Position numbers and translations under genes: made by a program | In this document: piece after piece, positions 1 to 64,000 of the stretch | Layout: the number at the start of each line of letters is the position of its first letter | How positions within the stretch are numbered: position 1 is the stretch's first letter | NCBI GenBank assembly: GCA_963676915.2 | Contig: CAXXVK010000006.1 | Coordinates: 66,089 to 130,088, forward strand | DNA from: Myxococcota bacterium | Lineage (GTDB): Bacteria > Myxococcota_A > SURF-8 > G963663525 | Direction of reading: 5' to 3' | DNA: 64,000 nt | Notes under the pieces: model-generated | Databases searched by the model: none | What the model was told of the DNA's origin: nothing | What the model saw: only the letters and a program-made list of their open reading frames with translations

Positions 1-77
1 CAAGCTGCCTTAAGGAGTCAAGAAGAAGTATTGATTAACAGAAATGTAATGGAACATGGGACGTTCGGAGCTGTCAT

Positions 78-2120
78 TTATCTGCGAATCGAAACGAACC
101 GAAGTACAATATTTTCCGTAAGATAGGACTCTTTTTCGACAGGTTGAGCAGGGACGATTTTTTCTGCCAAAACCAATTGTTTTCGTCGTTCGAGGAAACG
201 GCAGAATTCTTCCGCATCGGCGTCCGGGTGGCGAATGGAACAGATCGCCCCGGAATAGGCAATCAGGCAGCGTTCCGAGCGGTCAGGATTCGATTGGAAG
301 TCAGCATACCGTAAAACGTTGCTCGATAGGTTTTCGAACAACAACGGATGGGGTTGTAACGGTCCTCGTGTGGAAACAGGTGGAGGTAGCAGTAGCGTGC
401 AGGTGTTATCGAGGGTGGGGGAAGTGTCTCGGATGAATTGCAATTCCTCGTGGATGACGGTGCGTTCGCTTGGAAAATTTCGTGCGGGAATCGGCAGGAT
501 TTCGAGAACCAGCAACAAACCGAAAAGCCAGGTTACGAAGGACCGGGAAGGGGAACCTTTGGGAAACATGGAGAATAAAATTGCTGCCGCACTGGCGTAG
601 AACAGGCATAGAATCCAGAAATAAGGCGGGAAATAATGGTAAAAACCGAACGATGTCGAAAGGTTGAAGCCGTAGGGCATGTACGGCAGAATGGATGTTG
701 CGCCGAGCAAAAGAATGGCGGCGAACCATCGAGGACGTTTCCAGGCTGTCAGCATCACGCAAACGGGCAACAGTAGTGGAGCAAGCGCCGGAAGGAGTTT
801 CGTTTCGAGTCCTACGGCGGGAATGAACAGGGCGGGAAGGGCTTTCCAACTCCATTCTTGTCGTCCAAGAACGAACCACTCGTCGGCGTGGTCGGTTTGC
901 CAGGTGCCGGAAAGCGTCCAAAGATGCGGCAGGACAAATGCAAGAAGCACGGCAAGTTCGGGCCATAAGACCCACCGGGAAGTTTTTTGTCCTTTGCGCA
1001 GGAGAACGAAACCGATCCACGGAATAAAAAGGGCCATTTCGATTCGGATCTGATAGGCCAGACCCAGCGCGAGTGATGCAAAAATTGCCGAAAATACGGC
1101 TTTTTTTGTGAATTGCGCGGCGAGTAGAGCTGAAAGGACCAAGGTCAGAGCCAAGGATATTGGTTCGGTCGTGTATCCGAAGCGAATCAGCAAAGGGCAG
1201 GCCAGCACGAAAACAGCGGCGGCAAGACCGGCGGCGGAATTTTGAAAGAGTTTTTTCGTGGCGATTCGGGTAAGGGGAACCAGAAGACTTGAAACGAGCA
1301 AATTGGCCAGACCGAGAACGGCAACGGAAGTGCCTCCCAACAGAAATACGAGATACTGCCAGGCTTCATTGCCGCATGCATGTATGTTGAACGCCTGACA
1401 CGTCGCCGCAGGTTGCGCCATGGAAATCAGGCGAATGTTGTATATTCCCGGCTCAAGGTCGGTCAATGTTCCACGAACGAGCAACGCCAGCAGAAAAAGC
1501 CCACTATCAAAGAGGAATTCCTTCGGTTGATGGCGAACGTAGAAACATAAACTACCAATTCCGAAGAGTAAAAAAACGAGGAAACCGGCGAAGGAAAGAA
1601 CGAAGTCGTAAGGCCATGGTGAAAGGGAAGGGGAATCCTTTTGGACTTGCAAAGGAGGGGCGCGAGTTTCCCAGGCTTCGTCGGCTTTGAGGGGAAGTTT
1701 TTGCAACTTTTGAGCGAATTGCACGAAAAAATCATCGGGGGAACGATCGCTGCATATCGAAAAGACGGCACTGTGTCCCAAGGAATGGTCAGGGCAGGTC
1801 TGGTCTGGGTGGAGCAGGCGAAGTGTCGTGACGGGTTCCTGGTTCGCACGAAAAACCAGTATGATACCGTTTTGATCCGATGAAAGATCGACATCTCCAC
1901 CGGGACGTTGTTTGGCTACGTTTTCGGCTAACGGCCAAACGGCTTCAACGGCGGTTTTCGTAGGTGCGGAAGATACATTACCTGCAAAAGAGATGTTACA
2001 GCAAAACGTGCCTATTCCTACGAAAAGAATGAAGGATAGGAGAACGCAACGGTGGGTGGTCCTGTGAGTTATTCGTTTTTCGGACAAGGACGCCAAAGCC
2101 GGATACTCCATAGAAGTCAT
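78..2120 (-). CDS. Polytopic membrane protein, probable GT-C fold glycosyltransferase (ArnT/PMT-like) with N-terminal soluble domain
   Basis: 680-aa ORF with a signal-like N-terminus and about 12 hydrophobic segments. The 'GLAAAVFVLACPLLIRFGYTTEP' and 'LGLAYQIRIE' patterns resemble GT-C enzymes. Confidence 0.55.
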   Translation of the reverse strand: MTSMEYPALASLSEKRITHRTTHRCVLLSFILFVGIGTFCCNISFAGNVSSAPTKTAVEAVWPLAENVAKQRPGGDVDLSSDQNGIILVFRANQEPVTTLRLLHPDQTCPDHSLGHSAVFSICSDRSPDDFFVQFAQKLQKLPLKADEAWETRAPPLQVQKDSPSLSPWPYDFVLSFAGFLVFLLFGIGSLCFYVRHQPKEFLFDSGLFLLALLVRGTLTDLEPGIYNIRLISMAQPAATCQAFNIHACGNEAWQYLVFLLGGTSVAVLGLANLLVSSLLVPLTRIATKKLFQNSAAGLAAAVFVLACPLLIRFGYTTEPISLALTLVLSALLAAQFTKKAVFSAIFASLALGLAYQIRIEMALFIPWIGFVLLRKGQKTSRWVLWPELAVLLAFVLPHLWTLSGTWQTDHADEWFVLGRQEWSWKALPALFIPAVGLETKLLPALAPLLLPVCVMLTAWKRPRWFAAILLLGATSILPYMPYGFNLSTSFGFYHYFPPYFWILCLFYASAAAILFSMFPKGSPSRSFVTWLFGLLLVLEILPIPARNFPSERTVIHEELQFIRDTSPTLDNTCTLLLPPPVSTRGPLQPHPLLFENLSSNVLRYADFQSNPDRSERCLIAYSGAICSIRHPDADAEEFCRFLERRKQLVLAEKIVPAQPVEKESYLTENIVLRFVSIRR

Positions 2121-2356
2121 GGTGAAAGATAACTATTGGATTACGCTACATGGAAAATCGAAAGATTGGAACGACTTTGTTGGGTAGAATGGGTTTTTTG
2201 GCCTGTGACAGCGGAATGTCACAATAATCACAAGAAAAGCTCGAAAAAAACTCGATTTTCCGATAATCTTTTTGTATAAATCTGCGTGCAAATGTTTCTT
2301 AATTAACAATTGAACCAATTAAAGCCAATTATGGCGAAACAACGAAAGGATGAACC

Positions 2357-2929
2357 ATGGAGCTTAAAGGAAGCCAGACTGAAAAGAATTTGTTGATGGC
2401 CTTTGCCGGGGAATCTCAGGCCCGTAACCGCTATACGTATTTTGCGAAACAAGCGCAAAAAGAAGGTTTCAAGCAGATTGAGTCGGTTTTTGCGATTACC
2501 GCCGAGCAGGAAGTTCAGCACGCCAAGCGCTTTTTCCGCTTTTTGGAAGGTGGCGACGTGGAAATTACCGCTGCGTATCCGGCTGGGAAAATCGGTACGA
2601 CCGCCGAGAACCTCAAGGCCGCAGCCGATGGCGAGAACCACGAGCACAGCTCGATGTATCCCGAAATGGCTCGTGTAGCCCGTGAAGAGGGATTTGAAGC
2701 CGTTGCCATCGTGTTCGAAAAAGTCTGCATCGCAGAACAATACCACGAAGAGCGTTTTCGGGATTTGCTGAAGAATGTCGAAGCCGGTACCGTGTTCAAA
2801 AAGGAAAAACCGGTTCGTTGGGCTTGCCGCAATTGCGGATATGTGCACGAAGGAACGGAAGCTCCCGAGAAGTGCCCGGCCTGCGCCCATCCGCAAGCGC
2901 ATTTCGAAGTTGCCCCCGACAACTACTGA
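2357..2929 (+). CDS. rbr: Rubrerythrin
   Basis: 'TEKNLLMAFAGESQARNRYTYFA', di-iron ExxH motifs, and a C-terminal rubredoxin domain (CRNCGY...CPACAHP). Confidence 0.97.
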   Translation: MELKGSQTEKNLLMAFAGESQARNRYTYFAKQAQKEGFKQIESVFAITAEQEVQHAKRFFRFLEGGDVEITAAYPAGKIGTTAENLKAAADGENHEHSSMYPEMARVAREEGFEAVAIVFEKVCIAEQYHEERFRDLLKNVEAGTVFKKEKPVRWACRNCGYVHEGTEAPEKCPACAHPQAHFEVAPDNY

Positions 2930-2938
2930 TCCTAAAAT

Positions 2939-2973
2939 GTTGGGAGAAAATCCATCCCGGATTTTCTCCCAAC
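2939..2973. terminator. Perfect 15-bp hairpin between convergent genes, probable bidirectional terminator
   Basis: GTTGGGAGAAAATCC-atccc-GGATTTTCTCCCAAC lies between the rbr stop and the biotin carboxylase stop. Confidence 0.75.
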
Positions 2974-2986
2974 GGTTCGATATCTT

Positions 2987-4483
2987 TTAGCTTTCCAGAT
3001 CCCATTTCCCCAGAGTTTGCCAGGGAGTCGGTAATCCGGCATCCTGCTTTTCAACGAAATCCCGGTGGGATGATGTCGAGGGTAGGAGTTGGTCCGCTAC
3101 GTAGGCTGCTGCCATGACGTCGAGAGCGTCGTCCGGTTTCCAGTCGCCAAAGTGACGTTCGATGAAATCGGTTGTGGTATCTCCTTGACGAAAAGCCTCC
3201 GAGCGAAGAGCCGCCAGCAGGAAATCCACTGACGTTCGTACTCCTAAAAACGCCGTTCGTTCCAGTGCTCGGATCATTTTCGCGAGTGCGGCGGGGCGAT
3301 CCTCGGCGTGGACGATCAGTTTGCTTAAAATCGGGTCGTAATGGACGGGTACCTCGTATCCTTCGTATACCCCGCAATCGTGACGGATTCCCGGACCTGC
3401 GGGTTCGTGCATCGCCAGGATTTTTCCCGGTGAAGGCGCGAAATTCTGCGCGGCGTCTTCGGCGTAGATCCGGCATTCGATCGCATGTCCTCGAATCTGC
3501 AAGTCCTCTTGTGCAAACGGCAATTTATATCCATTGGCAATGTCGATTTGTCTCCGTACCAGGTCGAGGCCGGTGATCATTTCCGTCACCGGATGTTCCA
3601 CTTGAATTCGTGCGTTGACTTCGAGGAAATAGAACGATTCGTCCGAATCCACCAGAAATTCCACCGTGCCTGCGTTGGTATATCCGGCAGCTTTGGCGGC
3701 AGCGATGGCGGCTTGGCCCATGGCCTGTCGGGTTTTCTCGCTGATGAACGGCGAGGGCGCTTCTTCGATGATTTTCTGGTGGCGGCGCTGAATTGAACAT
3801 TCGCGCTCGAACAGGTGCACGACCTGCCCGTGTTCGTCGGCAAGAATTTGAATTTCCACATGCCGTGGACGTTCGAGGTATTTTTCAAGGTAGATGGAGC
3901 CGTCTCCGAAGGCCGTTCCCGCTTCGCTGGAGGCGTCCCGGCAGGCATCGGCGAGCAGGGACGGATCGTTCACCACGCGCATTCCTTTGCCACCGCCACC
4001 GGCACTGGCTTTGATGAGCAACGGGTACCCGATGTCCTCGGCGGCGGCTTGCAGTTTTTCGGGGTCGCTCTCCGGTTTGGTCAAGCCGGGGATAATCGGC
4101 ACTCCCGATTGTTGCATCAGACGTCGGGCGCGTGTTTTATCGCCGAGTAAAGACATCGCCTCGGCTCGGGGACCGATGAACGTCAATCCGGCATCCGTAA
4201 CGGCTTTGGCAAAAGCCGGACTTTCGGAAAGAAAACCATATCCCGGATGGATGGCGTCCGAATCGGTATTTTTCGCAGCCTCGATGATTTTTTCGATATT
4301 CAGGTAAGAGGCGGCGGGTTCCGGCGCACCCAGGCAGACGCTTTCATCCGCTTCGAAAACATGCAAGGCTTTCTCGTCGGCCTCCGAATATACGGCGACC
4401 GAGGCGAGGTTCATTTCTTTCAACGTGCGAAGAATGCGGACGGCGATTTCCCCGCGATTGGCGACCAGGACTTTTTTGATCAT
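2987..4483 (-). CDS. Biotin carboxylase subunit of an acyl-CoA carboxylase (no fused biotin-carrier domain)
   Basis: 'MIKKVLVANRGEIAVRI', 'HPGYGFLSE', 'GGGGKGMR', 'ERECSIQRRHQK', 'EVNARIQVEHPVTE'. Start moved to ATG 4483. Confidence 0.93.
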   Translation of the reverse strand: MIKKVLVANRGEIAVRILRTLKEMNLASVAVYSEADEKALHVFEADESVCLGAPEPAASYLNIEKIIEAAKNTDSDAIHPGYGFLSESPAFAKAVTDAGLTFIGPRAEAMSLLGDKTRARRLMQQSGVPIIPGLTKPESDPEKLQAAAEDIGYPLLIKASAGGGGKGMRVVNDPSLLADACRDASSEAGTAFGDGSIYLEKYLERPRHVEIQILADEHGQVVHLFERECSIQRRHQKIIEEAPSPFISEKTRQAMGQAAIAAAKAAGYTNAGTVEFLVDSDESFYFLEVNARIQVEHPVTEMITGLDLVRRQIDIANGYKLPFAQEDLQIRGHAIECRIYAEDAAQNFAPSPGKILAMHEPAGPGIRHDCGVYEGYEVPVHYDPILSKLIVHAEDRPAALAKMIRALERTAFLGVRTSVDFLLAALRSEAFRQGDTTTDFIERHFGDWKPDDALDVMAAAYVADQLLPSTSSHRDFVEKQDAGLPTPWQTLGKWDLES

Positions 4484-4493
4484 TTTCGCCCCC

Positions 4494-6110
4494 TTACATG
4501 CGGAAGGTGCCGTGCCCCTGCTGCCGTTCGGACAGCGGAGCGTTGAGCGAAACCGAAAGCGCCAGTCCCAGCACGTCGCGGGTTTTGGCCGGGTCCAGGA
4601 TACCATCGTCCCAGAGGTTCGCCGTGGAATAATATGCATTGCCCTCTTTGCGGGCGGTTTCTAAGATAGGCTGTTTGATCGCCTCGACGAATTCTTTCGG
4701 CAGTGGCGGGCTGCCTTCGCGGGAAAGCTGGTCGTTTTTCACCGAAACCAGCACGTCGGCGGCTTGTTCGCCGCCCATGACGCCGATTTCCGCGTTGGGC
4801 CACATCCAGAGGAACCGGGGACTGTATGCCCGACCGCACATGCCGTAATTTCCGGCACCGAAGCTCGCGCCGACGACCACCGTGAATTTGGGAACCGTTG
4901 CCGTCGCTACCGCATTGACCATTTTATGACCGTCTTTGGTGATCCCGCCCCGTTCGTACTCGCGGCCAATGATGTATCCGTTGATATTCTGAAGGAATAC
5001 CAGCGGGATGCCTTGCCGATCGCACAGAGAAATGAACTGTGTAGCTTTCAACGAGGAATCCGAGAATAAAATACCGTTGTTTCCAAGAATTCCAACCATA
5101 TAGCCGTGAATGAATGCGAAACCGCAGATCAGCGTCGGACCATACAGGGCTTTGAACTCCTGAAACTCCGAGCCGTCCACCATGCGAGCGATGACCTCGC
5201 GGATGTCGTACGGCGTCGAAAGTTTTTCGGGTACGATACCGTAGATTTCCTTCGGGTCGTACTCCGGTTCTTTGGCGGGTCGTCGCTTGATGTCGCTTTT
5301 GGGATGGGGCGGAAGCAATTCGGTGAGATCGCGTACGATGTCGATGGCGTGGGCGTCGTCCTCGGCGAAATAATCCGAAACACCGGATTCGCTGCAATGG
5401 ACCATCGCGCCGCCCAGTTCTTCGGCGGTGACTTCTTCGCCGGTAGCGGCCTTGACCAGCGGAGGACCGCCAAGAAAGATCGCGCCTGTATTCTTGACAT
5501 GTACGACGTGGTCGCTCATGGCGGGAACATACGCGCCACCGGCCGTGCACAATCCCATTACCGCGCAAATCTGCGGAATGTTCATTTTCGAAATGATCGC
5601 CTGGTTGTAGAACACCCGGCCACCGTCATCGACATCCGGAAAGATTTCCGACTGCATCGGCAAAAAAGCGCCACCGGAGTCCACAAGGTGAATCATCGGC
5701 AGGTGGTTTTCCATCACGATGGTCTGGCAGCGTAGGGTTTTCTTGACACCCATGGGGTAGATGGTGCCGCCTTTGATCATTGGGTCGTTGGCGTGAACCA
5801 GCACTTCCCGGCCATTGACGAGACCGATTCCGGCGCGTGTTCCCGCGCCGTGAACCCTCCCGCCGTACATATCCTTTGCGGCGAGCGGAGCGATTTCGAG
5901 CCAGGGAGAGTTTTTGTCGAGCAGCTTGTCCAAGCGTTCCTGAACTGTAAGTTTTCCCAACTCGGCGTTGCGGGCGCGGGCTTTGTCGCTTCGGTCTTCA
6001 CGAGCCTGCTTGAGGTTTTCTTTCAATTCCTCGACAAGTTGGGTCATGTGTTCGCGGTTTTTGGTAAACTGTTCGCTTTGGGTGTCGATTTGCGTTTCAA
6101 TGCGTTCCAT
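4494..6110 (-). CDS. Acyl-CoA carboxylase carboxyltransferase subunit (methylcrotonyl/geranyl-CoA carboxylase beta type)
   Basis: 'LVDSGGAFLP', 'CTAGGAYVPAMSD', 'GGPPLVKAATGE', 'GAGNYGMCGRAY', 'WDDGILDP'. Confidence 0.92.
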   Translation of the reverse strand: MERIETQIDTQSEQFTKNREHMTQLVEELKENLKQAREDRSDKARARNAELGKLTVQERLDKLLDKNSPWLEIAPLAAKDMYGGRVHGAGTRAGIGLVNGREVLVHANDPMIKGGTIYPMGVKKTLRCQTIVMENHLPMIHLVDSGGAFLPMQSEIFPDVDDGGRVFYNQAIISKMNIPQICAVMGLCTAGGAYVPAMSDHVVHVKNTGAIFLGGPPLVKAATGEEVTAEELGGAMVHCSESGVSDYFAEDDAHAIDIVRDLTELLPPHPKSDIKRRPAKEPEYDPKEIYGIVPEKLSTPYDIREVIARMVDGSEFQEFKALYGPTLICGFAFIHGYMVGILGNNGILFSDSSLKATQFISLCDRQGIPLVFLQNINGYIIGREYERGGITKDGHKMVNAVATATVPKFTVVVGASFGAGNYGMCGRAYSPRFLWMWPNAEIGVMGGEQAADVLVSVKNDQLSREGSPPLPKEFVEAIKQPILETARKEGNAYYSTANLWDDGILDPAKTRDVLGLALSVSLNAPLSERQQGHGTFRM

Positions 6111-6175
6111 GGTCGTTTTCCGGTCAGCGTTGTTTTAAGATCTTTCAAGACAAACGAAAAAGAGGGATGAAAGAA

Positions 6176-7303
6176 TCAGCTTCCGTGGCGATCAAGCAGG
6201 TGATCCGCAATGGCCATGCGTGCTCGTTCGGAAGTGGTTCCCGCCAAAGAGACGAACTTGGCGTCCCTGTAGCAACGTGAGGTTTCCGAGTCGGCCATGT
6301 ATCCCTTTCCAGCCATGACCTGCAAGGCGTCCGAGGCCACGCGCTCACCTGCTTCCGCTAAAAAGACTTTCAGGGCGCAAAGCACGGCAGCGGCTTCGTA
6401 TTCGCCATTTTCCAATAGCCAGGCTACGCGGCGAAGGGTTTGGCGTCCACCCTGAATCTGTGTCGCGATTTCGGCTAGTTTGAAGCTGATTTCCTGGAAT
6501 TTGATCAACTTTTTGTCGTTGCGTTTCGTTGACAGAGCGTGGTTTTTCGCTGCGGCAAAGGCGCGGTCCATCGTGGCCAGAGCTGCGACGCACAGCACGA
6601 GGTCTTCCGTCTCCCTCAGTTTGGCAAGAGGTTTGTCATCGTTGAACGGTCCGGCGAGGTTCTCTTCGGATACGGCCACATTTTCGAACGTTACCGGTGC
6701 TGCGGCCATGTTTTCGTAACCGAGTGTCGCTTGGCGTTCTCCGACTTTTACTCCTTGAGCCGTCCTATCGACGAGTGCGAAGGCGGGTTTGTTCTCGATC
6801 TGAAAAGAAACGATCAATTTGTCACAAAATGGAGCATTCGTGACGTAGGGTTTGACGCCGGTCAGGTTCCAGCCGTCGGAGGTTTTTTCGACCGTAACAG
6901 CGGGAATTTCTTCCGTTGTTTCGGCGGGGTCGGATACCGCCACGGCGGCGAGAGTTTTTCCTTGGGCAACGCTTTCGGCGACTTCTGCAAATGCCTGGGT
7001 TTTTCCATAGCTTTTACAGAATCCACCAAACAGGCGTGTTGTCACTTCGAGTCCGACGAAAACATCCGATCCCATTCGTGCCACGAATTCGGCTCCGGCG
7101 AGCCAGTCACAAAGTCCCGTTCTGTTGTTCATATCCATGGCCAAAGCGGGATAGCCGGTTTCGACGAGATCGCCAAGAAAGTTTCGGTGGTACTTTTCCA
7201 ATGCTGAAAGATCGCTGGTATGGGAAATTTCCTCATGATTCTTCAAAAAGGCTTCGAGATCGGTACGTAAGGTTTTCTGGGAATCGTTCCATTCGAAATC
7301 CAT
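6176..7303 (-). CDS. Acyl-CoA dehydrogenase family protein (divergent)
   Basis: 'WNLTGVKPYVTNAP', 'FQEISFKLAEI', 'ALQVMAGKGY...YRDAK'. Confidence 0.85.
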   Translation of the reverse strand: MDFEWNDSQKTLRTDLEAFLKNHEEISHTSDLSALEKYHRNFLGDLVETGYPALAMDMNNRTGLCDWLAGAEFVARMGSDVFVGLEVTTRLFGGFCKSYGKTQAFAEVAESVAQGKTLAAVAVSDPAETTEEIPAVTVEKTSDGWNLTGVKPYVTNAPFCDKLIVSFQIENKPAFALVDRTAQGVKVGERQATLGYENMAAAPVTFENVAVSEENLAGPFNDDKPLAKLRETEDLVLCVAALATMDRAFAAAKNHALSTKRNDKKLIKFQEISFKLAEIATQIQGGRQTLRRVAWLLENGEYEAAAVLCALKVFLAEAGERVASDALQVMAGKGYMADSETSRCYRDAKFVSLAGTTSERARMAIADHLLDRHGS

Positions 7304-7313
7304 GGTTTTCTCC

Positions 7314-8456
7314 CTAAATCAGTTTGGCAATGATGGTTTTTTGGATTTCCGAGGTGCCGCCGCCGATCGCAGCAAGTCGCCCGTCTCTGAAGACCCGTTC
7401 CACGTCGTACTCGTGGCAGAAACCGTAGCCACCATGCAGGGTTACGGCATCGCTTGTCGGGCCGAGCGACCAGTCGCCGACGAACAGTTTTGCAATAGCG
7501 GCGTCCAGATGATTCACAGGTTTTCCCTGATCTTTGCACCAGGCCATGCGGTAAACCAGTGTTCGGGCGATTTCCAGGAAGATTTTCATATTGGCGATTT
7601 TGTGCTTGACTCCCTGGAACGATCCAATGGGGCGTCCGAACTGTTGTCGTTCGCTGGCGTAACGGCAGGATTTTTCGATGAGGTACTGCATGGAGCCGAT
7701 CATCGGGGCGAGCAGGGTAGAACGGTCCCACTCGACGGTTTGAAGCGCCATGAGAAAGCCCATGCCTTCGAATCCGAGCAGGTTTTCCGCCGGGACGGCG
7801 CAGTCTTCGAAAACCAGTTCGGAGGTCGGTGAGGCGCGAACCCCTAGTTTGTGCAGGTCGCGGCTGACGGAAAATCCCGGCGTGCCTTTTTCGACGATAA
7901 ACGCGGAAATTCCCGTATGGCCGCCTTCCGGTGAGGTCTTTGCATAAATTACGGCAACATCCGCATACGAACCGTTGGTGATGAAGATTTTCGAGCCGTT
8001 CAAAATCCAGCGGTCGCCGTCCTTGACGGCTCGTGTCTTGACCGACGCTGCGTCGCTGCCTGCTCCCGGTTCGGTCAATCCCATACAACCGACCCATTCA
8101 CCGCTTGCCAGTTTTGGAACGTATTTGCGTTTTTGCGCGTCGTTGCCATGAGTGAAGATCGTATCGGCGCAAAGAAAGGTATGCGCACCGTAAGAGAGCG
8201 TCAAACCCCCGTCCACTCCGGCCTCGCCCAAAGCTTCACCAGCAAGCACGGAGGTCATGACGTCGGCGTTGGCTCCACCGAAATCCTCCGGGAAATGCAG
8301 ACCCAACAAGCCGAATTCCCCGAGTTTTCGAAAAGATTCAAGGTCGAACTGACCTTTGAGGTCGAATTCCTGAACCCTGGGTACGATTTCTTTTTTCGCG
8401 AATTTCAGGACTTCTTCTTTAAACAGTTTTTGTTCGTCAGTGATACGGAAATCCAT
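7314..8456 (-). CDS. Acyl-CoA dehydrogenase (isovaleryl-CoA dehydrogenase-like)
   Basis: '[11 protein letters not shown]', '[11 protein letters not shown]', 'RQQFGRPI', 'HGGYGF...[11 protein letters not shown]'. Start moved to ATG 8456 after a GAGGAGG RBS. Confidence 0.92.
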
Positions 8457-8814
8457 AGAACCTCCTCGTTCGATCCTGTCTGCACAGCGTTTTGCAGCAT
8501 CGGTGTCGTGTCGGAATCGGTAGCGGAATATTTTTTGATAACGGAGAATATCCAAGCACTATTCGGGAAAAAAGTAAAGAATGTTGCTCGGTGCGCATGA
8601 AGATGAACGAATGAAACCGTTCGAGAAATCTTCTTCTATTTTCTCAAAAATCGCGTCTTTTTACGTAATGGTCCGGTTCAAGCTTCCGGGAAAGCCGGTG
8701 AATCGGTTTTCCTGCTAGAAAATTTCCGTACAAAGTCGTCAAGCCATTGCATTTAGATGGAAAATGTGGTTTAGCTGTGCTCAGGTTTGAGGATGGTCAC
8801 TGGATGTGGCCGAA

Positions 8815-8900
8815 TACGGTTGGGGTGTCGGACCGAAAGGTGCGGCTGAGAACAAACCCAACGAACCTGATCCGGATCATGCCGGCGTGAGGGAACCGTA
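8815..8900 (+). ncRNA. TPP (thiamine pyrophosphate) riboswitch
   Basis: P1 TACGGTT/AACCGTA, then GGGGTG...GCTGAGA...ACCC...GAACCTGATCCGGATCATGCCGGCGTGAGGGAA, upstream of thi genes. Confidence 0.95.
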
Positions 8901-8921
8901 AGGAAAAGCACGAAATTCGAG

Positions 8922-8952
8922 TGCGGAATCCCACGGGTTCCGCATTTTTTTC
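8922..8952 (+). terminator. Intrinsic terminator forming the TPP riboswitch expression platform
   Basis: TGCGGAATCC-cac-GGGTTCCGCA followed by a T7 run immediately before the thi4 RBS. Confidence 0.8.
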
Positions 8953-8964
8953 TTGGAGGAAAGC

Positions 8965-9735
8965 ATGGAAGAGAAAATCACCCTGTCGATCGTCAACCGA
9001 TTTTTCGAAAAACTGAAAGACAACCTGATCCTGGATGCCGCTATCGTCGGTGCGGGACCGTCTGGGTTGGTAGCAGCCCAGAGTCTGGCCAAAGCCGGAA
9101 AAAAAGTGGCCGTGTTCGAACGGAAACTGGCTCCGGGCGGAGGAATCTGGGGCGGCGGTATGTTGTTCAACGAAATCGTGGTGCAGGAAGAAGTCCTGTC
9201 GATTCTCAACGATTTCAATATCGGGTATGCAGACGCCGGTGACGGGTATTATACGGCGGATGCTGTGGAAGTCTCCTCCGGGTTGATTTTCGGAGCGATG
9301 AAGGCCGGTGCCAAAGTGTTCAACACCATCGGTGCCGAAGATATCGTGTTCAAAGACAACAAGGTTTGCGGTCTGGTGATCAACTGGACGCCTGTTACCC
9401 ACCTGGGAATGCACGTCGATCCGTTGGTGGTCACAGCCAAGGCCGTTCTCGATGGTACGGGCCATCCGAGCGAAGTGATCGAACTGGCCAGCAAAAAGGC
9501 TGGAGTCGAGTTGGCTACACCCACCGGCAAGATCATGGGAGAAAAACCGATGTGGATGGAAAGCGGCGAGGCTTCGACCGTGGTGAATACGAAGGAACTC
9601 TATCCGGGACTGTTTGCCTCCGGTATGGCGGCCAATAACGCCAGTGGCGGTTTTCGGATGGGACCGATTTTCGGCGGTATGTTGATGAGCGGCCGGAAAG
9701 TCGCCGAATTGATGATGGAACGGATCAATGATTGA
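8965..9735 (+). CDS. thi4: Sulfide-dependent adenosine diphosphate thiazole synthase (Thi4 family, non-Cys)
   Basis: 'IVGAGPSGL', '[11 protein letters not shown]', 'MHVDP', 'DGTGH', '[13 protein letters not shown]'. Lies downstream of the TPP riboswitch. Confidence 0.93.
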
Positions 9736-10351
9736 GCGCTTCGGTCTGTACCTGATCCTCACCGAGCCGGACAGGGGATACGAATACTGCGCCAAAGCAG
9801 CCGTAGACGCTGAACTGCTTTATCTGCAACTCCGCATGAAAAACGCGGAGCACGACGACGTTCGGGCGATGGCCGAGAAATTGCGAGCGATTACTCAGGG
9901 GACGAAAACCCGGTTTATCGTCAACGATTTTCTCGACATCGCCATGGAAGTCGACGCCGATGGCGTACATCTGGGACAGAGCGATCTGGATATTATCGAG
10001 GCGCGCAATCGCTGGATGGCGCCGGGTAAGCGGTTCGGATTGAGCACGCACAATCCGAACCAGGAGAAAAAAGCCCGCTATCTCGCACCGGATTACATCG
10101 GTGTGGGACCGGTGTATGCGACGCCGACCAAGGCCGTTCCCGATCCAACGGTAGGGTTGGAAACGATGGAAAAGATTGTTGCTGAAACGCCTCTTACGAG
10201 CGTAGCCATTGGCGGGATCGATACCGAAAATCTTCCTCATGTTCTCGAAGCGGGAGCCATTAACTTCTCGGTCGTACGTACCGTGAACCGGACGGATGAT
10301 CCCGCTGGGGCGATTGCGAGGCTGATGCGGATCTGGCGGGAATTTCAATAA
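9728..10351 (+). CDS. thiE: Thiamine-phosphate synthase
   Basis: 'LQLRMK', 'FIVND', 'DGVHLGQSD', 'GLSTH', 'GPVYATPTK', 'AIGGI'. Overlaps the thi4 stop. Confidence 0.95.
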
Positions 10352-10691
10352 AATTCTGTTGGATGAATGAATTAAAGCTATTCCCTGTAATGATTTCAAT
10401 AGTATAGATGAACTGTAAGCTTTTGTTTTGACAGGGTTTAATGCTCTTCGTGTTGTTCTGCTTGCAAGATGCTTGTCCTTTGATTTTCATTAAAAGTGCC
10501 TTGTTTTGTGCCATTCTAGTAGGAATTGGCACAGGGGTTGGTACTCTGAAAACGAATCGTTTGGTCAAATTCCCCAATCTACTTTTTTCGATATCTGAAA
10601 AGTGCTGGAAGTTCTAAGTAACCAAGGGGGTTGACCTAGAAGCGACAAGGTTGTATGTAACAAAATTCGCTTCGACGGAAAGGAGAACGCC

Positions 10692-11150
10692 ATGTCGTTG
10701 TTGGAAGAATTCAGTAATCGTTTGAAAGAGGCCATGAAATCTCGCAATCAACAGGAATTGGGTGTGTTGCGGATGGTCAAGACCCGGTTTCAGCAGAAAA
10801 AAACGGAAAAAGGCTTTTCCGGCGAATTGACGGACGATGTGGCTCGCGAAGTCATCGGGCAGTATGTCAAGCAAATGAAACGTGCCTTGGAGGATTTCGA
10901 ACGTGCCGGAGCACAGGGTGAGGAAAAAGCTGCCCAGGCTCGTTTCGAAGTCGAATATCTCAAGGATTTTCTGCCACAGGTGATGTCCGAGGAACAGACC
11001 CTCGAATTAGTAAAATCGGTAATTGCCGAACAGGGGCTGGACCAACCCAACCACGCCGGGCGCGTTGTCGGAGCGGTGATGAAAAACCACAAGGGCAAAG
11101 TGGACCCCGCGTTGGTCAAAAAACTGGCAACCGAACTTCTTGCCGGATAA
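10692..11150 (+). CDS. yqeY: GatB/YqeY domain protein
   Basis: 'LKEAMKSRNQQELGVLRMVK', 'EVEYLKDFLPQ', 'GRVVGAVM...GKVD'. AAGGAG RBS. Confidence 0.88.
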   Translation: MSLLEEFSNRLKEAMKSRNQQELGVLRMVKTRFQQKKTEKGFSGELTDDVAREVIGQYVKQMKRALEDFERAGAQGEEKAAQARFEVEYLKDFLPQVMSEEQTLELVKSVIAEQGLDQPNHAGRVVGAVMKNHKGKVDPALVKKLATELLAG

Positions 11151-11191
11151 CCGAGGATTCTCGGACTATTTTCTTTAGCATTGGTGCATCG

Positions 11192-12109
11192 ATGAATCTC
11201 TACAAGCGTTTTTCCGAGTTTCCGTCCAACGAAGGCAGGATCGTACTGACGGCGGGCAATTTCGACGGTGTTCATATGGGACACCGAGCCCTTCTCGAAC
11301 ATACCGTTCAGCGAGCGCGTCAACTGGCCGCCAAGGCTGTGTTCGTCACCTTCGACCCACATCCCGTGCAGCTTTTTAAACCGGGAAGTTTCACGCCCCT
11401 ACAAACTTTGCGTGAGCGGGTCGATGCCATGGCGCGACTCGAACCGTATGCCATTGGGGTCGTCGAATTCAACCGTGATCTTGCCGATACTCCGGCTCGG
11501 GAGTTTTTTACGCATTTTTTGTTGAAAAAGCTCGATTTGGCGGGTGTTGTCCTTGGATGGAATTCGACGTTTGGTAAAGGTCGCGAAGGGACAGCCGAGA
11601 AAATCTCCGAATTCGGCAAGGAAATGGGATTTGAGGTGGACATCTTCCCTGCCTACATGTGGGAAGGTAAACCCGTCAGTTCGACACGTATTCGCAACGC
11701 GATTGCTGATGGTGATTGCCGAGCCGCCGCCGCCATGCTGGGGCATCCCTACGTGCTTCGGGGACATGTCGTCAAAGGATTTCAACGGGGCCGCAAACTG
11801 GGATTTCCTACCGCCAATCTCAGCCGTCAAAGTTGTATTGTTCCTGCCAATGGGGTTTATGGCGGGTATTGTATCGTCGATGGTCAACGGCATCTTGCGG
11901 CGATCAGTGTTGGCACTAATCCCACCTTCGGAAATCTTGAGCAATCTGTGGAAGCTTTCATTCTGGATTTCGATAAAGAAATCTACGGCGAGACCATCGA
12001 AATCGAATTTGCCATGCATGTACGTAGCGGAAAGAAATTCGCCAACGTGGACGAACTGATTGCCGAAATGACCAGGGACGTGCAGCGCATCAGGGAGAGT
12101 CTCGATTAG
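11192..12109 (+). CDS. ribF: Bifunctional riboflavin kinase/FAD synthetase
   Basis: 'GNFDGVHMGH', 'TFDPHP', 'SSTRIR', 'GRKLGFPTAN', 'GTNPTF', 'VEAFILDF'. Confidence 0.97.
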   Translation: MNLYKRFSEFPSNEGRIVLTAGNFDGVHMGHRALLEHTVQRARQLAAKAVFVTFDPHPVQLFKPGSFTPLQTLRERVDAMARLEPYAIGVVEFNRDLADTPAREFFTHFLLKKLDLAGVVLGWNSTFGKGREGTAEKISEFGKEMGFEVDIFPAYMWEGKPVSSTRIRNAIADGDCRAAAAMLGHPYVLRGHVVKGFQRGRKLGFPTANLSRQSCIVPANGVYGGYCIVDGQRHLAAISVGTNPTFGNLEQSVEAFILDFDKEIYGETIEIEFAMHVRSGKKFANVDELIAEMTRDVQRIRESLD

Positions 12110-12149
12110 GGATTTTTCAAAATCATCGAAGCCGGGGCGGCATACGCTG

Positions 12150-13301
12150 GTGATTACCAGTTCGTACCCTCGTCACCCCAGAGATTACGCCGGGGCTTTC
12201 GTGGAACGGTCCCTGGAGTATTACGCCGATTCCGGTGGCGTAACCGTGGTTTGTCCCGACGATCGGCGTGTTCGGAGAAAAGAATTGCCTGCCGAGGGTA
12301 TCCGGGTAGTTCGTTCTGGGATGTTGTTTCGCAAATTACCCGGTCCGTTTTACGGTTCCGGCGCTCCGGTGAATCTAAAAAATCCTTTCAAAGTGGCGCT
12401 GATTCCCTATGCCGTCGGTGCTTTGGCTCGCGAAGCCTGGAGCAAAGCCGTCGATGCATCCGGTGTTGTCAGTCATTGGATCGTACCGGCAGGATTGATC
12501 GGCGCTGCGGTGCGTGAGCGCTACGAACTGCCGCATCAGCTTATTGTACACGGATCGGACTGGATGACGCTCCAGCGTGCACCGGGTGGAATCACACTGG
12601 CTCGCTGGATTTTCGAGCGTTCGGACGATATCGTGGCCGTTAATCCGCAAATCGCCGAAGAAATCCGCAGCGTAGGTCGAAATTCTTTTTCCCATCGTCT
12701 GCGCGTCGTTCCGATGGGTATCGATACCGAACCATTCCAGCGTCTGGCCATGCACGAAAAACCGGAAGGTGTGTTGCGTATCGGTTTTCTCGGGCGCTTG
12801 ATTCGGGGAAAAGGGGCGCGGTTACTGGTAGATGCTTTGAAAAATGTTGAAGGCGTTCGATTGGAAATCGGTGGGGAAGGGTACTTATTTCACGAAATCG
12901 AGCGTATGGCCCGAATGCAGCGGATGCCTCTGAAAATGCTGGGACCGCTGGAAGATGAGCGAAAGCTTCAGTTTTTCAGGCGTTCACATATCGTGGCGGT
13001 CTGTTCGCGCTCTATGCCGGATTTTCGGGAAGGCTGTCCGCAGGTTCTTTTGGAAGCGATGGCTTCGGGTTGTGCGGTGGTCGGTTCGGACTCGGGTGGT
13101 ATTCCCTCTGTGATCGAGCACGAACGCAACGGACTGCTCGTTCCTCCTGGTGACGAGAGAGCGTTAAGGATGACTATCGAGCGTTTGCGCGACGATCCTG
13201 AATTACGCCTCCGTTTGGGTAAAGCGGCGGCCGAAGATGCTAAAAACTATGACTGGGAACGCATCGGTCCACGACTCGTTGAAGGATTCGAGCGGGAGTG
13301 A
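12150..13301 (+). CDS. Glycosyltransferase family 4
   Basis: GT-B motifs 'FLGRLIRGKG' and 'EGCPQVLLEAMASGCAVVGSDSGGIP'. Start uncertain. Confidence 0.9.
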   Translation: MITSSYPRHPRDYAGAFVERSLEYYADSGGVTVVCPDDRRVRRKELPAEGIRVVRSGMLFRKLPGPFYGSGAPVNLKNPFKVALIPYAVGALAREAWSKAVDASGVVSHWIVPAGLIGAAVRERYELPHQLIVHGSDWMTLQRAPGGITLARWIFERSDDIVAVNPQIAEEIRSVGRNSFSHRLRVVPMGIDTEPFQRLAMHEKPEGVLRIGFLGRLIRGKGARLLVDALKNVEGVRLEIGGEGYLFHEIERMARMQRMPLKMLGPLEDERKLQFFRRSHIVAVCSRSMPDFREGCPQVLLEAMASGCAVVGSDSGGIPSVIEHERNGLLVPPGDERALRMTIERLRDDPELRLRLGKAAAEDAKNYDWERIGPRLVEGFERE

Positions 13302-13310
13302 ACGAGCGTT

Positions 13311-15692
13311 TTAATCAGCTTGTAACGTTTCCGGGGGAAATACGGTATCGGCACAGCAACGGAACCCGAATTTCTCCGAACGATCGAAGGTTTGCGTCTG
13401 ATTCTGGCATCGGGATTGATAATCGCTGTACGTTCCTCCCATGGTAGCATGTCCCGAAACGCCTTGAATGGTTGAAGTAAACTCCGCCACATTGCCAGAC
13501 AGATCATACACTCCGTTTTGACTGATGCATTGATTGAGATATCCGGTAGGCATCAGTTTCGCCGGGTCGTTGAGCGAATAACGCCCATCGTTGCAGATGT
13601 TGTCCATTTCGGTATCGCCGTATGGGAAATCCGTGGCCGGGTCACCTTCACAAGCGGCAACCCATTCTTCCAAGGTACAAAGCCGTTTTTCCGCTCGCTC
13701 GCAGGCGGCAGCGGCATCGTCGGGCGTGAGATCATACCAGGGAATTTTTCCCGGAAGGCTTTGAGCCGCTTCGTTTTCGTATTCTTCTTCTCCATCGAGG
13801 CAGGGATTTTCACGGAACGTTGCATCGTTGCAAGAAGCTTCGTAGCGATCGATACAAACCCTGTGTCCGGGAATCGGAACCATGTTTTCCGGGCAGCGAT
13901 TGGTCGGACAGTAGCCCCGTTCGACGATGGCACCGATAAAGGATTCCGAATACCCTCCAGCCGAGTCGTTGAACGCGAACTGGATGGTTCCGGGTTTGTC
14001 GTAGCTATACACGCCTCGTTTTCCGGCATACCGGCCGGGGTAATCGATGACCGAATATCGTAGCACGAGTGAATAACGTAGCGCTGACGAAACCAGGCAG
14101 TCGGGACCGCAGGTCTCTCCAAGTTTTCCTGCCGGGGAATAGCAGATCGAGGTTGTGCCGTTATCGGGACAGCCTCCCGGATCGAGCAGGAAGGATTGTT
14201 TGGGAAGCAGAGAGATGTCGGTGACCGTCCAATCGGAAATGGCAGGGATCATCATCAATTGACGATTGCATAGATTTTCGCAGGCCAACTCACGGATTTC
14301 GTAGCTTTCCAGCGGTACGCACAGATGTTCCGCACCGGCGAGGTAAGCGAGGTCGTTTTCGTCGAGACCATTGGGTGAAAGGTACAAATTATCGAGCATT
14401 CCTTTGAAGGGATATTGCAGGGCGTTTTCGTCATCCAAGCTACCACCGAGCACGATGGGTGCTTCGCTTTCCTGCAAGAAGGCCATGACTTCTTTGGTGT
14501 CGCCATCTTTTTCGCCATCGATATACAAGGTCAGGTTGCCGTTGTCGAAAATTATGGCTACATGCGTCCATTTGTCTCTTGCAAGTGTCTGTTCTCCCTG
14601 AATAAATTGCTGGTCACCCAGTGCGTCCCCAAGCCTGAAAACAACCTTGCCTTGTTCGATGCTCAGTTGAAAATCCGGGGCGTCGCCTTTGGTTAGCAGG
14701 ATTTCTTTGCCGGAATCCGGGGCATCCCATTCCGGTTTGATGTTGACTGCCAGACTCAGAGTCCGAGAGTAGCTTCCAAAATTGTCGAGAATGTATGCAC
14801 GCTGTTCGAGACCATTGAAAGACAATCCTGTGTCGTATTTGTTATCGGTACGCAGGACAGCATTTCCGAGGTTGACGGAGGTGGAACAGTAGCGATCCGG
14901 GGCGGCAATTTCGGAATTCAACTCGAAATTGAAGGCAAGAGGCTCACGCTCTTGTTCGCAGGCGGGTACGTAACAGACGGCGTCGGCGCAGGCCCAGTTC
15001 GCAGGGCATTCTTCAATATCGTAGTCTGTGCCGTCCAGGTAACAGGTTTTTATCGCGGCTCGGTCTTCCAGGCACTCGGAGGTTCCACCCTCGCAAAGCA
15101 AAGGACCGCATTCCCCCGTTTCGGGGTGGCAGAATTCGTCGGCCTGGCAGGTCTTCTGGTCGAATCCTTCACCTGATTCACGGCAGGTGGTGGATACGAA
15201 TTTGCTGTCGCAGGTGGTGCAACCAGGTTCGCATTTTCCGTCGAGATCCAAAGGACACTCGGCAACGAATCCTTCTTCCGGCTCGATATCGCCGTCATCA
15301 TCGCCATCAACCGGAGCGGGTTCGGTCTGACAACGTCCCGAGACGCAGTATTCTCCCGTGTCGCAGTCATCTTCCGAGGTACAGGGTGGTTGGCAGGTGT
15401 TGGTGTCGAGATCGCAATAACCCTCACAATGGCTGTCGTAGAGGCATTCGAGGCATTGGCGGGTGGTCCGGTCACAAATTTTATCGTCAAGGCAGTCTGC
15501 GGAAGACGTACATGCGCTGATGCAGGTGCCGGAGGAAGGCGAGCACCATGCGCCGGAGATGCCCGAGCATTCGGTGTCGGTTGTGCAGGTTTGAGCCTCC
15601 TCGTCGCCGCCGTTTTGATTCGTTCCCGTATCTTCACAAGCCAACAAGCAGGCAATCAGAAGAAATCCGAATAGAAATTTGAAACCGTTCAT
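13311..15692 (-). CDS. Cys-rich lipoprotein with LamG-like jellyroll, possible LecA-like lectin domain and C-terminal FGE-sulfatase (SUMF1) domain
   Basis: Lipobox 'LLAC'; CxxDxxC repeats; LamG-like 'WTHVAIIFDNGNLTLYIDG'; FGE-like 'IDRYEAS', 'KRLCTLEEW', 'GVYDLSGNVAEF', 'GFRCC'. Confidence 0.8.
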   Translation of the reverse strand: MNGFKFLFGFLLIACLLACEDTGTNQNGGDEEAQTCTTDTECSGISGAWCSPSSGTCISACTSSADCLDDKICDRTTRQCLECLYDSHCEGYCDLDTNTCQPPCTSEDDCDTGEYCVSGRCQTEPAPVDGDDDGDIEPEEGFVAECPLDLDGKCEPGCTTCDSKFVSTTCRESGEGFDQKTCQADEFCHPETGECGPLLCEGGTSECLEDRAAIKTCYLDGTDYDIEECPANWACADAVCYVPACEQEREPLAFNFELNSEIAAPDRYCSTSVNLGNAVLRTDNKYDTGLSFNGLEQRAYILDNFGSYSRTLSLAVNIKPEWDAPDSGKEILLTKGDAPDFQLSIEQGKVVFRLGDALGDQQFIQGEQTLARDKWTHVAIIFDNGNLTLYIDGEKDGDTKEVMAFLQESEAPIVLGGSLDDENALQYPFKGMLDNLYLSPNGLDENDLAYLAGAEHLCVPLESYEIRELACENLCNRQLMMIPAISDWTVTDISLLPKQSFLLDPGGCPDNGTTSICYSPAGKLGETCGPDCLVSSALRYSLVLRYSVIDYPGRYAGKRGVYSYDKPGTIQFAFNDSAGGYSESFIGAIVERGYCPTNRCPENMVPIPGHRVCIDRYEASCNDATFRENPCLDGEEEYENEAAQSLPGKIPWYDLTPDDAAAACERAEKRLCTLEEWVAACEGDPATDFPYGDTEMDNICNDGRYSLNDPAKLMPTGYLNQCISQNGVYDLSGNVAEFTSTIQGVSGHATMGGTYSDYQSRCQNQTQTFDRSEKFGFRCCADTVFPPETLQAD

Positions 15693-15864
15693 GGGTTTTG
15701 AGCCTCCCGAAAACGCAGAATGTATCATCCAGAGATTAGACTCTCTTTTCGGCGAAATATATCACAACTGGATGAGAATGACAGGGGAGAACGCTCAAAG
15801 CTGCGGGTTTTTGCGCAGATTGGCTCGTTTTTTTACGATTTTACGGTGAGGATTTCAGAGGTGG

Positions 15865-15920
15865 AAAAGGAAAGGCATGGAGTCTCCCGAAAAAAAATAA
15901 AGGGGTGAGAGACTCCATAC
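15865..15920 (-). terminator. Probable intrinsic terminator of the arg operon
   Basis: Inverted repeat ATGGAGTCTC (15877-15886)/GAGACTCCAT (15909-15918), followed on the minus strand by pyrimidine/U-rich sequence, just after argH. Confidence 0.55.
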
Positions 15921-15938
15921 CCGGGAAAAACCGGTTGA

Positions 15939-17333
15939 TCAATTGGCGTTGATCGTTGGTTCGGCGATCCGTTCCAACCAGTCGTCCAATTGCTTTACGA
16001 ATTCCAGCACCCGGTTCGGTGCTGCACCTCCTTGCACGTCGCGATGTCGGATGGAGGCTTCGAAATCGAGCGCCAATGCTTCCGGTGAAAGCTGCGGGAA
16101 GCGTTTTTGGCGCTCTTCCAGGTCTGTATCCAGCGAGTTTCGTCCTGACTGCTCCAGTTCTGCGACCCAACGGGCGACTTCACCGTGAGCGGCACGAAAC
16201 GGAACGCCTGCTTCCACAAGACGGTCGGCAAGATCGGTGGCGAGCATGTCGCCACTGAGCGTACGAGCCATGTTCTCGGGGAAAAAGGTCACGTCGACTA
16301 AGGCTTCGGTCATAACTCTGACGACGAGCTTTGTGGTGTCCACGGCATCGAACAAAGCCTGTTTGTCTTCCTGGAGATCTTTGGCGTAAGAGAGCGGCAC
16401 GCCCTTGGTGAGCGTCAATAGCGCCGTGGATTGTCCAATGACACGCGCTGCCTTGCCACGAACCAGTTCCATAGCATCGGGGTTGCGTTTTTGCGGCATC
16501 ATAGACGATCCCGTGGACCAGCGATCCGAAAACCGCAGGTAACCGAAGGATGGATGACTCCAGAACACGAATTGCTCGGCATACCTGGACAGGTGCGTTA
16601 CGAGAATCGCGCATGCACTTGCTGTTTCCTGGGCAGCATCCCGGTCGGCGATGGCGTCGAGGCTGTTGGGTAGTACATTCTCGAACCCCAATGCATTTGC
16701 AAGTTTTTTGCGGTCCACCTTGAACCCGGAACCTGCCAGAGCGCCACACCCCAGAGGACATAGCGCGGCTCGGTGGCGGGCGTCGGCCAGGCGGTCGAAA
16801 TCTCGAAGCAGCGCGGCGGCCAGGGAGGACAGAAAATGTCCCAGCGTGATCGGCTGGGCCGGTTGCAGATGTGTGGTGCCTGCCAACAGGGTTGCGGCGT
16901 GGGTTTCGATAGGATCGCGCAATACACGAACAAGGGCGGCGACATCGTCCATCAACCCGCTCAAAGCATCCATGACATAGAGTCGCAGATCGGTTGCCAC
17001 CTGGTCGTTTCGACTGCGGCCGGTATGGATTTTAGCCCCGGTTTCGTCAAGACGTTCGGTCAGGAAACGCTCGACCAACGTATGCACGTCTTCGTCATCC
17101 GGCAGAACGTCGAAGGCTCCGGCATGGAATTCTTTGAGAAGCGCGTCTAGTTCCCGTTCGACGTTCGCCACTTCCTCGGCGCTGAAAACACCGATACGCC
17201 CCAATTCGCTCGCCCATGCACGATTGACGGCCACATCGTAGGGCAACAGGCGAATGTCTACGGGAAGCGAACGGTTGAGCGCGTCCATCAATTCGGAAAC
17301 GGGCAAGTTCAGGCGGCCTTCGTACAGCGTCAT
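15939..17333 (-). CDS. argH: Argininosuccinate lyase
   Basis: 'EDVH', 'IHTGRSRNDQVATD', 'THLQPAQP', 'STGSSMMPQKRNPD', 'DLQEDK'. Confidence 0.97.
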   Translation of the reverse strand: MTLYEGRLNLPVSELMDALNRSLPVDIRLLPYDVAVNRAWASELGRIGVFSAEEVANVERELDALLKEFHAGAFDVLPDDEDVHTLVERFLTERLDETGAKIHTGRSRNDQVATDLRLYVMDALSGLMDDVAALVRVLRDPIETHAATLLAGTTHLQPAQPITLGHFLSSLAAALLRDFDRLADARHRAALCPLGCGALAGSGFKVDRKKLANALGFENVLPNSLDAIADRDAAQETASACAILVTHLSRYAEQFVFWSHPSFGYLRFSDRWSTGSSMMPQKRNPDAMELVRGKAARVIGQSTALLTLTKGVPLSYAKDLQEDKQALFDAVDTTKLVVRVMTEALVDVTFFPENMARTLSGDMLATDLADRLVEAGVPFRAAHGEVARWVAELEQSGRNSLDTDLEERQKRFPQLSPEALALDFEASIRHRDVQGGAAPNRVLEFVKQLDDWLERIAEPTINAN

Positions 17334-17334
17334 G

Positions 17335-18615
17335 TCAGTCTCTCTTGAAGGAATCCCGGTACTTCGAGTATTTCGGCGCGGTATATCCTTTCAGACCATC
17401 GCCGCCTTCCATTTCGATCAGCGTGCGAACCTGGATCGGCAACCCATACAGGTTGATGAAGCCTTCCGCGTCCTTTTGGTTGTAAACGTCGTCCTCACCG
17501 AATGTGGCGAAATCTTCGCGGTACAGACTGTAGGGAGAACGTCGACCCCGGACGATGACGTTGCCTTTGTACAGCAACAGCCGGACTTCTCCGGTGACGT
17601 TTTGTTGGGTTTCCTGGAAAAAGGCGTCGAGTGCTTCACGCAGGGGCACGAAATAGCGACCGTTATAGATCAACTCTGCATATTTTGGAGCGAGTTGTTC
17701 TTTGAAATGCAAGGTTTCGCCATCGAGCACGAGGGTTTCCAATTCATGATGGGCGGAGTAAAGAATCGTTCCGCCCGGTGTTTCATAGACACCGCGTGAT
17801 TTCATTCCGACGAGGCGGTTTTCTACCAGATCCACTCGCCCGATGGCGTGGTCACGACCGATGGTGTTGAGTTGCGTCAGCAATTCGGCGGGAGAGTAGC
17901 TTTTGCCGTCGATGGTTTTCGGGAATCCTTTTTCGAATCCGATGGTGACTTCCCGGCCTTCGTCCGGTGCGTCCCAGGGATGGCGGGTCAACTGGTAGAT
18001 ATGCGGTGGCGCGGCTTGCCACGGATCTTCCAGTTCTCCGCCCTCGCTGGACAGGTGCAGCAGGTTGCGGTCGTGGCTGTAGACGCCTCGCTTTTTCACT
18101 TTGAGTTCCACGTTATGTTTTTCGGCATAGGCAACGGCGTCTTCGCGGGAGCGGATATCCCAGATGCGCCACGGAGCAATGATCGGAATTTTCGGGTTGA
18201 AGGCTTTGAACGCCAACTCGAAACGTACTTGATCGTTGCCTTTTCCCGTGCATCCGTGTGCTACGGCATCGGCGCCTTCGCTTTCTACCGTGTCCATCAT
18301 GTGCTTGGCGATCAACGGACGAGCAATGCTTGTTCCCAGCAGATAGCGCCCTTCGTAAATTGCACCGGTCTGGATCATCGGGAAGATGTAGTCGGCGCAG
18401 AATTCTTCCTGTAGATCGGCGATGACGACTTTGCTTGCGCCAGTCTTGATCGCTCGTTCTTCCAGACCGTCCAACTCTTCGTCACCCTGCCCGACGTTGC
18501 CGACGAAGGCGATGACTTCGCAGCCGTATTTTTCCTTGAGCCAGGGAATGATGATCGAGGTGTCCAGCCCTCCCGAATAGGCGAGCACGGCTTTTTTAAT
18601 GGATAGGTTTTCCAT
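17335..18615 (-). CDS. argG: Argininosuccinate synthase
   Basis: '[10 protein letters not shown]', '[10 protein letters not shown]', '[14 protein letters not shown]', '[17 protein letters not shown]'. Confidence 0.98.
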
Positions 18616-18668
18616 GATGTTCCTCCGTTCCGGCGTTGGGCCGGGTATTGATAGAGCGTGTTATTTGT

Positions 18669-19097
18669 TTAAAATACCTGGTCTTTCAGGTGGTTCATCC
18701 ATCTGTCACGTTGTTCTTTTGAATTGAAGGCCGCAAACACCGTGTCGTCTCCCGCGATGGTTCCGGTCAGATCGTCATCTTCCGCAGCATCGAGTACGAC
18801 CGCCACCGAACTGGCGTATCCCAGAGTAGTGTGAACCACTGCCATGTAGGGGCCAGCGGGTAGAAGTTTGAGAATGCGCCCTTTTAATTTTGAAATTTCA
18901 CCATCCGATTGCGTCGGTACGGCGTAACGTCCTGAAACTTTGGAAAGATTCAAGGCGCGGATATCTCTCGAAACCGTTGTTTGCGTCGTTTCGAAACCCC
19001 GTTTGGAGAGCTTTTCACGAAACTCGGTTTGCGTCGCGATGTTTTCTTCTCGCACCATCTCCAAAATGGTTTCGCGTCTTCTCTGGGTTTCGGACAT
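18669..19097 (-). CDS. argR: Arginine repressor
   Basis: wHTH 'TQTTVSRDI' and arginine-binding 'GTIAGDDTVF'. Confidence 0.96.
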   Translation of the reverse strand: MSETQRRRETILEMVREENIATQTEFREKLSKRGFETTQTTVSRDIRALNLSKVSGRYAVPTQSDGEISKLKGRILKLLPAGPYMAVVHTTLGYASSVAVVLDAAEDDDLTGTIAGDDTVFAAFNSKEQRDRWMNHLKDQVF

Positions 19098-19109
19098 TAC
19101 GATATTCCT

Positions 19110-20186
19110 TCAATCTTCCAGGTTGCCAAAAAACGAGAGCGCCAGTTGCGTATACCCTTCGATACCTTTCTCCAACTCTTCGATAGAAATCCATTCGTTC
19201 GGCTGATGGGAGCGCGCCGGGTCGCCGGGACCGACTTTGATGGCCGGAATCTCTCGCCGAGCCAGAGCCGCCCAGTCGCTGGCGGCATCCGAAGCGAAAA
19301 ATCGCTGTTTGGCGAGCGCTTGTTTTGCCGCACGTAAAATTCGTGCGTTGTCCGGTGTCCGGCAGGGAACCCACTGATCGTCAATCACACGTAGGGTTCC
19401 TTCTATCGTTTGTTCAATAATCTCGGTAAGTTCCTGGTGAGTATAGCTCGGCGTACTGCGAAGATCCAACACGGCTGTGGCATATGGGGGCGTTACGTTA
19501 TCGGCGACTCCCGCTTTCAGGCGTGTCGGTGTCAGGCGGATGTTTCCAAGTTCGTTGTGCACCCTATCGAATTGTAAGGCTTTCAGTCGCTGTAAATCAC
19601 TTGATAGCCGATAGATCGCGTTCGGACCATCGGTGCGTGCCGCATGTCCTTGAACGCCATTTGCGGAAAGTTCCAGCACCATCAAGCCTCGTTGCGAGGT
19701 GGCAACATCCATTTTTGTGGGTTCGCCAACCACTGCGCCGTCGATCGATCCGAGATTTTTCAATAATTTCGGCAGGGAAGGGCTGTTGCCTTCTTCTCCG
19801 ATGGAAAATGCAGCGATGGCGCGACCTTGTTTTAGTCCTTGCTGTTTTAATCGTATCATGGCGAACAACATCGCCGCCGCCGAACCTCTGGCATCTACTG
19901 CGCCACGACCATACAGCCGGTTTTCTTCGCGTACGGAACCAAATGGCGGATGCGTCCAGCCATCACCTGCCGGAACCGTATCGAGATGCGTACAGAACAA
20001 TAGCACTGGACCGGGTTTGTCCGCCGAAATCTCGAAAACGATGCCGTCTTCGGAAACGTCCGGTTTGAAACCCATACGCTCGACCCATTGGGCGGATCGT
20101 TCGAGGATCGCCGTTTCCCGGCCCGTTACGCCTTCAACGCAAAGCAGGTCGGCAAGCAGTTCAATTGGTTCAGGCGAGTTCTTCAT
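19110..20186 (-). CDS. argE: M20 family deacylase (acetylornithine/acylcitrulline deacylase)
   Basis: 'THLDTVP', 'LYGRGAVDARG', 'GEE', 'VVGEPT', 'SHQPNEWI'. Located in the arg operon. Confidence 0.85.
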   Translation of the reverse strand: MKNSPEPIELLADLLCVEGVTGRETAILERSAQWVERMGFKPDVSEDGIVFEISADKPGPVLLFCTHLDTVPAGDGWTHPPFGSVREENRLYGRGAVDARGSAAAMLFAMIRLKQQGLKQGRAIAAFSIGEEGNSPSLPKLLKNLGSIDGAVVGEPTKMDVATSQRGLMVLELSANGVQGHAARTDGPNAIYRLSSDLQRLKALQFDRVHNELGNIRLTPTRLKAGVADNVTPPYATAVLDLRSTPSYTHQELTEIIEQTIEGTLRVIDDQWVPCRTPDNARILRAAKQALAKQRFFASDAASDWAALARREIPAIKVGPGDPARSHQPNEWISIEELEKGIEGYTQLALSFFGNLED

Positions 20187-21090
20187 CCTGGTACTTTTGC
20201 TTTTCCCTCTGGTTGACGATCATCGTGCCGCATCCTTCACCTGTGAACAGTTCTACGAGCAATGAATCGGCAGGTTCCGTGCCGATAATGTGCGTACGTT
20301 CCACTCCTTGTTCTGCAGCATGGAGACAGGCTTCCAGCTTGGGACGCATTCCTGCATCGATGGCTCCCGACTCCAGCAACTCCACGAGGTCGTCCCGGTC
20401 GGCGAAGGGTATCAGCGTGGTGGGATCGTTTTTATCCTGCAACACGCCCGGAGCACCGGTCACGAAAATGAGTTTCTTGGCGTTCAGGGATACCGCGATG
20501 GCTTGGGCCAGACCGTCAGCGTTGATGTTGAGCAACGAGCCTTCTTTATCGGCACAGAGACAGGCGACGGTGGGGACGAATCCGGCTTCCAGTTGCGTTT
20601 GCAACAGGCCGTTGTCGATGCCGGAAATATCTCCTACGTGGCCGAAATCGACGAGTTTTTCCACGCCGTCGTCATCGGTGATTTTCACGGGAGGACGTTT
20701 GGAGGCACCGACCATGCGTCCATCCACGCCTGTCAGTCCCAGGGCTTTGACTCCGGCCTTGTTGAGTACGGCGCAGAAGTCGGTGTTGATCGTTCCGGCG
20801 TAGGTCATGACGGCGATGTCCAGCACTTTGTCGGAGGTCACCCGGCGCCCCGCGACGATTTCCGGTTCGATACCCAATTGACGTGAGAGACGAGTGGCCT
20901 GGGGACCACCGCCGTGCACGAGCACAATCCGGATGCCGAGGTCGCACAACAGGGCGATTTGCTCGACCAGCGAGTTTTTTTTGTTTTCATCGTCCAGAAT
21001 ACCGCCGCCGATTTTCAGGACGAATGTTTCGTTTCTGTACAGTCTGAAATAGGGTTGGGCTTGTTTCAACCCTTCGATTCTTGTGTTCAT
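20170..21090 (-). CDS. argB: Acetylglutamate kinase
   Basis: 'VLKIGG', 'LVHGGGPQ', 'GRRVT', 'LNINAD', 'GMRPKL', 'ELFTGEGCGT'. Likely start 21090 (alternative 21105). Confidence 0.93.
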   Translation of the reverse strand: MNTRIEGLKQAQPYFRLYRNETFVLKIGGGILDDENKKNSLVEQIALLCDLGIRIVLVHGGGPQATRLSRQLGIEPEIVAGRRVTSDKVLDIAVMTYAGTINTDFCAVLNKAGVKALGLTGVDGRMVGASKRPPVKITDDDGVEKLVDFGHVGDISGIDNGLLQTQLEAGFVPTVACLCADKEGSLLNINADGLAQAIAVSLNAKKLIFVTGAPGVLQDKNDPTTLIPFADRDDLVELLESGAIDAGMRPKLEACLHAAEQGVERTHIIGTEPADSLLVELFTGEGCGTMIVNQREKQKYQDEELA

Positions 21091-21123
21091 TGGAAAGTTC
21101 TCCATCGTGTGAAAACGGGTTGA

Positions 21124-22287
21124 TTATAGTTTGGATAAAACTTCTTTCAGTGCCGAGACAAATCGCAGCGCCTCGTCTCGAGTCAATGTCAGTGGCGGCA
21201 TGACGCGCAGAACGTGAGGATCAATGCAGCTTCCCGAAAGGATCAAGTGACGATCCCTAAGTACCGGCTGTATCGCTTTCGTTTCCGCTTCCGTTTCGAT
21301 GCCGACAAGCAGTCCCAAACCCCGAACGTTCTTGACTCCCGGGATTTTTGACAGTTCCTCGTGAAGCAACTTGCCGAGTTGGTGGGCGTTGTCGATCAGT
21401 TTGTCTTTTTCGAGCGTTTCCAGGGTTGCCAGTCCCGCCGCCGAGGCTACAGGTCCGCCGCCGAAAGTCGTACCCAACATACCTGGTCCGATCTGATCGG
21501 TGATGTTCCGGTCGGCCAAAGTGGCTGCTACGGGAAATCCTCCGCCAAGACCTTTGGCGAGCGTCAGAACATGAGGGTGGACGCCCAACGCCTGCGAAGC
21601 CGTGAACGCACCGCTTCGTCCTGTGCCGCACTGCACTTCGTCGAATACCAGCAGCGAGCCGGTTTCGTCGCAGCGATCACGTAGCGCCTGCAAAAAAGCC
21701 TTGTCCGCCGTTCGCGCGCCGCCAAGTCCCTGTACCGGTTCAATCACGACCGCCGCGCAGCCGTCGCCGATAGCTTTCAGCGCTGCATCGGTGTAGTTGA
21801 ACGGTACGATTTTGACGTGAGGATACAGCGGTTCACCTTCGAGGCAAGCGAGCTTACGGTACTTTTCGATACCGCCAATGGAAAGCATCAGCAGGCTGCG
21901 TCCGTGGAATCCACCCTCGAAGGCTACGACGGTTTTTCGCTTCGTGACGATCCGGGCGAGCGTCAGCGCGTTTTCGTTGCTTTCCGCTCCGCTGTTACAC
22001 AAAAAGGCGGCGTACATGTTTTCCGGGGCCATGGCCACGAGTTTTTCACAAAACTTCCGTCGGATTTTCAGGTCGACCGCATTGGAGTAAAAAGTCAGTC
22101 GTTCGGCCTGTTGCGCAATGGCTTTGGTTAGAGCCGGATGGGCGTGCCCTAGTGCTGCCACGGCGTGACCGCCGTACATGTCGAGATACTCCCTGCCTTC
22201 GGAGTCGATGACTACGTTGCCGTGACCTGAGACGATTTCGAAGGGAAGCTGTTGATAAACAGGCATTTGAGGAGGAGCGCTTAGCAT
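21124..22287 (-). CDS. argD: Acetylornithine aminotransferase (class III PLP)
   Basis: 'YLDMYGGHAV', 'NSGAESNE', 'FHGR', 'FDEVQCG', 'LAKGLGGG', 'TTFGGGP'. Confidence 0.92.
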   Translation of the reverse strand: MLSAPPQMPVYQQLPFEIVSGHGNVVIDSEGREYLDMYGGHAVAALGHAHPALTKAIAQQAERLTFYSNAVDLKIRRKFCEKLVAMAPENMYAAFLCNSGAESNENALTLARIVTKRKTVVAFEGGFHGRSLLMLSIGGIEKYRKLACLEGEPLYPHVKIVPFNYTDAALKAIGDGCAAVVIEPVQGLGGARTADKAFLQALRDRCDETGSLLVFDEVQCGTGRSGAFTASQALGVHPHVLTLAKGLGGGFPVAATLADRNITDQIGPGMLGTTFGGGPVASAAGLATLETLEKDKLIDNAHQLGKLLHEELSKIPGVKNVRGLGLLVGIETEAETKAIQPVLRDRHLILSGSCIDPHVLRVMPPLTLTRDEALRFVSALKEVLSKL

Positions 22288-23312
22288 GGAAAACCTCCCG
22301 CGATCTGCAATCCCGCCGTCTCTTCCAGTCCGAGCGACAGGTTCATGTTCTGAATGGCTTGTCCCGCTGCACCTTTGACGAGGTTGTCTAGTGCCAGCGT
22401 AATGACGAGTTCCCGTTGCGATTGCGTGACGTGCACGTGGACGTGGTTTGTTCCTGCCACTTCGGCTACTTGTGGTGGCGCTTCGGTTACCGTGACGAAC
22501 GGGTGATCGCTATAGTAATCCCGAAAGAGCGTTTCGGCATCTAAATCACTGTAAATTTCGTGTTCCAGGTAGGTCGTCGTGTGAATGCCACGCACGAACG
22601 GACCCGAGTGGGGAAGCAGGCGGATCGACGGCTTTTGTCCCGTGACGGTTTCGATAGTCTGGACGATTTCCGGCTCGTGCTGATGGGCAAGCAGTTTGTA
22701 GGCCCAGAAATTCCCGTGACGATGCGGATGATGTGTACCGGGTTTGGGATGAATACCCGATCCCGAGGAGCCGGTAACGGCATAGACGGCCGGATTTACA
22801 GGTAATATCGATTCCTTAGCCAAAGGCAACAAGGCCAGTTGCACTGCCGTGGCAAAACAACCGGGATTCGCAATACGGCTGTGTCCTTTGAGGTCGTTTC
22901 GAAACGCTTCGGGAAGTCCGTAGCGGTACCGGGAGACGAGATCGAAACAGGTGTGCGGCATGAACGAACGTTCGAATGCTTCACGGTCATGCAAACGGAA
23001 ATCGGCGGCCAGATCGACGATGCAGGGAAGCTCGGAGTCGGTCAGATCCGCAAGAAAACTCATGCTTTTGCCATGGGGCAGAGCAGAAAACAGCACGTCG
23101 GCATCTTCGAGAACTTTCGAAGGGGAAAACGCCTCGAAATCGAGAGCCAGCAGATGACGAAGACCGCGATGCACGGCATGAACGGGTTTGCCTTCGTGAC
23201 TATGGCTGTAGGCGTGGAGTCCGGAGACGTTCGGATGTCCCGCAAGCAGGCGTAGCAATTCGCCTCCTGCCATGCCTCCAGCGCCGAGGACCGCTACTCG
23301 CAGATCGTTCAT
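22281..23312 (-). CDS. argC: N-acetyl-gamma-glutamyl-phosphate reductase
   Basis: 'GAGGMAGGELLRLL', 'ALPHG', 'DLAADFRL', 'YGLPE', 'IANPGCFAT', 'DNLVKGAAGQAIQNMN'. Confidence 0.96.
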   Translation of the reverse strand: MNDLRVAVLGAGGMAGGELLRLLAGHPNVSGLHAYSHSHEGKPVHAVHRGLRHLLALDFEAFSPSKVLEDADVLFSALPHGKSMSFLADLTDSELPCIVDLAADFRLHDREAFERSFMPHTCFDLVSRYRYGLPEAFRNDLKGHSRIANPGCFATAVQLALLPLAKESILPVNPAVYAVTGSSGSGIHPKPGTHHPHRHGNFWAYKLLAHQHEPEIVQTIETVTGQKPSIRLLPHSGPFVRGIHTTTYLEHEIYSDLDAETLFRDYYSDHPFVTVTEAPPQVAEVAGTNHVHVHVTQSQRELVITLALDNLVKGAAGQAIQNMNLSLGLEETAGLQIAGGFPC

Positions 23313-24373
23313 GCCGGTTTCTCCACTTTTTCCAGTGCCTTCAGTACCACTCCGGCCAATCCTTCCAGATCGTAGCGAGCGTTGTGTGCGGCGAGTTTCA
23401 GTTGGTTTTCGATGTATCCCCGGCCTACGCCGTTATCCGTTACCGGTCCGGCCATGGCGTCGATGGTCAAGCCGAAACGCTGGTGATAAATTTCTTTTGC
23501 TCCATAGGCCGCTACGGGATCGGGGGCGCATACGATGTGACACGAAGCCGCCTGTTGGAATTCGGGATCGGAAAGGATGTCCGATACACCGTAATCGCCC
23601 AACAGACCGTCACCCAGTTCGGCTACGATCAGATCGGGTTTCTCGGAAGCCAGGAAGTTGATAAGTCCTTTAGAGACGGGAAGAATCCGTGCCCCTCGTG
23701 TAGAGACGACCCCGGCATCGGTGAAGTCGAGGATACGGCTGGCCCCGGCGTCTTTCATGGCGAGAACGTCGCGCATCAGACTTACACCGGTTAGTTTGCA
23801 GGCAGCGACCTGCATGCCTTGATGGGAAAGCGCTCGGACGATTTCGGTGGCGGCCACGGTTTTTCCGCTGTTCATGCTCGTGCCTGCCACAAAGACGAGA
23901 GGCGGCAGCTTGGCGAGAGTTTCGCTAGGTTCGATTCCGTTCGATTCGATGCGTGCTGGCTGGCCCACGCGGTCGCCGACACGGGGGAATTTCAGAATGG
24001 AACCCAGCACTTCGGCCTCGAAGGGGTCACCCAACTCCGGGTTGATGGCGGTGCAACGTCCCAGCACGCCTCCCAAGTTGAGCACTTGTACCGTATCTCC
24101 GGCGGCGAGCGTATCGGGCACTACTCCTGCATACCCTTTAAGCGCCATTCGGTAGCCTAAAACACCTGCAAGAATATCGTCGCGGTGGAGTTTGATCATC
24201 CGCCCGTTGATATCCTCGATACGGTTGTAGGTGTACTTGCTGTTGAGAATACGCACAGCCAGCAGGTGACCTTCCTCGCAGACGATTTCGTCTCCGACGA
24301 GCACGTCGGGAGAAAGCGAGGCATTGCGCGTTGAAGAGGCGATACGGTCGAGTTTGATTTTTCGGACTTGCAT
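23309..24373 (-). CDS. Uncharacterised DUF1611-like P-loop protein, first gene of the arg operon
   Basis: Deviant Walker A 'VAGTSMNSGKT', 'KLTG', 'DFTDAG', Walker-B-like 'LIVAELGDG'. 4-bp ATGA overlap with argC. Confidence 0.7.
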   Translation of the reverse strand: MQVRKIKLDRIASSTRNASLSPDVLVGDEIVCEEGHLLAVRILNSKYTYNRIEDINGRMIKLHRDDILAGVLGYRMALKGYAGVVPDTLAAGDTVQVLNLGGVLGRCTAINPELGDPFEAEVLGSILKFPRVGDRVGQPARIESNGIEPSETLAKLPPLVFVAGTSMNSGKTVAATEIVRALSHQGMQVAACKLTGVSLMRDVLAMKDAGASRILDFTDAGVVSTRGARILPVSKGLINFLASEKPDLIVAELGDGLLGDYGVSDILSDPEFQQAASCHIVCAPDPVAAYGAKEIYHQRFGLTIDAMAGPVTDNGVGRGYIENQLKLAAHNARYDLEGLAGVVLKALEKVEKPA

Positions 24374-24388
24374 AGGATTCGCCTTTAA

Positions 24389-24446
24389 AATGCATAAATA
24401 TGCAACAAAATGCAGTTATAATGCATGAAAGATGCATAAAGTCAAG
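24389..24446 (-). promoter_or_regulatory. arg operon promoter with ARG-box-like operators
   Basis: TGCAT-aaat-ATGCA palindrome (24391-24404) plus further TGCA half-sites at 24411, 24422 and 24433. Minus-strand TTGACT -35 at 24440-24445. Confidence 0.7.
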
Positions 24447-24966
24447 TTTAAAACGGTGGAATATTCGTGTGATTTTGCAGAAACGTACCGTTTCGCTTTT
24501 TTTGAGTCAATTTTTCAGGAGGATTGTGATGGAATACCGGATTCAGCCTGTGAAGAAAATACTTATCAGGGATACTATGAATGAGATTCTCTTGGTGAAT
24601 TGAAAACCAGTATTAGGCAAATGTAGAAATTGCAATTTAATCGTGTTTTGTTGTTTCCATCCCTTTTTACACTTGTTGAGCTCTTCCAAATTATGATCCA
24701 GTAAAGAATTTTTGCAGGAAAAGAGAGGCTTTATTACGAGGAAAGGGAACTGCCAATCCAGGCCACGAGAACTGGATGTGTGTTCCTGAATGTTGGGTGC
24801 TGAAAGGTCACTTCTACGAAATCCGATGCTCTGGTTGGAACGTGGCGCACTTACAGAAAGCTCGAGTTTGCTCTGACTCTCCACCTTTTTCTGCAATTTG
24901 TATAATTCTGCCTTGTACTCTATATTAATATAAGAAATTATATAGTTTAAGGTTTGGAGGTTGCCA

Positions 24967-26120
24967 ATGACTAAGGGGCATCAGAAAACGTATTTTTTTG
25001 TTTTCTATATTACTACGATTTTCATTTTCGTGGCATGTGGCGGGAGTGATGATGGGGACGATGATTACGAAGATAATGGAAGCAGCGAATATGGCCGATC
25101 GGAGCCTAGTTCCTGTGAATCCACGACTGGGGGCGATTGTTTCGCCTGTGACATGCCTCCGAATATCCCAGCGGTTCCCGATCACCTGGAACCTGAAAAT
25201 TTACCTTGGGAAATGGGCCGCCTTTTAGCGATCAGTCACCCATCAACACCCCTATCGGAGAAAACCCCACGATACACTCCAATTCGGAAGCGATGATCGA
25301 AAAGTTGGTTAAGGATCAGGAGGAAAACGGCTTTTTCATTACTTTGACCAAGTGGACTATGCCAATCTATCTTGCCGATGCTTCGACCAAACGTTATCGC
25401 TTGGAATTAATCAACAACTGGGGGTGTGGAACTGCTCTTTTAGACGTGCCGATCCCGGACTGGACCATGCCAGATGACAGCAACGACGGTCGTATGGTGA
25501 TTATCGATACGGAAAACAATATGTCTTTCGATATCTGGCAGGGGTGTACCAACGGAGAAACCTGGAGTGCCAGTTGGGCCAACTCCATAAGTCTGGATGG
25601 AACGGGAATTTTTCCGGACGGTATGTCTTCGAGAGGCTCGGGATTCTCTCTGATGGGCGGCATGATCTGGCCCCATGAGTTGGAAGCGGGGAAAATCGAT
25701 CATGCTCTAGTATTTTCCACCACCTATGCTCGTAGCGGTGGTCCGGTAGACCCTGCAACGGAAAGCGATGGCTACAAGAAGGGTGATGACTACCTCCCCG
25801 AGGGGGCACTCGTGCAACTGGATCCGGGGTACGACACCAGCGGTCTCAACGATATCGAAAAAATCATCGCCGAGGCACTTAAAACCTACGGAATGTATCT
25901 TGTAGACATTGGCGGCGGTATTGAGCTTCAAGCGGTCCATGTGTTATCGTTCCCGGAAAATCCTTATACAAAGTTTGGTATGGAAGCGGATCAGGATGGC
26001 GTTTGGAATTTCGACAACCTGAGTATCGAGCATTTCCGGGTGATCGATTTTGGTGAACAACATCCGGACTGGACCGATGGTCGGTGTTTCGAGGATGATC
26101 CGAAATTCGACTATCCCTAA
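24967..26120 (+). pseudogene. Secreted lipoprotein split by a single-base frameshift (pseudogene or sequencing error)
   Basis: The lipobox ORF ('FVACGGSDD') runs into the ORF 'NGPPFSDQSPINTPIG...RGSGFSLMGGMIWPHEL...IDHAL...ALKTYGMYLVD'. Adding one A at 25211-25213 joins them in frame. Confidence 0.7.
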
Positions 26121-26606
26121 GCATTTCAGTGTATATCTGTGCACGAAGTCTGATTGCGTCCGTATTCGGTCCATCTGATTGGAATGCCAACGGGTGCGTT
26201 CGGAGGAGCGAATCCTGTAGCCAAAGTTTACTGGATGGGTTCGATTTCCAAGAATGCATTTCGAAAGAAGCGTCAGACACGTTTACTGGCATGTTTGGCA
26301 GTGAGGCGAATCTGCATTGTCCATCCCAGGGCTTGCACGCCTGCTTTGGTCATGTACATGGCCTCTGCAACCACACTGGCCAGAGTTTTTTAACGAGGTC
26401 GACTACATGGTGTTCGATCCAGTACAAAATGGTGTGGGGGCTCGTCATGGGTCATCTCATTATGGAAACTTGACACTTCCATAGTTGCGTCATGGCAGGT
26501 TCTTTTTAAAAATACTGAGGGTGAGTCCATTCGGGTGCTGAAATATCATAAAAAATGCACTGGAAACTTGACACGTTCCCATCTTCAGACTAAAAGGACA
26601 CTTCCA

Positions 26607-26683
26607 CGGCGTGTAGCGCAGCCTGGTAGCGCGCTTGGTTCGGGACCAAGAAGTCGGAGGTTCAAATCCTCTCACGCCGACCA
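26607..26683 (+). tRNA. tRNA-Pro (anticodon CGG)
   Basis: Cloverleaf with acceptor CGGCGTG/CACGCCG, anticodon arm CTTGG-TTCGGGA-CCAAG, T arm GGAGG-TTCAAAT-CCTCT, and encoded CCA. Confidence 0.98.
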
Positions 26684-26690
26684 AAGATTC

Positions 26691-26725
26691 CGGGCACTTA
26701 CGAAACCTCGTGAGTGCCCGTTTTT
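26691..26725 (+). terminator. Intrinsic terminator after the tRNA
   Basis: CGGGCACTTACGA-aacc-TCGTGAGTGCCCG followed by TTTTT. Confidence 0.8.
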
Positions 26726-26728
26726 CGT

Positions 26729-27094
26729 TTACATTGACAAATATTGACAAAGTTGCAGGAATTGACCCGCCACCTGCCGGACTTTTTCATCCTCATGGCC
26801 GTCAAGTTCCAGTGCCATTTTCTTTGTTTCCTGGATCATTTCCGAGTCAACTGACATGAGGTTCATTTGCCGGGCCAGATACGGAGCCGTAAGGTGTCCG
26901 TAGGTGTCAACGGTTGTGATAATGTCCGTATGACCCAAGACTGCCTGGGCATAGGCCGGACCAGCCTGCATCATGCAGTTCGACCCACAGACATGCCTCA
27001 GTTCGTGGAGGGTCATTTCACGAATCCCCAGTTTCCGACAGGCCGTCTTCAACCGTTTGTGTAAATCGTTTCTGAAAGTGGGATAGCAGCCATT
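26729..27094 (-). pseudogene. Truncated tyrosine recombinase/integrase (C-terminal fragment)
   Basis: 'LHELRH' (HxxR), 'VLGH' and 'DTYGH' (catalytic Tyr) are present. An in-frame stop at about 27095 lies upstream and the N-terminal part is missing. Points toward the tRNA. Confidence 0.85.
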
Positions 27095-27299
27095 TCAAAT
27101 CGATTCGCCTCATGATCTACCTTATCTCTTTGATTTCACACAGAATATCTCATTTTCTCAAACCAACAACCGGATAGTAGTGGTTTGGCGACACTTTTAA
27201 TCATTTTTGAGAATCGCTGATATTGGTTTTGTCGTGAGGATCAGTACTGGTTTCCACTCTTTCGGGAGAAGATCAGAGACATTGTGATTTCTATCCGGT

Positions 27300-29420
27300 T
27301 CAACGGTTCCCAACTGTCGATGAGAGAAATTCGTCAAGGGACATTGTTGCAATATTCCCTGCATCAGAAGCCTTTATTTGAACGTGGCTTGCGTAGACAT
27401 GCAGATAGAGGGATTCGTAGACAGCGACAAGATCCGTCGAAGGTTGGTTCAAGCAAAGTTTCTGAAATTCATAGGAAAATTCGTCTGCGAGCCAGGTATC
27501 CATTCCCACGTCGTATTGGGTGCTTATGGAGTTTTCCGTTTCATTGGATGATGTAAACATCACGACGCCTGGGGTATCCACTTCTTGTCCCATCAAGCCG
27601 GAATGGCAGGATTCCACGACCAGAAGCACTCGCCGATACCGTTCCTGTTCATACATTTTCGATAAAGTTTCCGCCAACAATTTCGGGGTCATATTCGAAA
27701 CTACGCCTCCGTTCCAATCGAGGTGATCGGTTGCGCCGACTTTCAGCCCTTCGTCCGTTCCATGGCCGACGAAAAAGATGAATAGGTTGTCTCCCGGACC
27801 GCTCTCCACGACGGTTGGAAGTACTTCCGTACTTTCTCCCGCCAGGATGTGAAGAATGTCGAAAGACGTAAGATTCTCCAGCAGGTAATCCACCTCGACG
27901 TCGTGATACAGATTTTCTCCTCCCACCTCGTTATAGATCTCGCCCGGATGGAGATTTTTTCCCGAATCCGCGATATCGTCCGCGAGAATCAGCAGAATGT
28001 GATCGTCATCAAAACCGTTACTTTTCAGAATCTGGTAAAGCGCCAGTGCATCAGCTTGGTGTCTGTAATTGGTCCATCCCGAGGAAACGGCTGCAATCAA
28101 CGCCCACGATCCCGTGTGATCACCCGGTTGATAATCACTCTCGTTATCGAGGAGCTGTTGTTTTGCATGGGATGCAAAGGACCGATCGATGGATTGATCG
28201 TACCCGGACGTAAACCATTTATCCTCAACGAATTCTCCGTTTTCAACTTTCCAATGTGCGTAAGTGGACGAAACAAGGTCGGTTTGCACCGTTTCGTCGT
28301 AATCGAGCAGTCCGGTGCTTCCCGAAATGTCTGGAAAAGAACCTTTTCGCAGTCGTTCCAGAGTTTCCGAGACACCATCCCGACCCCAGCTCGTTACCTC
28401 ACCATTTCCGGCAACAACGCGGGTCATTGCCTCGGCAAGATAACCTCCTCCCAATCCTCCGGAAACCTCCAATCCGTAAGCCAACAGAAGAAGGGCGTCG
28501 TAACTGTTGGCTGCATATTCGGCAGGCCGTTCACCGAAACGTTCCAGATGAGCTTCCACGAAACCGGATTCGGGATGCGAAGCCAAACGAATGCCTTCCA
28601 CGCCTTCGGCTTCGTCCCCGAGTTCATCCAGAAGCGAAGAGGTTTGAGCTGCATCGGAAAGCAGCAGGTGGATATCGGGATCGAACTGTCGCGCCTGGCG
28701 AACGATGCATGCTGCGGATTCCGGTTCGCTCACCGCAACCACAAGAGCATCCGGCTGGTTGCTTAATGCTTTTTCGACCGCTTCATCACAGCTTTCCAGG
28801 TCGGAATTGTATCGAATCACGTTTTTCGCATCCAAATTGAGTTCGGTTGCGAAAAATCCGAACCAATCGAAAAAAGTCGCTCCATAACGGTTGTTGGAAC
28901 TGATGAGAGAGATGCTTTCGGCGTCACTCTCCTGTATGAGAAGCAACAAGGCTTTGACTTGCGCCGTATCCGATTCGACGGTACGCCAAAAATATCCTTT
29001 TCCCGCGAAAGCACGGAAAATCTCGGCCGCCGTTGCGGAAGGCGTTACGAACACCTTTCCGGCATCGAGAAATATCGAGGCCGTTTCGAAAACGCCGTCC
29101 GAGGTATCCGGTCCGATGACGCCCAGAATTTCGGGATCGTTCACGAAATTCTGGGCGGCATCTTCGTAGCCGGTTACGAACGTGTCAGTATAGACCAATT
29201 CGAGATTTCTACCGGCCACACCGCCGGATTCATTGACGTTTTCGAGTGCCCAATTCAAAGAGCGCTCCCACTGCATGGACTCGGGACCGGACAATGGAAG
29301 CATCACGCCGATTTTCAATGATGGTTTCGCCTCCTCGGAGCAACCACCGGCTCCGAGGAGGCATACGAGAAGGTTCATGAGTAGAATCAAAGAGATGGTG
29401 GTGGTTTGTCGATCGTTCAT
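27300..29420 (-). CDS. Lipoprotein: type-1 periplasmic binding protein (LivJ-like) fused to a C13 legumain-family peptidase
   Basis: Lipobox 'AGGC'; PBP1 motifs 'IGVMLPLSG', 'GGVAGRNLEL', 'YDALLLLA'; C13 motifs 'WTNYRHQAD', 'FFVGHG', 'VESCHSG'. Confidence 0.88.
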   Translation of the reverse strand: MNDRQTTTISLILLMNLLVCLLGAGGCSEEAKPSLKIGVMLPLSGPESMQWERSLNWALENVNESGGVAGRNLELVYTDTFVTGYEDAAQNFVNDPEILGVIGPDTSDGVFETASIFLDAGKVFVTPSATAAEIFRAFAGKGYFWRTVESDTAQVKALLLLIQESDAESISLISSNNRYGATFFDWFGFFATELNLDAKNVIRYNSDLESCDEAVEKALSNQPDALVVAVSEPESAACIVRQARQFDPDIHLLLSDAAQTSSLLDELGDEAEGVEGIRLASHPESGFVEAHLERFGERPAEYAANSYDALLLLAYGLEVSGGLGGGYLAEAMTRVVAGNGEVTSWGRDGVSETLERLRKGSFPDISGSTGLLDYDETVQTDLVSSTYAHWKVENGEFVEDKWFTSGYDQSIDRSFASHAKQQLLDNESDYQPGDHTGSWALIAAVSSGWTNYRHQADALALYQILKSNGFDDDHILLILADDIADSGKNLHPGEIYNEVGGENLYHDVEVDYLLENLTSFDILHILAGESTEVLPTVVESGPGDNLFIFFVGHGTDEGLKVGATDHLDWNGGVVSNMTPKLLAETLSKMYEQERYRRVLLVVESCHSGLMGQEVDTPGVVMFTSSNETENSISTQYDVGMDTWLADEFSYEFQKLCLNQPSTDLVAVYESLYLHVYASHVQIKASDAGNIATMSLDEFLSSTVGNR

Positions 29421-29448
29421 GAAACCTCTCGGATGGAGTATTTTTTCG

Positions 29449-32400
29449 TTACGGCGATTCACAGACTACATTGCGAAGATAGTCGCAAGAAACGTCATTC
29501 CAAGAGCGTTCGTTGTCCGTGTATGCCTCGATACAATTTTCGCTATTGTTTTTATTGTCCGGCTCATCAGTGTACCAGTTTTCGTAGCTCCAGGGCGTTC
29601 CGTCCTGCCACTCCCAACCATCTCTCTTCAGGTAGGTAACCGGATAACAAATTATAGAGACGCAGAATTGGCCTATGGTTTCGACTCTGATATCATGACC
29701 ACCCAGCCAGACTTTTTCATTGTACCCATTCAAAAGAGTGACAAGGTCAGCCTGTTTTTCTGCGCTGTCAATCGTAGCCAAGTGACCACCTTCCGTCCAG
29801 GTGGCACAAAATTCCTGGGCTCTTTCCTGGTTGTAAGTCATGTCGAATAGCGCCAGGTTCCCTTGTGTGGCCACGGGATCGGGAAACATCTGCTCGCAAA
29901 CAAAGGATTTCTTGGCATTGCAGAAATCGTCAATCCATTCATGGCTGCTATCGGAATCTGTCGCAATGCAGTGCTGGATACCGTATTCATTGTCAGGTTG
30001 TCCGCTTTGCCAGTAGGTATTGTCGATTCCATCGTTGTTCATCCATTTCCACGTGCGATCTCCGGATGTATAATAATCGTGACCGCCGATCCAATTGCTA
30101 TTTGACGAAGAGGAAAGCAACTCCTTGACATTTTCCCATTCATCGTCATTGTCGATTATAACCAAGTGCGCGTGATCTTTCCAGTTTTCACAAATCGTTT
30201 GGGCGTCTTCCCAGGTTGCTCCACGATTGAACACGGCATACAACCCATCTTCAAGGTCGGGGGCTGGATTCATGCAGACAAATTTCAGTTCTTCCGAGCA
30301 TGTATAATCGTTCCATTCACCATTCGGATGAATGGTACCGCAATCTTCGTTGTTCAGGGCATCGTTGGGTTCTCCTGCACCCCAGTTGGCAACATCGTCG
30401 CTCCATTTTGCGCCGTCCAGCCATTGCCATTGTCCTTCTTTCTCGTGGTCGCTGGCACCGATCCAGATCGAACTGGAGAACGAATCTCCGAGAAACTCGG
30501 TTAGAGCATCCACTTCCGATTGGCTTCGAAGCGAGACCAATTGCCCGTTGGGTTGCCAGCAATTGCAGATATTCTGCGCATCTTGGAAAGATTTCGGCGT
30601 TTCGAACAGGGCGAAATGACCGTCATCCAGCGCAGGGGCGTGCGAAGACTCGGTAATGTCTTCTCCACCGCCGCATGTCGTATCTCCCTGGCAGGTTTCA
30701 CCTAACGTGCAGGCATCGCCGTCGTCGCACCAACCGCCTTCGTTGCACAGGTAGCACTGGCCATATCCCGGAGGCAGGGACGTATGGTGCTCTTCTTGTT
30801 CTATTTCACCGTATCCCGATCCCAGGTCATCGACCCAGTAGTTCACGACGCTGTAACTAAGACCCACGTCTTCACGATTTAACTTGTAGACGAACATCCC
30901 CCAGTTGTAATCGAATTGCTGATCGTAGAAATATGGATATTCGAGGAAATCTCCACTCATGGGAAAATCCTCGGGATTGATACAACCAAGTTCTCTGTCT
31001 GCCAGAATCGCCGGATCCGTGCTGAAACAGTGAACGATTCCATTGACGCTCGATTCATATTCCGTTGAGGTTCCTACAGTATATTTATAGCTATCTCCTG
31101 AAGCGAAGCTGTAATGTTCGTACAGACCGACACTGCTTTCCGTACCTTCTCCCAAAAAGCGGTCTCCTAATAATAAACCGACTTCGGCCTCTTCGGAAAA
31201 GCCTTGCGTCATTTCTTCTTCGTGCCCGGTTTCTTCTTCCAATTTTATCGATGTACCGTTGGCTCCCAAGGAAGCATCTCCCAACGTTACGGTTCCTGAC
31301 TTTTCGAACCAATCGACATTGGCGAGAATTTTATCCCTATCGTAGGGACGGGGATAGGTGACGACTTCGCCGGGAGTGCTCGTCAGAGTTTCGGCACCGA
31401 TATCGGGCGCCGTTCCGTTGCATGCGTTGTAATGGTTAAGTGTCCACGTCCACATATTCGTACCGACAGGACGCTCCACTTTCATATACGTGCCTATATC
31501 CTCCGGGTTTGGTGAACGAATGACTTTGTATCTGTAGGCACGGTATACCGCTCCCTGGAAAATGACGTAATTGGACAAATGATCGATCGTATATGTGTTT
31601 TCGAATTCGACGCTATGCGCTTCCGTATCGGTTTCGGTCCATTCCGTTTCGATACCGTTTTTGTATCCAACCTTTATTCCAATACCTAAAGCCTCCGCTT
31701 CCATTTCTCCCCATACTCCGACTTCCAACGTGGAAGTGTCGATGGTTCCCGTTTCGGAAGAGGAACTTTTTCCGGTGATGTACGAAGCTTCCGTTCCCGA
31801 AAAATGCTGTGGGAGATGCTCCTGAGACGGAGGCGCAGCCATGACCACGACGGGAATGGGGTTGGACAGATGATCCCAGGATTCACCCGTGTATTCCACG
31901 GTGATACCGTCGCCATCGAAATCACCAATCACGAGGTTCGGACCATTCAACGTTTTAAAACTGGAGCGGACGATTTTTTGCGATTGCATTTCTTCGAAGT
32001 AGTAATGGTAACTCTCAGCATTGACTTGGCTTTGGTAGGTTGTCCACGTAATACTATAATCCATTCCTTCGAATACAACCTCTGAAACGACCAGAAGGTC
32101 TTGAGTGCTTTGTGTTTGCCCCATGGCTCCCAAGCCAAGTGAGTCGCTGGTTTGGATTGGAACACGCGAACTTGACTCGCTAATCCCAGCTGGGTCTATG
32201 CCAGGAAGCCAGTAGTATGTATGCCACGAATTTGTTGTAGTAGATAACGGATTGCTTGGTACAATATTCAATCCCAGTACGACTTCATCTTTACCATTTC
32301 CGTCGTAATCACCAACTGCCGTTTGTATCACTCCTCTCGAGAAAGTGGCTGTATCAAATTTGTACGTTGAGGAAAAAGAGCTTTCGAACTCATGATCTTT

Positions 32401-33462
32401 CGAGAATTCGCCGTCCTCGTAATTCCAAACCTCCCCAAAAACCTCTCGCCCATCGGTGACAGCGAAAAGGACGATTTCATCGTTAGAATCCGCATCGAAA
32501 TCTCCGATGACCGCACTCGTGGCACTCGCAACATAGTCATTAATTTCGCTCCAGGATTGCATTTCTGTCAAATTGCCATCCGAGTAGTCGAAAACCCAGG
32601 CCCCTGAAACCAATGTTGAATTTCCATTGGGTGTGTAGACATTCAGCGCCATAACGAGGATTTCGTCCTTGTCGTCGCCATCGATATCTCCGGTGGCGAT
32701 TGTGGGACTGGAGTACGTTTCATCATCGAGAACGACACTATCGAGTTCTGACCATTCGCCATCGTTGTAATCCCAAACCTGAATGGTCAACGTACCATTA
32801 TTGACGAAAACCGACGCGAGTTCTTTACCATCGAATGGGTCATTCCCGTCGATATCTCCCAAAGCAACATCTGTATTACGGGGACCATCTCCCAAAGTAA
32901 TGCGATGGCTTCTTTGTAAGCCGGTTCCGGCAACGTAGTCGAAAAACGTCAGATAACTGCCATCATCTTTTTGATGAGCAATAACGACGCTCTCTTTGCC
33001 ATCGCCGTTCCAATCTCCGGAAGCGATGGCGGTTCGTTCAGGATTTTGGTCATATTCATTGATGAATAAACTATCCGAATCCTCGACCACACCGAGGGAG
33101 TCAAAGTTGTTTTCCGTATCGTCCCGCACCCAACCGATTTCGTAATCGTTCGTTGAATAGTCAAAGTGAGGCGTTAAAAGCGCCACTTCATCCACAGTGA
33201 CGAGCGAAGTCCGCTTATGCCCCAACGGATGATAGCCTTCGAAAGGTTCTTCTTCCGTATCGATAGCATTCATATCGTATTGATTGGCGGAATTCATCTC
33301 CGGTTCCGGCCAGGCTTCGCCCCCTAAAGGATCATTGTCTATGATATTTTTTGACGAAGACGAGGAATTCGAGTCGCAACCGACGATGGAAAACACAAAG
33401 ACGATTAGAATTGCACAAATGAACTTCAAACCGATCTTTTTCTCGTTTAAAATTTTGTTCAT
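29449..33462 (-). CDS. Large lipoprotein with FG-GAP/VCBS repeats, a beta-rich central domain and three C-type lectin domains
   Basis: Lipobox 'IVGC'; repeats 'GDWNGDGKE', 'GDIDGDDKDEI', 'GDFDADSNDEI', 'GDYDGNGKDEV', 'GDFDGDG'; three CTLDs with WIG/WLG, EPN/QPD/EPD and WND/WID motifs. Confidence 0.88.
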   Translation of the reverse strand: MNKILNEKKIGLKFICAILIVFVFSIVGCDSNSSSSSKNIIDNDPLGGEAWPEPEMNSANQYDMNAIDTEEEPFEGYHPLGHKRTSLVTVDEVALLTPHFDYSTNDYEIGWVRDDTENNFDSLGVVEDSDSLFINEYDQNPERTAIASGDWNGDGKESVVIAHQKDDGSYLTFFDYVAGTGLQRSHRITLGDGPRNTDVALGDIDGNDPFDGKELASVFVNNGTLTIQVWDYNDGEWSELDSVVLDDETYSSPTIATGDIDGDDKDEILVMALNVYTPNGNSTLVSGAWVFDYSDGNLTEMQSWSEINDYVASATSAVIGDFDADSNDEIVLFAVTDGREVFGEVWNYEDGEFSKDHEFESSFSSTYKFDTATFSRGVIQTAVGDYDGNGKDEVVLGLNIVPSNPLSTTTNSWHTYYWLPGIDPAGISESSSRVPIQTSDSLGLGAMGQTQSTQDLLVVSEVVFEGMDYSITWTTYQSQVNAESYHYYFEEMQSQKIVRSSFKTLNGPNLVIGDFDGDGITVEYTGESWDHLSNPIPVVVMAAPPSQEHLPQHFSGTEASYITGKSSSSETGTIDTSTLEVGVWGEMEAEALGIGIKVGYKNGIETEWTETDTEAHSVEFENTYTIDHLSNYVIFQGAVYRAYRYKVIRSPNPEDIGTYMKVERPVGTNMWTWTLNHYNACNGTAPDIGAETLTSTPGEVVTYPRPYDRDKILANVDWFEKSGTVTLGDASLGANGTSIKLEEETGHEEEMTQGFSEEAEVGLLLGDRFLGEGTESSVGLYEHYSFASGDSYKYTVGTSTEYESSVNGIVHCFSTDPAILADRELGCINPEDFPMSGDFLEYPYFYDQQFDYNWGMFVYKLNREDVGLSYSVVNYWVDDLGSGYGEIEQEEHHTSLPPGYGQCYLCNEGGWCDDGDACTLGETCQGDTTCGGGEDITESSHAPALDDGHFALFETPKSFQDAQNICNCWQPNGQLVSLRSQSEVDALTEFLGDSFSSSIWIGASDHEKEGQWQWLDGAKWSDDVANWGAGEPNDALNNEDCGTIHPNGEWNDYTCSEELKFVCMNPAPDLEDGLYAVFNRGATWEDAQTICENWKDHAHLVIIDNDDEWENVKELLSSSSNSNWIGGHDYYTSGDRTWKWMNNDGIDNTYWQSGQPDNEYGIQHCIATDSDSSHEWIDDFCNAKKSFVCEQMFPDPVATQGNLALFDMTYNQERAQEFCATWTEGGHLATIDSAEKQADLVTLLNGYNEKVWLGGHDIRVETIGQFCVSIICYPVTYLKRDGWEWQDGTPWSYENWYTDEPDNKNNSENCIEAYTDNERSWNDVSCDYLRNVVCESP

Positions 33463-33748
33463 TGGAACCTCCTACATTGAAAAGGAACAATAATGATTCC
33501 ACTATAAAGTAGAGAGTTCATGATATAAAATAGACGAAAGTCCACTTTACACGAATAAATCCAAAAAAATGTTAAAATTATTTTCATCCACCAAGGTGAA
33601 TGAAAAATAAATAAACAATTCTGTTGGCGCCATTGAAGAAATAAAAGGGCAAATATGAGCGAAAAAGGAATTTCTAGGCTATATCATGTCCATCTATTAT
33701 TATTCAGGGAGCGCTTTAAATAAAACCAGATGACGGGATAAATTCTCC

Positions 33749-35125
33749 ATGAAACCGTATACGGATATTAAAGAATTCTTTTTCGGACTGTACGAGGAGT
33801 CCAAGCATACCTATGATCTGGATTACAACTACCTGAGAAACGCCGAGGTAGATGAACTGGCGGCTTTCGATGCCCATGCCAAAAGGTTGACGGTGATCAA
33901 CCTGAGAGTCACTGCCATTGTGATTATTCTATTCGTGGCAGGGGCATGGCCCACGGATTTTCTCGTTTTCGATTTTTCCTCGAAAGAATTTTTAATGCTC
34001 GCCCAATGGCGTCTCATAGTCATTTGCACGAGCCTGGCCGTCTTGTCGATTTTTCGTTTCGTCCCGTCAGCCAGAAGAAAACCCTTTTTCATCGCATGTG
34101 TGACTTTCCTTTGGATCACAGGATTCACCGGCTACATGACAGGTTCAGTGGCCGGTCTGGATTCTCCTTTGCCATATGGAATCTATACTGCGCCTCTTTT
34201 AACGGTATTGCTGATCGTGCCTCTTCGACAGCGGATTTTCATTGTTTTCTCTATGGTGATCGTGTATTGGTTCGGTTATTTTATTCCCTTTCCCGAACAT
34301 TTGAATTATCTGCTTGTCGGTGTCCCCTTTGTCTGGTTGCTTGGAGTGATCTGGACCATGGCCGCCGTCGGGCATATCGTTTATTTTCTGCTACGCGCCA
34401 ATTTCATGCAGCGGTACGCATTGAATCGTCGGGTTCGTGAACAGACAGCCGAAATTCGGAAATTGGCCCATAGTCTGATCTCGATTCAGGAACAAGAGCG
34501 TAAAAGGATCGGCCAGGACATCCACGACGAGTTAGGTCAGATTCTCACCGGTTTACGTATGGAATTGGACCGCTTGCAACTGATAGGTGACTCTGAGTTT
34601 CTGGAAAAAGATCGGGTGTTAGAAGGACTGGATTCGGCGAGTCGTTTATTGGATGCCGTACACATTTCCATCAATCTAATTTTAAGCAAATTGCGCCCGC
34701 CAGAGTTGGAAAACCAGAGTTTTTCAGCAGCACTCGAAGTTCTGATCTCACGAGTTAAGAATCAGTGTTCCACGAACATCTCCTTGGATTGTACAGTAGA
34801 AATGGATTGGCTCCATTCTGCCCAAAGCACGTCTTTGTATCGCATCGTCCAGGAATCATTGACGAATATCGCCCGCCACTCAGAGGCTTCCGAAGCTTCT
34901 ATCCGTTTCGACTGGGTGAAGGGTGGACTGCGTCTGCAAATTCGGGACAATGGAAAAGGTTTCGATCCGAACATGGTGGGTCGATCCAGTCGATTCGGGA
35001 TTCTTGGAATCAAAGAACGTGCTCGTTGGCTTGGAGGGAATTATAAAATCGATAGCACTCCCGGAAATGGCACCTGCGTAACGGTTGTTCTTCAGAAAGA
35101 CAGGTTGATGGAGGAGGGCGAGTAA
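33749..35125 (+). CDS. Membrane sensor histidine kinase (HisKA_3, NarX/UhpB type)
   Basis: About 6 TM segments; 'QEQERKRIGQDIHDELGQ', 'QESLTNIARHS', 'DNGKGF', 'GILGIKERA'. Confidence 0.93.
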   Translation: MKPYTDIKEFFFGLYEESKHTYDLDYNYLRNAEVDELAAFDAHAKRLTVINLRVTAIVIILFVAGAWPTDFLVFDFSSKEFLMLAQWRLIVICTSLAVLSIFRFVPSARRKPFFIACVTFLWITGFTGYMTGSVAGLDSPLPYGIYTAPLLTVLLIVPLRQRIFIVFSMVIVYWFGYFIPFPEHLNYLLVGVPFVWLLGVIWTMAAVGHIVYFLLRANFMQRYALNRRVREQTAEIRKLAHSLISIQEQERKRIGQDIHDELGQILTGLRMELDRLQLIGDSEFLEKDRVLEGLDSASRLLDAVHISINLILSKLRPPELENQSFSAALEVLISRVKNQCSTNISLDCTVEMDWLHSAQSTSLYRIVQESLTNIARHSEASEASIRFDWVKGGLRLQIRDNGKGFDPNMVGRSSRFGILGIKERARWLGGNYKIDSTPGNGTCVTVVLQKDRLMEEGE

Positions 35126-35757
35126 TGATTCGAGTGTTTATCGCCGACGACCACGATATCGTCAGAACCGGTCTGACGAGATTATTGGCGGAAATTCCCG
35201 AAATGGACGTATGCGGGGAAGCGGCAAGTGCCACTGAACTGCTTGAAAAACTTGAAAGTGCACGTCCTGACGTGGTTGTTTTGGATGTAAACATGCCCGG
35301 GCATACGGGTCCGAAATTGGTCAAACAACTTTTATCCTATCCTTGTGCTCCCAAAGTAATCATGTTTTCCATGTATGAAGAAGACAGCCACGCTGTAGCG
35401 TTTTTACGTGCTGGAGCATCCTCTTATCTAAGCAAGAAACGTTCCTCTAAGGAATTGATCGAAGCGATTCGAAAGGTTTTTCAGGGTGAACGTTATCTTT
35501 CCGAAATGCTTGAGAAAATGCTGTTCGATCGAGGGATAGACATCGAAAAGTCCCTTGTGGACGAACTGACACAGAGAGAACTTCAGGTCGTGCGAAATTT
35601 GACCGAAGGGTTGCGCTCGGTGGATATTGCCGAAAAAATGGGATTGAGTGCGAGCACGGTCAACACTTACGTGCAGCGAATCAAAGATAAACTGGGGTTC
35701 AAATCTTTACTGGAAATCATTCGATTTGCCAAAGAAAACGACCTGTCGGATTCTTGA
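35125..35757 (+). CDS. NarL/LuxR family response regulator
   Basis: 'IADDHDIVRTG', 'LDVNMPG', and LuxR HTH 'LTQRELQV...IAEKMGLSASTV'. 1-bp overlap with the kinase. Confidence 0.95.
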   Translation: MIRVFIADDHDIVRTGLTRLLAEIPEMDVCGEAASATELLEKLESARPDVVVLDVNMPGHTGPKLVKQLLSYPCAPKVIMFSMYEEDSHAVAFLRAGASSYLSKKRSSKELIEAIRKVFQGERYLSEMLEKMLFDRGIDIEKSLVDELTQRELQVVRNLTEGLRSVDIAEKMGLSASTVNTYVQRIKDKLGFKSLLEIIRFAKENDLSDS

Positions 35758-36165
35758 AGCATGATCCAAGCTAGCGATGGTTGAGGATATAAATAGGACC
35801 GGTTGGCGTCTAAGTGTCTGAAACCTTAAATAAAAAGACTGTGTAGTTTTTTTTGACAAGGGCTCGTATTAATTCGACCGGATGAATAACTTTTGCGAAA
35901 ATTTGTTACGGACTCTGGCATGGTCGGCATGAATTGTGGATAGTGCGTTTTTTCGAATCGCTATCCGGCTACAGGAGAGATGCCGATAGACAAGCGCTTT
36001 ATTACCTGATGTCTGAAGTCAATGTCAATGATCCACATACCTTTACGTTTACGCACACTTACGGCAACCTCCAAATTGGTTTGGTCGCTAAAGAGATTAC
36101 CGTGAGCGCTCCCTTTCTTCCATTTTACTGGGGATGAGTCAGTCCTAAACAAATAGCTCCATTGT

Positions 36166-36200
36166 ATAAACATTGACATAAACATTATCATGAGTACACT
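36166..36200 (+). promoter_or_regulatory. Sigma70-like promoter of lexA, overlapped by a direct repeat
   Basis: TTGACA (36173-36178)-N16-TACACT (36195-36200). ATAAACATT occurs at 36166 and 36178. Confidence 0.55.
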
Positions 36201-36232
36201 GGGGGGGAGCAATGGTTTGTGGAGGTACCCCC

Positions 36233-36871
36233 ATGCGCGAAGAACTAACGGAAAAACAGGCCCGTTTGTTGGCCTACCTGGAAAAAGAAATCGGCCAGAA
36301 CGGCAAAGTCCCCAGCCTGCGGGCAATGGGCGAGGCGTTCGGGGTAAGCTATTCGGCCATCCGGCAATTGCTGGAAGAACTGGAAAAGAAAGCCTACATC
36401 CGGCGCGAGGGTCGCTACAGCCGCACGATTCACCTGCTCAACCCGCTTGGCGAAGTCTCCGGCGTGGAGCGCGGGCGCGAAATCCCCATCGTGGGTGAGA
36501 TTGCCGCCGGTCTGCCTTTGTATGCTCAGCAGGAATGGGGCGGCACGGTGGTGGTGGATCGCGAGTTGTACCGCTATCCCAACCTCTTCGCCCTGCGGAT
36601 CAAAGGCCAATCCATGAAGGATGCCGCCATTCTTCACGGCGATTTGGTGATTTGCACCCCGCGCCAGTATGCGGAAAACGGCGAGATCGTCGCGGCCTTG
36701 GTTCACAACGAAGAGGCCACCGTCAAGCGCTTCTTTCGCCATGACGATCATATCGAGCTTCGCCCGGAAAACCCGGCCTTTTCGCCCCAGCGGTACAGCT
36801 TCGATGACGTGCTGATTCAGGGCAAGGTGGTGGGCGTACAACGCGGGCCGGATGGCGTGGCGGGTTTGTGA
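36233..36871 (+). CDS. lexA: LexA SOS repressor
   Basis: N-terminal wHTH 'LTEKQ...PSLRAMGEAFG', cleavage site 'IAAGLP', catalytic Ser 'GQSM' and Lys 'ATVKRF'. GGAGG RBS. Confidence 0.95.
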   Translation: MREELTEKQARLLAYLEKEIGQNGKVPSLRAMGEAFGVSYSAIRQLLEELEKKAYIRREGRYSRTIHLLNPLGEVSGVERGREIPIVGEIAAGLPLYAQQEWGGTVVVDRELYRYPNLFALRIKGQSMKDAAILHGDLVICTPRQYAENGEIVAALVHNEEATVKRFFRHDDHIELRPENPAFSPQRYSFDDVLIQGKVVGVQRGPDGVAGL

Positions 36872-36880
36872 GAATGGGCA

Positions 36881-37705
36881 ATGGCTAAACAGGCGCAAAC
36901 AGCAGAATTACTCATCGGATGCAGTGGCTATTCCTATCGCGAATGGATCGAGGCGGGCGTGTATCCGCAGGGCACCAAACAAACGGAGATGCTGGCCCGC
37001 TACGCCGAGGAATTTCCCATTGTCGAGTTGAATTACACATGGCACCGCATGCCCACGCCGGAGATGATTGAACGCCAGCGCCAGCAAGCACCGCCCGGTT
37101 TTCCTTTTGCAGCCAAGCTCACCAAAACCCTGACGCACGAAGTGGATAGCGACATCTGGCGGGAGAACATCGTTCGCTACCGGGATGCTCTGGCACCCTT
37201 GACACAAGCCAATCAACTTGCAGCAGTGTTGGTGCAGTTACCTCCCTCGTTTGACCGTATCCCGAAGAACCGCAGCTATCTGGCGCATCTTTTGGACGCC
37301 TTGCACGGGTTGCCCGTGGCGGTGGAGTTTCGGCACAAATCGTGGGCGCATGACCGGGTGTTTGCCGAGTTGGAGCGCCGCAAGGTGACACTGGTTGCCG
37401 TGGATGAACCGAAGCTACCGCACCTGTTCCCGGCCTTGGATGTTGTCACCAATCCCGAGCAATTCTACGTGCGTTTTCACGGTCGCAACGCCGCCGGGTG
37501 GCAGAACAGGGGCAATGCCCATCCCTTCGATTACGACTATTCGGACGACGAGTTGCGCCCGTGGGCCGAGGAAACCATCGGACGAATGAGAAGTCGAGCG
37601 AAGAAGGGGCTGATCTTCTTCAATAACCATGTTTCCGGGCAAGCCCCCAAAAACGCCCGGCGGCTGGCGGAACTGCTGGCCGAGCAGGGTTTGTATGGGG
37701 GGTAA
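36881..37705 (+). CDS. DUF72 (YecE-like) TIM-barrel protein
   Basis: 'IGCSGYSY', 'VELNYT', 'LVQLPPSF', 'VEFRH', 'YVRFHGRN', 'YDYS', 'FFNNH'. Confidence 0.92.
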   Translation: MAKQAQTAELLIGCSGYSYREWIEAGVYPQGTKQTEMLARYAEEFPIVELNYTWHRMPTPEMIERQRQQAPPGFPFAAKLTKTLTHEVDSDIWRENIVRYRDALAPLTQANQLAAVLVQLPPSFDRIPKNRSYLAHLLDALHGLPVAVEFRHKSWAHDRVFAELERRKVTLVAVDEPKLPHLFPALDVVTNPEQFYVRFHGRNAAGWQNRGNAHPFDYDYSDDELRPWAEETIGRMRSRAKKGLIFFNNHVSGQAPKNARRLAELLAEQGLYGG

Positions 37706-37707
37706 TT

Positions 37708-38970
37708 ATGGGCGCGGCACGGGACATTCTGCACCTCAACGTGGCGGATTTCGCCGTAGAGGTCGAGCGGCTGGTCGATAGCCGCCTGAAGACCCGACCC
37801 GTGATTATCGCGCCGGAAGGGGCGGCGCGGGCGGCGGTGTTCGACCACAGCGAGGAGGCGTTTCAAGCCGGGGTGCGCAAGGGCATGGCGTTGAAACGGG
37901 CGCTTCGATACTGCAAAGACGCCGTGGTGCTACCTCCCCATCCCGACCGCTACGAGCGTGCCATGCGGGAGATGCTGGGACGCGCCCTGCCGTATTCGCC
38001 CCTGATCGAGCAGACCGACACCCAAGGCCATCTGTTCGTGGATCTCAGCGGCACCTCACGCTTGCATGGTCCGCCGCAGGACGTGGGGTGGCGAATTCGC
38101 AAGACATTGCACAAAGATGTGGGTTTTTTGCCGATCTGGACCGTTGCTCCCAACAAGCTCTTGGCGAAAGTGGCGTCACGACTGGTCAAACCCACGGGAG
38201 AACGCATCGTCACGTCCGGCGAGGAAAGCCGCCTGTTGCGTCCTTTGCCGCTGCACATGATTCCGGGACTGGAGGCATCCGACGTTTTCCGCCTGCGGGA
38301 TTTCAACCTTCGGAGAGTGGGCGAGGCTACGCAGCTTACGCCTGCTCAACTGGACGTGATTTTCGGCAAACGCGCCGCCACCATTCACAACCTGTTGCGC
38401 GGGATGGACGACTCCCCCGTGCTGCCTGTAGACGAACGTCGCCCCCGCATCATCGCCGATCACGATTTTGGCAATGATACCAACGATTTGCACCGCATCG
38501 AAGGTGCATTATACGCTCTTGTTGAAGAGGCGTGCGCGGACGTACGGAAACGTGGCATGGCGGCGAAACGCATGGGATTGTGGTTGGATTACTCCGATGG
38601 TAAACGTATGCACCGCACGAGGATCATCAAGCCGCCTTCCGCCAATGATTTCACATTATTTGAAGTTGCCCAAGATTTGTTGCACAAAGCGTGGATGCGC
38701 CGGGTGAGGATTCGTCACATGCGGCTGAGACTGGACCGGCTGAGCTATCCCACACCGCCTCAACTGGATCTGTTCGAGGATATCCGCAAAGAGCAGAACG
38801 ACAAACACGAACTTGTGGCCACTCTCGACGCCATCCGCGACCGTTTCGGGACGGATGCCGTTCGTATGGGTCGAACGATTTCCGGTGACGGGAGAAAAAT
38901 CAATCATTTTAAGGTATTAGGTTCCTTGTCCCCAGATCCCAACACCCACCCCCCAGCTTCCAGACCATGA
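37708..38970 (+). CDS. imuB: Y-family polymerase homolog, probably catalytically inactive (ImuB-like)
   Basis: Y-family fold ('GVRKGM', 'NKLLAKVAS', 'LDAIRDRFG') but catalytic acidic residues are absent ('LHLNVADF', 'GHLFVDL'). Clamp motif 'QLDLF'. Confidence 0.8.
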   Translation: MGAARDILHLNVADFAVEVERLVDSRLKTRPVIIAPEGAARAAVFDHSEEAFQAGVRKGMALKRALRYCKDAVVLPPHPDRYERAMREMLGRALPYSPLIEQTDTQGHLFVDLSGTSRLHGPPQDVGWRIRKTLHKDVGFLPIWTVAPNKLLAKVASRLVKPTGERIVTSGEESRLLRPLPLHMIPGLEASDVFRLRDFNLRRVGEATQLTPAQLDVIFGKRAATIHNLLRGMDDSPVLPVDERRPRIIADHDFGNDTNDLHRIEGALYALVEEACADVRKRGMAAKRMGLWLDYSDGKRMHRTRIIKPPSANDFTLFEVAQDLLHKAWMRRVRIRHMRLRLDRLSYPTPPQLDLFEDIRKEQNDKHELVATLDAIRDRFGTDAVRMGRTISGDGRKINHFKVLGSLSPDPNTHPPASRP

Positions 38971-41900
38971 TTCCCCTGACTACCCGCTCGCATTACTCCC
39001 TCATGTGGGGTGTTCGCTCGCCTGCGGAGTTGGTGCGACGCGCCAAAGCTTGCGGCTACGACCGCCTCGCCCTGACCGACACCGACAACCTGTACGGCTT
39101 GTGGCCTTTTCTGGCGGCGTGTAGGGAAGAAGGTGTGCGACCCATCGTCGGTGCGGAAATCACCGACCCGAACGCGAGCCATCGGGCAGTGGTTCTGGTA
39201 CGAAATAATGCGGGATATCGCAATTTGTGCCGATTGTTGACGCTTCGGCATTGCGACAAAAGTTTTTCACTACAACACAAGTTACCGGAATATGCCGAGG
39301 GTCTTGTGGTGCTGACGCAATCCGAAACGCTGTTGCGTCCATGGAAAGAACAAGGCGTTTTCGTGGCTGCGGCCTTGCCGAGAAAACCTTCGAAACAGGC
39401 GAGAAAAATACGCAACCTCGCGAAAACCCTGGAACTTCCCGCCGTGGCGACACCGGGGACGTTTTTTGCATTGCCAGAGGATTACGCCGCCCACCGACTG
39501 CAACGCGCCATTTCACTCAACACCTCGCTTTCGCGTCTGAACGCCTATGACATAGCCCCACCGGATGCATGGCTGGCTCCGTCGATGGAGTACATCCGGC
39601 GTTTCGATGTCTGGCCGGATGCCATCCGCGAAACCTACGCCCTGGCCGAACGGCTGGAGTACTCCGGGCCGCAGTTCGGACTTGTCATGCCGAGTTGGAA
39701 CAACGAAAGCGCCTCGGAATCGGCCTTGAAACTTCGTGCAGCAGCATATGAAGGGGCACACTGGCGTTACGGAAAAACACTTTCCGACAACGTGGTGCAA
39801 CGCCTGGAATACGAACTGGCCGCCATCCGCGACAAAAGCTTTTCGGCTTACTTTTTGATCGTGCAAGACATCGTCAAGCACAGCCCGCGTATTTGCGGAC
39901 GTGGGTCGGGCGCGGCCTCCATCGTGGCTTATTGTTTGGGCATCACCAACGTCTGTCCGCTCAAGTACAACCTGTACTTCGAGCGTTTTCTCAATCCCGG
40001 TCGGAAAGACGCCCCCGATATCGACGTGGATTTTGCGTGGGACGAACGCGACGACGTGCAACTGGCCGTGCTGGATAAGTACAAGGGCCATGCAGCGATG
40101 GTCTGCAACCACGTCTTGTTGCAGCCGCGCTCGGCCATCCGTGAGGTGGCTAAGGTGTATGGTCTGACGGACCGGGAAATCGGGCAGGTGTCCAAACGGC
40201 TGCCGTGGTTCTGGCGGGCGATGGATGGTGCGGACGACGACGCGCTTCTGACCCGCCTCAAAGCCCTGCCGCAATTGAAGCAACTGGACTTCCCCGAACC
40301 GTGGCCGGAGATCATTCGCCATGCCCAGCGTTTGATCGGTACCCCGCGCAATCTATCCGTGCATTCCGGCGGGGTGGTGATTACGCCCAAGCCAATCGAC
40401 TCTTACGTGCCGGTGGAGATCGCGCCCAAGGGTGTGCCGATTATCCAGTGGGAGAAGGACGGCACGGAAGACAGCGGCCTGCTGAAAATCGACCTGCTCG
40501 GCAACCGCAGCCTCGGAGTCATTCGCGATGCCATCGCCACCGCCAAGCAAAACGGCGGTTTTGTGGACGAAAGCCGCTGGGAACCGGAGGACGACCGCGC
40601 TACCCAGGGACGCATCTCCAACGGCGAAACCATGGGCTGTTTCTACATCGAATCCCCGGCCACGCGCCTGTTGCAGCAGAAATCGGGCGTGGGAGATTAC
40701 GAGCACATGGTGATTCACACGTCCATCATTCGCCCGGCGGCCAATCGCTGGATCAACGAATATCTGGCGCGGCTCAAAGGCGAACCGTGGGAGGCGATCC
40801 ACCCGCTGCTTGAAGGCGTGCTGGACGAAACTTACGGCATTATGGTCTATCAGGAGCACGTCTCACTGGCGGCGGTGGCCTTGGCGGGCTTCGATCATGC
40901 CGACGCCGATGGTTTGCGCAAGGTGATGGCCCGCAAGGATCGGGACAAAAAGCTGCTCGACTATTTCCAGCGCTTCGCCACGGGCGCACGGGCACGGGAT
41001 GTGACAGATGCACAAATCGAAATCGTCTGGGACATGATTCTTTCCTTCGACGGCTATTCCTTCTGCAAGCCTCATTCAGCTAGCTACATCCGGGTATCGT
41101 TTCAGGCAGCCTATCTGAAAGCCCATCACTCTGCGGCTTTCATGGCGGCGGTGATCTCCAACCAAGGCGGGTTTTATTCCACCTTTGCCTATGTCTCCGA
41201 GGCAAGGCGCTTGGGTGTGGACATCCTGCCGCCCGATGTCAACGAAAGCGGCATCCGCTGGACAGCGGGGAAAGACTGGATACGGGTGGGCCTGATGGCG
41301 GTCAAGCATCTTTCCGCAAACACACAAGCCCGTATTGTCAGTGAACGAGTACGCGCACCCTACCAAAGCCTGACGGATTTTCTCAACCGCGTTCGGCCCG
41401 ACGACGAAGAAGCCCGGTCGTTGATCCACGCCGGGGCGTTTGCAACCCTGCACCCAAACACCTCTCATGCGGCACTTGCATGGGAGTTGGCCACATGGCG
41501 CAAAGAACGACGGCGAACCAAACAGCAACAGGATTTGTTCGCACAGCCAGCGAAAACCGCCACGCCACCAAAGTTTCCCCCTGACAATGACATTGCCCGC
41601 TTGCGTCGGGAGTTTGCCGCCTTGGGTTTTCTGTGCGACCGCCACCCGATGACGCTTTTTGCCGATACGCTCAAGCACCGCAATATGGTCAAAGCCAACG
41701 ACCTGTCCAACCATGCAGGCAAGCGCGTAAGCGTGGCCGGGATGCTGATTACCGGCAAGGTGGTGTCCACCCATAAGGGCGACCCGATGGAATTCGTCAC
41801 CTTCGAGGACGAAACCGGTGTGATCGAAACCACGTTCTTCCCCCGCGTGTATGAACGCTTCTGCTCGATACTGGATTATGGTCATCCCTTCATCCTGACC

Positions 41901-41972
41901 GGCAAGGTGGACGAACAGTTTGGTGCCTGCACGCTTACGGTGGAGGAAGTTTTTGCCGTGCAGAGGGTGTAA
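38967..41972 (+). CDS. dnaE2: Error-prone DNA polymerase III alpha homolog (DnaE2/ImuC type)
   Basis: PHP domain, 'GRGSGAAS', 'FERFLN', 'PDIDVDF', 'KIDLLG', 'GYSFCKPH', C-terminal OB fold. Located in a lexA operon. Confidence 0.9.
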   Translation: MIPLTTRSHYSLMWGVRSPAELVRRAKACGYDRLALTDTDNLYGLWPFLAACREEGVRPIVGAEITDPNASHRAVVLVRNNAGYRNLCRLLTLRHCDKSFSLQHKLPEYAEGLVVLTQSETLLRPWKEQGVFVAAALPRKPSKQARKIRNLAKTLELPAVATPGTFFALPEDYAAHRLQRAISLNTSLSRLNAYDIAPPDAWLAPSMEYIRRFDVWPDAIRETYALAERLEYSGPQFGLVMPSWNNESASESALKLRAAAYEGAHWRYGKTLSDNVVQRLEYELAAIRDKSFSAYFLIVQDIVKHSPRICGRGSGAASIVAYCLGITNVCPLKYNLYFERFLNPGRKDAPDIDVDFAWDERDDVQLAVLDKYKGHAAMVCNHVLLQPRSAIREVAKVYGLTDREIGQVSKRLPWFWRAMDGADDDALLTRLKALPQLKQLDFPEPWPEIIRHAQRLIGTPRNLSVHSGGVVITPKPIDSYVPVEIAPKGVPIIQWEKDGTEDSGLLKIDLLGNRSLGVIRDAIATAKQNGGFVDESRWEPEDDRATQGRISNGETMGCFYIESPATRLLQQKSGVGDYEHMVIHTSIIRPAANRWINEYLARLKGEPWEAIHPLLEGVLDETYGIMVYQEHVSLAAVALAGFDHADADGLRKVMARKDRDKKLLDYFQRFATGARARDVTDAQIEIVWDMILSFDGYSFCKPHSASYIRVSFQAAYLKAHHSAAFMAAVISNQGGFYSTFAYVSEARRLGVDILPPDVNESGIRWTAGKDWIRVGLMAVKHLSANTQARIVSERVRAPYQSLTDFLNRVRPDDEEARSLIHAGAFATLHPNTSHAALAWELATWRKERRRTKQQQDLFAQPAKTATPPKFPPDNDIARLRREFAALGFLCDRHPMTLFADTLKHRNMVKANDLSNHAGKRVSVAGMLITGKVVSTHKGDPMEFVTFEDETGVIETTFFPRVYERFCSILDYGHPFILTGKVDEQFGACTLTVEEVFAVQRV

Positions 41973-42426
41973 CAGCAAACTTGTCATGCGCAAGCGATAA
42001 ATATACTTAGTGTTGTCAAATACTTAGATTCTGTATACGACAACGAGACCACGACAGCGTGTAATAAGTCCATAAAATCAATTGTTTAGGGTCATGCTCT
42101 ATAGCGATTTGGTCTTCTGAGCGCGTTGGCCTCCCCGCCCTATCAAGCCCTCGACAGGATAAAAAAGGGACTCAGGGATCTCGCTAGTGGAAGGAGCTCG
42201 CTCACGCGGGACGTATTACCTTTTAAGGCTGCAATACTCAAACGCCGCCAGAACTTGGATTAACACATTGAAGGTCGATTCAGATCCATTGTTCAGAGTC
42301 GATGACAGGCGTGGCCGGATTTCGGATGGGAGACTTTGAGTATTTTCAACATTGCAGTGACCGTAGCGGGTATCGTTTCTATGTGCTATGGTGACAACAC
42401 AAACTGCAACTTGATGGGCAATCACA

Positions 42427-43554
42427 ATGCAAATTACGAACGATACAATACTTATATTAGGAGCATATGGATTAGCGGGGCGGACGATTGCCCAAGGGCT
42501 GGCACAGACGACCGACCACCCATTGATTCTAGCCGGGCGAAACGCTGCGAAACTATCTGCACTTATGGCAAAACTTGCGTCTACAAGCGACACCGATGCC
42601 GAACGCATTCGGCTATTGGTGGTAGATGGCTCAGACTCAAGGGCCGTGGGCGATGCCTGTAAACAAGCTCGGTTGGTCGTAAATGCGATGGGACCATATG
42701 CCTTGAATGGTGCGAATGTGGCCAAGACCGTTATCGAAGCGGGCGCAAGTTATCTGGACGTCGCCAACGAGCAAATCCACTACAAACGCCTAAGAGTTCT
42801 CGAGCCGGAGGCCAAACGCAATGGCTTGATGCTGGCAACAGCCACTGGAGTGATCCCTGGGGTATCGACATTGCTGACGGTCAAGCTGTTGGAAACCATG
42901 CCGGATGCGACCTCAGCACACATTGCCTTTGTCCAATTTCGTCATGCATACGCGGATTCTGGTCTCGGTTCTATCATGAGCGGTGTCCTCGATAGCGGTT
43001 TTAAACCCGTAGCGAGGGTAAAGGAGAAAGACAAACCAGTGACATTGGGTCGTTCGACACGCAAAATCCGGTTCCAAGATCCGTTCGGAACCCAGCGTTG
43101 CCTGGAGGTTCCGACCATAGACACATTGACTCTTTCTAATCGGCACGACTTTCACGACCTACATACCTGGTTTTACCTGGGCGATCAACCAACTTGGTTA
43201 TTTGATGTGATTCGATTGCTAAAACCGCAAAGGCGCCGTTGGGCGTATATACTTTTGGAACGGATTATCCGTCAGATGAACGACCTGGAGCACAGCCGCG
43301 CATTAAAGCAAGGTCTGACGGCGGAAACGCTCTTATCTGTGACGTTGAGTAATGAACAAACCACTCGGACCGGTAATCTTGTGATGACCGACGGAGCGAT
43401 TCTTATGCGCTACCTCCCGGCGGCGATCATCCGCCGCTGGTTCGACGGCGGGAGTATTTCCCCCGGTCTCATGACTCCTTTGGACGTTCTTACTTTCGAC
43501 GATCTTCTCAACGTTGCGGGAGATGCGATCGTAAAAGTGGACTTGGATGGATAA
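42427..43554 (+). CDS. Saccharopine dehydrogenase-like NAD(P)-binding oxidoreductase
   Basis: 'ILGAYGLAG', 'LAGRN', 'VVNAMGPY', 'YLDVANE', 'TGVIPG'. Confidence 0.8.
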   Translation: MQITNDTILILGAYGLAGRTIAQGLAQTTDHPLILAGRNAAKLSALMAKLASTSDTDAERIRLLVVDGSDSRAVGDACKQARLVVNAMGPYALNGANVAKTVIEAGASYLDVANEQIHYKRLRVLEPEAKRNGLMLATATGVIPGVSTLLTVKLLETMPDATSAHIAFVQFRHAYADSGLGSIMSGVLDSGFKPVARVKEKDKPVTLGRSTRKIRFQDPFGTQRCLEVPTIDTLTLSNRHDFHDLHTWFYLGDQPTWLFDVIRLLKPQRRRWAYILLERIIRQMNDLEHSRALKQGLTAETLLSVTLSNEQTTRTGNLVMTDGAILMRYLPAAIIRRWFDGGSISPGLMTPLDVLTFDDLLNVAGDAIVKVDLDG

Positions 43555-43871
43555 AATCGCGAGGGTCTTGCTATTCGTTTGAGCTGAATTGCAGTAAAGT
43601 GATATGATAATTGTCTTTCTGGTATGTTTTGGGAGAACAGAATATTTCAAAGGGAGTTGTTTGGGAAGTCGCCTATCATCGTCATGATATTTCCGATCAT
43701 GTTTGAGAACCTTTGGAAATTCATTTCACTGAGTGCAAAGGTTGCCAAAGCGAGAGAACGCAGAACGGCAACACAGACATGAAACAGAACTTGTGCCCGA
43801 ACAATAGCAAAAATAAACGTCACGTTCAGAACTAAGACTCGTGGGAACGCATCCCATCGCGACTTGGAATT

Positions 43872-45356
43872 TTAAATAAAGGGGCGAAAGCATTCGAGCA
43901 ATGCTACCCAGACTGATTGGAAAAACAGGACTGAATAGATCGATACTCTAGCTGCTTTTGGCAGGTTGCCTGTTGTATCTGAATCTGTAAAAAAGGCTTG
44001 AATGGATTGCAAAACAAGTAGTGGAAGCATGTATTGCCATAATCGAATGGTTTCCGGTTGATGGTGCGTTATGGCCAGAACTCCCAATACCGCAAAACAT
44101 AACCACGCGGGAAAAGCATGGTTGAGAAGTTTTTTAGGAGATTTTAGTTCCTGGACTAGTTTTAGCAGTGACAACAAGATGATTGCCGGTCCTGCATATA
44201 AAAAGAATTCAACGATGCACATAACGGTCCAAGTATCGGTATCATTAGGCTCCCACCCCATGCTTTGACGCCATTGTTGATGGACTTTCAGTGCCCAACC
44301 CAAGCGCTCGGCAAAGTGAAAATTCATAACAGTGTTTAGAAAAAAGACAGCAAGAAGAATTCCTGCAAGCGCCAGCAGAAAAACTCTTACATCAAAGGTA
44401 GCCTTTTCCTGTTTTTTTTGAAGTTTATGGGAAACAACAGCCAATAAGGGAAGACCTAATACCCATGCCAAGGAAATAAACAGGCTGATGGACATCCATG
44501 TTCCGAGAAAACACACTAGACCTGCCAAAAAGGCAATCCAAAGTTTTTTATCGAGAAGGGCTTTTAGAATAAGCCAAAGGGTCAGAGTGAACAGGGGCAT
44601 GACAACCGAGCTGTCCTGATGAAACGAGGCTAGCGTCAACGCGGGCGTCAGTACAAGGACAGCCGGAACAAAAGCTGCCTGTTTTTCGGATAGGAAATAT
44701 CGCGAAATCAAGACCAAAGGAATAAGGGAAAGCCAAGGCATTATCGAAAAGAAAACCCGTATCGCTCCCACATAAGCGGGGTAGCCGTTTAAATGCTGGA
44801 GCGGAATATCTTTAAACGCAAAAAGTGTGAAAAAGGCTTTTAAGGATTCCATCTGCGAAAGTTCGTAAAGCAAACGATAAACGACAATAGCCCCTGGAGA
44901 CCTCGTATGTCCGAAATCCCCCAAACTGTCGGTTTTCAGTAGCTGTTCGAAATTCCAGATAATGTCTGAGAACGAGAGCTTGGGAATGAAAGAGGCCATC
45001 AAAGCATGGCCGGTATTGCCTAAACGCCATGCGATCACACCTTCTCCACGAGGTATGGAAGGAACAAAATTGACAGATACAACTCCCGCAACAATGAGAA
45101 GAAACAAACCTCCTGCTGTTTTCCCTTTTTCAAGACACCATGAGCCAAAAATGACAAAAGACGCCATAAATAGAGCAAAAAGAAGCGAGTGATTGATCTT
45201 GGCAATGACGGGAGGACGGTATCGCCACATCCACCATCGAATATTGTCAAAATCCGGCCAGTTGGAAAATAATGATGCCGATACGAGAAGGGTCATCAAG
45301 GCTATGGTTGCAGCAATGATTCGCCAGTAATTTTCGTTGCTTGTTTCCCTTGTCAT
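43872..45356 (-). CDS. Polytopic membrane protein, possible GT-C glycosyltransferase
   Basis: About 12 hydrophobic segments; 'HTRSPG' and 'ETIRLWQY' motifs resemble mannosyltransferase-like membrane proteins. Confidence 0.5.
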   Translation of the reverse strand: MTRETSNENYWRIIAATIALMTLLVSASLFSNWPDFDNIRWWMWRYRPPVIAKINHSLLFALFMASFVIFGSWCLEKGKTAGGLFLLIVAGVVSVNFVPSIPRGEGVIAWRLGNTGHALMASFIPKLSFSDIIWNFEQLLKTDSLGDFGHTRSPGAIVVYRLLYELSQMESLKAFFTLFAFKDIPLQHLNGYPAYVGAIRVFFSIMPWLSLIPLVLISRYFLSEKQAAFVPAVLVLTPALTLASFHQDSSVVMPLFTLTLWLILKALLDKKLWIAFLAGLVCFLGTWMSISLFISLAWVLGLPLLAVVSHKLQKKQEKATFDVRVFLLALAGILLAVFFLNTVMNFHFAERLGWALKVHQQWRQSMGWEPNDTDTWTVMCIVEFFLYAGPAIILLSLLKLVQELKSPKKLLNHAFPAWLCFAVLGVLAITHHQPETIRLWQYMLPLLVLQSIQAFFTDSDTTGNLPKAARVSIYSVLFFQSVWVALLECFRPFI

Positions 45357-45823
45357 CCACGTTTCCTAAAAGATCGAACGAACCAATACGCAGAGAATCG
45401 GATGAAACTCAATATCAATTCATGCGATTTTTTCAATGCCTATGTGGTCAAGTACCTTTTCTTGTTTCGATAATATCTCCATGTCACGAATCCTACAGGG
45501 GACTTTCTGATTGTCAAGATTTGAGAAGGGTTTGAAATAAGCCTGTTTTTTCTTTCCTCGTAATTCTTTTGATTCACTCATGATCATATGGGAAGTTTAA
45601 TTGCAGTCTGCATGGTCCAAGAAATCGCAGGTTTAGATACTGAAAAAAACTGTTGATCGTCCTCTATTACCTACTCCTGCCGTATTGAACCCAATCGCCT
45701 TGAGCGAAGTCATTCGGAAGGACAAAAAGAAAAACCGCACGGACATCGATTTCATCGTGCTACACTCTATTGGCAAAGCCGCTATTCGGACATTGCCGTA
45801 TGCGTACCTTCAAGAGGTGTTGC

Positions 45824-46477
45824 ATGATTTGTGTTAGCCTGGGTGTTCAAGACGTTGCGGAATTGCTCGGTCTTCTGAAGCGATATCCGTTCGCCGAAAT
45901 CCGTCTGGATGCCCTGTCCGAAACACCGGACATTCATGACATTACAAAGCTTTTCGGTGGTTCCGGCAAGCGAGTCGCCACATTTCGTCCCATACGGGGC
46001 ACACAGCAAGAACGTACCGAAACGCTGGTGAAGGCTATCGAAGCCGGAGCCGCTTACGTGGATGTCGAAGTGGATTTTCCTAAAACATCCCTTCGCACGG
46101 TTTCTATGGCGGCAAAGCAACACAATTGCCAGCTTATCGTTTCACATCACGATATGGAAAAAACTCCTTCCAGCAAAGAGTTGGAACGTCTTCGCTACGC
46201 TTGCGTTTCCAGAGGGGCGGATCTTGTCAAAATTGCCTGTAAAGTGAATCGGAGCGAAGACAACGCCCGCTTGTTGGCGCTTGTGGATTTCTCCGTCCCG
46301 GTAATCGCTATCGGCATGGGAGACTTGGGACGCATCACGAGACTGGCGGGGCCGTTGATCGGCTCTCCATTCACTTACGCAAGTCCGGGCAAAGGACTTG
46401 AAACGGCCAGCGGACAACTCGACGCCGAAACGTTGGCGTTTTTGCTGGCGCAATTCGAAAAGGAGCGCCGAACATGA
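45824..46477 (+). CDS. aroD: Type I 3-dehydroquinate dehydratase
   Basis: 'MICVSL', 'EIRLD', 'YVDVE', 'IVSHHD', 'DLVKIA', 'IGMGDLGRITR', 'TASGQL'. Confidence 0.93.
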   Translation: MICVSLGVQDVAELLGLLKRYPFAEIRLDALSETPDIHDITKLFGGSGKRVATFRPIRGTQQERTETLVKAIEAGAAYVDVEVDFPKTSLRTVSMAAKQHNCQLIVSHHDMEKTPSSKELERLRYACVSRGADLVKIACKVNRSEDNARLLALVDFSVPVIAIGMGDLGRITRLAGPLIGSPFTYASPGKGLETASGQLDAETLAFLLAQFEKERRT

Positions 46478-47754
46478 AGCTTTTCGGCGTCACCGGAAAA
46501 CCGATAGCGTACAGCCTCAGTCCCGTTTTGTTTCGGAAGGCTTATAGCGGAACTTCGATGGACGGTGCTTACCTGCGTCTTGTCGCCGATTCCGCTGAAG
46601 AAGCTTTGGTGTTGAGTCGCAAGATCGGGTTGAGCGGGCTGAACGTAACAAGTCCATTCAAAGAGGACATCGTGCCTTTGCTGGACGACCTCGACGAGTC
46701 GGCCCGAGCGGTCGGTGCCGTCAATACCGTGGTCTTTCGGGACACAGGAATCACCGGTTTCAATACGGATTCCGATGGCGTACGAGCGTTTCTGAACGAA
46801 GCCGGACCGATCGACGCTTACGATTCCGTTGTGGTGCTGGGTGCAGGTGGAGCGGCCCGAGCGGTGTTGCAGGTGCTGAGATCCCTGAATATTCACAAGA
46901 TTGTCTTTGTTAATCGGTCGAAACGCCGTGCTAAGGCGGTTGGTCGCCGGTTCGACGTTCGTTTCGTCCCGTGGAAAAACGCCCAGCCGGTTGTTTCGGC
47001 GGCGGATGTGGTGATTTCCTGCCTTCCGGCGGATGTTGCTGTTCCTTGCGACTGGTTCAATCCACGACAGCGTGTGTTAGATGCGACCTACCAAGGCGGA
47101 GCGGTCAGCCGAGCTGCACGGGAGGCGGGGTGTCATGTATTCGAGGGGCTGCCTTGGTTGATCGGACAAGCCCAAGCAGGGTTTTCCAAAATGACGGGCG
47201 AAAATCCGAATTTGGAGCATGTAGAGTCATTCCACGAAAAAATCGTCAATACACCTCTTTTTCTGACGGGGCTCTCCGGTACGGGAAAAACCACGGTCGG
47301 CAGACAGCTTACCGATCTTTTGGGGTGTACCTTCATCGACACGGATCGGGAAATAGAAAAAAAAGCGGCAAAACCTATAACCCAAATATTCGGCGAAGAG
47401 GGCGAACCGACCTTTCGGCGTTGGGAAAAGGAAACACTGCTCTCTCTGCTTGATAAGCCTAACGCGGTGATTTCTCTGGGCGGAGGAGCACTGCAAAATC
47501 CGGATGTGAGCGCCAAGGTGAAATCTTCGGGTTTCGTCGTCTGGCTCTGGGCTTCGCCGGAAGAATGCGTACGACGAATCACGGATGGTGACCGGCCATT
47601 GCTGGCTGGCGGTGATTCTGAAAAGCGGCTTTCCGAGTTGCTGGAAAAGCGTTTGCCTGGATATGCTCATGCTGCGGATCTCGTTATCGATACGGGTTCA
47701 CGCAAGCCGGAGGTTGTCGCCGGAAGGATCGCAGATGAAATCGATCGGATTTAG
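46474..47754 (+). CDS. aroE: Fused shikimate dehydrogenase (AroE) / shikimate kinase (AroK)
   Basis: AroE motifs 'SLSP', 'NVTSPFK', 'GAVNT', 'NTDSDG', 'GAGGAARA'; AroK motifs 'GLSGTGKTTVG', 'DTD', 'GEPTFR', 'SLGGG', 'RPLL'. Confidence 0.92.
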   Translation: MKLFGVTGKPIAYSLSPVLFRKAYSGTSMDGAYLRLVADSAEEALVLSRKIGLSGLNVTSPFKEDIVPLLDDLDESARAVGAVNTVVFRDTGITGFNTDSDGVRAFLNEAGPIDAYDSVVVLGAGGAARAVLQVLRSLNIHKIVFVNRSKRRAKAVGRRFDVRFVPWKNAQPVVSAADVVISCLPADVAVPCDWFNPRQRVLDATYQGGAVSRAAREAGCHVFEGLPWLIGQAQAGFSKMTGENPNLEHVESFHEKIVNTPLFLTGLSGTGKTTVGRQLTDLLGCTFIDTDREIEKKAAKPITQIFGEEGEPTFRRWEKETLLSLLDKPNAVISLGGGALQNPDVSAKVKSSGFVVWLWASPEECVRRITDGDRPLLAGGDSEKRLSELLEKRLPGYAHAADLVIDTGSRKPEVVAGRIADEIDRI

Positions 47755-48985
47755 CCCGGTACGCGGAACGGTTTCCGCCCCAACATCCAAAAGCCTGTTT
47801 CAACGGGCGGTTGCTATCGCTTCCCTGGCGAGTTCCCCGGTGACGATTCTCGCAGACTCGTCGTGCGATGATGCCGAAGCCTCATTGCGAGCGGCAAAAG
47901 GACTTGGTGCGGACCTGCGCCGCTTCGATGGCGGCGTGGAAATCTTTCCAGGTCGAAACACCCCTTCGGCTCGTTTTTCCTGTGGAGAAGCTGGATTGTG
48001 CCTGCGGATGTTCGCGCCTGTCGCGGCGTGTTTCGATCGGCCTGTAACATTGATGGCTTCCGGTCCACTCGAATCGCGACCTGTGGACATGCTGGTCGAT
48101 CCTCTCCGAAGTCTCGGTGCCTCTGTCGAGACAAACGGCGGTTTTCCGCCCGTTCAGGTGAAAGGACCGCTTCGGGGTGGAGTTTGTTCCCTGGATGGTG
48201 GGAGCACGTCGCAGGTATTGACCGGCCTGTTGATCGCGCTTCCGACATGCCCCGAAGATTCGACCATACACGTAACGAATCTCAAGAGTTTACCGTATGT
48301 TAAACTTACATTGGCTTTGCTTGAAAGGTTCGGAATTCGAATCGAGCACGACCCGGAGTATCGTTCGTTTTTCATTCCGGGAAAGCAGAGCTACGAAGGA
48401 AAGAAGTTTCGGGTCGAGGGGGACTGGTCGGGAGCATCGTTTCTGCTCGTTGCTGGCGCTATTGCCGGGAGTGTCGCCGTTCGTGGCCTGAATCTCGACT
48501 CACAACAAGCCGATCGTGCCGTGCTGGAGGCTTTGCGCGGTTCCGGGGCTGAGGTAACCTGGCCTACCGCCGATACCTGCTGCGTGGAAAAGCGCCCTTT
48601 GCAAGCGTTTGGTTTCGATGCCGAACACTGTCCGGACTTGTTTCCGCCACTCGTCGCGCTGGCCTCCTGTTGTGAAGGAGTCAGCGTGCTACGTGGCATT
48701 TCGCGCTTGAGGCACAAAGAAAGCGACCGCGCCGAGGCATTGAAAACGGAGTTCGGAAAACTGGGCGTTTCCATCGATCTGCACGGCGAAGAGATGCTCG
48801 TCACCGGAAGTCCCGTGCAGGGGGCACTCGTTCAATCGCATCAGGACCACCGCATCGCCATGGCCTGCGCTGTTGCGGGACTGAGCGCTACGAACGATGT
48901 GGATATTTCAGGCTCGGAGTGCGTGGCGAAATCCTATCCGGCGTTTTTCGAAGATCTGGAAAAACTGGGAGCTAAAATAGTATGA
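47735..48985 (+). CDS. aroA: 3-phosphoshikimate 1-carboxyvinyltransferase (EPSP synthase)
   Basis: 'SKSLFQR', 'SQVLTGLL', 'VEGDWS', 'LRHKESDR', 'DHRIAMA', 'KSYPAFF'. Start moved to ATG 47735. Confidence 0.96.
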   Translation: MKSIGFSPVRGTVSAPTSKSLFQRAVAIASLASSPVTILADSSCDDAEASLRAAKGLGADLRRFDGGVEIFPGRNTPSARFSCGEAGLCLRMFAPVAACFDRPVTLMASGPLESRPVDMLVDPLRSLGASVETNGGFPPVQVKGPLRGGVCSLDGGSTSQVLTGLLIALPTCPEDSTIHVTNLKSLPYVKLTLALLERFGIRIEHDPEYRSFFIPGKQSYEGKKFRVEGDWSGASFLLVAGAIAGSVAVRGLNLDSQQADRAVLEALRGSGAEVTWPTADTCCVEKRPLQAFGFDAEHCPDLFPPLVALASCCEGVSVLRGISRLRHKESDRAEALKTEFGKLGVSIDLHGEEMLVTGSPVQGALVQSHQDHRIAMACAVAGLSATNDVDISGSECVAKSYPAFFEDLEKLGAKIV

Positions 48986-49974
48986 ACGTTTTCGGTACCT
49001 TATTGAAAGTCTCCATCTACGGAGAAAGCCATGGTCCGGCGGTTGGAGTCATTCTGGACGGCTGTCCTGCCGGGATTCCTGTGTTGCCAGAAGATTTTAC
49101 AGAAGATATGGGGCGCCGACGCGGTGGTCAACCCGGGACGACTCCTCGTGTGGAAGAGGACGAACCGACGATCGTAAGCGGAGTTTTCAACGGATACACA
49201 ACCGGATCGCCGATTCATCTTATGTTGGAAAACCAAAACGTACGTTCCAAAGATTATCGACAAATCCAAGTCACGCCGCGTCCCGGCAGGGAAGACTTGA
49301 TAGCTTCTAAAAAATTCAATGGTTACGTAGATTTTCGTGGTGGAGGACATTTTTCGGGACGATTGACGGCGGGGCTTGTCGCCGCCGGAGTGATTGCAAA
49401 AAAACTGCTGGCACCGGTTTGGATTTCCGCGTATCTGAAAAACGAAGAAGCTGTTCGGGCGTTGGCCGTAAACGTTGAAAAAGAGGGAGATTCCATCGGG
49501 GGAATCGTTGAATGTGTCGTAACGGGTTGTGAGGTTGGTTGGGGTGAGCCGTTTTTCGATTCGGTTGAATCGCTGCTCGCTCATGCTGCATTTTCGATTC
49601 CGGGTGTCAAAGGCATCGAATTCGGTGACGGATTTCATGCTGCTGAGTTGAAAGGCAGCGAATACAACGATCCGATTCTGGATGTATCCGGGAGTACGGC
49701 CAGCAACCATGCAGGGGGGATTATCGGAGGATTGACCAACGGCAACGACGTGATTTTCAGGATTGCCCTGCGACCGACGGGAAGTATCTCCAAACCTCAA
49801 ATTACTGTCAATCTTGAGACAGGAGAACAACAAACCGTAACGTTTGGTGGTCGGCACGATGCCTGTTTCGCTCTGCGCGTGCCGGTGGTGCTTGAAGCGG
49901 TCGCGGCGTTGGTACTGGCCGATTTGAAATTGCGAAATGAAGGCATACATAAAGTTGGAAAACCGCACGATTAG
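48982..49974 (+). CDS. aroC: Chorismate synthase
   Basis: 'GESHGP', 'GGGHFSGRLT', 'SIPGVKGIEFG', 'NHAGGIIGG', 'GRHDAC'. Confidence 0.96.
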   Translation: MNVFGTLLKVSIYGESHGPAVGVILDGCPAGIPVLPEDFTEDMGRRRGGQPGTTPRVEEDEPTIVSGVFNGYTTGSPIHLMLENQNVRSKDYRQIQVTPRPGREDLIASKKFNGYVDFRGGGHFSGRLTAGLVAAGVIAKKLLAPVWISAYLKNEEAVRALAVNVEKEGDSIGGIVECVVTGCEVGWGEPFFDSVESLLAHAAFSIPGVKGIEFGDGFHAAELKGSEYNDPILDVSGSTASNHAGGIIGGLTNGNDVIFRIALRPTGSISKPQITVNLETGEQQTVTFGGRHDACFALRVPVVLEAVAALVLADLKLRNEGIHKVGKPHD

Positions 49975-50333
49975 TGCACTGCATCTACAGGGCGAATAAT
50001 GTAAAGATTCTCATTGCATGCGCATGAATTGCATGTGGTGATATGGTTTGAATCGCATCTATAAATGATATTCACGTCAGTTTGAAAGGGGGCGAAGGTT
50101 TTTGCGAAGGGAATGTAGGAAAATTTCAAACTTCCGTGCAGTTGATGATGTGTTCTTACTCTTTCCTAAACTATTCATGTCATGTTCGCTCCAATATCTT
50201 CGATTTTGCTGTAGGGATGATAAGAAAACCAACCATTATTCTTAAAATAGCCCTTGCACAAAAAATATCGATGAGTATGATGTGCCCCTCTTGGAAAAAA
50301 ACTGAGAAACCCTAACCTGAAATGGAGGAAGAC

Positions 50334-51026
50334 ATGGCAGGCAATGTAGTTGAAATGATTGACAATTGGGTGAAAATCGATACCGCGTTGGTGAGTGTCT
50401 CAGACAAGACCGGTCTCGATGTGCTGGCCAAGGGACTCGTCGAAGCCAATCCCGACGTATTGATCCTTTCCACAGGTGGAACCTACAAGAAGCTTCAGGA
50501 GATTCTTGGCGAGACTCTGGCAGCCAAAAACCTAATGCCGGTGTCCGATTACACAGGACAGCCGGAGACGCAGGGCGGCCTCGTCAAAACGCTCGATTTC
50601 AAAATCTACCTTGGTCTTTTGACGGAAACCTACAACGATTCCCATCAGCAGGATCTGGAACGTACCCAGGGTCGTCCGATCGATCTCGTGGCCGTCAACC
50701 TTTATCCGTTCAGTGAAACCGTGGCCAAAGATGACGTGACGGTGGAAAAAGCACGGGCGAACATCGACATCGGTGGTCCGACGATGGTTCGTGCTTCGGC
50801 GAAAAACTACCTTCGTGTGGCCAGTGTTGTGGACCCGTCGGATTATGCACCTCTCGTTTCCATGCTCAAGGAAAACGGTGCCAAGCTGAATCTTGAAAAA
50901 CGTTTCGAATTTGCCCGGAAGGCTTTTGCCCATACGGCAAGCTACGATACTGCGATTTCCACCTATCTGGCAGAGCAGACGTTCGAAAACGTCTCTGGAT
51001 GCTACAACGACGAAACCACACGCTAA
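50334..51026 (+). CDS. purH: IMP cyclohydrolase domain of PurH as a stand-alone protein
   Basis: 'ALVSVSDKTG', 'STGGT', 'VKTL', 'VNLYPF', 'IDIGGPTMVRASAKN', 'HTASYDTAI'. Confidence 0.88.
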   Translation: MAGNVVEMIDNWVKIDTALVSVSDKTGLDVLAKGLVEANPDVLILSTGGTYKKLQEILGETLAAKNLMPVSDYTGQPETQGGLVKTLDFKIYLGLLTETYNDSHQQDLERTQGRPIDLVAVNLYPFSETVAKDDVTVEKARANIDIGGPTMVRASAKNYLRVASVVDPSDYAPLVSMLKENGAKLNLEKRFEFARKAFAHTASYDTAISTYLAEQTFENVSGCYNDETTR

Positions 51027-51087
51027 GCAAGGTGGTCTCGACTGAAATTTATCTGTATTTTCAACCACTTTACTTATAGGAAAAATC

Positions 51088-52341
51088 ATGGCCGAAGATC
51101 TGAAAAAAGCTTACCGAACCATTATGGACGATCACTTTCCCTCTCGTATGGAAGTAAGTTTCATTTCCGACGAAGGCGAGCGGCAGATGCTCGCGTATGA
51201 AAAAATCAGTTGGGTGATTGATGACGTACGCAAGGGATTGCGTTATGGCGAAAATCCGGGGCAGGAAGCGGCGTTGTATCGCCTGACCAACGGAAACCTG
51301 ACGTTGGGTGATGTGAAAACCATCGAGCCGGGACGTTGGTTGGTCAGTGACGCGGAATTGCTGCAATTCGGAAAGCATCCTGGAAAAACCAATCTTACCG
51401 ATGCTGATAACGCCTTGAATATTCTGCGTTTTCTCACGAAAAAGCCCGCTGTTTCGATCATGAAGCACAACAATCCTTGTGGTGTGGCGCAGTCGGATAA
51501 CCTCTTGGACGCCTACATCAAAGCCGATCTGGCGGATCGCATCGCGGCGTTCGGTGGATGCATCGCTTGCAACCGACCGGTAGACCTGGAAACGGCCAAA
51601 GCCATTTCAGAGCGTTATGCCGAAGTGGTGGTAGCACCTGATTACGAAGAAGGAGCCGTCGAGGCATTGGCCAAGCGTAAAAATCTCCGGATCATGAAAA
51701 TCGACAACATGGCGCGCCTTCAGGAGTATCAGACCTCGCGTCAGCTCGACTTTAAATCTTTGATCGATGGCTCGTTGATCGCCCAGACCGGTTTTATTCC
51801 CCAGGCACGAACCAAAGAAGACCTCAAACTGGCCGAGACGGAATACAAGGGAAAAAGCTACAAAGTCGAACGCGAACCGACCGAAGCCGAATATGAAGAC
51901 ATGCTGTTCGGTTGGATGGTTGAAGCGGGTGTGACCTCTAACTCGGTATTGTACGTCAAAGACGGCGTGACCGTGGGAATTGGCACCGGCGAGCAGGATC
52001 GTGTGGGCGTGGCAGAAATCGCACGGGACAAAGCCTATCGTAAATTGATGGATCGCCTCTGCTTCGAGCGTCATGGCCTGCCTTTCAACGATTTGAAAGA
52101 AGCCGACAAACGCGGTGCGATCGAAGAGGAAGTCAAGGAATTGCGTGGTGGTCTGCCGGGTTCGACGATGGTTTCGGATGCGTTCTTCCCCTTCCGTGAC
52201 GGCATCGATGTGGGATTGACTCAAGGCGTCAAGGCCGTGATTCAACCGGGTGGATCGATGAACGATTACCAGTCCATCGAAGCCTGTAATGAAGTTGGAG
52301 CGACGATGACCTTCACCGGCCAGCGCAGTTTCAAACACTGA
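51088..52341 (+). CDS. purH: AICAR formyltransferase domain of PurH as a stand-alone protein
   Basis: 'LRYGENPGQ', 'KHNNPCGVA', 'AFGGCIA', 'SDAFFPFRDG', 'IQPGGS', 'RSFKH'. Confidence 0.9.
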   Translation: MAEDLKKAYRTIMDDHFPSRMEVSFISDEGERQMLAYEKISWVIDDVRKGLRYGENPGQEAALYRLTNGNLTLGDVKTIEPGRWLVSDAELLQFGKHPGKTNLTDADNALNILRFLTKKPAVSIMKHNNPCGVAQSDNLLDAYIKADLADRIAAFGGCIACNRPVDLETAKAISERYAEVVVAPDYEEGAVEALAKRKNLRIMKIDNMARLQEYQTSRQLDFKSLIDGSLIAQTGFIPQARTKEDLKLAETEYKGKSYKVEREPTEAEYEDMLFGWMVEAGVTSNSVLYVKDGVTVGIGTGEQDRVGVAEIARDKAYRKLMDRLCFERHGLPFNDLKEADKRGAIEEEVKELRGGLPGSTMVSDAFFPFRDGIDVGLTQGVKAVIQPGGSMNDYQSIEACNEVGATMTFTGQRSFKH

Positions 52342-52468
52342 TAAGAACAAGTGGCTTGGGGGCGACTTCGAGCATTCTTTGTCCTACATGCCAAGAAAAA
52401 TTGACAGTTGAAGGATGTGAATTTCAGGAAATTCAAGGAATACAAGGCGTTGTATGGCAATTTCTTGA

Positions 52469-52485
52469 TTGGCATGAATGATGCT
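52469..52485 (+). promoter_or_regulatory. Candidate sigma-54 (-24/-12) promoter
   Basis: TTGGCATGAATGATGCT with GG-N10-GC spacing, about 60 nt upstream of the CDS at 52545. Confidence 0.6.
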
Positions 52486-52544
52486 TTACATATGCCCAGT
52501 CTTGGGAAAAGTGACTGGGAATTACGTACAAGAAAGGGAAGAAG

Positions 52545-53486
52545 ATGAAAAAGAAAGTCGCCGTTTTGATGCTTGGGTGTTTGTTGCTGGCTCCTTCGTT
52601 GTATGCCGAGGAAATCACCTGTTCCGACGATTCCGGAAGTTGTGCGCTCAACGAAACGGAAGCAATTTGCAATTGCGCCGATGGAACGTCCATAGGAAGT
52701 GGTGCTTCCGTTTCGATGGAGCAAGTGGGTGTAGAAACGGATGTTACACAAGAAGCCTGTGAAGCCATGCTACTGACTGCATGTATGGGTCGAGCGGTCG
52801 AAGATGAATGCATCACCGAAAAAGGTGGCTGCGTTGTATTCTCGGATGGCACTTCCTATTGTATCTGCGCTGACGGTTCCGGGTTCGATGAAGAATATAG
52901 CGAGCCTGGATACGAAGGAGAAGATCCAGTGTATCCGACCGATCCCGACCCTGATACCGATGGCGGCAGTGAAATTGACGAGAAACTGTTCGATGGCGAG
53001 GGTGAGGCCGTATCCTGCGAGGATGTCTTGGCCGAAGAATGCCCCAACGACCCGCCGAATCCCGCCGAGGAATGCTCCAGCGAAGCTCTTGCCCTTTGCA
53101 ACTCCCTCGTGGACTGGTATGAAACTTGTTACGAAGAAACAATTTGGCCGTTCATGGTCGTTGAATGCTGTGACGAATATGAAGACAATTCCGAGGAAAT
53201 GACCACAGTGGCCGATTGCCTCGAAGGTAAAGGCTGCGATGAGGCCGAGGATTGCTTCCCCACGTACGATGCTGTAGATGAAGCGATGGGTGCCCTGTTT
53301 TCCGGTGACAGCAAAGATAGCGCGGCCGGAGACAGCCAAGGTACTTCCAACGAAGAAGGCGACGATGGCGAAGTATCGGAAGACGATTTGATCGATTGCT
53401 CGCAAGCTCCTGCAGGTTCGGCGCTGGTGCTGATCCTGATGCTGGGACTTGGCTTGACCTGGCGTCGCCGTTCGATGAACGTCTAA
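52545..53486 (+). CDS. Secreted Cys-rich acidic protein with a MYXO-CTERM-like C-terminal sorting signal
   Basis: Signal peptide 'MKKKVAVLMLGCLLLAPSLYA', a repeated C-x-C-A-D-G module, and C-terminal 'DCSQ...ALVLILMLGLGLTWRRR'. Confidence 0.75.
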   Translation: MKKKVAVLMLGCLLLAPSLYAEEITCSDDSGSCALNETEAICNCADGTSIGSGASVSMEQVGVETDVTQEACEAMLLTACMGRAVEDECITEKGGCVVFSDGTSYCICADGSGFDEEYSEPGYEGEDPVYPTDPDPDTDGGSEIDEKLFDGEGEAVSCEDVLAEECPNDPPNPAEECSSEALALCNSLVDWYETCYEETIWPFMVVECCDEYEDNSEEMTTVADCLEGKGCDEAEDCFPTYDAVDEAMGALFSGDSKDSAAGDSQGTSNEEGDDGEVSEDDLIDCSQAPAGSALVLILMLGLGLTWRRRSMNV

Positions 53487-53510
53487 TACCTAGACATTCT
53501 GGATGATTTC

Positions 53511-53540
53511 AGCCCTCCGCCTTGTGGCGGGGGGTTTTTT
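53511..53540 (+). terminator. Intrinsic terminator
   Basis: AGCCCTCCGCC-ttgt-GGCGGGGGGTT followed by a T run. Confidence 0.8.
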
Positions 53541-53580
53541 CGTTGGGTGAATGTATTGACGGCGCAAGTGTTTGGAATCT

Positions 53581-54258
53581 TTAGAAGTTTTCCAACAATC
53601 GGCCGATCAACAGGTTGGTTGTAACGGCAAGAGCATCGCCGGGGAAATGGGCTGGTGTAGAACGATTGAACAGCAGCCGGAAATCGGCTGGAAACTCATC
53701 ATCGGCAATCCAGAGACGGCATTCGATAGGACATTTTGCAAAAACCTGGAATCGTGCTCCGGCGTCGGCTCCCTCGATGGGAATTCCACCCAGGCTTTCA
53801 GCGATGGCGCGGAACGCTTCGGCATCCTCGGCAAAATGTTCGGCGACTTTGGCGGTGTCGAGAGTCAGATTGCCTTGAAACAGATCCATTCCAGGATAGA
53901 GATCTCGTGGTGTCGTCCACTCGTCTTCTAACTGTTCCGGTGTGGCGCAAACCATGGAAACCAGAAGCAAAAACGGTACATGACGATCCCATTCGACGGC
54001 TTTTGTCCCGCTGGTTTTCGTGATTTTTCTGGTTTGAGGATCAAGGCTCCAGTCCTCGTTCAGTACTTTGACGGTCCAGCATCCCGAATCATCGAGTTGT
54101 GCTCCGCAGGTTTCTGCAAAACGATCCGGTGGAGTTTCTTCTAAGCGCTTCCAAAATAGTTCCGTTGTTGAAGGCCAGACCGTTTCGGAGGACGAACCAG
54201 GAGCCGAGCGGAAATGCTCGCAGGGAAAGCACAAAGAAATCGGGATCGGATCGGACAT
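53581..54258 (-). CDS. DUF3786-like protein
   Basis: 'FRAIAESLGG', 'ADAGARFQVF', 'LWIADDEFPA...LLFN' are typical of DUF3786. Confidence 0.7.
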   Translation of the reverse strand: MSDPIPISLCFPCEHFRSAPGSSSETVWPSTTELFWKRLEETPPDRFAETCGAQLDDSGCWTVKVLNEDWSLDPQTRKITKTSGTKAVEWDRHVPFLLLVSMVCATPEQLEDEWTTPRDLYPGMDLFQGNLTLDTAKVAEHFAEDAEAFRAIAESLGGIPIEGADAGARFQVFAKCPIECRLWIADDEFPADFRLLFNRSTPAHFPGDALAVTTNLLIGRLLENF

Positions 54259-54267
54259 GACGAGTTT

Positions 54268-55572
54268 CTACTTTGGTAAATGTTCGGAAAGCCACTGATA
54301 ATCAGGGGTTAGTTGGCCTTTGTGGGCGATCATCGCCGCGAGGAATTCCTCGGGCATATCCTCGGCGCGGAAATGAGACGCCAGCAGCTTCGGGAGAAAT
54401 GGCGTCAAAGCATCGCCGAACGTACGGCTGGCGTCGCGGGATAATTCACACGGAAGATTATCTACCGACATCACGGCAAAACCGTCAGCGGATAGATCGT
54501 GTCCTGCAAAACCGATTTCCGGGTGGTATAGGAATACAGGTTCGTCGATGTTCGATGCTTGTACCGTGCAGGCCATCGAACCGTCGATGTCGCAGGAAAC
54601 GTCTCCTACGATTTCGAGGCGGTTGTTCCGCTGTCCGAGCATGGACTCGAAGTTTTCTTTCGTCAATAAGCGCGGATATTTCTCTTCCCAATAAATACCG
54701 TTGACTACAGCGGTCAGTTTCGAGGCGTAGTCTTCGAAAAACAGGCTTCTATAGTTTTCTGGGTGCTCGTAATAACCCTGTCGGGAAAACTCCATCGCCG
54801 GATCTTTGGTGGCATACAACTGTTCTTCTTCAAGAACCAGAAGATAGACGCAATCGGTGCGAGCGTTTTCCGGCTGGGATACGAGTTCGTTCAGTTTTTT
54901 CGTATCAATCCGTTCGTGCGGCAGTTTCTCGCAGATTTCCTGAGCGCCTTTCGAAACGGCACCGTTTCCGGTAAAACCGATAATCACCGGTGCAATGGAT
55001 GAAGGAAGGCCGTTGTTCTTGATGGAACGTCCCACTTCACCGACGACTTGCTTAAGTTCGTCGAGATCACGCACCGTGTTGGGTTGTTTCAGATCGACGA
55101 GCGGTGTTTCGATCCCCTTGGACTGCCAGCGCAATCCAAGTCCGCGAAGCGTTTCGACCGCCCCGACAACTCCGGCGTATCGTCCGAAGAAAATCAGTCG
55201 TTTCCCATTGTTATCGGTGACTTTTTCATAATCCAGCAGCGTTCCGCCTACATCGAGCAACCGTTTGAGCATGGGCATGTTGTACGGTTGCGCTTTGATA
55301 GTATGGGAAAAAAATAAGTAGTTTCCGTTTTTTGTAAAATATACCGGTGGAATTTCTTTCACACCCAACACGAGGTTGCTTTGATAAATATCCTCGGTGA
55401 CATCCGCCCCCGCGTCGCGGTAGTCGTCATCGGAAAAAATGCGCAAATCGCTGGGTTGAATTCGTACATTGATGTTTTGTCGTACCAGTTCACGCACATG
55501 ATCGGGGGTGAGAGGCACGCGTTTTTCCCAAATGTTTTTGTCTTCTCGCCGAATGCCAAGAGTTTGCGTCAT
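54268..55572 (-). CDS. Lysine-ketoglutarate reductase/saccharopine dehydrogenase-like protein (AlaDH/PNT fold)
   Basis: 'GIRREDKNIWEKRVPLTP', 'GVKEIP', 'FFSHTIKAQPYNM', 'DYEK', 'FFGRYAG', 'DVSCD', 'SVDNLPCEL'. Confidence 0.85.
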   Translation of the reverse strand: MTQTLGIRREDKNIWEKRVPLTPDHVRELVRQNINVRIQPSDLRIFSDDDYRDAGADVTEDIYQSNLVLGVKEIPPVYFTKNGNYLFFSHTIKAQPYNMPMLKRLLDVGGTLLDYEKVTDNNGKRLIFFGRYAGVVGAVETLRGLGLRWQSKGIETPLVDLKQPNTVRDLDELKQVVGEVGRSIKNNGLPSSIAPVIIGFTGNGAVSKGAQEICEKLPHERIDTKKLNELVSQPENARTDCVYLLVLEEEQLYATKDPAMEFSRQGYYEHPENYRSLFFEDYASKLTAVVNGIYWEEKYPRLLTKENFESMLGQRNNRLEIVGDVSCDIDGSMACTVQASNIDEPVFLYHPEIGFAGHDLSADGFAVMSVDNLPCELSRDASRTFGDALTPFLPKLLASHFRAEDMPEEFLAAMIAHKGQLTPDYQWLSEHLPK

Positions 55573-55622
55573 GGGATCGCTCCATGGAACAAAAGTTTTG
55601 GTTCAAAATGAGTTCTAACCGG

Positions 55623-56321
55623 CTATGGCTCGAAACGGTAACCGACGTTTCGAACCGTGATGAAATGCCGGGGGCGAGAGGGATTACTTTCAAACAAACG
55701 CCGCAAATGCAAGATAAAATTGTCTACGGTTCGTTCCGTTGGATTGACATCCATGCCCCAGACCTCTTCCAAAATATCGGCACGGCTCAGGGTTTTTCCA
55801 GCATTGCGAATGAAAAGCGATACCAAAGCCGTTTCTTTTTCCGAAAGAATGATGTTTCCATCCGAAGTGACGACTTCCCGCGTTTCCAGGTTGATGCGGT
55901 TCTGGCCGATGGCCAACAGAGCGGAGGAGGGCGGTTGGCGTTCGCCTTGGCTGCGGCGGATCAAGGCACGGACGCGAGCGATCAATTCTCGAATGTCGAA
56001 GGGTTTGATCAGGTAATCATCGGCTCCGGCTTCGAGGCTTTCCACCTTGGAAGATACGTCGCCTCGGGCGGTCAACATCAGGATCGGAGCACCAACCCCT
56101 TGATTTCGCAGAGAACGTGCCAAGTCGATACCATTCGCGTCAGGGAGCATAATGTCGAGCAGGATCAGGTCGAACAGTTCGTGTCGTGCGGACAGCAATG
56201 CCGGTTTGCCTTCACGATACCAGACGACCTCGAAGCCTTCTTGCGTCAGGTTCAACTTGACCATGGTACCGATCAATTCTTCGTCTTCGACCAGCAGGAT
56301 TTTGATTGCCGTATCCATCAT
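55623..56321 (-). CDS. OmpR family response regulator (orphan in this window)
   Basis: 'ILLVEDE', 'LDIMLP', 'GADDYLIKPF', 'RTVDNFILHLR', 'GYRF'. Confidence 0.95.
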   Translation of the reverse strand: MMDTAIKILLVEDEELIGTMVKLNLTQEGFEVVWYREGKPALLSARHELFDLILLDIMLPDANGIDLARSLRNQGVGAPILMLTARGDVSSKVESLEAGADDYLIKPFDIRELIARVRALIRRSQGERQPPSSALLAIGQNRINLETREVVTSDGNIILSEKETALVSLFIRNAGKTLSRADILEEVWGMDVNPTERTVDNFILHLRRLFESNPSRPRHFITVRNVGYRFEP

Positions 56322-56819
56322 TCGAATCTTTCGATAGTCCTTCCGATATTGTCTGCCCATCGCACCGGATCCGAGATTGCTTCAAAATGCAAAAAAAAGC
56401 AAAATCGAGAAACAAAAATAGTAAGAATCGTACAAAAGTACAAAGTGATTTTGTAAAATACAGACTTGGACTATAGACCCAATATACGCGATTGGCTTTA
56501 ATTGGAGGTTTGATCTATAGCTTCGGAAAGGATTGAAGTCACTGTTTGCAGCAATCGTTCAAGATTTTTATGCTACTTTTCGGTTTCCATCGTCTGCAGG
56601 TATCTGTCGTTATGAATCCCGTGACTGTTTCAGCAGTATCCAGGTCAAATTCTCCGATTGATAACCGAGTTTTTTTAATGGATCGATCCTCTATGAATCT
56701 CATGCCAATAGTTATCGGCGACTATCGCTCTGTTTTTATCCATTTTAGCTCATGGCATATAAGTGAGGCACAAAAAGTAAGTGGCGGTACTAAGCCTGTA
56801 AATAAAAGAAAAACGAGTA

Positions 56820-57839
56820 TTATTGCGAAGTTGAAGAATCTGATGATGTTGGAATGTGTGGAGTGGATACAAGACGGTTGGTAGAGGAGAATGTCAGTGC
56901 ATCTAGAACCGCCATGTTCGCGACTGCATCGGAAACAGGCCACCTGGCAGGCGTTTTCCCCATTACGGCATCGACGAAATTCTGGGCTTGTAGGTGATAG
57001 GCGTCCCCTCCAGGAGCAGAGATAAACCGATCCGCCATCCCATGGCGCTGAAGGGTGAATCCGGCTTGTTCGTTTCCGGGATGCCAGGGTTTGTCCAAAA
57101 CGATGGTCCCTGCTTCTCCATGAATTTCGGCCCAGTGCCGTTCAGCACTTTCCAGACTGGTGGAAAAGGTGGCAAGAACACCATCTGGAAACTCCATATT
57201 CCCACTCATGCTTTGGTCCACGCCCCTGATGACCGAGAACGCCGACACTTGCCGTGGCTCTTTGCCCGTAATAAGGCGGCAAAAGTTGACACAATAGCAA
57301 CCGACATCCATCAACGCCCCACCGCCCAGATCTGCGTCGGCCACGATCGAATCCGGCTCGTCGAGAAAAAACGAAAACTCACAGTGGATCGATTTAAGCC
57401 GTCCGATCTTTCCTTGCGCAATAAACTCACGGATATGATCGTAGACAGGGTGATGACGATACATGAACGCTTCAACAACGAGTCTGCCATTTTTGTTGGC
57501 GGCTTCTGCGATGTTTTGCGCTTCACGCGCATTCATCGCGATCGGTTTTTCGCACAAGACATCCAAACCGGCTGTCAGGGCACGAACCGTCCACTCTGCG
57601 TGCAGACTGTTGGGCAGGGGGATGTACATCAAATCCACTTCGCCGGAAGACAGCAAGCTCTCGTAGGAGGAATAAACCTTTGGAATGTTATAGCGTTTCG
57701 CCCAAGCTTCAGCTTTTTCACCAGTGCGACTGGCAATTGCATATAAGGTACTGTTCTGACAGCGGGTAATAGCCGGAATCATCGTTTCCGTGATCGATGC
57801 GGTTCCCAGTATTCCCCAGCGTAGAGGTTTGTGAGACAT
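56820..57839 (-). CDS. Gfo/Idh/MocA family oxidoreductase
   Basis: 'RWGILGTASI', 'LPNSLHAEW', 'LCEKP', 'EAFMYRHHP', 'GGGALMDVGCY'. Confidence 0.93.
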   Translation of the reverse strand: MSHKPLRWGILGTASITETMIPAITRCQNSTLYAIASRTGEKAEAWAKRYNIPKVYSSYESLLSSGEVDLMYIPLPNSLHAEWTVRALTAGLDVLCEKPIAMNAREAQNIAEAANKNGRLVVEAFMYRHHPVYDHIREFIAQGKIGRLKSIHCEFSFFLDEPDSIVADADLGGGALMDVGCYCVNFCRLITGKEPRQVSAFSVIRGVDQSMSGNMEFPDGVLATFSTSLESAERHWAEIHGEAGTIVLDKPWHPGNEQAGFTLQRHGMADRFISAPGGDAYHLQAQNFVDAVMGKTPARWPVSDAVANMAVLDALTFSSTNRLVSTPHIPTSSDSSTSQ

Positions 57840-57879
57840 CTCACTTCTCCGTGCATAGCAAATGGCAAATCACCTTCGC

Positions 57880-59604
57880 TTAAAGATCCTCTGAGATGTA
57901 GCCGAAATAGCGACCCATCCAGTACGGTAACAGGAAACCCGCTGGAGGATTTGCCGACTTCAGATCCTCTGCGCACACCTCTCGCTGGTTGGGATCTCCC
58001 CACCATTCGAAAACCGAAGAGCAGCGCTCGTTCACCGGGATGGGGTGTTCCGCCAGGCTGCCATGTCGTTCGGAATCACACCAATGTGTATATGTTGAGG
58101 CATCCTTCGCTCGGCGAATGTTGTCGGTAGGGAATTGCTTGAGTGTACAAATGGCATCCTCGATCAGCGTCTTTACTTCCTGCTGATCGTACCCTTCAGG
58201 CTCCATACGACTGACCAGCATCATATTGCGAAACGGATTTTCTTCCTCCCATAGGTCGCGTCCCTCGCTGTCCGGGCCTTTCGTATTTCCCCGAAAAACC
58301 GTGCGGTATTCATTCCGCAGGTCCGAATCTTCTTCAAACCAGATCAGGTTGAAATAGTTCAACTCCGCAATGGAAATCGTGTCGTAATTGGAGTTGCATC
58401 CCAAGGATAACCCCATGCTATCCAGGTATTCCCTATAGTCCTGCGGAATTTCGAAGGGTTGGTCGATGCATTTCAGTTCACCCGAAAGCTGAAGAAGACA
58501 ATCGTTGTATATGTTCAGCAACTCTTCATCCCCTGTCGCCACAGCCGCTTCCTTAATCCAGGCCAGCGCCATGATCGCATTGGAGCCGGGCATTTCGTCC
58601 AGACTCATGGCGTGAGCGGAACCATAACGAGTGGGGCGTCCGTCGAAATCGGTGATCCAGAAGTCGTTGTCTACCAGGAAATGGCCGACTTTACGGAGAA
58701 TATCAAGGGCAATCCGACGCACATCCGGGTCATCCACGATTTTGGCGACGATCCCGGCGGCAAACATGTGTCCCGCATACTCATCTTTACTGACATTACG
58801 TTGCCAACAGAAACCAGAAAAGCGAGTATCCGTGCAATGATCCGAATGTTTTTGCCAACCACCCTGTCCGTTGTTTGCGGAGGTATCCCAATCCATGAAA
58901 CATCCGTTCTCGTCGATTTTGACAAACGAATTACCAACCATGCTATCATCGGGTGGAATGTAGCGCGCATATTTTTCATTGTCGTCAGCCGCGCTGGCGT
59001 AGGGTTCTTCTTCCTCAATGCAAAATTGTTCTGGCAACGCAGGATCGCGGAAATCCCGTGTATACAATCCGTTCTGCCCGGTGATTAAAAGCATTTGGTA
59101 CGTACCGTTGAGTGTGCGTTTCAATTGCTTCAGGGCCAAGTCATCACCGGTTGCAGCATAGCGAAATGCCTGAGACGCTACATAGAGACTCGTCCATAAA
59201 CCATTGTTTTCCGAAAGACTAAACGTGCAAGAGGGTAACTGGTCATCCGATACAATCGTACTTGGAACGTCCGCATTACATTGGATACGAAATACACGGG
59301 AATACTCTTCATGTCCCTGGGATTCAGCGGGTACTTGATGCAGTGCGGGGACGATCCAGTCATAATAGGCAGCCTTGTCTTTCAGCGTCACTCCGGTCAG
59401 GTAATCCTGTTGCGGACAATCGGACCATTCTTCCTGCGGTCCTGTCCAGACCTCGCGATAATCCCAGCCCGTGTCGCTATCCTGTTCCAGGTCTACTTCA
59501 GATTCAATATCCCCATCCGTTTGTTGCATCCCATCATCTGTTGTTTGACAAGCGGCACCTAAAACAACAAAAAAAGCAATAATTACCAAGTCTTTGATCG
59601 TCAT
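57880..59604 (-). CDS. Hypothetical lipoprotein, probable alpha/alpha-barrel enzyme
   Basis: Lipobox 'GAAC' and acidic linker; helical domain with 'ENNGLWTSLYVASQAFRYA', 'SKDEYAGH', 'FLLPYWMGRY'. Confidence 0.6.
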   Translation of the reverse strand: MTIKDLVIIAFFVVLGAACQTTDDGMQQTDGDIESEVDLEQDSDTGWDYREVWTGPQEEWSDCPQQDYLTGVTLKDKAAYYDWIVPALHQVPAESQGHEEYSRVFRIQCNADVPSTIVSDDQLPSCTFSLSENNGLWTSLYVASQAFRYAATGDDLALKQLKRTLNGTYQMLLITGQNGLYTRDFRDPALPEQFCIEEEEPYASAADDNEKYARYIPPDDSMVGNSFVKIDENGCFMDWDTSANNGQGGWQKHSDHCTDTRFSGFCWQRNVSKDEYAGHMFAAGIVAKIVDDPDVRRIALDILRKVGHFLVDNDFWITDFDGRPTRYGSAHAMSLDEMPGSNAIMALAWIKEAAVATGDEELLNIYNDCLLQLSGELKCIDQPFEIPQDYREYLDSMGLSLGCNSNYDTISIAELNYFNLIWFEEDSDLRNEYRTVFRGNTKGPDSEGRDLWEEENPFRNMMLVSRMEPEGYDQQEVKTLIEDAICTLKQFPTDNIRRAKDASTYTHWCDSERHGSLAEHPIPVNERCSSVFEWWGDPNQREVCAEDLKSANPPAGFLLPYWMGRYFGYISEDL

Positions 59605-60000
59605 CGTGTTTTGCTTTCGGTAAAGTTATTTTCACCAATATACGCGTCAGGAATCGATGAAGTTCATAACACACCTGTTGAAAAGCACCAATACGTAAAA
59701 ACTGATAAGTCCATTTTGCAAATAGCTTGATGAAAGCTCTGTCACCCGTAGTGAGGACCACCTGACGAGTTAGAATCGAGGTTGAGCATACGGCTCGCGG
59801 ATGGCCTGCCTCTGGGTGAGTTGTAAAATTTCCCTATTACTTGAACCCCCTTTCCTTTTCCGCTATACATCAACCATCAATCGATCATCGCGAAACTTGG
59901 AGTTTTCTTGCCTTTCAGGATTGCCGAAAGGATTACAGATAATCCACGTTCACACTGTAGTATAGTCGGAGGAAGTTACCGAAAAAACGGGAGTAAAAGC

Positions 60001-61482
60001 ATGGTACAAACAGCGCAATCTTTCCATTCAAACATCATGTATCGTCTCCTGTTGTCAATACTGCTCCTGCTGTTGATCGCTTTTCCAGCATGTGAGGATC
60101 GTTCGGATACTTCCAATCCTATCGCCGGGGATGATGACGGTGGGGAGCAAGATGGTACGGAAGACGGTGAAAACTCCCAGACTCCGTCGCTGCCTCTAGC
60201 TCTGTGTGGCATGAACCCCTATACATTGCTCGAAAGAGACAAGGTGGGAGATCTGGTGGATTGGGAAGAGATGACCTTTTACAATCTGACTCCTTCTACG
60301 GTGGATGCATTACTCACGGCAGGGGGCTATGCTCAACTGACACCTTCTGCCTTCGGAAGCCGTGTTTTCCGTTATCGTTACACCACACAGGATAAAGGAC
60401 GACAGGTCGAGGCAACGGCGCTTTTGTCTGTGCCTGCCCATGTCGACATGCCGGAAGATGGCCTGCCATATTATTTCTTTCTACATGGAACGGCAGGGTT
60501 TTCCGACCCATGCGCTCCGAGTCGATCTGACAGCACAGCTTTGATTGGAGTAATCCTGGCGACCAATGGATTCATCGGAATTTTACCCGATTACATAGGC
60601 ATGAATGGTTTCGGAGCGCCGAGTGAAGTTGCACATGCCTACACGGTGGGTGAACAGGCGGCAATCGGTTCCTGGGATGCGTTGCGAGCAGCCGAAATCC
60701 TCATTGCCGAGGAATTGGCCGACACGATCACTCCCAACGGTAAAACCGTGATTTTCGGCGGTTCCCAAGGGGGGCATTCTGCGTTCTTCACCGAGCGCTA
60801 TGGTCCCTATTATGCGCCCGAATACGATGTCAAGGCTGTGATTGCCGTTGCTCCACCCATCGATGTCCGTACCCTTATGGTCGATGCTTTGTCTACGTAT
60901 TCGGATTCAACGTACAGTTTCCTTGCGGCTTTGACCGCGATGCGTCTTTGGTACGGTGAACCTGCCAGTCTGGAGAGCGTGTTTACAAACGAAGAACCCT
61001 ACTATTTCAGTAATACCGCCGAAGAGAATATTTATCCCGTGGAGGAATGCAATCCGGGAGACGCGGTCAAGGAAGCCTCCATCACCTCGGTTTTCAACGA
61101 CTCATTCAGACAGGCAGTGCTCGATGAGCGCTGGGAAGATATCGAGCCATGGACCTGCTATCTCAAGGAATCCGAGATCTACAACAGCAGTGTTCCAGCC
61201 CTGCGCTACACACCTACGCTCGTTGTTTTCGGTGAAAACGACGAGCTTGTTATCACCGATAAACAGCAGGAGCACTTTGAAGCATTATGTCAAGACGGTC
61301 ACATGCTTGAATATTTGGAATGCTCCGGAGCACCTCACATCGATGTCACGGTCTGGTCGCTTTTCGAGCAATTTGCATGGGCTAGGGACCGACTTGCCGA
61401 TAAGGAGTTGGATCAAAGTGTACAATGTCGGATTCTGGATCCGATTTGTTGCTCGGGAACTCCTGAGGATGTCTGCGAATGA
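60001..61482 (+). CDS. Secretory lipase (LIP family alpha/beta hydrolase) lipoprotein
   Basis: Lipobox 'FPAC'; 'HGTAG', 'PDYIG', nucleophile 'GGSQGG', 'GENDELV', 'GAPH'. Start 60001 or 60037. Confidence 0.85.
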   Translation: MVQTAQSFHSNIMYRLLLSILLLLLIAFPACEDRSDTSNPIAGDDDGGEQDGTEDGENSQTPSLPLALCGMNPYTLLERDKVGDLVDWEEMTFYNLTPSTVDALLTAGGYAQLTPSAFGSRVFRYRYTTQDKGRQVEATALLSVPAHVDMPEDGLPYYFFLHGTAGFSDPCAPSRSDSTALIGVILATNGFIGILPDYIGMNGFGAPSEVAHAYTVGEQAAIGSWDALRAAEILIAEELADTITPNGKTVIFGGSQGGHSAFFTERYGPYYAPEYDVKAVIAVAPPIDVRTLMVDALSTYSDSTYSFLAALTAMRLWYGEPASLESVFTNEEPYYFSNTAEENIYPVEECNPGDAVKEASITSVFNDSFRQAVLDERWEDIEPWTCYLKESEIYNSSVPALRYTPTLVVFGENDELVITDKQQEHFEALCQDGHMLEYLECSGAPHIDVTVWSLFEQFAWARDRLADKELDQSVQCRILDPICCSGTPEDVCE

Positions 61483-61945
61483 AGTGAGAATGGAGCTTCT
61501 TGCTTCCAAAGGGTAATGAGTTTCCCTGAGGTTCAGCTCTTTTAAAATTTTATTTTTTAAAAGTATTAAACTCCACACCACTCACTTATTTAGGTGTTTA
61601 TATGTGGCCAAGGCGCTGTTGATCTTCGCTCCATCGGAAAAGGTCATTAAACCATTTCGCCATCAAGAAGTGTAATGGTATTGTACATTCTATCAAGAAA
61701 CGCTAATAATGGGGGGATTCAATTATTTTCGCCAAATTTATCCAAAAGCGAATCGAAAAGAAAAGATTCGATCCGTCACATAAGGAAAGACGCGATTTGC
61801 CTTTAAGTATCGAGAGATGTAAAAATGAAAAGGATGTAGAAAGGCAATATTAACATGCTAAAAACAACAATGACGATTAGGAAGCGGCAATTACAAAATA
61901 ATTACGATTTCTGATTGAAATTAAATTCATTAGAGGAAGGTAAAC

Positions 61946-62305
61946 ATGCCACGCTTGGAATTTTTTCAAAACGGTGAAAAATTCATCCAATTGCAACTCG
62001 AAAACGAAGAAATCACGTTCGGTCGTTCCAGTCAGTGTGATGTCACATTAGCCGGACCGAGTATTTCACGGGTTCATGCCAAAATCGAACCGATTGGTGA
62101 CCAATGGAAGTTGGTCAATCTCGGGCGAAACGGGACACGAGTCAACGCGGAATTCATTGAAAAGGAAAAAAATCTGGCATTTGGCGATAGAATTTACATC
62201 GATCACTATACGGCAATGTTTGTCGATGACGATATCGAAGAATCTTCCGATACCGTAACCTTGACGAAAATTCGTATCGAAGACGTAAAAAAAGAAGCGG
62301 AATAG
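61946..62305 (+). CDS. FHA domain protein
   Basis: 'ITFGRS', 'SISRVHA', 'GRNGTRVN', 'GDRIYI'. Confidence 0.92.
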   Translation: MPRLEFFQNGEKFIQLQLENEEITFGRSSQCDVTLAGPSISRVHAKIEPIGDQWKLVNLGRNGTRVNAEFIEKEKNLAFGDRIYIDHYTAMFVDDDIEESSDTVTLTKIRIEDVKKEAE

Positions 62306-62324
62306 AAGAAAATCGGCAAAACTT

Positions 62325-63482
62325 CTACGAACCCATCAAAACATTCGAAACGTTTCGACGCGGAGTCGCCGGGCTTTCATCTGATCGTCCAAGCCGAATC
62401 AACATCTGAGGTTGTAGCCAAGTGGGTAAAGCGGACCATAAGCTGAAGTCTTGGTACGTTTTTTGAGCCAAAAGAATTTGATTCAACGGTTGACTGGAGA
62501 TCACACGGTGGACACAAGCCAGTTGGAAACGATAGTAAGCACGACCCGACTGGAAAGTACTTTCGAAATCCGGGGGAGAGGCTTGTAGCAAAAATCCTTG
62601 CGCCGTCATGGCCTGAACTCGTGCGCTCTGCGCCATGAAGTCGATGAATTTCTTATTGAAGAGATCGTCGGAAGCTCCCGTTTTTCTTGCAAAATACAGT
62701 TTCGTTCCGGTATATCCGTAATGCTCCATACCGATTCCGTCCATATGTTTTACAAGATCGTCCACGCTCCAGCGCATCCAGCGCATACGGTCGGTCCAGA
62801 GGTCACGATCCTCGGCCAATTCACGAATGGCTTGCTCGCAAAGAGTGGCGATTTTTTCCCGCTCACCTTCACTTAGCCACAACCGAACGGAAAGACCGCT
62901 GCCTTTCAATTCATTTGTCAAATCATCGAGTTCACCACTCATGAACGATGATTGCGTGAAGGGAAGACGATTGGTGCGACGTCTAGCAATAAAATGGAAT
63001 TTCGGGTCCATTTCCGTGCTTCCGAAACTGCCGAAAACAAGGCGTGCAACCGGTTGGCGTCCATCTTGCCAACCTTCTTGTCCTTTGGGAAACGGTAAAA
63101 TCGTAGTTTTTCTTTGGCAGGCGCTGGCGGCGATAGAAGCCGCTTCAGCGAAGCAACCAAGTCCGATCAGAGCTTCACGTCCCATCGGATCGGCTACCGG
63201 CATCATACGCTGAGGGTTGACGTGAAGGTCGAAGCCATCCTCGAAAAGGCGAACCAACCACGGTTGGCTGTTGCAGGGACTCGGTGCGAGAATCGCGTAA
63301 GCTAGCGAATACGTTGCAGGGTTGATGTCCTGTTGCGGGGAGGGCAAGGTACGCCACGCTGAAATCGCTTGCTTGAGTTTGTCCTGATCCATGCCGCAAG
63401 CCGATAACCATGCTCCCTGTCCAGCGAGGATAAGTCCCATCGGTCCGATGCCTGCGATTCGTAAAAATTTCCTTCGATCCAT
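62325..63482 (-). CDS. Acg-family nitroreductase-like protein with a Tat/lipoprotein signal
   Basis: 'MDRRKFL...LSAC'; 'LAPSPCNSQPW', 'IGLGC', 'RRTNRLPF', 'RLGR...TPRR'. Confidence 0.8.
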   Translation of the reverse strand: MDRRKFLRIAGIGPMGLILAGQGAWLSACGMDQDKLKQAISAWRTLPSPQQDINPATYSLAYAILAPSPCNSQPWLVRLFEDGFDLHVNPQRMMPVADPMGREALIGLGCFAEAASIAASACQRKTTILPFPKGQEGWQDGRQPVARLVFGSFGSTEMDPKFHFIARRRTNRLPFTQSSFMSGELDDLTNELKGSGLSVRLWLSEGEREKIATLCEQAIRELAEDRDLWTDRMRWMRWSVDDLVKHMDGIGMEHYGYTGTKLYFARKTGASDDLFNKKFIDFMAQSARVQAMTAQGFLLQASPPDFESTFQSGRAYYRFQLACVHRVISSQPLNQILLAQKTYQDFSLWSALPTWLQPQMLIRLGRSDESPATPRRNVSNVLMGS

Positions 63483-63497
63483 CACATTTCTTTCATG

Positions 63498-64000
63498 TCA
63501 GTACAATGCACGAATTTCTGTTCCAGGATAGAAAAAGTGGAGAATCTGCCGGTAGCTGAAATTCTGCTCTGCCATTCCGGCAGCACTCCACTGGCACATG
63601 CCGACGCCGTGACCGTTGCCACGACCTTGGAAGCGGTATTTGTTCCCATGTCGTTTGAAACTGAATTTTGTGCTTGGAAGTTTCGTAAAACCCAAGGCTT
63701 TTCGAAATTCGTTGCCGGTAAATGTTTTCGAAACCTTTCCGTATCGTAGTGTAACTTCCTGTACACGCCCCGATTCGTCTCGTTTCGTGACGATTAAAAA
63801 AAAGCGTTTGCCATGCATTTTGGGGATTTCCAACCGACGCATGACCGTTTCAAGCGGAAAATCGGCTTGCCAGTGATCTTTCGGAGATTTCGAACCGTAA
63901 GGGCTAGTAATACTTTTCAAGTAGGGAAAAGGTTTTCCCCAAACGGATTCCGAAGAGGTAGTTTGGCCACCGCAGGTCGAATGGTAAAATGTGGCGGCGA
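63498..64000 (-). CDS. SpoIID/LytB family protein (C-terminal part; truncated by the window edge)
   Basis: 'FYHSTCGGQT', 'PYLKS', 'GRGNGHGVGMCQWSAAGMA', 'ILHFFYPG'. Confidence 0.9.
   Translation of the reverse strand, partial: AATFYHSTCGGQTTSSESVWGKPFPYLKSITSPYGSKSPKDHWQADFPLETVMRRLEIPKMHGKRFFLIVTKRDESGRVQEVTLRYGKVSKTFTGNEFRKALGFTKLPSTKFSFKRHGNKYRFQGRGNGHGVGMCQWSAAGMAEQNFSYRQILHFFYPGTEIRALY

Follow-up and report, generated by a model that had tools for sequence, protein, structure and literature searches.

The window, that is, the whole 64,000-nucleotide stretch of DNA analysed here, carries on its minus strand an arginine biosynthesis operon in the order orfX-argC-argD-argB-M20 deacylase-argR-argG-argH. 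This order had been claimed in an earlier note on the same DNA and is confirmed by the open reading frames and by family profiles, the gene called argE there corresponding to an M20 ArgE/DapE-family deacylase. The first gene, orfX, is the only one of unassigned role within an otherwise complete arg operon, whose features are as follows.

24374-24446, minus strand: promoter/operator region of the operon, with a -35-like and -10-like pair and ARG-box-like palindromes
23309-24373, minus strand: orfX, ATG start, 354 aa; candidate N-acylglutamate-forming enzyme
22281-23312, minus strand: argC, N-acetyl-gamma-glutamyl-phosphate reductase (TIGR01850, 334 bits, cut-off 233.6)
21124-22287, minus strand: argD, acetylornithine-type aminotransferase (Aminotran_3)
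20170-21105, minus strand: argB, acetylglutamate kinase (TIGR00761, 200 bits, cut-off 151)
19110-20186, minus strand: M20 ArgE/DapE-family deacylase, presumed N-acylornithine deacylase (TIGR01910, 160 bits, below the cut-off of 217.6)
18669-19097, minus strand: argR, arginine repressor (profile match)
17335-18615, minus strand: argG, argininosuccinate synthase (profile match)
15939-17333, minus strand: argH, argininosuccinate lyase (profile match)

Both ArgB and ArgC score above the acetyl-type equivalog cut-offs, with the LysZ, LysY and LysK models far below theirs; argB has no fused acetyltransferase domain, and the M20 deacylase is under every equivalog cut-off. The overlap of orfX and argC that had been read from the sequence is indeed present, as an ATGA at 23309-23312 (minus strand) is common to the orfX stop and the argC start, which couples the two genes translationally. 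The argF gene is not in the operon, and a canonical OTC is encoded on a different contig of the same genome.

Immediately 5' of orfX there is a promoter-like pair, TTGACT (24445-24440) and CATTAT (24423-24418), separated by 16 nt. The palindrome TGCAT-N4-ATGCA occurs there as a perfect copy at 24391-24404 and as a copy with one mismatch at 24401-24414. Since the perfect palindrome is rare (only four copies in the 5.18 Mb genome) and the same palindrome also lies just 5' of orfX in two related loci (L003 and L006), it is plausible that these elements are ARG boxes, and ArgR may bind to this putative palindromic operator.

Arginine biosynthesis is a classic case of a gene missing at the first step; many bacteria have neither ArgA nor ArgJ although they are prototrophs, and automated reconstructions label them auxotrophs. 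Among the enzymes known for this step are ArgA (AAK plus GNAT), ArgJ and a short GNAT N-acetylglutamate synthase (NAGS). A further one is the bifunctional ArgB-NAT of the Maricaulis/Xanthomonas type (PMC3236213), and ArgA2 (a GNAT) together with ArgA3 (an M20 homologue) has been predicted in gut bacteria (PMC9026213). None of these bears a sequence or fold relation to OrfX, and none of the replacements described in the article text covered is a P-loop protein; a literature search confined to articles without their supplements, of which those of PMC9026213 and PMC7311316 may list further ArgA replacements, likewise found no description of a P-loop enzyme for the first arginine step.

In the source genome, which is 90.8% complete, a search for argA and argJ outside the operon, as suggested in the earlier note, gave nothing above cut-off: ArgJ is absent, full-length ArgA is absent (TIGR01890 matches argB only), no NAT-type NAGS domain is present, and the best match to the mycobacterial short NAGS (PRK07922-type) is a sub-threshold one of 17 bits. 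LysW and the LysX pre-ATP-grasp domain are also absent from this genome. GNAT proteins were sought there with the profile PF00583 and not with a specific search for the Bacteroidetes ArgA2/Cabys_1732 type; since PF00583 gave 22 matches, none of them on the window's contig, a free-standing GNAT, be it any one of these, might act as a cryptic short NAGS.

Domain anatomy and remote relatives of OrfX

OrfX consists of two domains, of which the second holds the recognizable motifs:

23939-24373, minus strand: N-terminal all-beta domain, residues 1 to about 145 (alignments and model of the domain alone)
23309-23924, minus strand: C-terminal P-loop domain, SIMIBI, BioD/DUF1611-like (VIA Z-scores and hhalign)
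23858-23884, minus strand: Walker A motif GTSMNSGKT, residues 164-172, with G170 and K171 invariant
23795-23797, minus strand: K193, invariant, aligned with the Lys of the BioD 'AKP..SG' segment after strand 2
23606-23620, minus strand: ELGDG, residues 252-256, with E252 invariant and aligned with the Glu of BioD 'EGAGG' and DUF1611 'EGQG'

Both the GTSMNSGKT and the ELGDG motif previously claimed for this protein are thus found, and G170, K171, K193 and E252 are invariant across 62 aligned sequences of the orfX family. The AlphaFold model of the whole protein (pLDDT 96.6) shows an all-beta N-domain followed by a P-loop C-domain, and the N-domain modelled alone reaches a pLDDT of 90.6. Conserved residues of the N-domain in the alignments include E53, R58, D66, R75, P86, N99 and E121. 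A structural search with this domain gave no convincing match, the best VIA hit being the LexA C-domain (Z 3.8) and Foldseek giving none at E<=0.001, an outcome that does not prove that the modelled fold is new. We regard it as a putative glutamate-binding or specificity domain.

The absence of GNAT and ArgJ features, also claimed beforehand, was borne out, as no GNAT, NAT (PF04768) or ArgJ (PF01960) domain was detected in OrfX by Pfam and NCBIfam profiles. The profile matches that were obtained are all sub-threshold and span about 36 residues around the P-loop (DUF1611, CbiA, AAA_26, MobB and BioD). Similarly, a PDB sequence search returned weak matches only, to FtsY, BioD and MobB, Foldseek with the full model returned only generic SIMIBI matches (FtsY/Ffh, HypB and BioD, E of about 3e-6, TM<=0.40), and phmmer with the C-domain alone returned no useful matches. 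The VIA Z-scores of the C-domain were 17.3 (2g0t), 16.6 (2obn), 16.4 (BioD) and 15.5 (DgcN, 7xrj), with further matches to CTP synthase (15.4), formyl-THF synthetase (13.2) and cyclic 2,3-diphosphoglycerate synthetase (12.5).

OrfX had been described as DUF1611-like, and a remote likeness of the P-loop domain does hold: the orfX family aligns with the DUF1611 profile in hhalign (probability 90.3%, E 1.5e-6, 184 columns), and the VIA Z-scores of 17.3 and 16.6 agree with it. Membership in DUF1611 or DgcN, on the other hand, was rejected, given that the PF07755 match spans just 36 residues and, at 19.9 bits, stays under the cut-off of 25, NF041892 (DgcN) gives no match at E<=0.01, and the N-domain is unrelated, the DUF1611 profile alignment covering only columns 133-346 of OrfX. 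When 61 genomes were scanned with PF07755 (E<=1e-5), no match appeared in five orfX genomes that belong to the order of the source genome (G000, G024, G030, G042 and G054). BioD is matched just as well (probability 91.7%, E 7.6e-7, 151 columns), and the relation of OrfX to DUF1611 is therefore placed at the superfamily level; by these alignments the C-domain is homologous to DUF1611_C at that level, with BioD equally distant. An identity of OrfX as dethiobiotin synthetase was also rejected (TIGR00347, 16.9 bits, far under the cut-off of 83.3). A true BioD is encoded elsewhere in the same genome (TIGR00347, 154 bits).

The statement that DgcN belongs to DUF1611 proved correct, true DUF1611 proteins matching NF041892 at 1e-47 to 1e-50. 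DgcN is named a D-glutamate N-acetyltransferase, EC 2.3.1.312 (PMC11747546), an activity taken here from the PDB title of 7xrj, the NCBIfam name and the EC name in that article. It has in common with OrfX the P-loop C-domain fold and a reaction that, as proposed for OrfX, is an N-acylation of glutamate. OrfX differs in its all-beta N-domain, unrelated to that of DUF1611, in the invariant K193, whose equivalent is absent from the three DUF1611 sequences compared, and in its setting, which is anabolic (an arg operon and L-Glu), whereas DgcN belongs to D-Glu catabolism. Since OrfX is equally distant from BioD, an ATP-dependent enzyme, the analogy with DgcN is weak.

BioD and the other DTBS-like ATP-dependent ligases (CobB/CobQ and the synthetase domain of CTP synthase) share the fold of OrfX, with VIA Z-scores of 16.4-14.7, and also share the Walker A GKT, the Lys after strand 2 and the acidic residue of 'EGxGG'. 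In BioD itself the GKT, the 'AKP' Lys and the 'EGAGG' Glu align with GKT, K193 and E252 at identical spacing. We take this as a working analogy and not as membership, and OrfX differs from BioD in its extra N-domain of 145 residues and in its arg-operon context.

Distribution of orfX and of the known first-step enzymes

In a sample of 201 genomes from the phylum of the source genome, orfX was matched in 47 at E<=1e-20, and 39 of these matches count as close (E<=1e-57, over nearly the full length). The division into close and weak matches was made at a gap in the E-values, with the ArgJ table already in view. When all 47 matches are counted, eight co-occur with ArgJ; these eight are the weak ones, 27-36% identical, starting near residue 50 and none at the contig position of argC.

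The close orfX genes lie directly upstream of argC in the same direction in 35 of the 39 genomes. The remaining four belong to one family; both of the two examined have argR upstream, and in the one that was looked at more closely an OTCase gene follows downstream. ArgJ, full-length ArgA or NAT is found in none of the 39 genomes, so that no genome of the phylum sample pairs a close orfX with any of the three. Among the 164 argC-bearing genomes, 105 have ArgJ, 39 have orfX, a further 18 have NAT and two have none of these, which means that at least one of ArgJ, ArgA, NAT and orfX is present in 162 of 164.

The alternatives ArgJ, NAT and orfX switch within families. There are 13 genomes with ArgJ and four with orfX in family f12, nine with orfX and one with ArgJ in f25, where one genus holds one of each, and 14 with NAT and one with orfX in f9. 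A pair of genomes from the same genus (G151 and G181) has ArgJ in one and orfX in the other. The Fisher p-value exaggerates the strength of the anti-correlation, because related genomes are not independent.

The same pattern was found in a sample of 121 Acidobacteriota genomes, 62 of them argC-bearing. All 28 orfX matches (E<=1e-47) adjoin argC on its upstream side, ArgJ is present in none of the 28 genomes (two of which, G227 and G252, are unpublished), and NAT was not detected in any of the 121. The 62 argC-bearing genomes comprise 28 with orfX, 26 with ArgJ and eight others, and both of the two others examined have LysX, a ligase known to protect the amino group, in the slot of orfX, directly upstream of the argC homologue. 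Several Acidobacteriota argC matches were flagged for an inside TGA; selenocysteine was considered, but in the one match translated the TGA is the terminal stop codon.

A Fimbriimonadales MAG has the order argR-orfX-argC-argD. A search for related loci with the single orfX protein gave six loci. The neighbourhood analysis was restricted to regions other than L043-L048, L050, L051, L053-L055, L058 and L059, and the orfX arg clusters that it covered contain no GNAT gene; part of the counts was compiled manually from search tables. The linkage to arg genes and the anti-correlation with ArgJ, which the earlier note had proposed as checks, were both observed, the former in 35/39 and 28/28 genomes and in the Fimbriimonadales MAG, the latter as 0/39 and 0/28. 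All the computational checks suggested there thus favoured its interpretation. The distribution of orfX complements that of the known first-step enzymes, with which it also shares the position in the pathway, operon membership and a mutually exclusive occurrence.

Proposed role and competing explanations

On the basis of gene neighbourhood and genome distribution, orfX appears to replace the usual first arginine enzyme in several bacterial phyla. We consider it probable that OrfX provides the NAGS function, making an N-blocked glutamate, most likely N-acetyl-L-glutamate, that is fed to ArgB, and that it is a non-orthologous replacement of ArgA, ArgJ and NAT-type NAGS. The earlier proposal that it fills the missing first step in place of ArgA is therefore supported, as a candidate function, by operon position and gene distribution.

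Within this role we adopt an acyl-CoA transferase, to which we give somewhat less than an even chance, and the reaction, acyl group and acyl donor that we infer are the following. The all-beta N-domain, which is specific to this family and has many conserved Arg, Asp and Glu residues, probably holds L-glutamate, and the BioD/DUF1611-type P-loop domain would bind the nucleotide part of the co-substrate. Acetyl-CoA, or another acyl-CoA, would be bound through the P-loop, and glutamate would receive the acyl group on its alpha-amino nitrogen, by analogy with DgcN, the one glutamate N-acetyltransferase characterised within this fold group. The N-acylglutamate would then enter, through ArgB, a linear pathway ending with the M20 deacylase and a normal OTC.

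If OrfX does supply the first step, the gap would be closed for about one quarter of the arginine-pathway genomes in the sample of its own phylum (39/164) and for almost half of those in the Acidobacteriota sample (28/62), groups that soils and sediments harbour in large numbers. The enzymes that protect amino groups would also gain a P-loop member whose substrate domain would be new.

The same role could be filled by a different chemistry, in which OrfX is an ATP-dependent ligase of the BioD/CobQ/CTP-synthase kind (EC 6.3-type); this is possible, and we hold it with considerable doubt. A small carboxylic acid, either acetate set free by the M20 deacylase or some other acid, would be phosphorylated and then coupled to the amino group of glutamate. 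ATP-dependent amide and anhydride formers, which act via acyl or carbamoyl phosphates, are found among the VIA matches (CTP synthase, formyl-THF synthetase and cyclic 2,3-diphosphoglycerate synthetase), the hhalign match to BioD is as good as that to DUF1611, and the Walker A GKT, K193 and E252 align with the BioD motifs at identical spacing. Moreover, the invariant K193 matches a BioD Lys that is missing in the three DUF1611 sequences compared, a point in favour of ATP chemistry and against the acyl-CoA mechanism chosen here. Against the ligase reading, no N-acetylglutamate synthase is known to use ATP, and the residues compared are also generic nucleotide and phosphate binders, for which the phosphates of CoA would be just as suitable a ligand. 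In addition, the nearest precedent for a function on glutamate is DgcN, and this enzyme carries an acetyltransferase number (EC 2.3.1.312, PMC11747546).

Taken as a mechanism within the NAGS role, an ATP-driven ligase is one to which we lend tentative credence. It is conceivable, if rather doubtful, that OrfX represents a new class of enzyme for the first arginine step, in which a BioD-like ligase, driven by ATP and equipped with a beta domain not seen before, N-acylates glutamate from a free acid. Acetate from the M20 deacylase, for example, would then be recycled at the cost of one ATP, and the linear pathway would be independent of acyl-CoA in Myxococcota-like bacteria, Acidobacteriota, Gemmatimonadota and Armatimonadota.

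It seems unlikely that OrfX is not a synthase at all and that a cryptic GNAT makes N-acetylglutamate, with OrfX as an accessory NTPase (a regulator, an assembly factor or a by-product enzyme). The source genome does have its 22 GNAT matches, many SIMIBI P-loop proteins serve as chaperones or regulators, with FtsY, HypB, UreG, MeaB and ArgK-like proteins among the fold matches, and the synthase activity of OrfX is one that we infer. From an accessory factor, however, one would expect neither the exclusion of ArgJ, ArgA, NAT and LysX (0/39 and 0/28) nor a rise in the coverage by a candidate first enzyme to 162 of 164 argC-bearing genomes; in addition, the orfX arg clusters examined have no GNAT gene, and orfX takes the slot that LysX has in LysW-type clusters.

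That slot raises the very improbable reading that OrfX works like LysX/ArgX (ATP-grasp, LysW carrier pathway), joining glutamate to a carrier protein or to some other large protecting group and not to a small acyl group, since both lie upstream of an ArgC/LysY homologue and the P-loop protein OrfX, too, could use ATP; but OrfX has no ATP-grasp, RimK or LysX domain, LysW was not found in the source genome, the overlap of orfX and argC leaves no small ORF between them, and ArgB and ArgC pass the acetyl-type cut-offs with the LysZ, LysY and LysK models far below theirs.

With the NAGS role that we favour, a function would be given to a protein family that is so far unnamed. This family is large: one search gave 2358 homologues at E<=0.001 among 8000 candidates scored, and another gave 1401 representatives of clusters at 50% identity. 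Besides the arg-linked orthologues there are paralogues that neighbour M20/GCS2 or ABC-exporter genes. Four long proteins matching at E<=1e-20 are fused gene models, in which Pfam domains identify ArgC in two, ArgG in one and no domain in one.

The orfX gene and its operon

The earlier note had placed a coding sequence at the head of the arg operon and reported two sequence motifs in it and an ATGA overlap with argC, all of which were confirmed.

23309-24373, minus strand: orfX, 354 amino acids, with GTSMNSGKT at residues 164-172 and ELGDG at residues 252-256
23309-23312, minus strand: nucleotides common to the stop codon of orfX and the start codon of argC (ATGA)
13311-15728, minus strand: ORF of 805 amino acids directly 3' of argH, rich in Cys, Asp and Glu, with a hydrophobic, lipoprotein-like N-terminal leader
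27300-33462, minus strand: two large ORFs with overlapping ends (720 and 1337 amino acids), upstream of the arg locus

As also described earlier, the genes after orfX on this strand are argC, argD, argB, a gene for an M20 deacylase of the ArgE/DapE family, argR, argG and argH. The argF gene lies outside this operon, and a canonical OTC, its product, is encoded on a different contig of the genome. A sigma-70-like promoter and TGCAT-N4-ATGCA palindromes are located 5' of orfX; perfect copies are rare (four in the genome), the palindromes also precede orfX in two related genomes, and they fit a putative ArgR operator.

Searches against Pfam and NCBIfam detected no GNAT or ArgJ domain in orfX, as previously stated, and no named family in these databases covers the protein. 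All family matches (DUF1611, CbiA, AAA_26, MobB and BioD) were sub-threshold and limited to about 36 residues around the P-loop. The description of orfX as DUF1611-like holds only remotely: fold and profile place its C-terminal domain in the BioD/DUF1611 group, but its DUF1611 score (19.9 bits, cut-off 25) gives no membership of that family.

In the AlphaFold model (pLDDT 96.6, pTM 0.93), residues ~150-354 form a SIMIBI P-loop domain. When compared with ~48,000 representative PDB chains by a method independent of Foldseek, this domain matched best two DUF1611 structures (Z 17.3 and 16.6) and BioD (Z 16.4-14.7), effectively tied with the rest of the top group, which includes DgcN (7xrj, Z 15.5) and the synthetase domain of CTP synthase (Z 15.4). 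Since the fold scores and the profile-profile probabilities (90.3% to DUF1611, 91.7% to BioD) are nearly equal, the relation is at group level: the domain belongs to the BioD/DUF1611 group and is a member of neither family. The conserved Lys and Glu of BioD align with K193 and E252 of orfX at identical spacing from the P-loop, whereas the equivalent of K193 is missing in the three DUF1611 sequences compared. The all-beta domain made up of residues 1-145 (pLDDT 90.6 when modelled alone) contains numerous charged positions that are invariant, and no convincing structural match to it was found (best Z 3.8; nothing at E<=0.001 with Foldseek).

Among 8000 candidates scored there were 2358 homologues of similar length at E<=0.001; cluster representatives numbered 1401 at this threshold and 162 at E<=1e-30. 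The best 120 of the 2358 share 56-91% identity with orfX, are labelled Myxococcales or Gemmatimonadota and, where a source name is given, are all 'hypothetical protein', and ESM Atlas neighbours fall into clusters that are nameless or auto-named 'DUF1611 domain-containing protein'. P86, G170, K171, K193 and E252 are invariant in an alignment of 62 diverse members.

Linkage to arg genes and distribution of first-step enzymes

The absence of argA and argJ claimed in the earlier note was borne out in the assembly carrying the window (5.18 Mb, 74 contigs, completeness 90.8%), which gave no match to ArgJ, NAT-type domains, LysW or LysX, none above cut-off to the mycobacterial short NAGS, and only argB with the ArgA model.

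The predicted linkage to arg operons and anti-correlation with argA and argJ were likewise found. In our sample of 201 genomes from the same phylum (Myxococcota_A), orfX lies directly upstream of argC in 28 of the 30 best-match loci, with argD next in 26 of these (the other two have no argD match in a short flank) and argG or argR often upstream. Using coordinates for matches beyond the 30 loci, 35 of 39 close orfX (E<=1e-57, near full length) adjoin argC, the line between close and distant matches being an E-value gap drawn with the ArgJ table already in view. The other four belong to a single family; argR is upstream in both examined, and a wider scan of one revealed an OTCase gene downstream of orfX. 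The order orfX-argC-argD is also present in one Fimbriimonadales and two Acidobacteria MAGs, one of the latter having argG, argB, an M20 gene, argH and argR around it, so that orfX alone among the identified genes has no known role. In 121 evenly sampled Acidobacteriota genomes, all 28 orfX matches at E<=1e-47 adjoin argC (26 of 26 without the unpublished genomes G227 and G252).

Within the Myxococcota_A sample, argC was found in 164 genomes, ArgJ in 107, the NAT domain in 32 and full-length ArgA in 16, all 16 also with ArgJ. The argC genomes comprise 105 with ArgJ, 39 with close orfX, 18 more with NAT and two (G153 and G190) with none of these or ArgA, pointing either to one more solution for the first step or to a gap in the assembly. 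No genome combines close orfX with ArgJ, ArgA or NAT, although the p-value obtained for this sample is overstated, because the genomes are related and not independent. Similarly, the 62 argC genomes of Acidobacteriota, a sample in which NAT was not found, divide without overlap into 28 with orfX, 26 with ArgJ and eight others. Within single Myxococcota_A families the alternatives swap: 13 ArgJ and four orfX in f12, nine orfX and one ArgJ in f25 (with one of each in a single genus), and, among 15 argC-bearing genomes of f9, NAT in 14 and orfX in one. An f9 member, G013, encodes the known bifunctional amino-acid-kinase + NAT (PF04768) protein (locus L042, 10906-12234) inside an argF-argG-M20-argB/NAT-argC-argH operon.

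Two of the eight other Acidobacteriota were examined, and both have LysX directly upstream of an ArgC homologue, the position of orfX. Clusters in G207 (L073, 59-3991) and G213 (L070, 132-4027), genomes without ArgJ and orfX, encode LysX (ATP-grasp), LysY/ArgC, an unknown 212-aa protein and an amino-acid kinase next to homocitrate-synthase or isopropylmalate-dehydrogenase-like genes, and represent LysW-type (aminoadipate or arginine) pathways.

Some Acidobacteriota orfX genomes carry two argC copies. The orfX-adjoining copy scores 264-278 bits against TIGR01850 in G266, G283 and G307, versus 360-382 for the other, and both are alike in G304 (359 and 364). In both phyla orfX-linked argC apparently scores lower than argC of ArgJ genomes, a difference that could stem from another acyl group or from a separate subfamily of ArgC.

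Proposed function of orfX

Four lines make it likely that orfX forms N-acylglutamate: it heads arg operons in a position conserved in at least three phyla, it is translationally coupled to argC, it is strictly complementary to every known glutamate N-protection route searched, and its position is equivalent to that of LysX. We therefore consider that this candidate probably supplies ArgB with N-acylglutamate. Given that ArgB and ArgC score above acetyl-type equivalog cut-offs, we presume an acetyl group, and do no more than presume it, since the M20 deacylase scores below every equivalog cut-off.

We prefer a mechanism in which orfX would transfer the acyl group from acyl-CoA to glutamate, because DgcN shows that the BioD/DUF1611 fold group is able to N-acetylate glutamate. 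This DUF1611 relative is annotated as an N-acetyltransferase (PDB title and NCBIfam name), and a passage of PMC11747546 names it D-glutamate N-acetyltransferase, EC 2.3.1.312. Nearly as likely, given the BioD-like invariant residues, orfX is an ATP-driven ligase joining a free acid to glutamate, which would be categorically new chemistry for the arginine pathway. Judged from the window's genome alone, a cryptic GNAT elsewhere may make N-acetylglutamate, as there are 22 generic GNAT matches, none on the window's contig. The literature searched describes no P-loop enzyme for the first step of arginine synthesis, the replacements reported in PMC7311316, PMC9026213 and PMC3236213 being GNATs, a NAT fusion and an M20 homologue; we rate orfX as a candidate glutamate N-acyltransferase of the P-loop type, for which DgcN is the precedent.

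Distant relatives

Eight further Myxococcota_A matches (27-36% identity, E 1e-22 to 1e-32) start near residue 50; all eight genomes have ArgJ, and none of the matches is near argC. In an uncultured Pseudomonadales (L036, 9833-12761; same in L037), the gene for a 395-aa relative (32% identity) comes after a siderophore-interacting protein gene and shares nucleotides with the start of an ABC exporter gene, with no arg genes nearby. We take this gammaproteobacterial relative and the eight matches as probable orfX paralogues.

Four long proteins (P0271-P0274, 661-791 aa, E<=1e-20) match 75-97% of the orfX length, with ArgC listed among Pfam domains in P0272 and P0274, ArgG in P0273 and none in P0271. 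Because each has one member, they may be gene-calling artefacts (read-through) and not true fusions.

The one distant match examined among the eight (G017; L052, 9808-11996) is directly 3' of an M20 peptidase gene and adjoins a divergent GCS2 carboxylate-amine ligase and a TRAP solute-binding protein. Matches of this type lack any NCBIfam or Pfam match, occur in genomes with both ArgJ and ArgA, and may act in the synthesis or handling of a different N-acyl or gamma-glutamyl amino acid.
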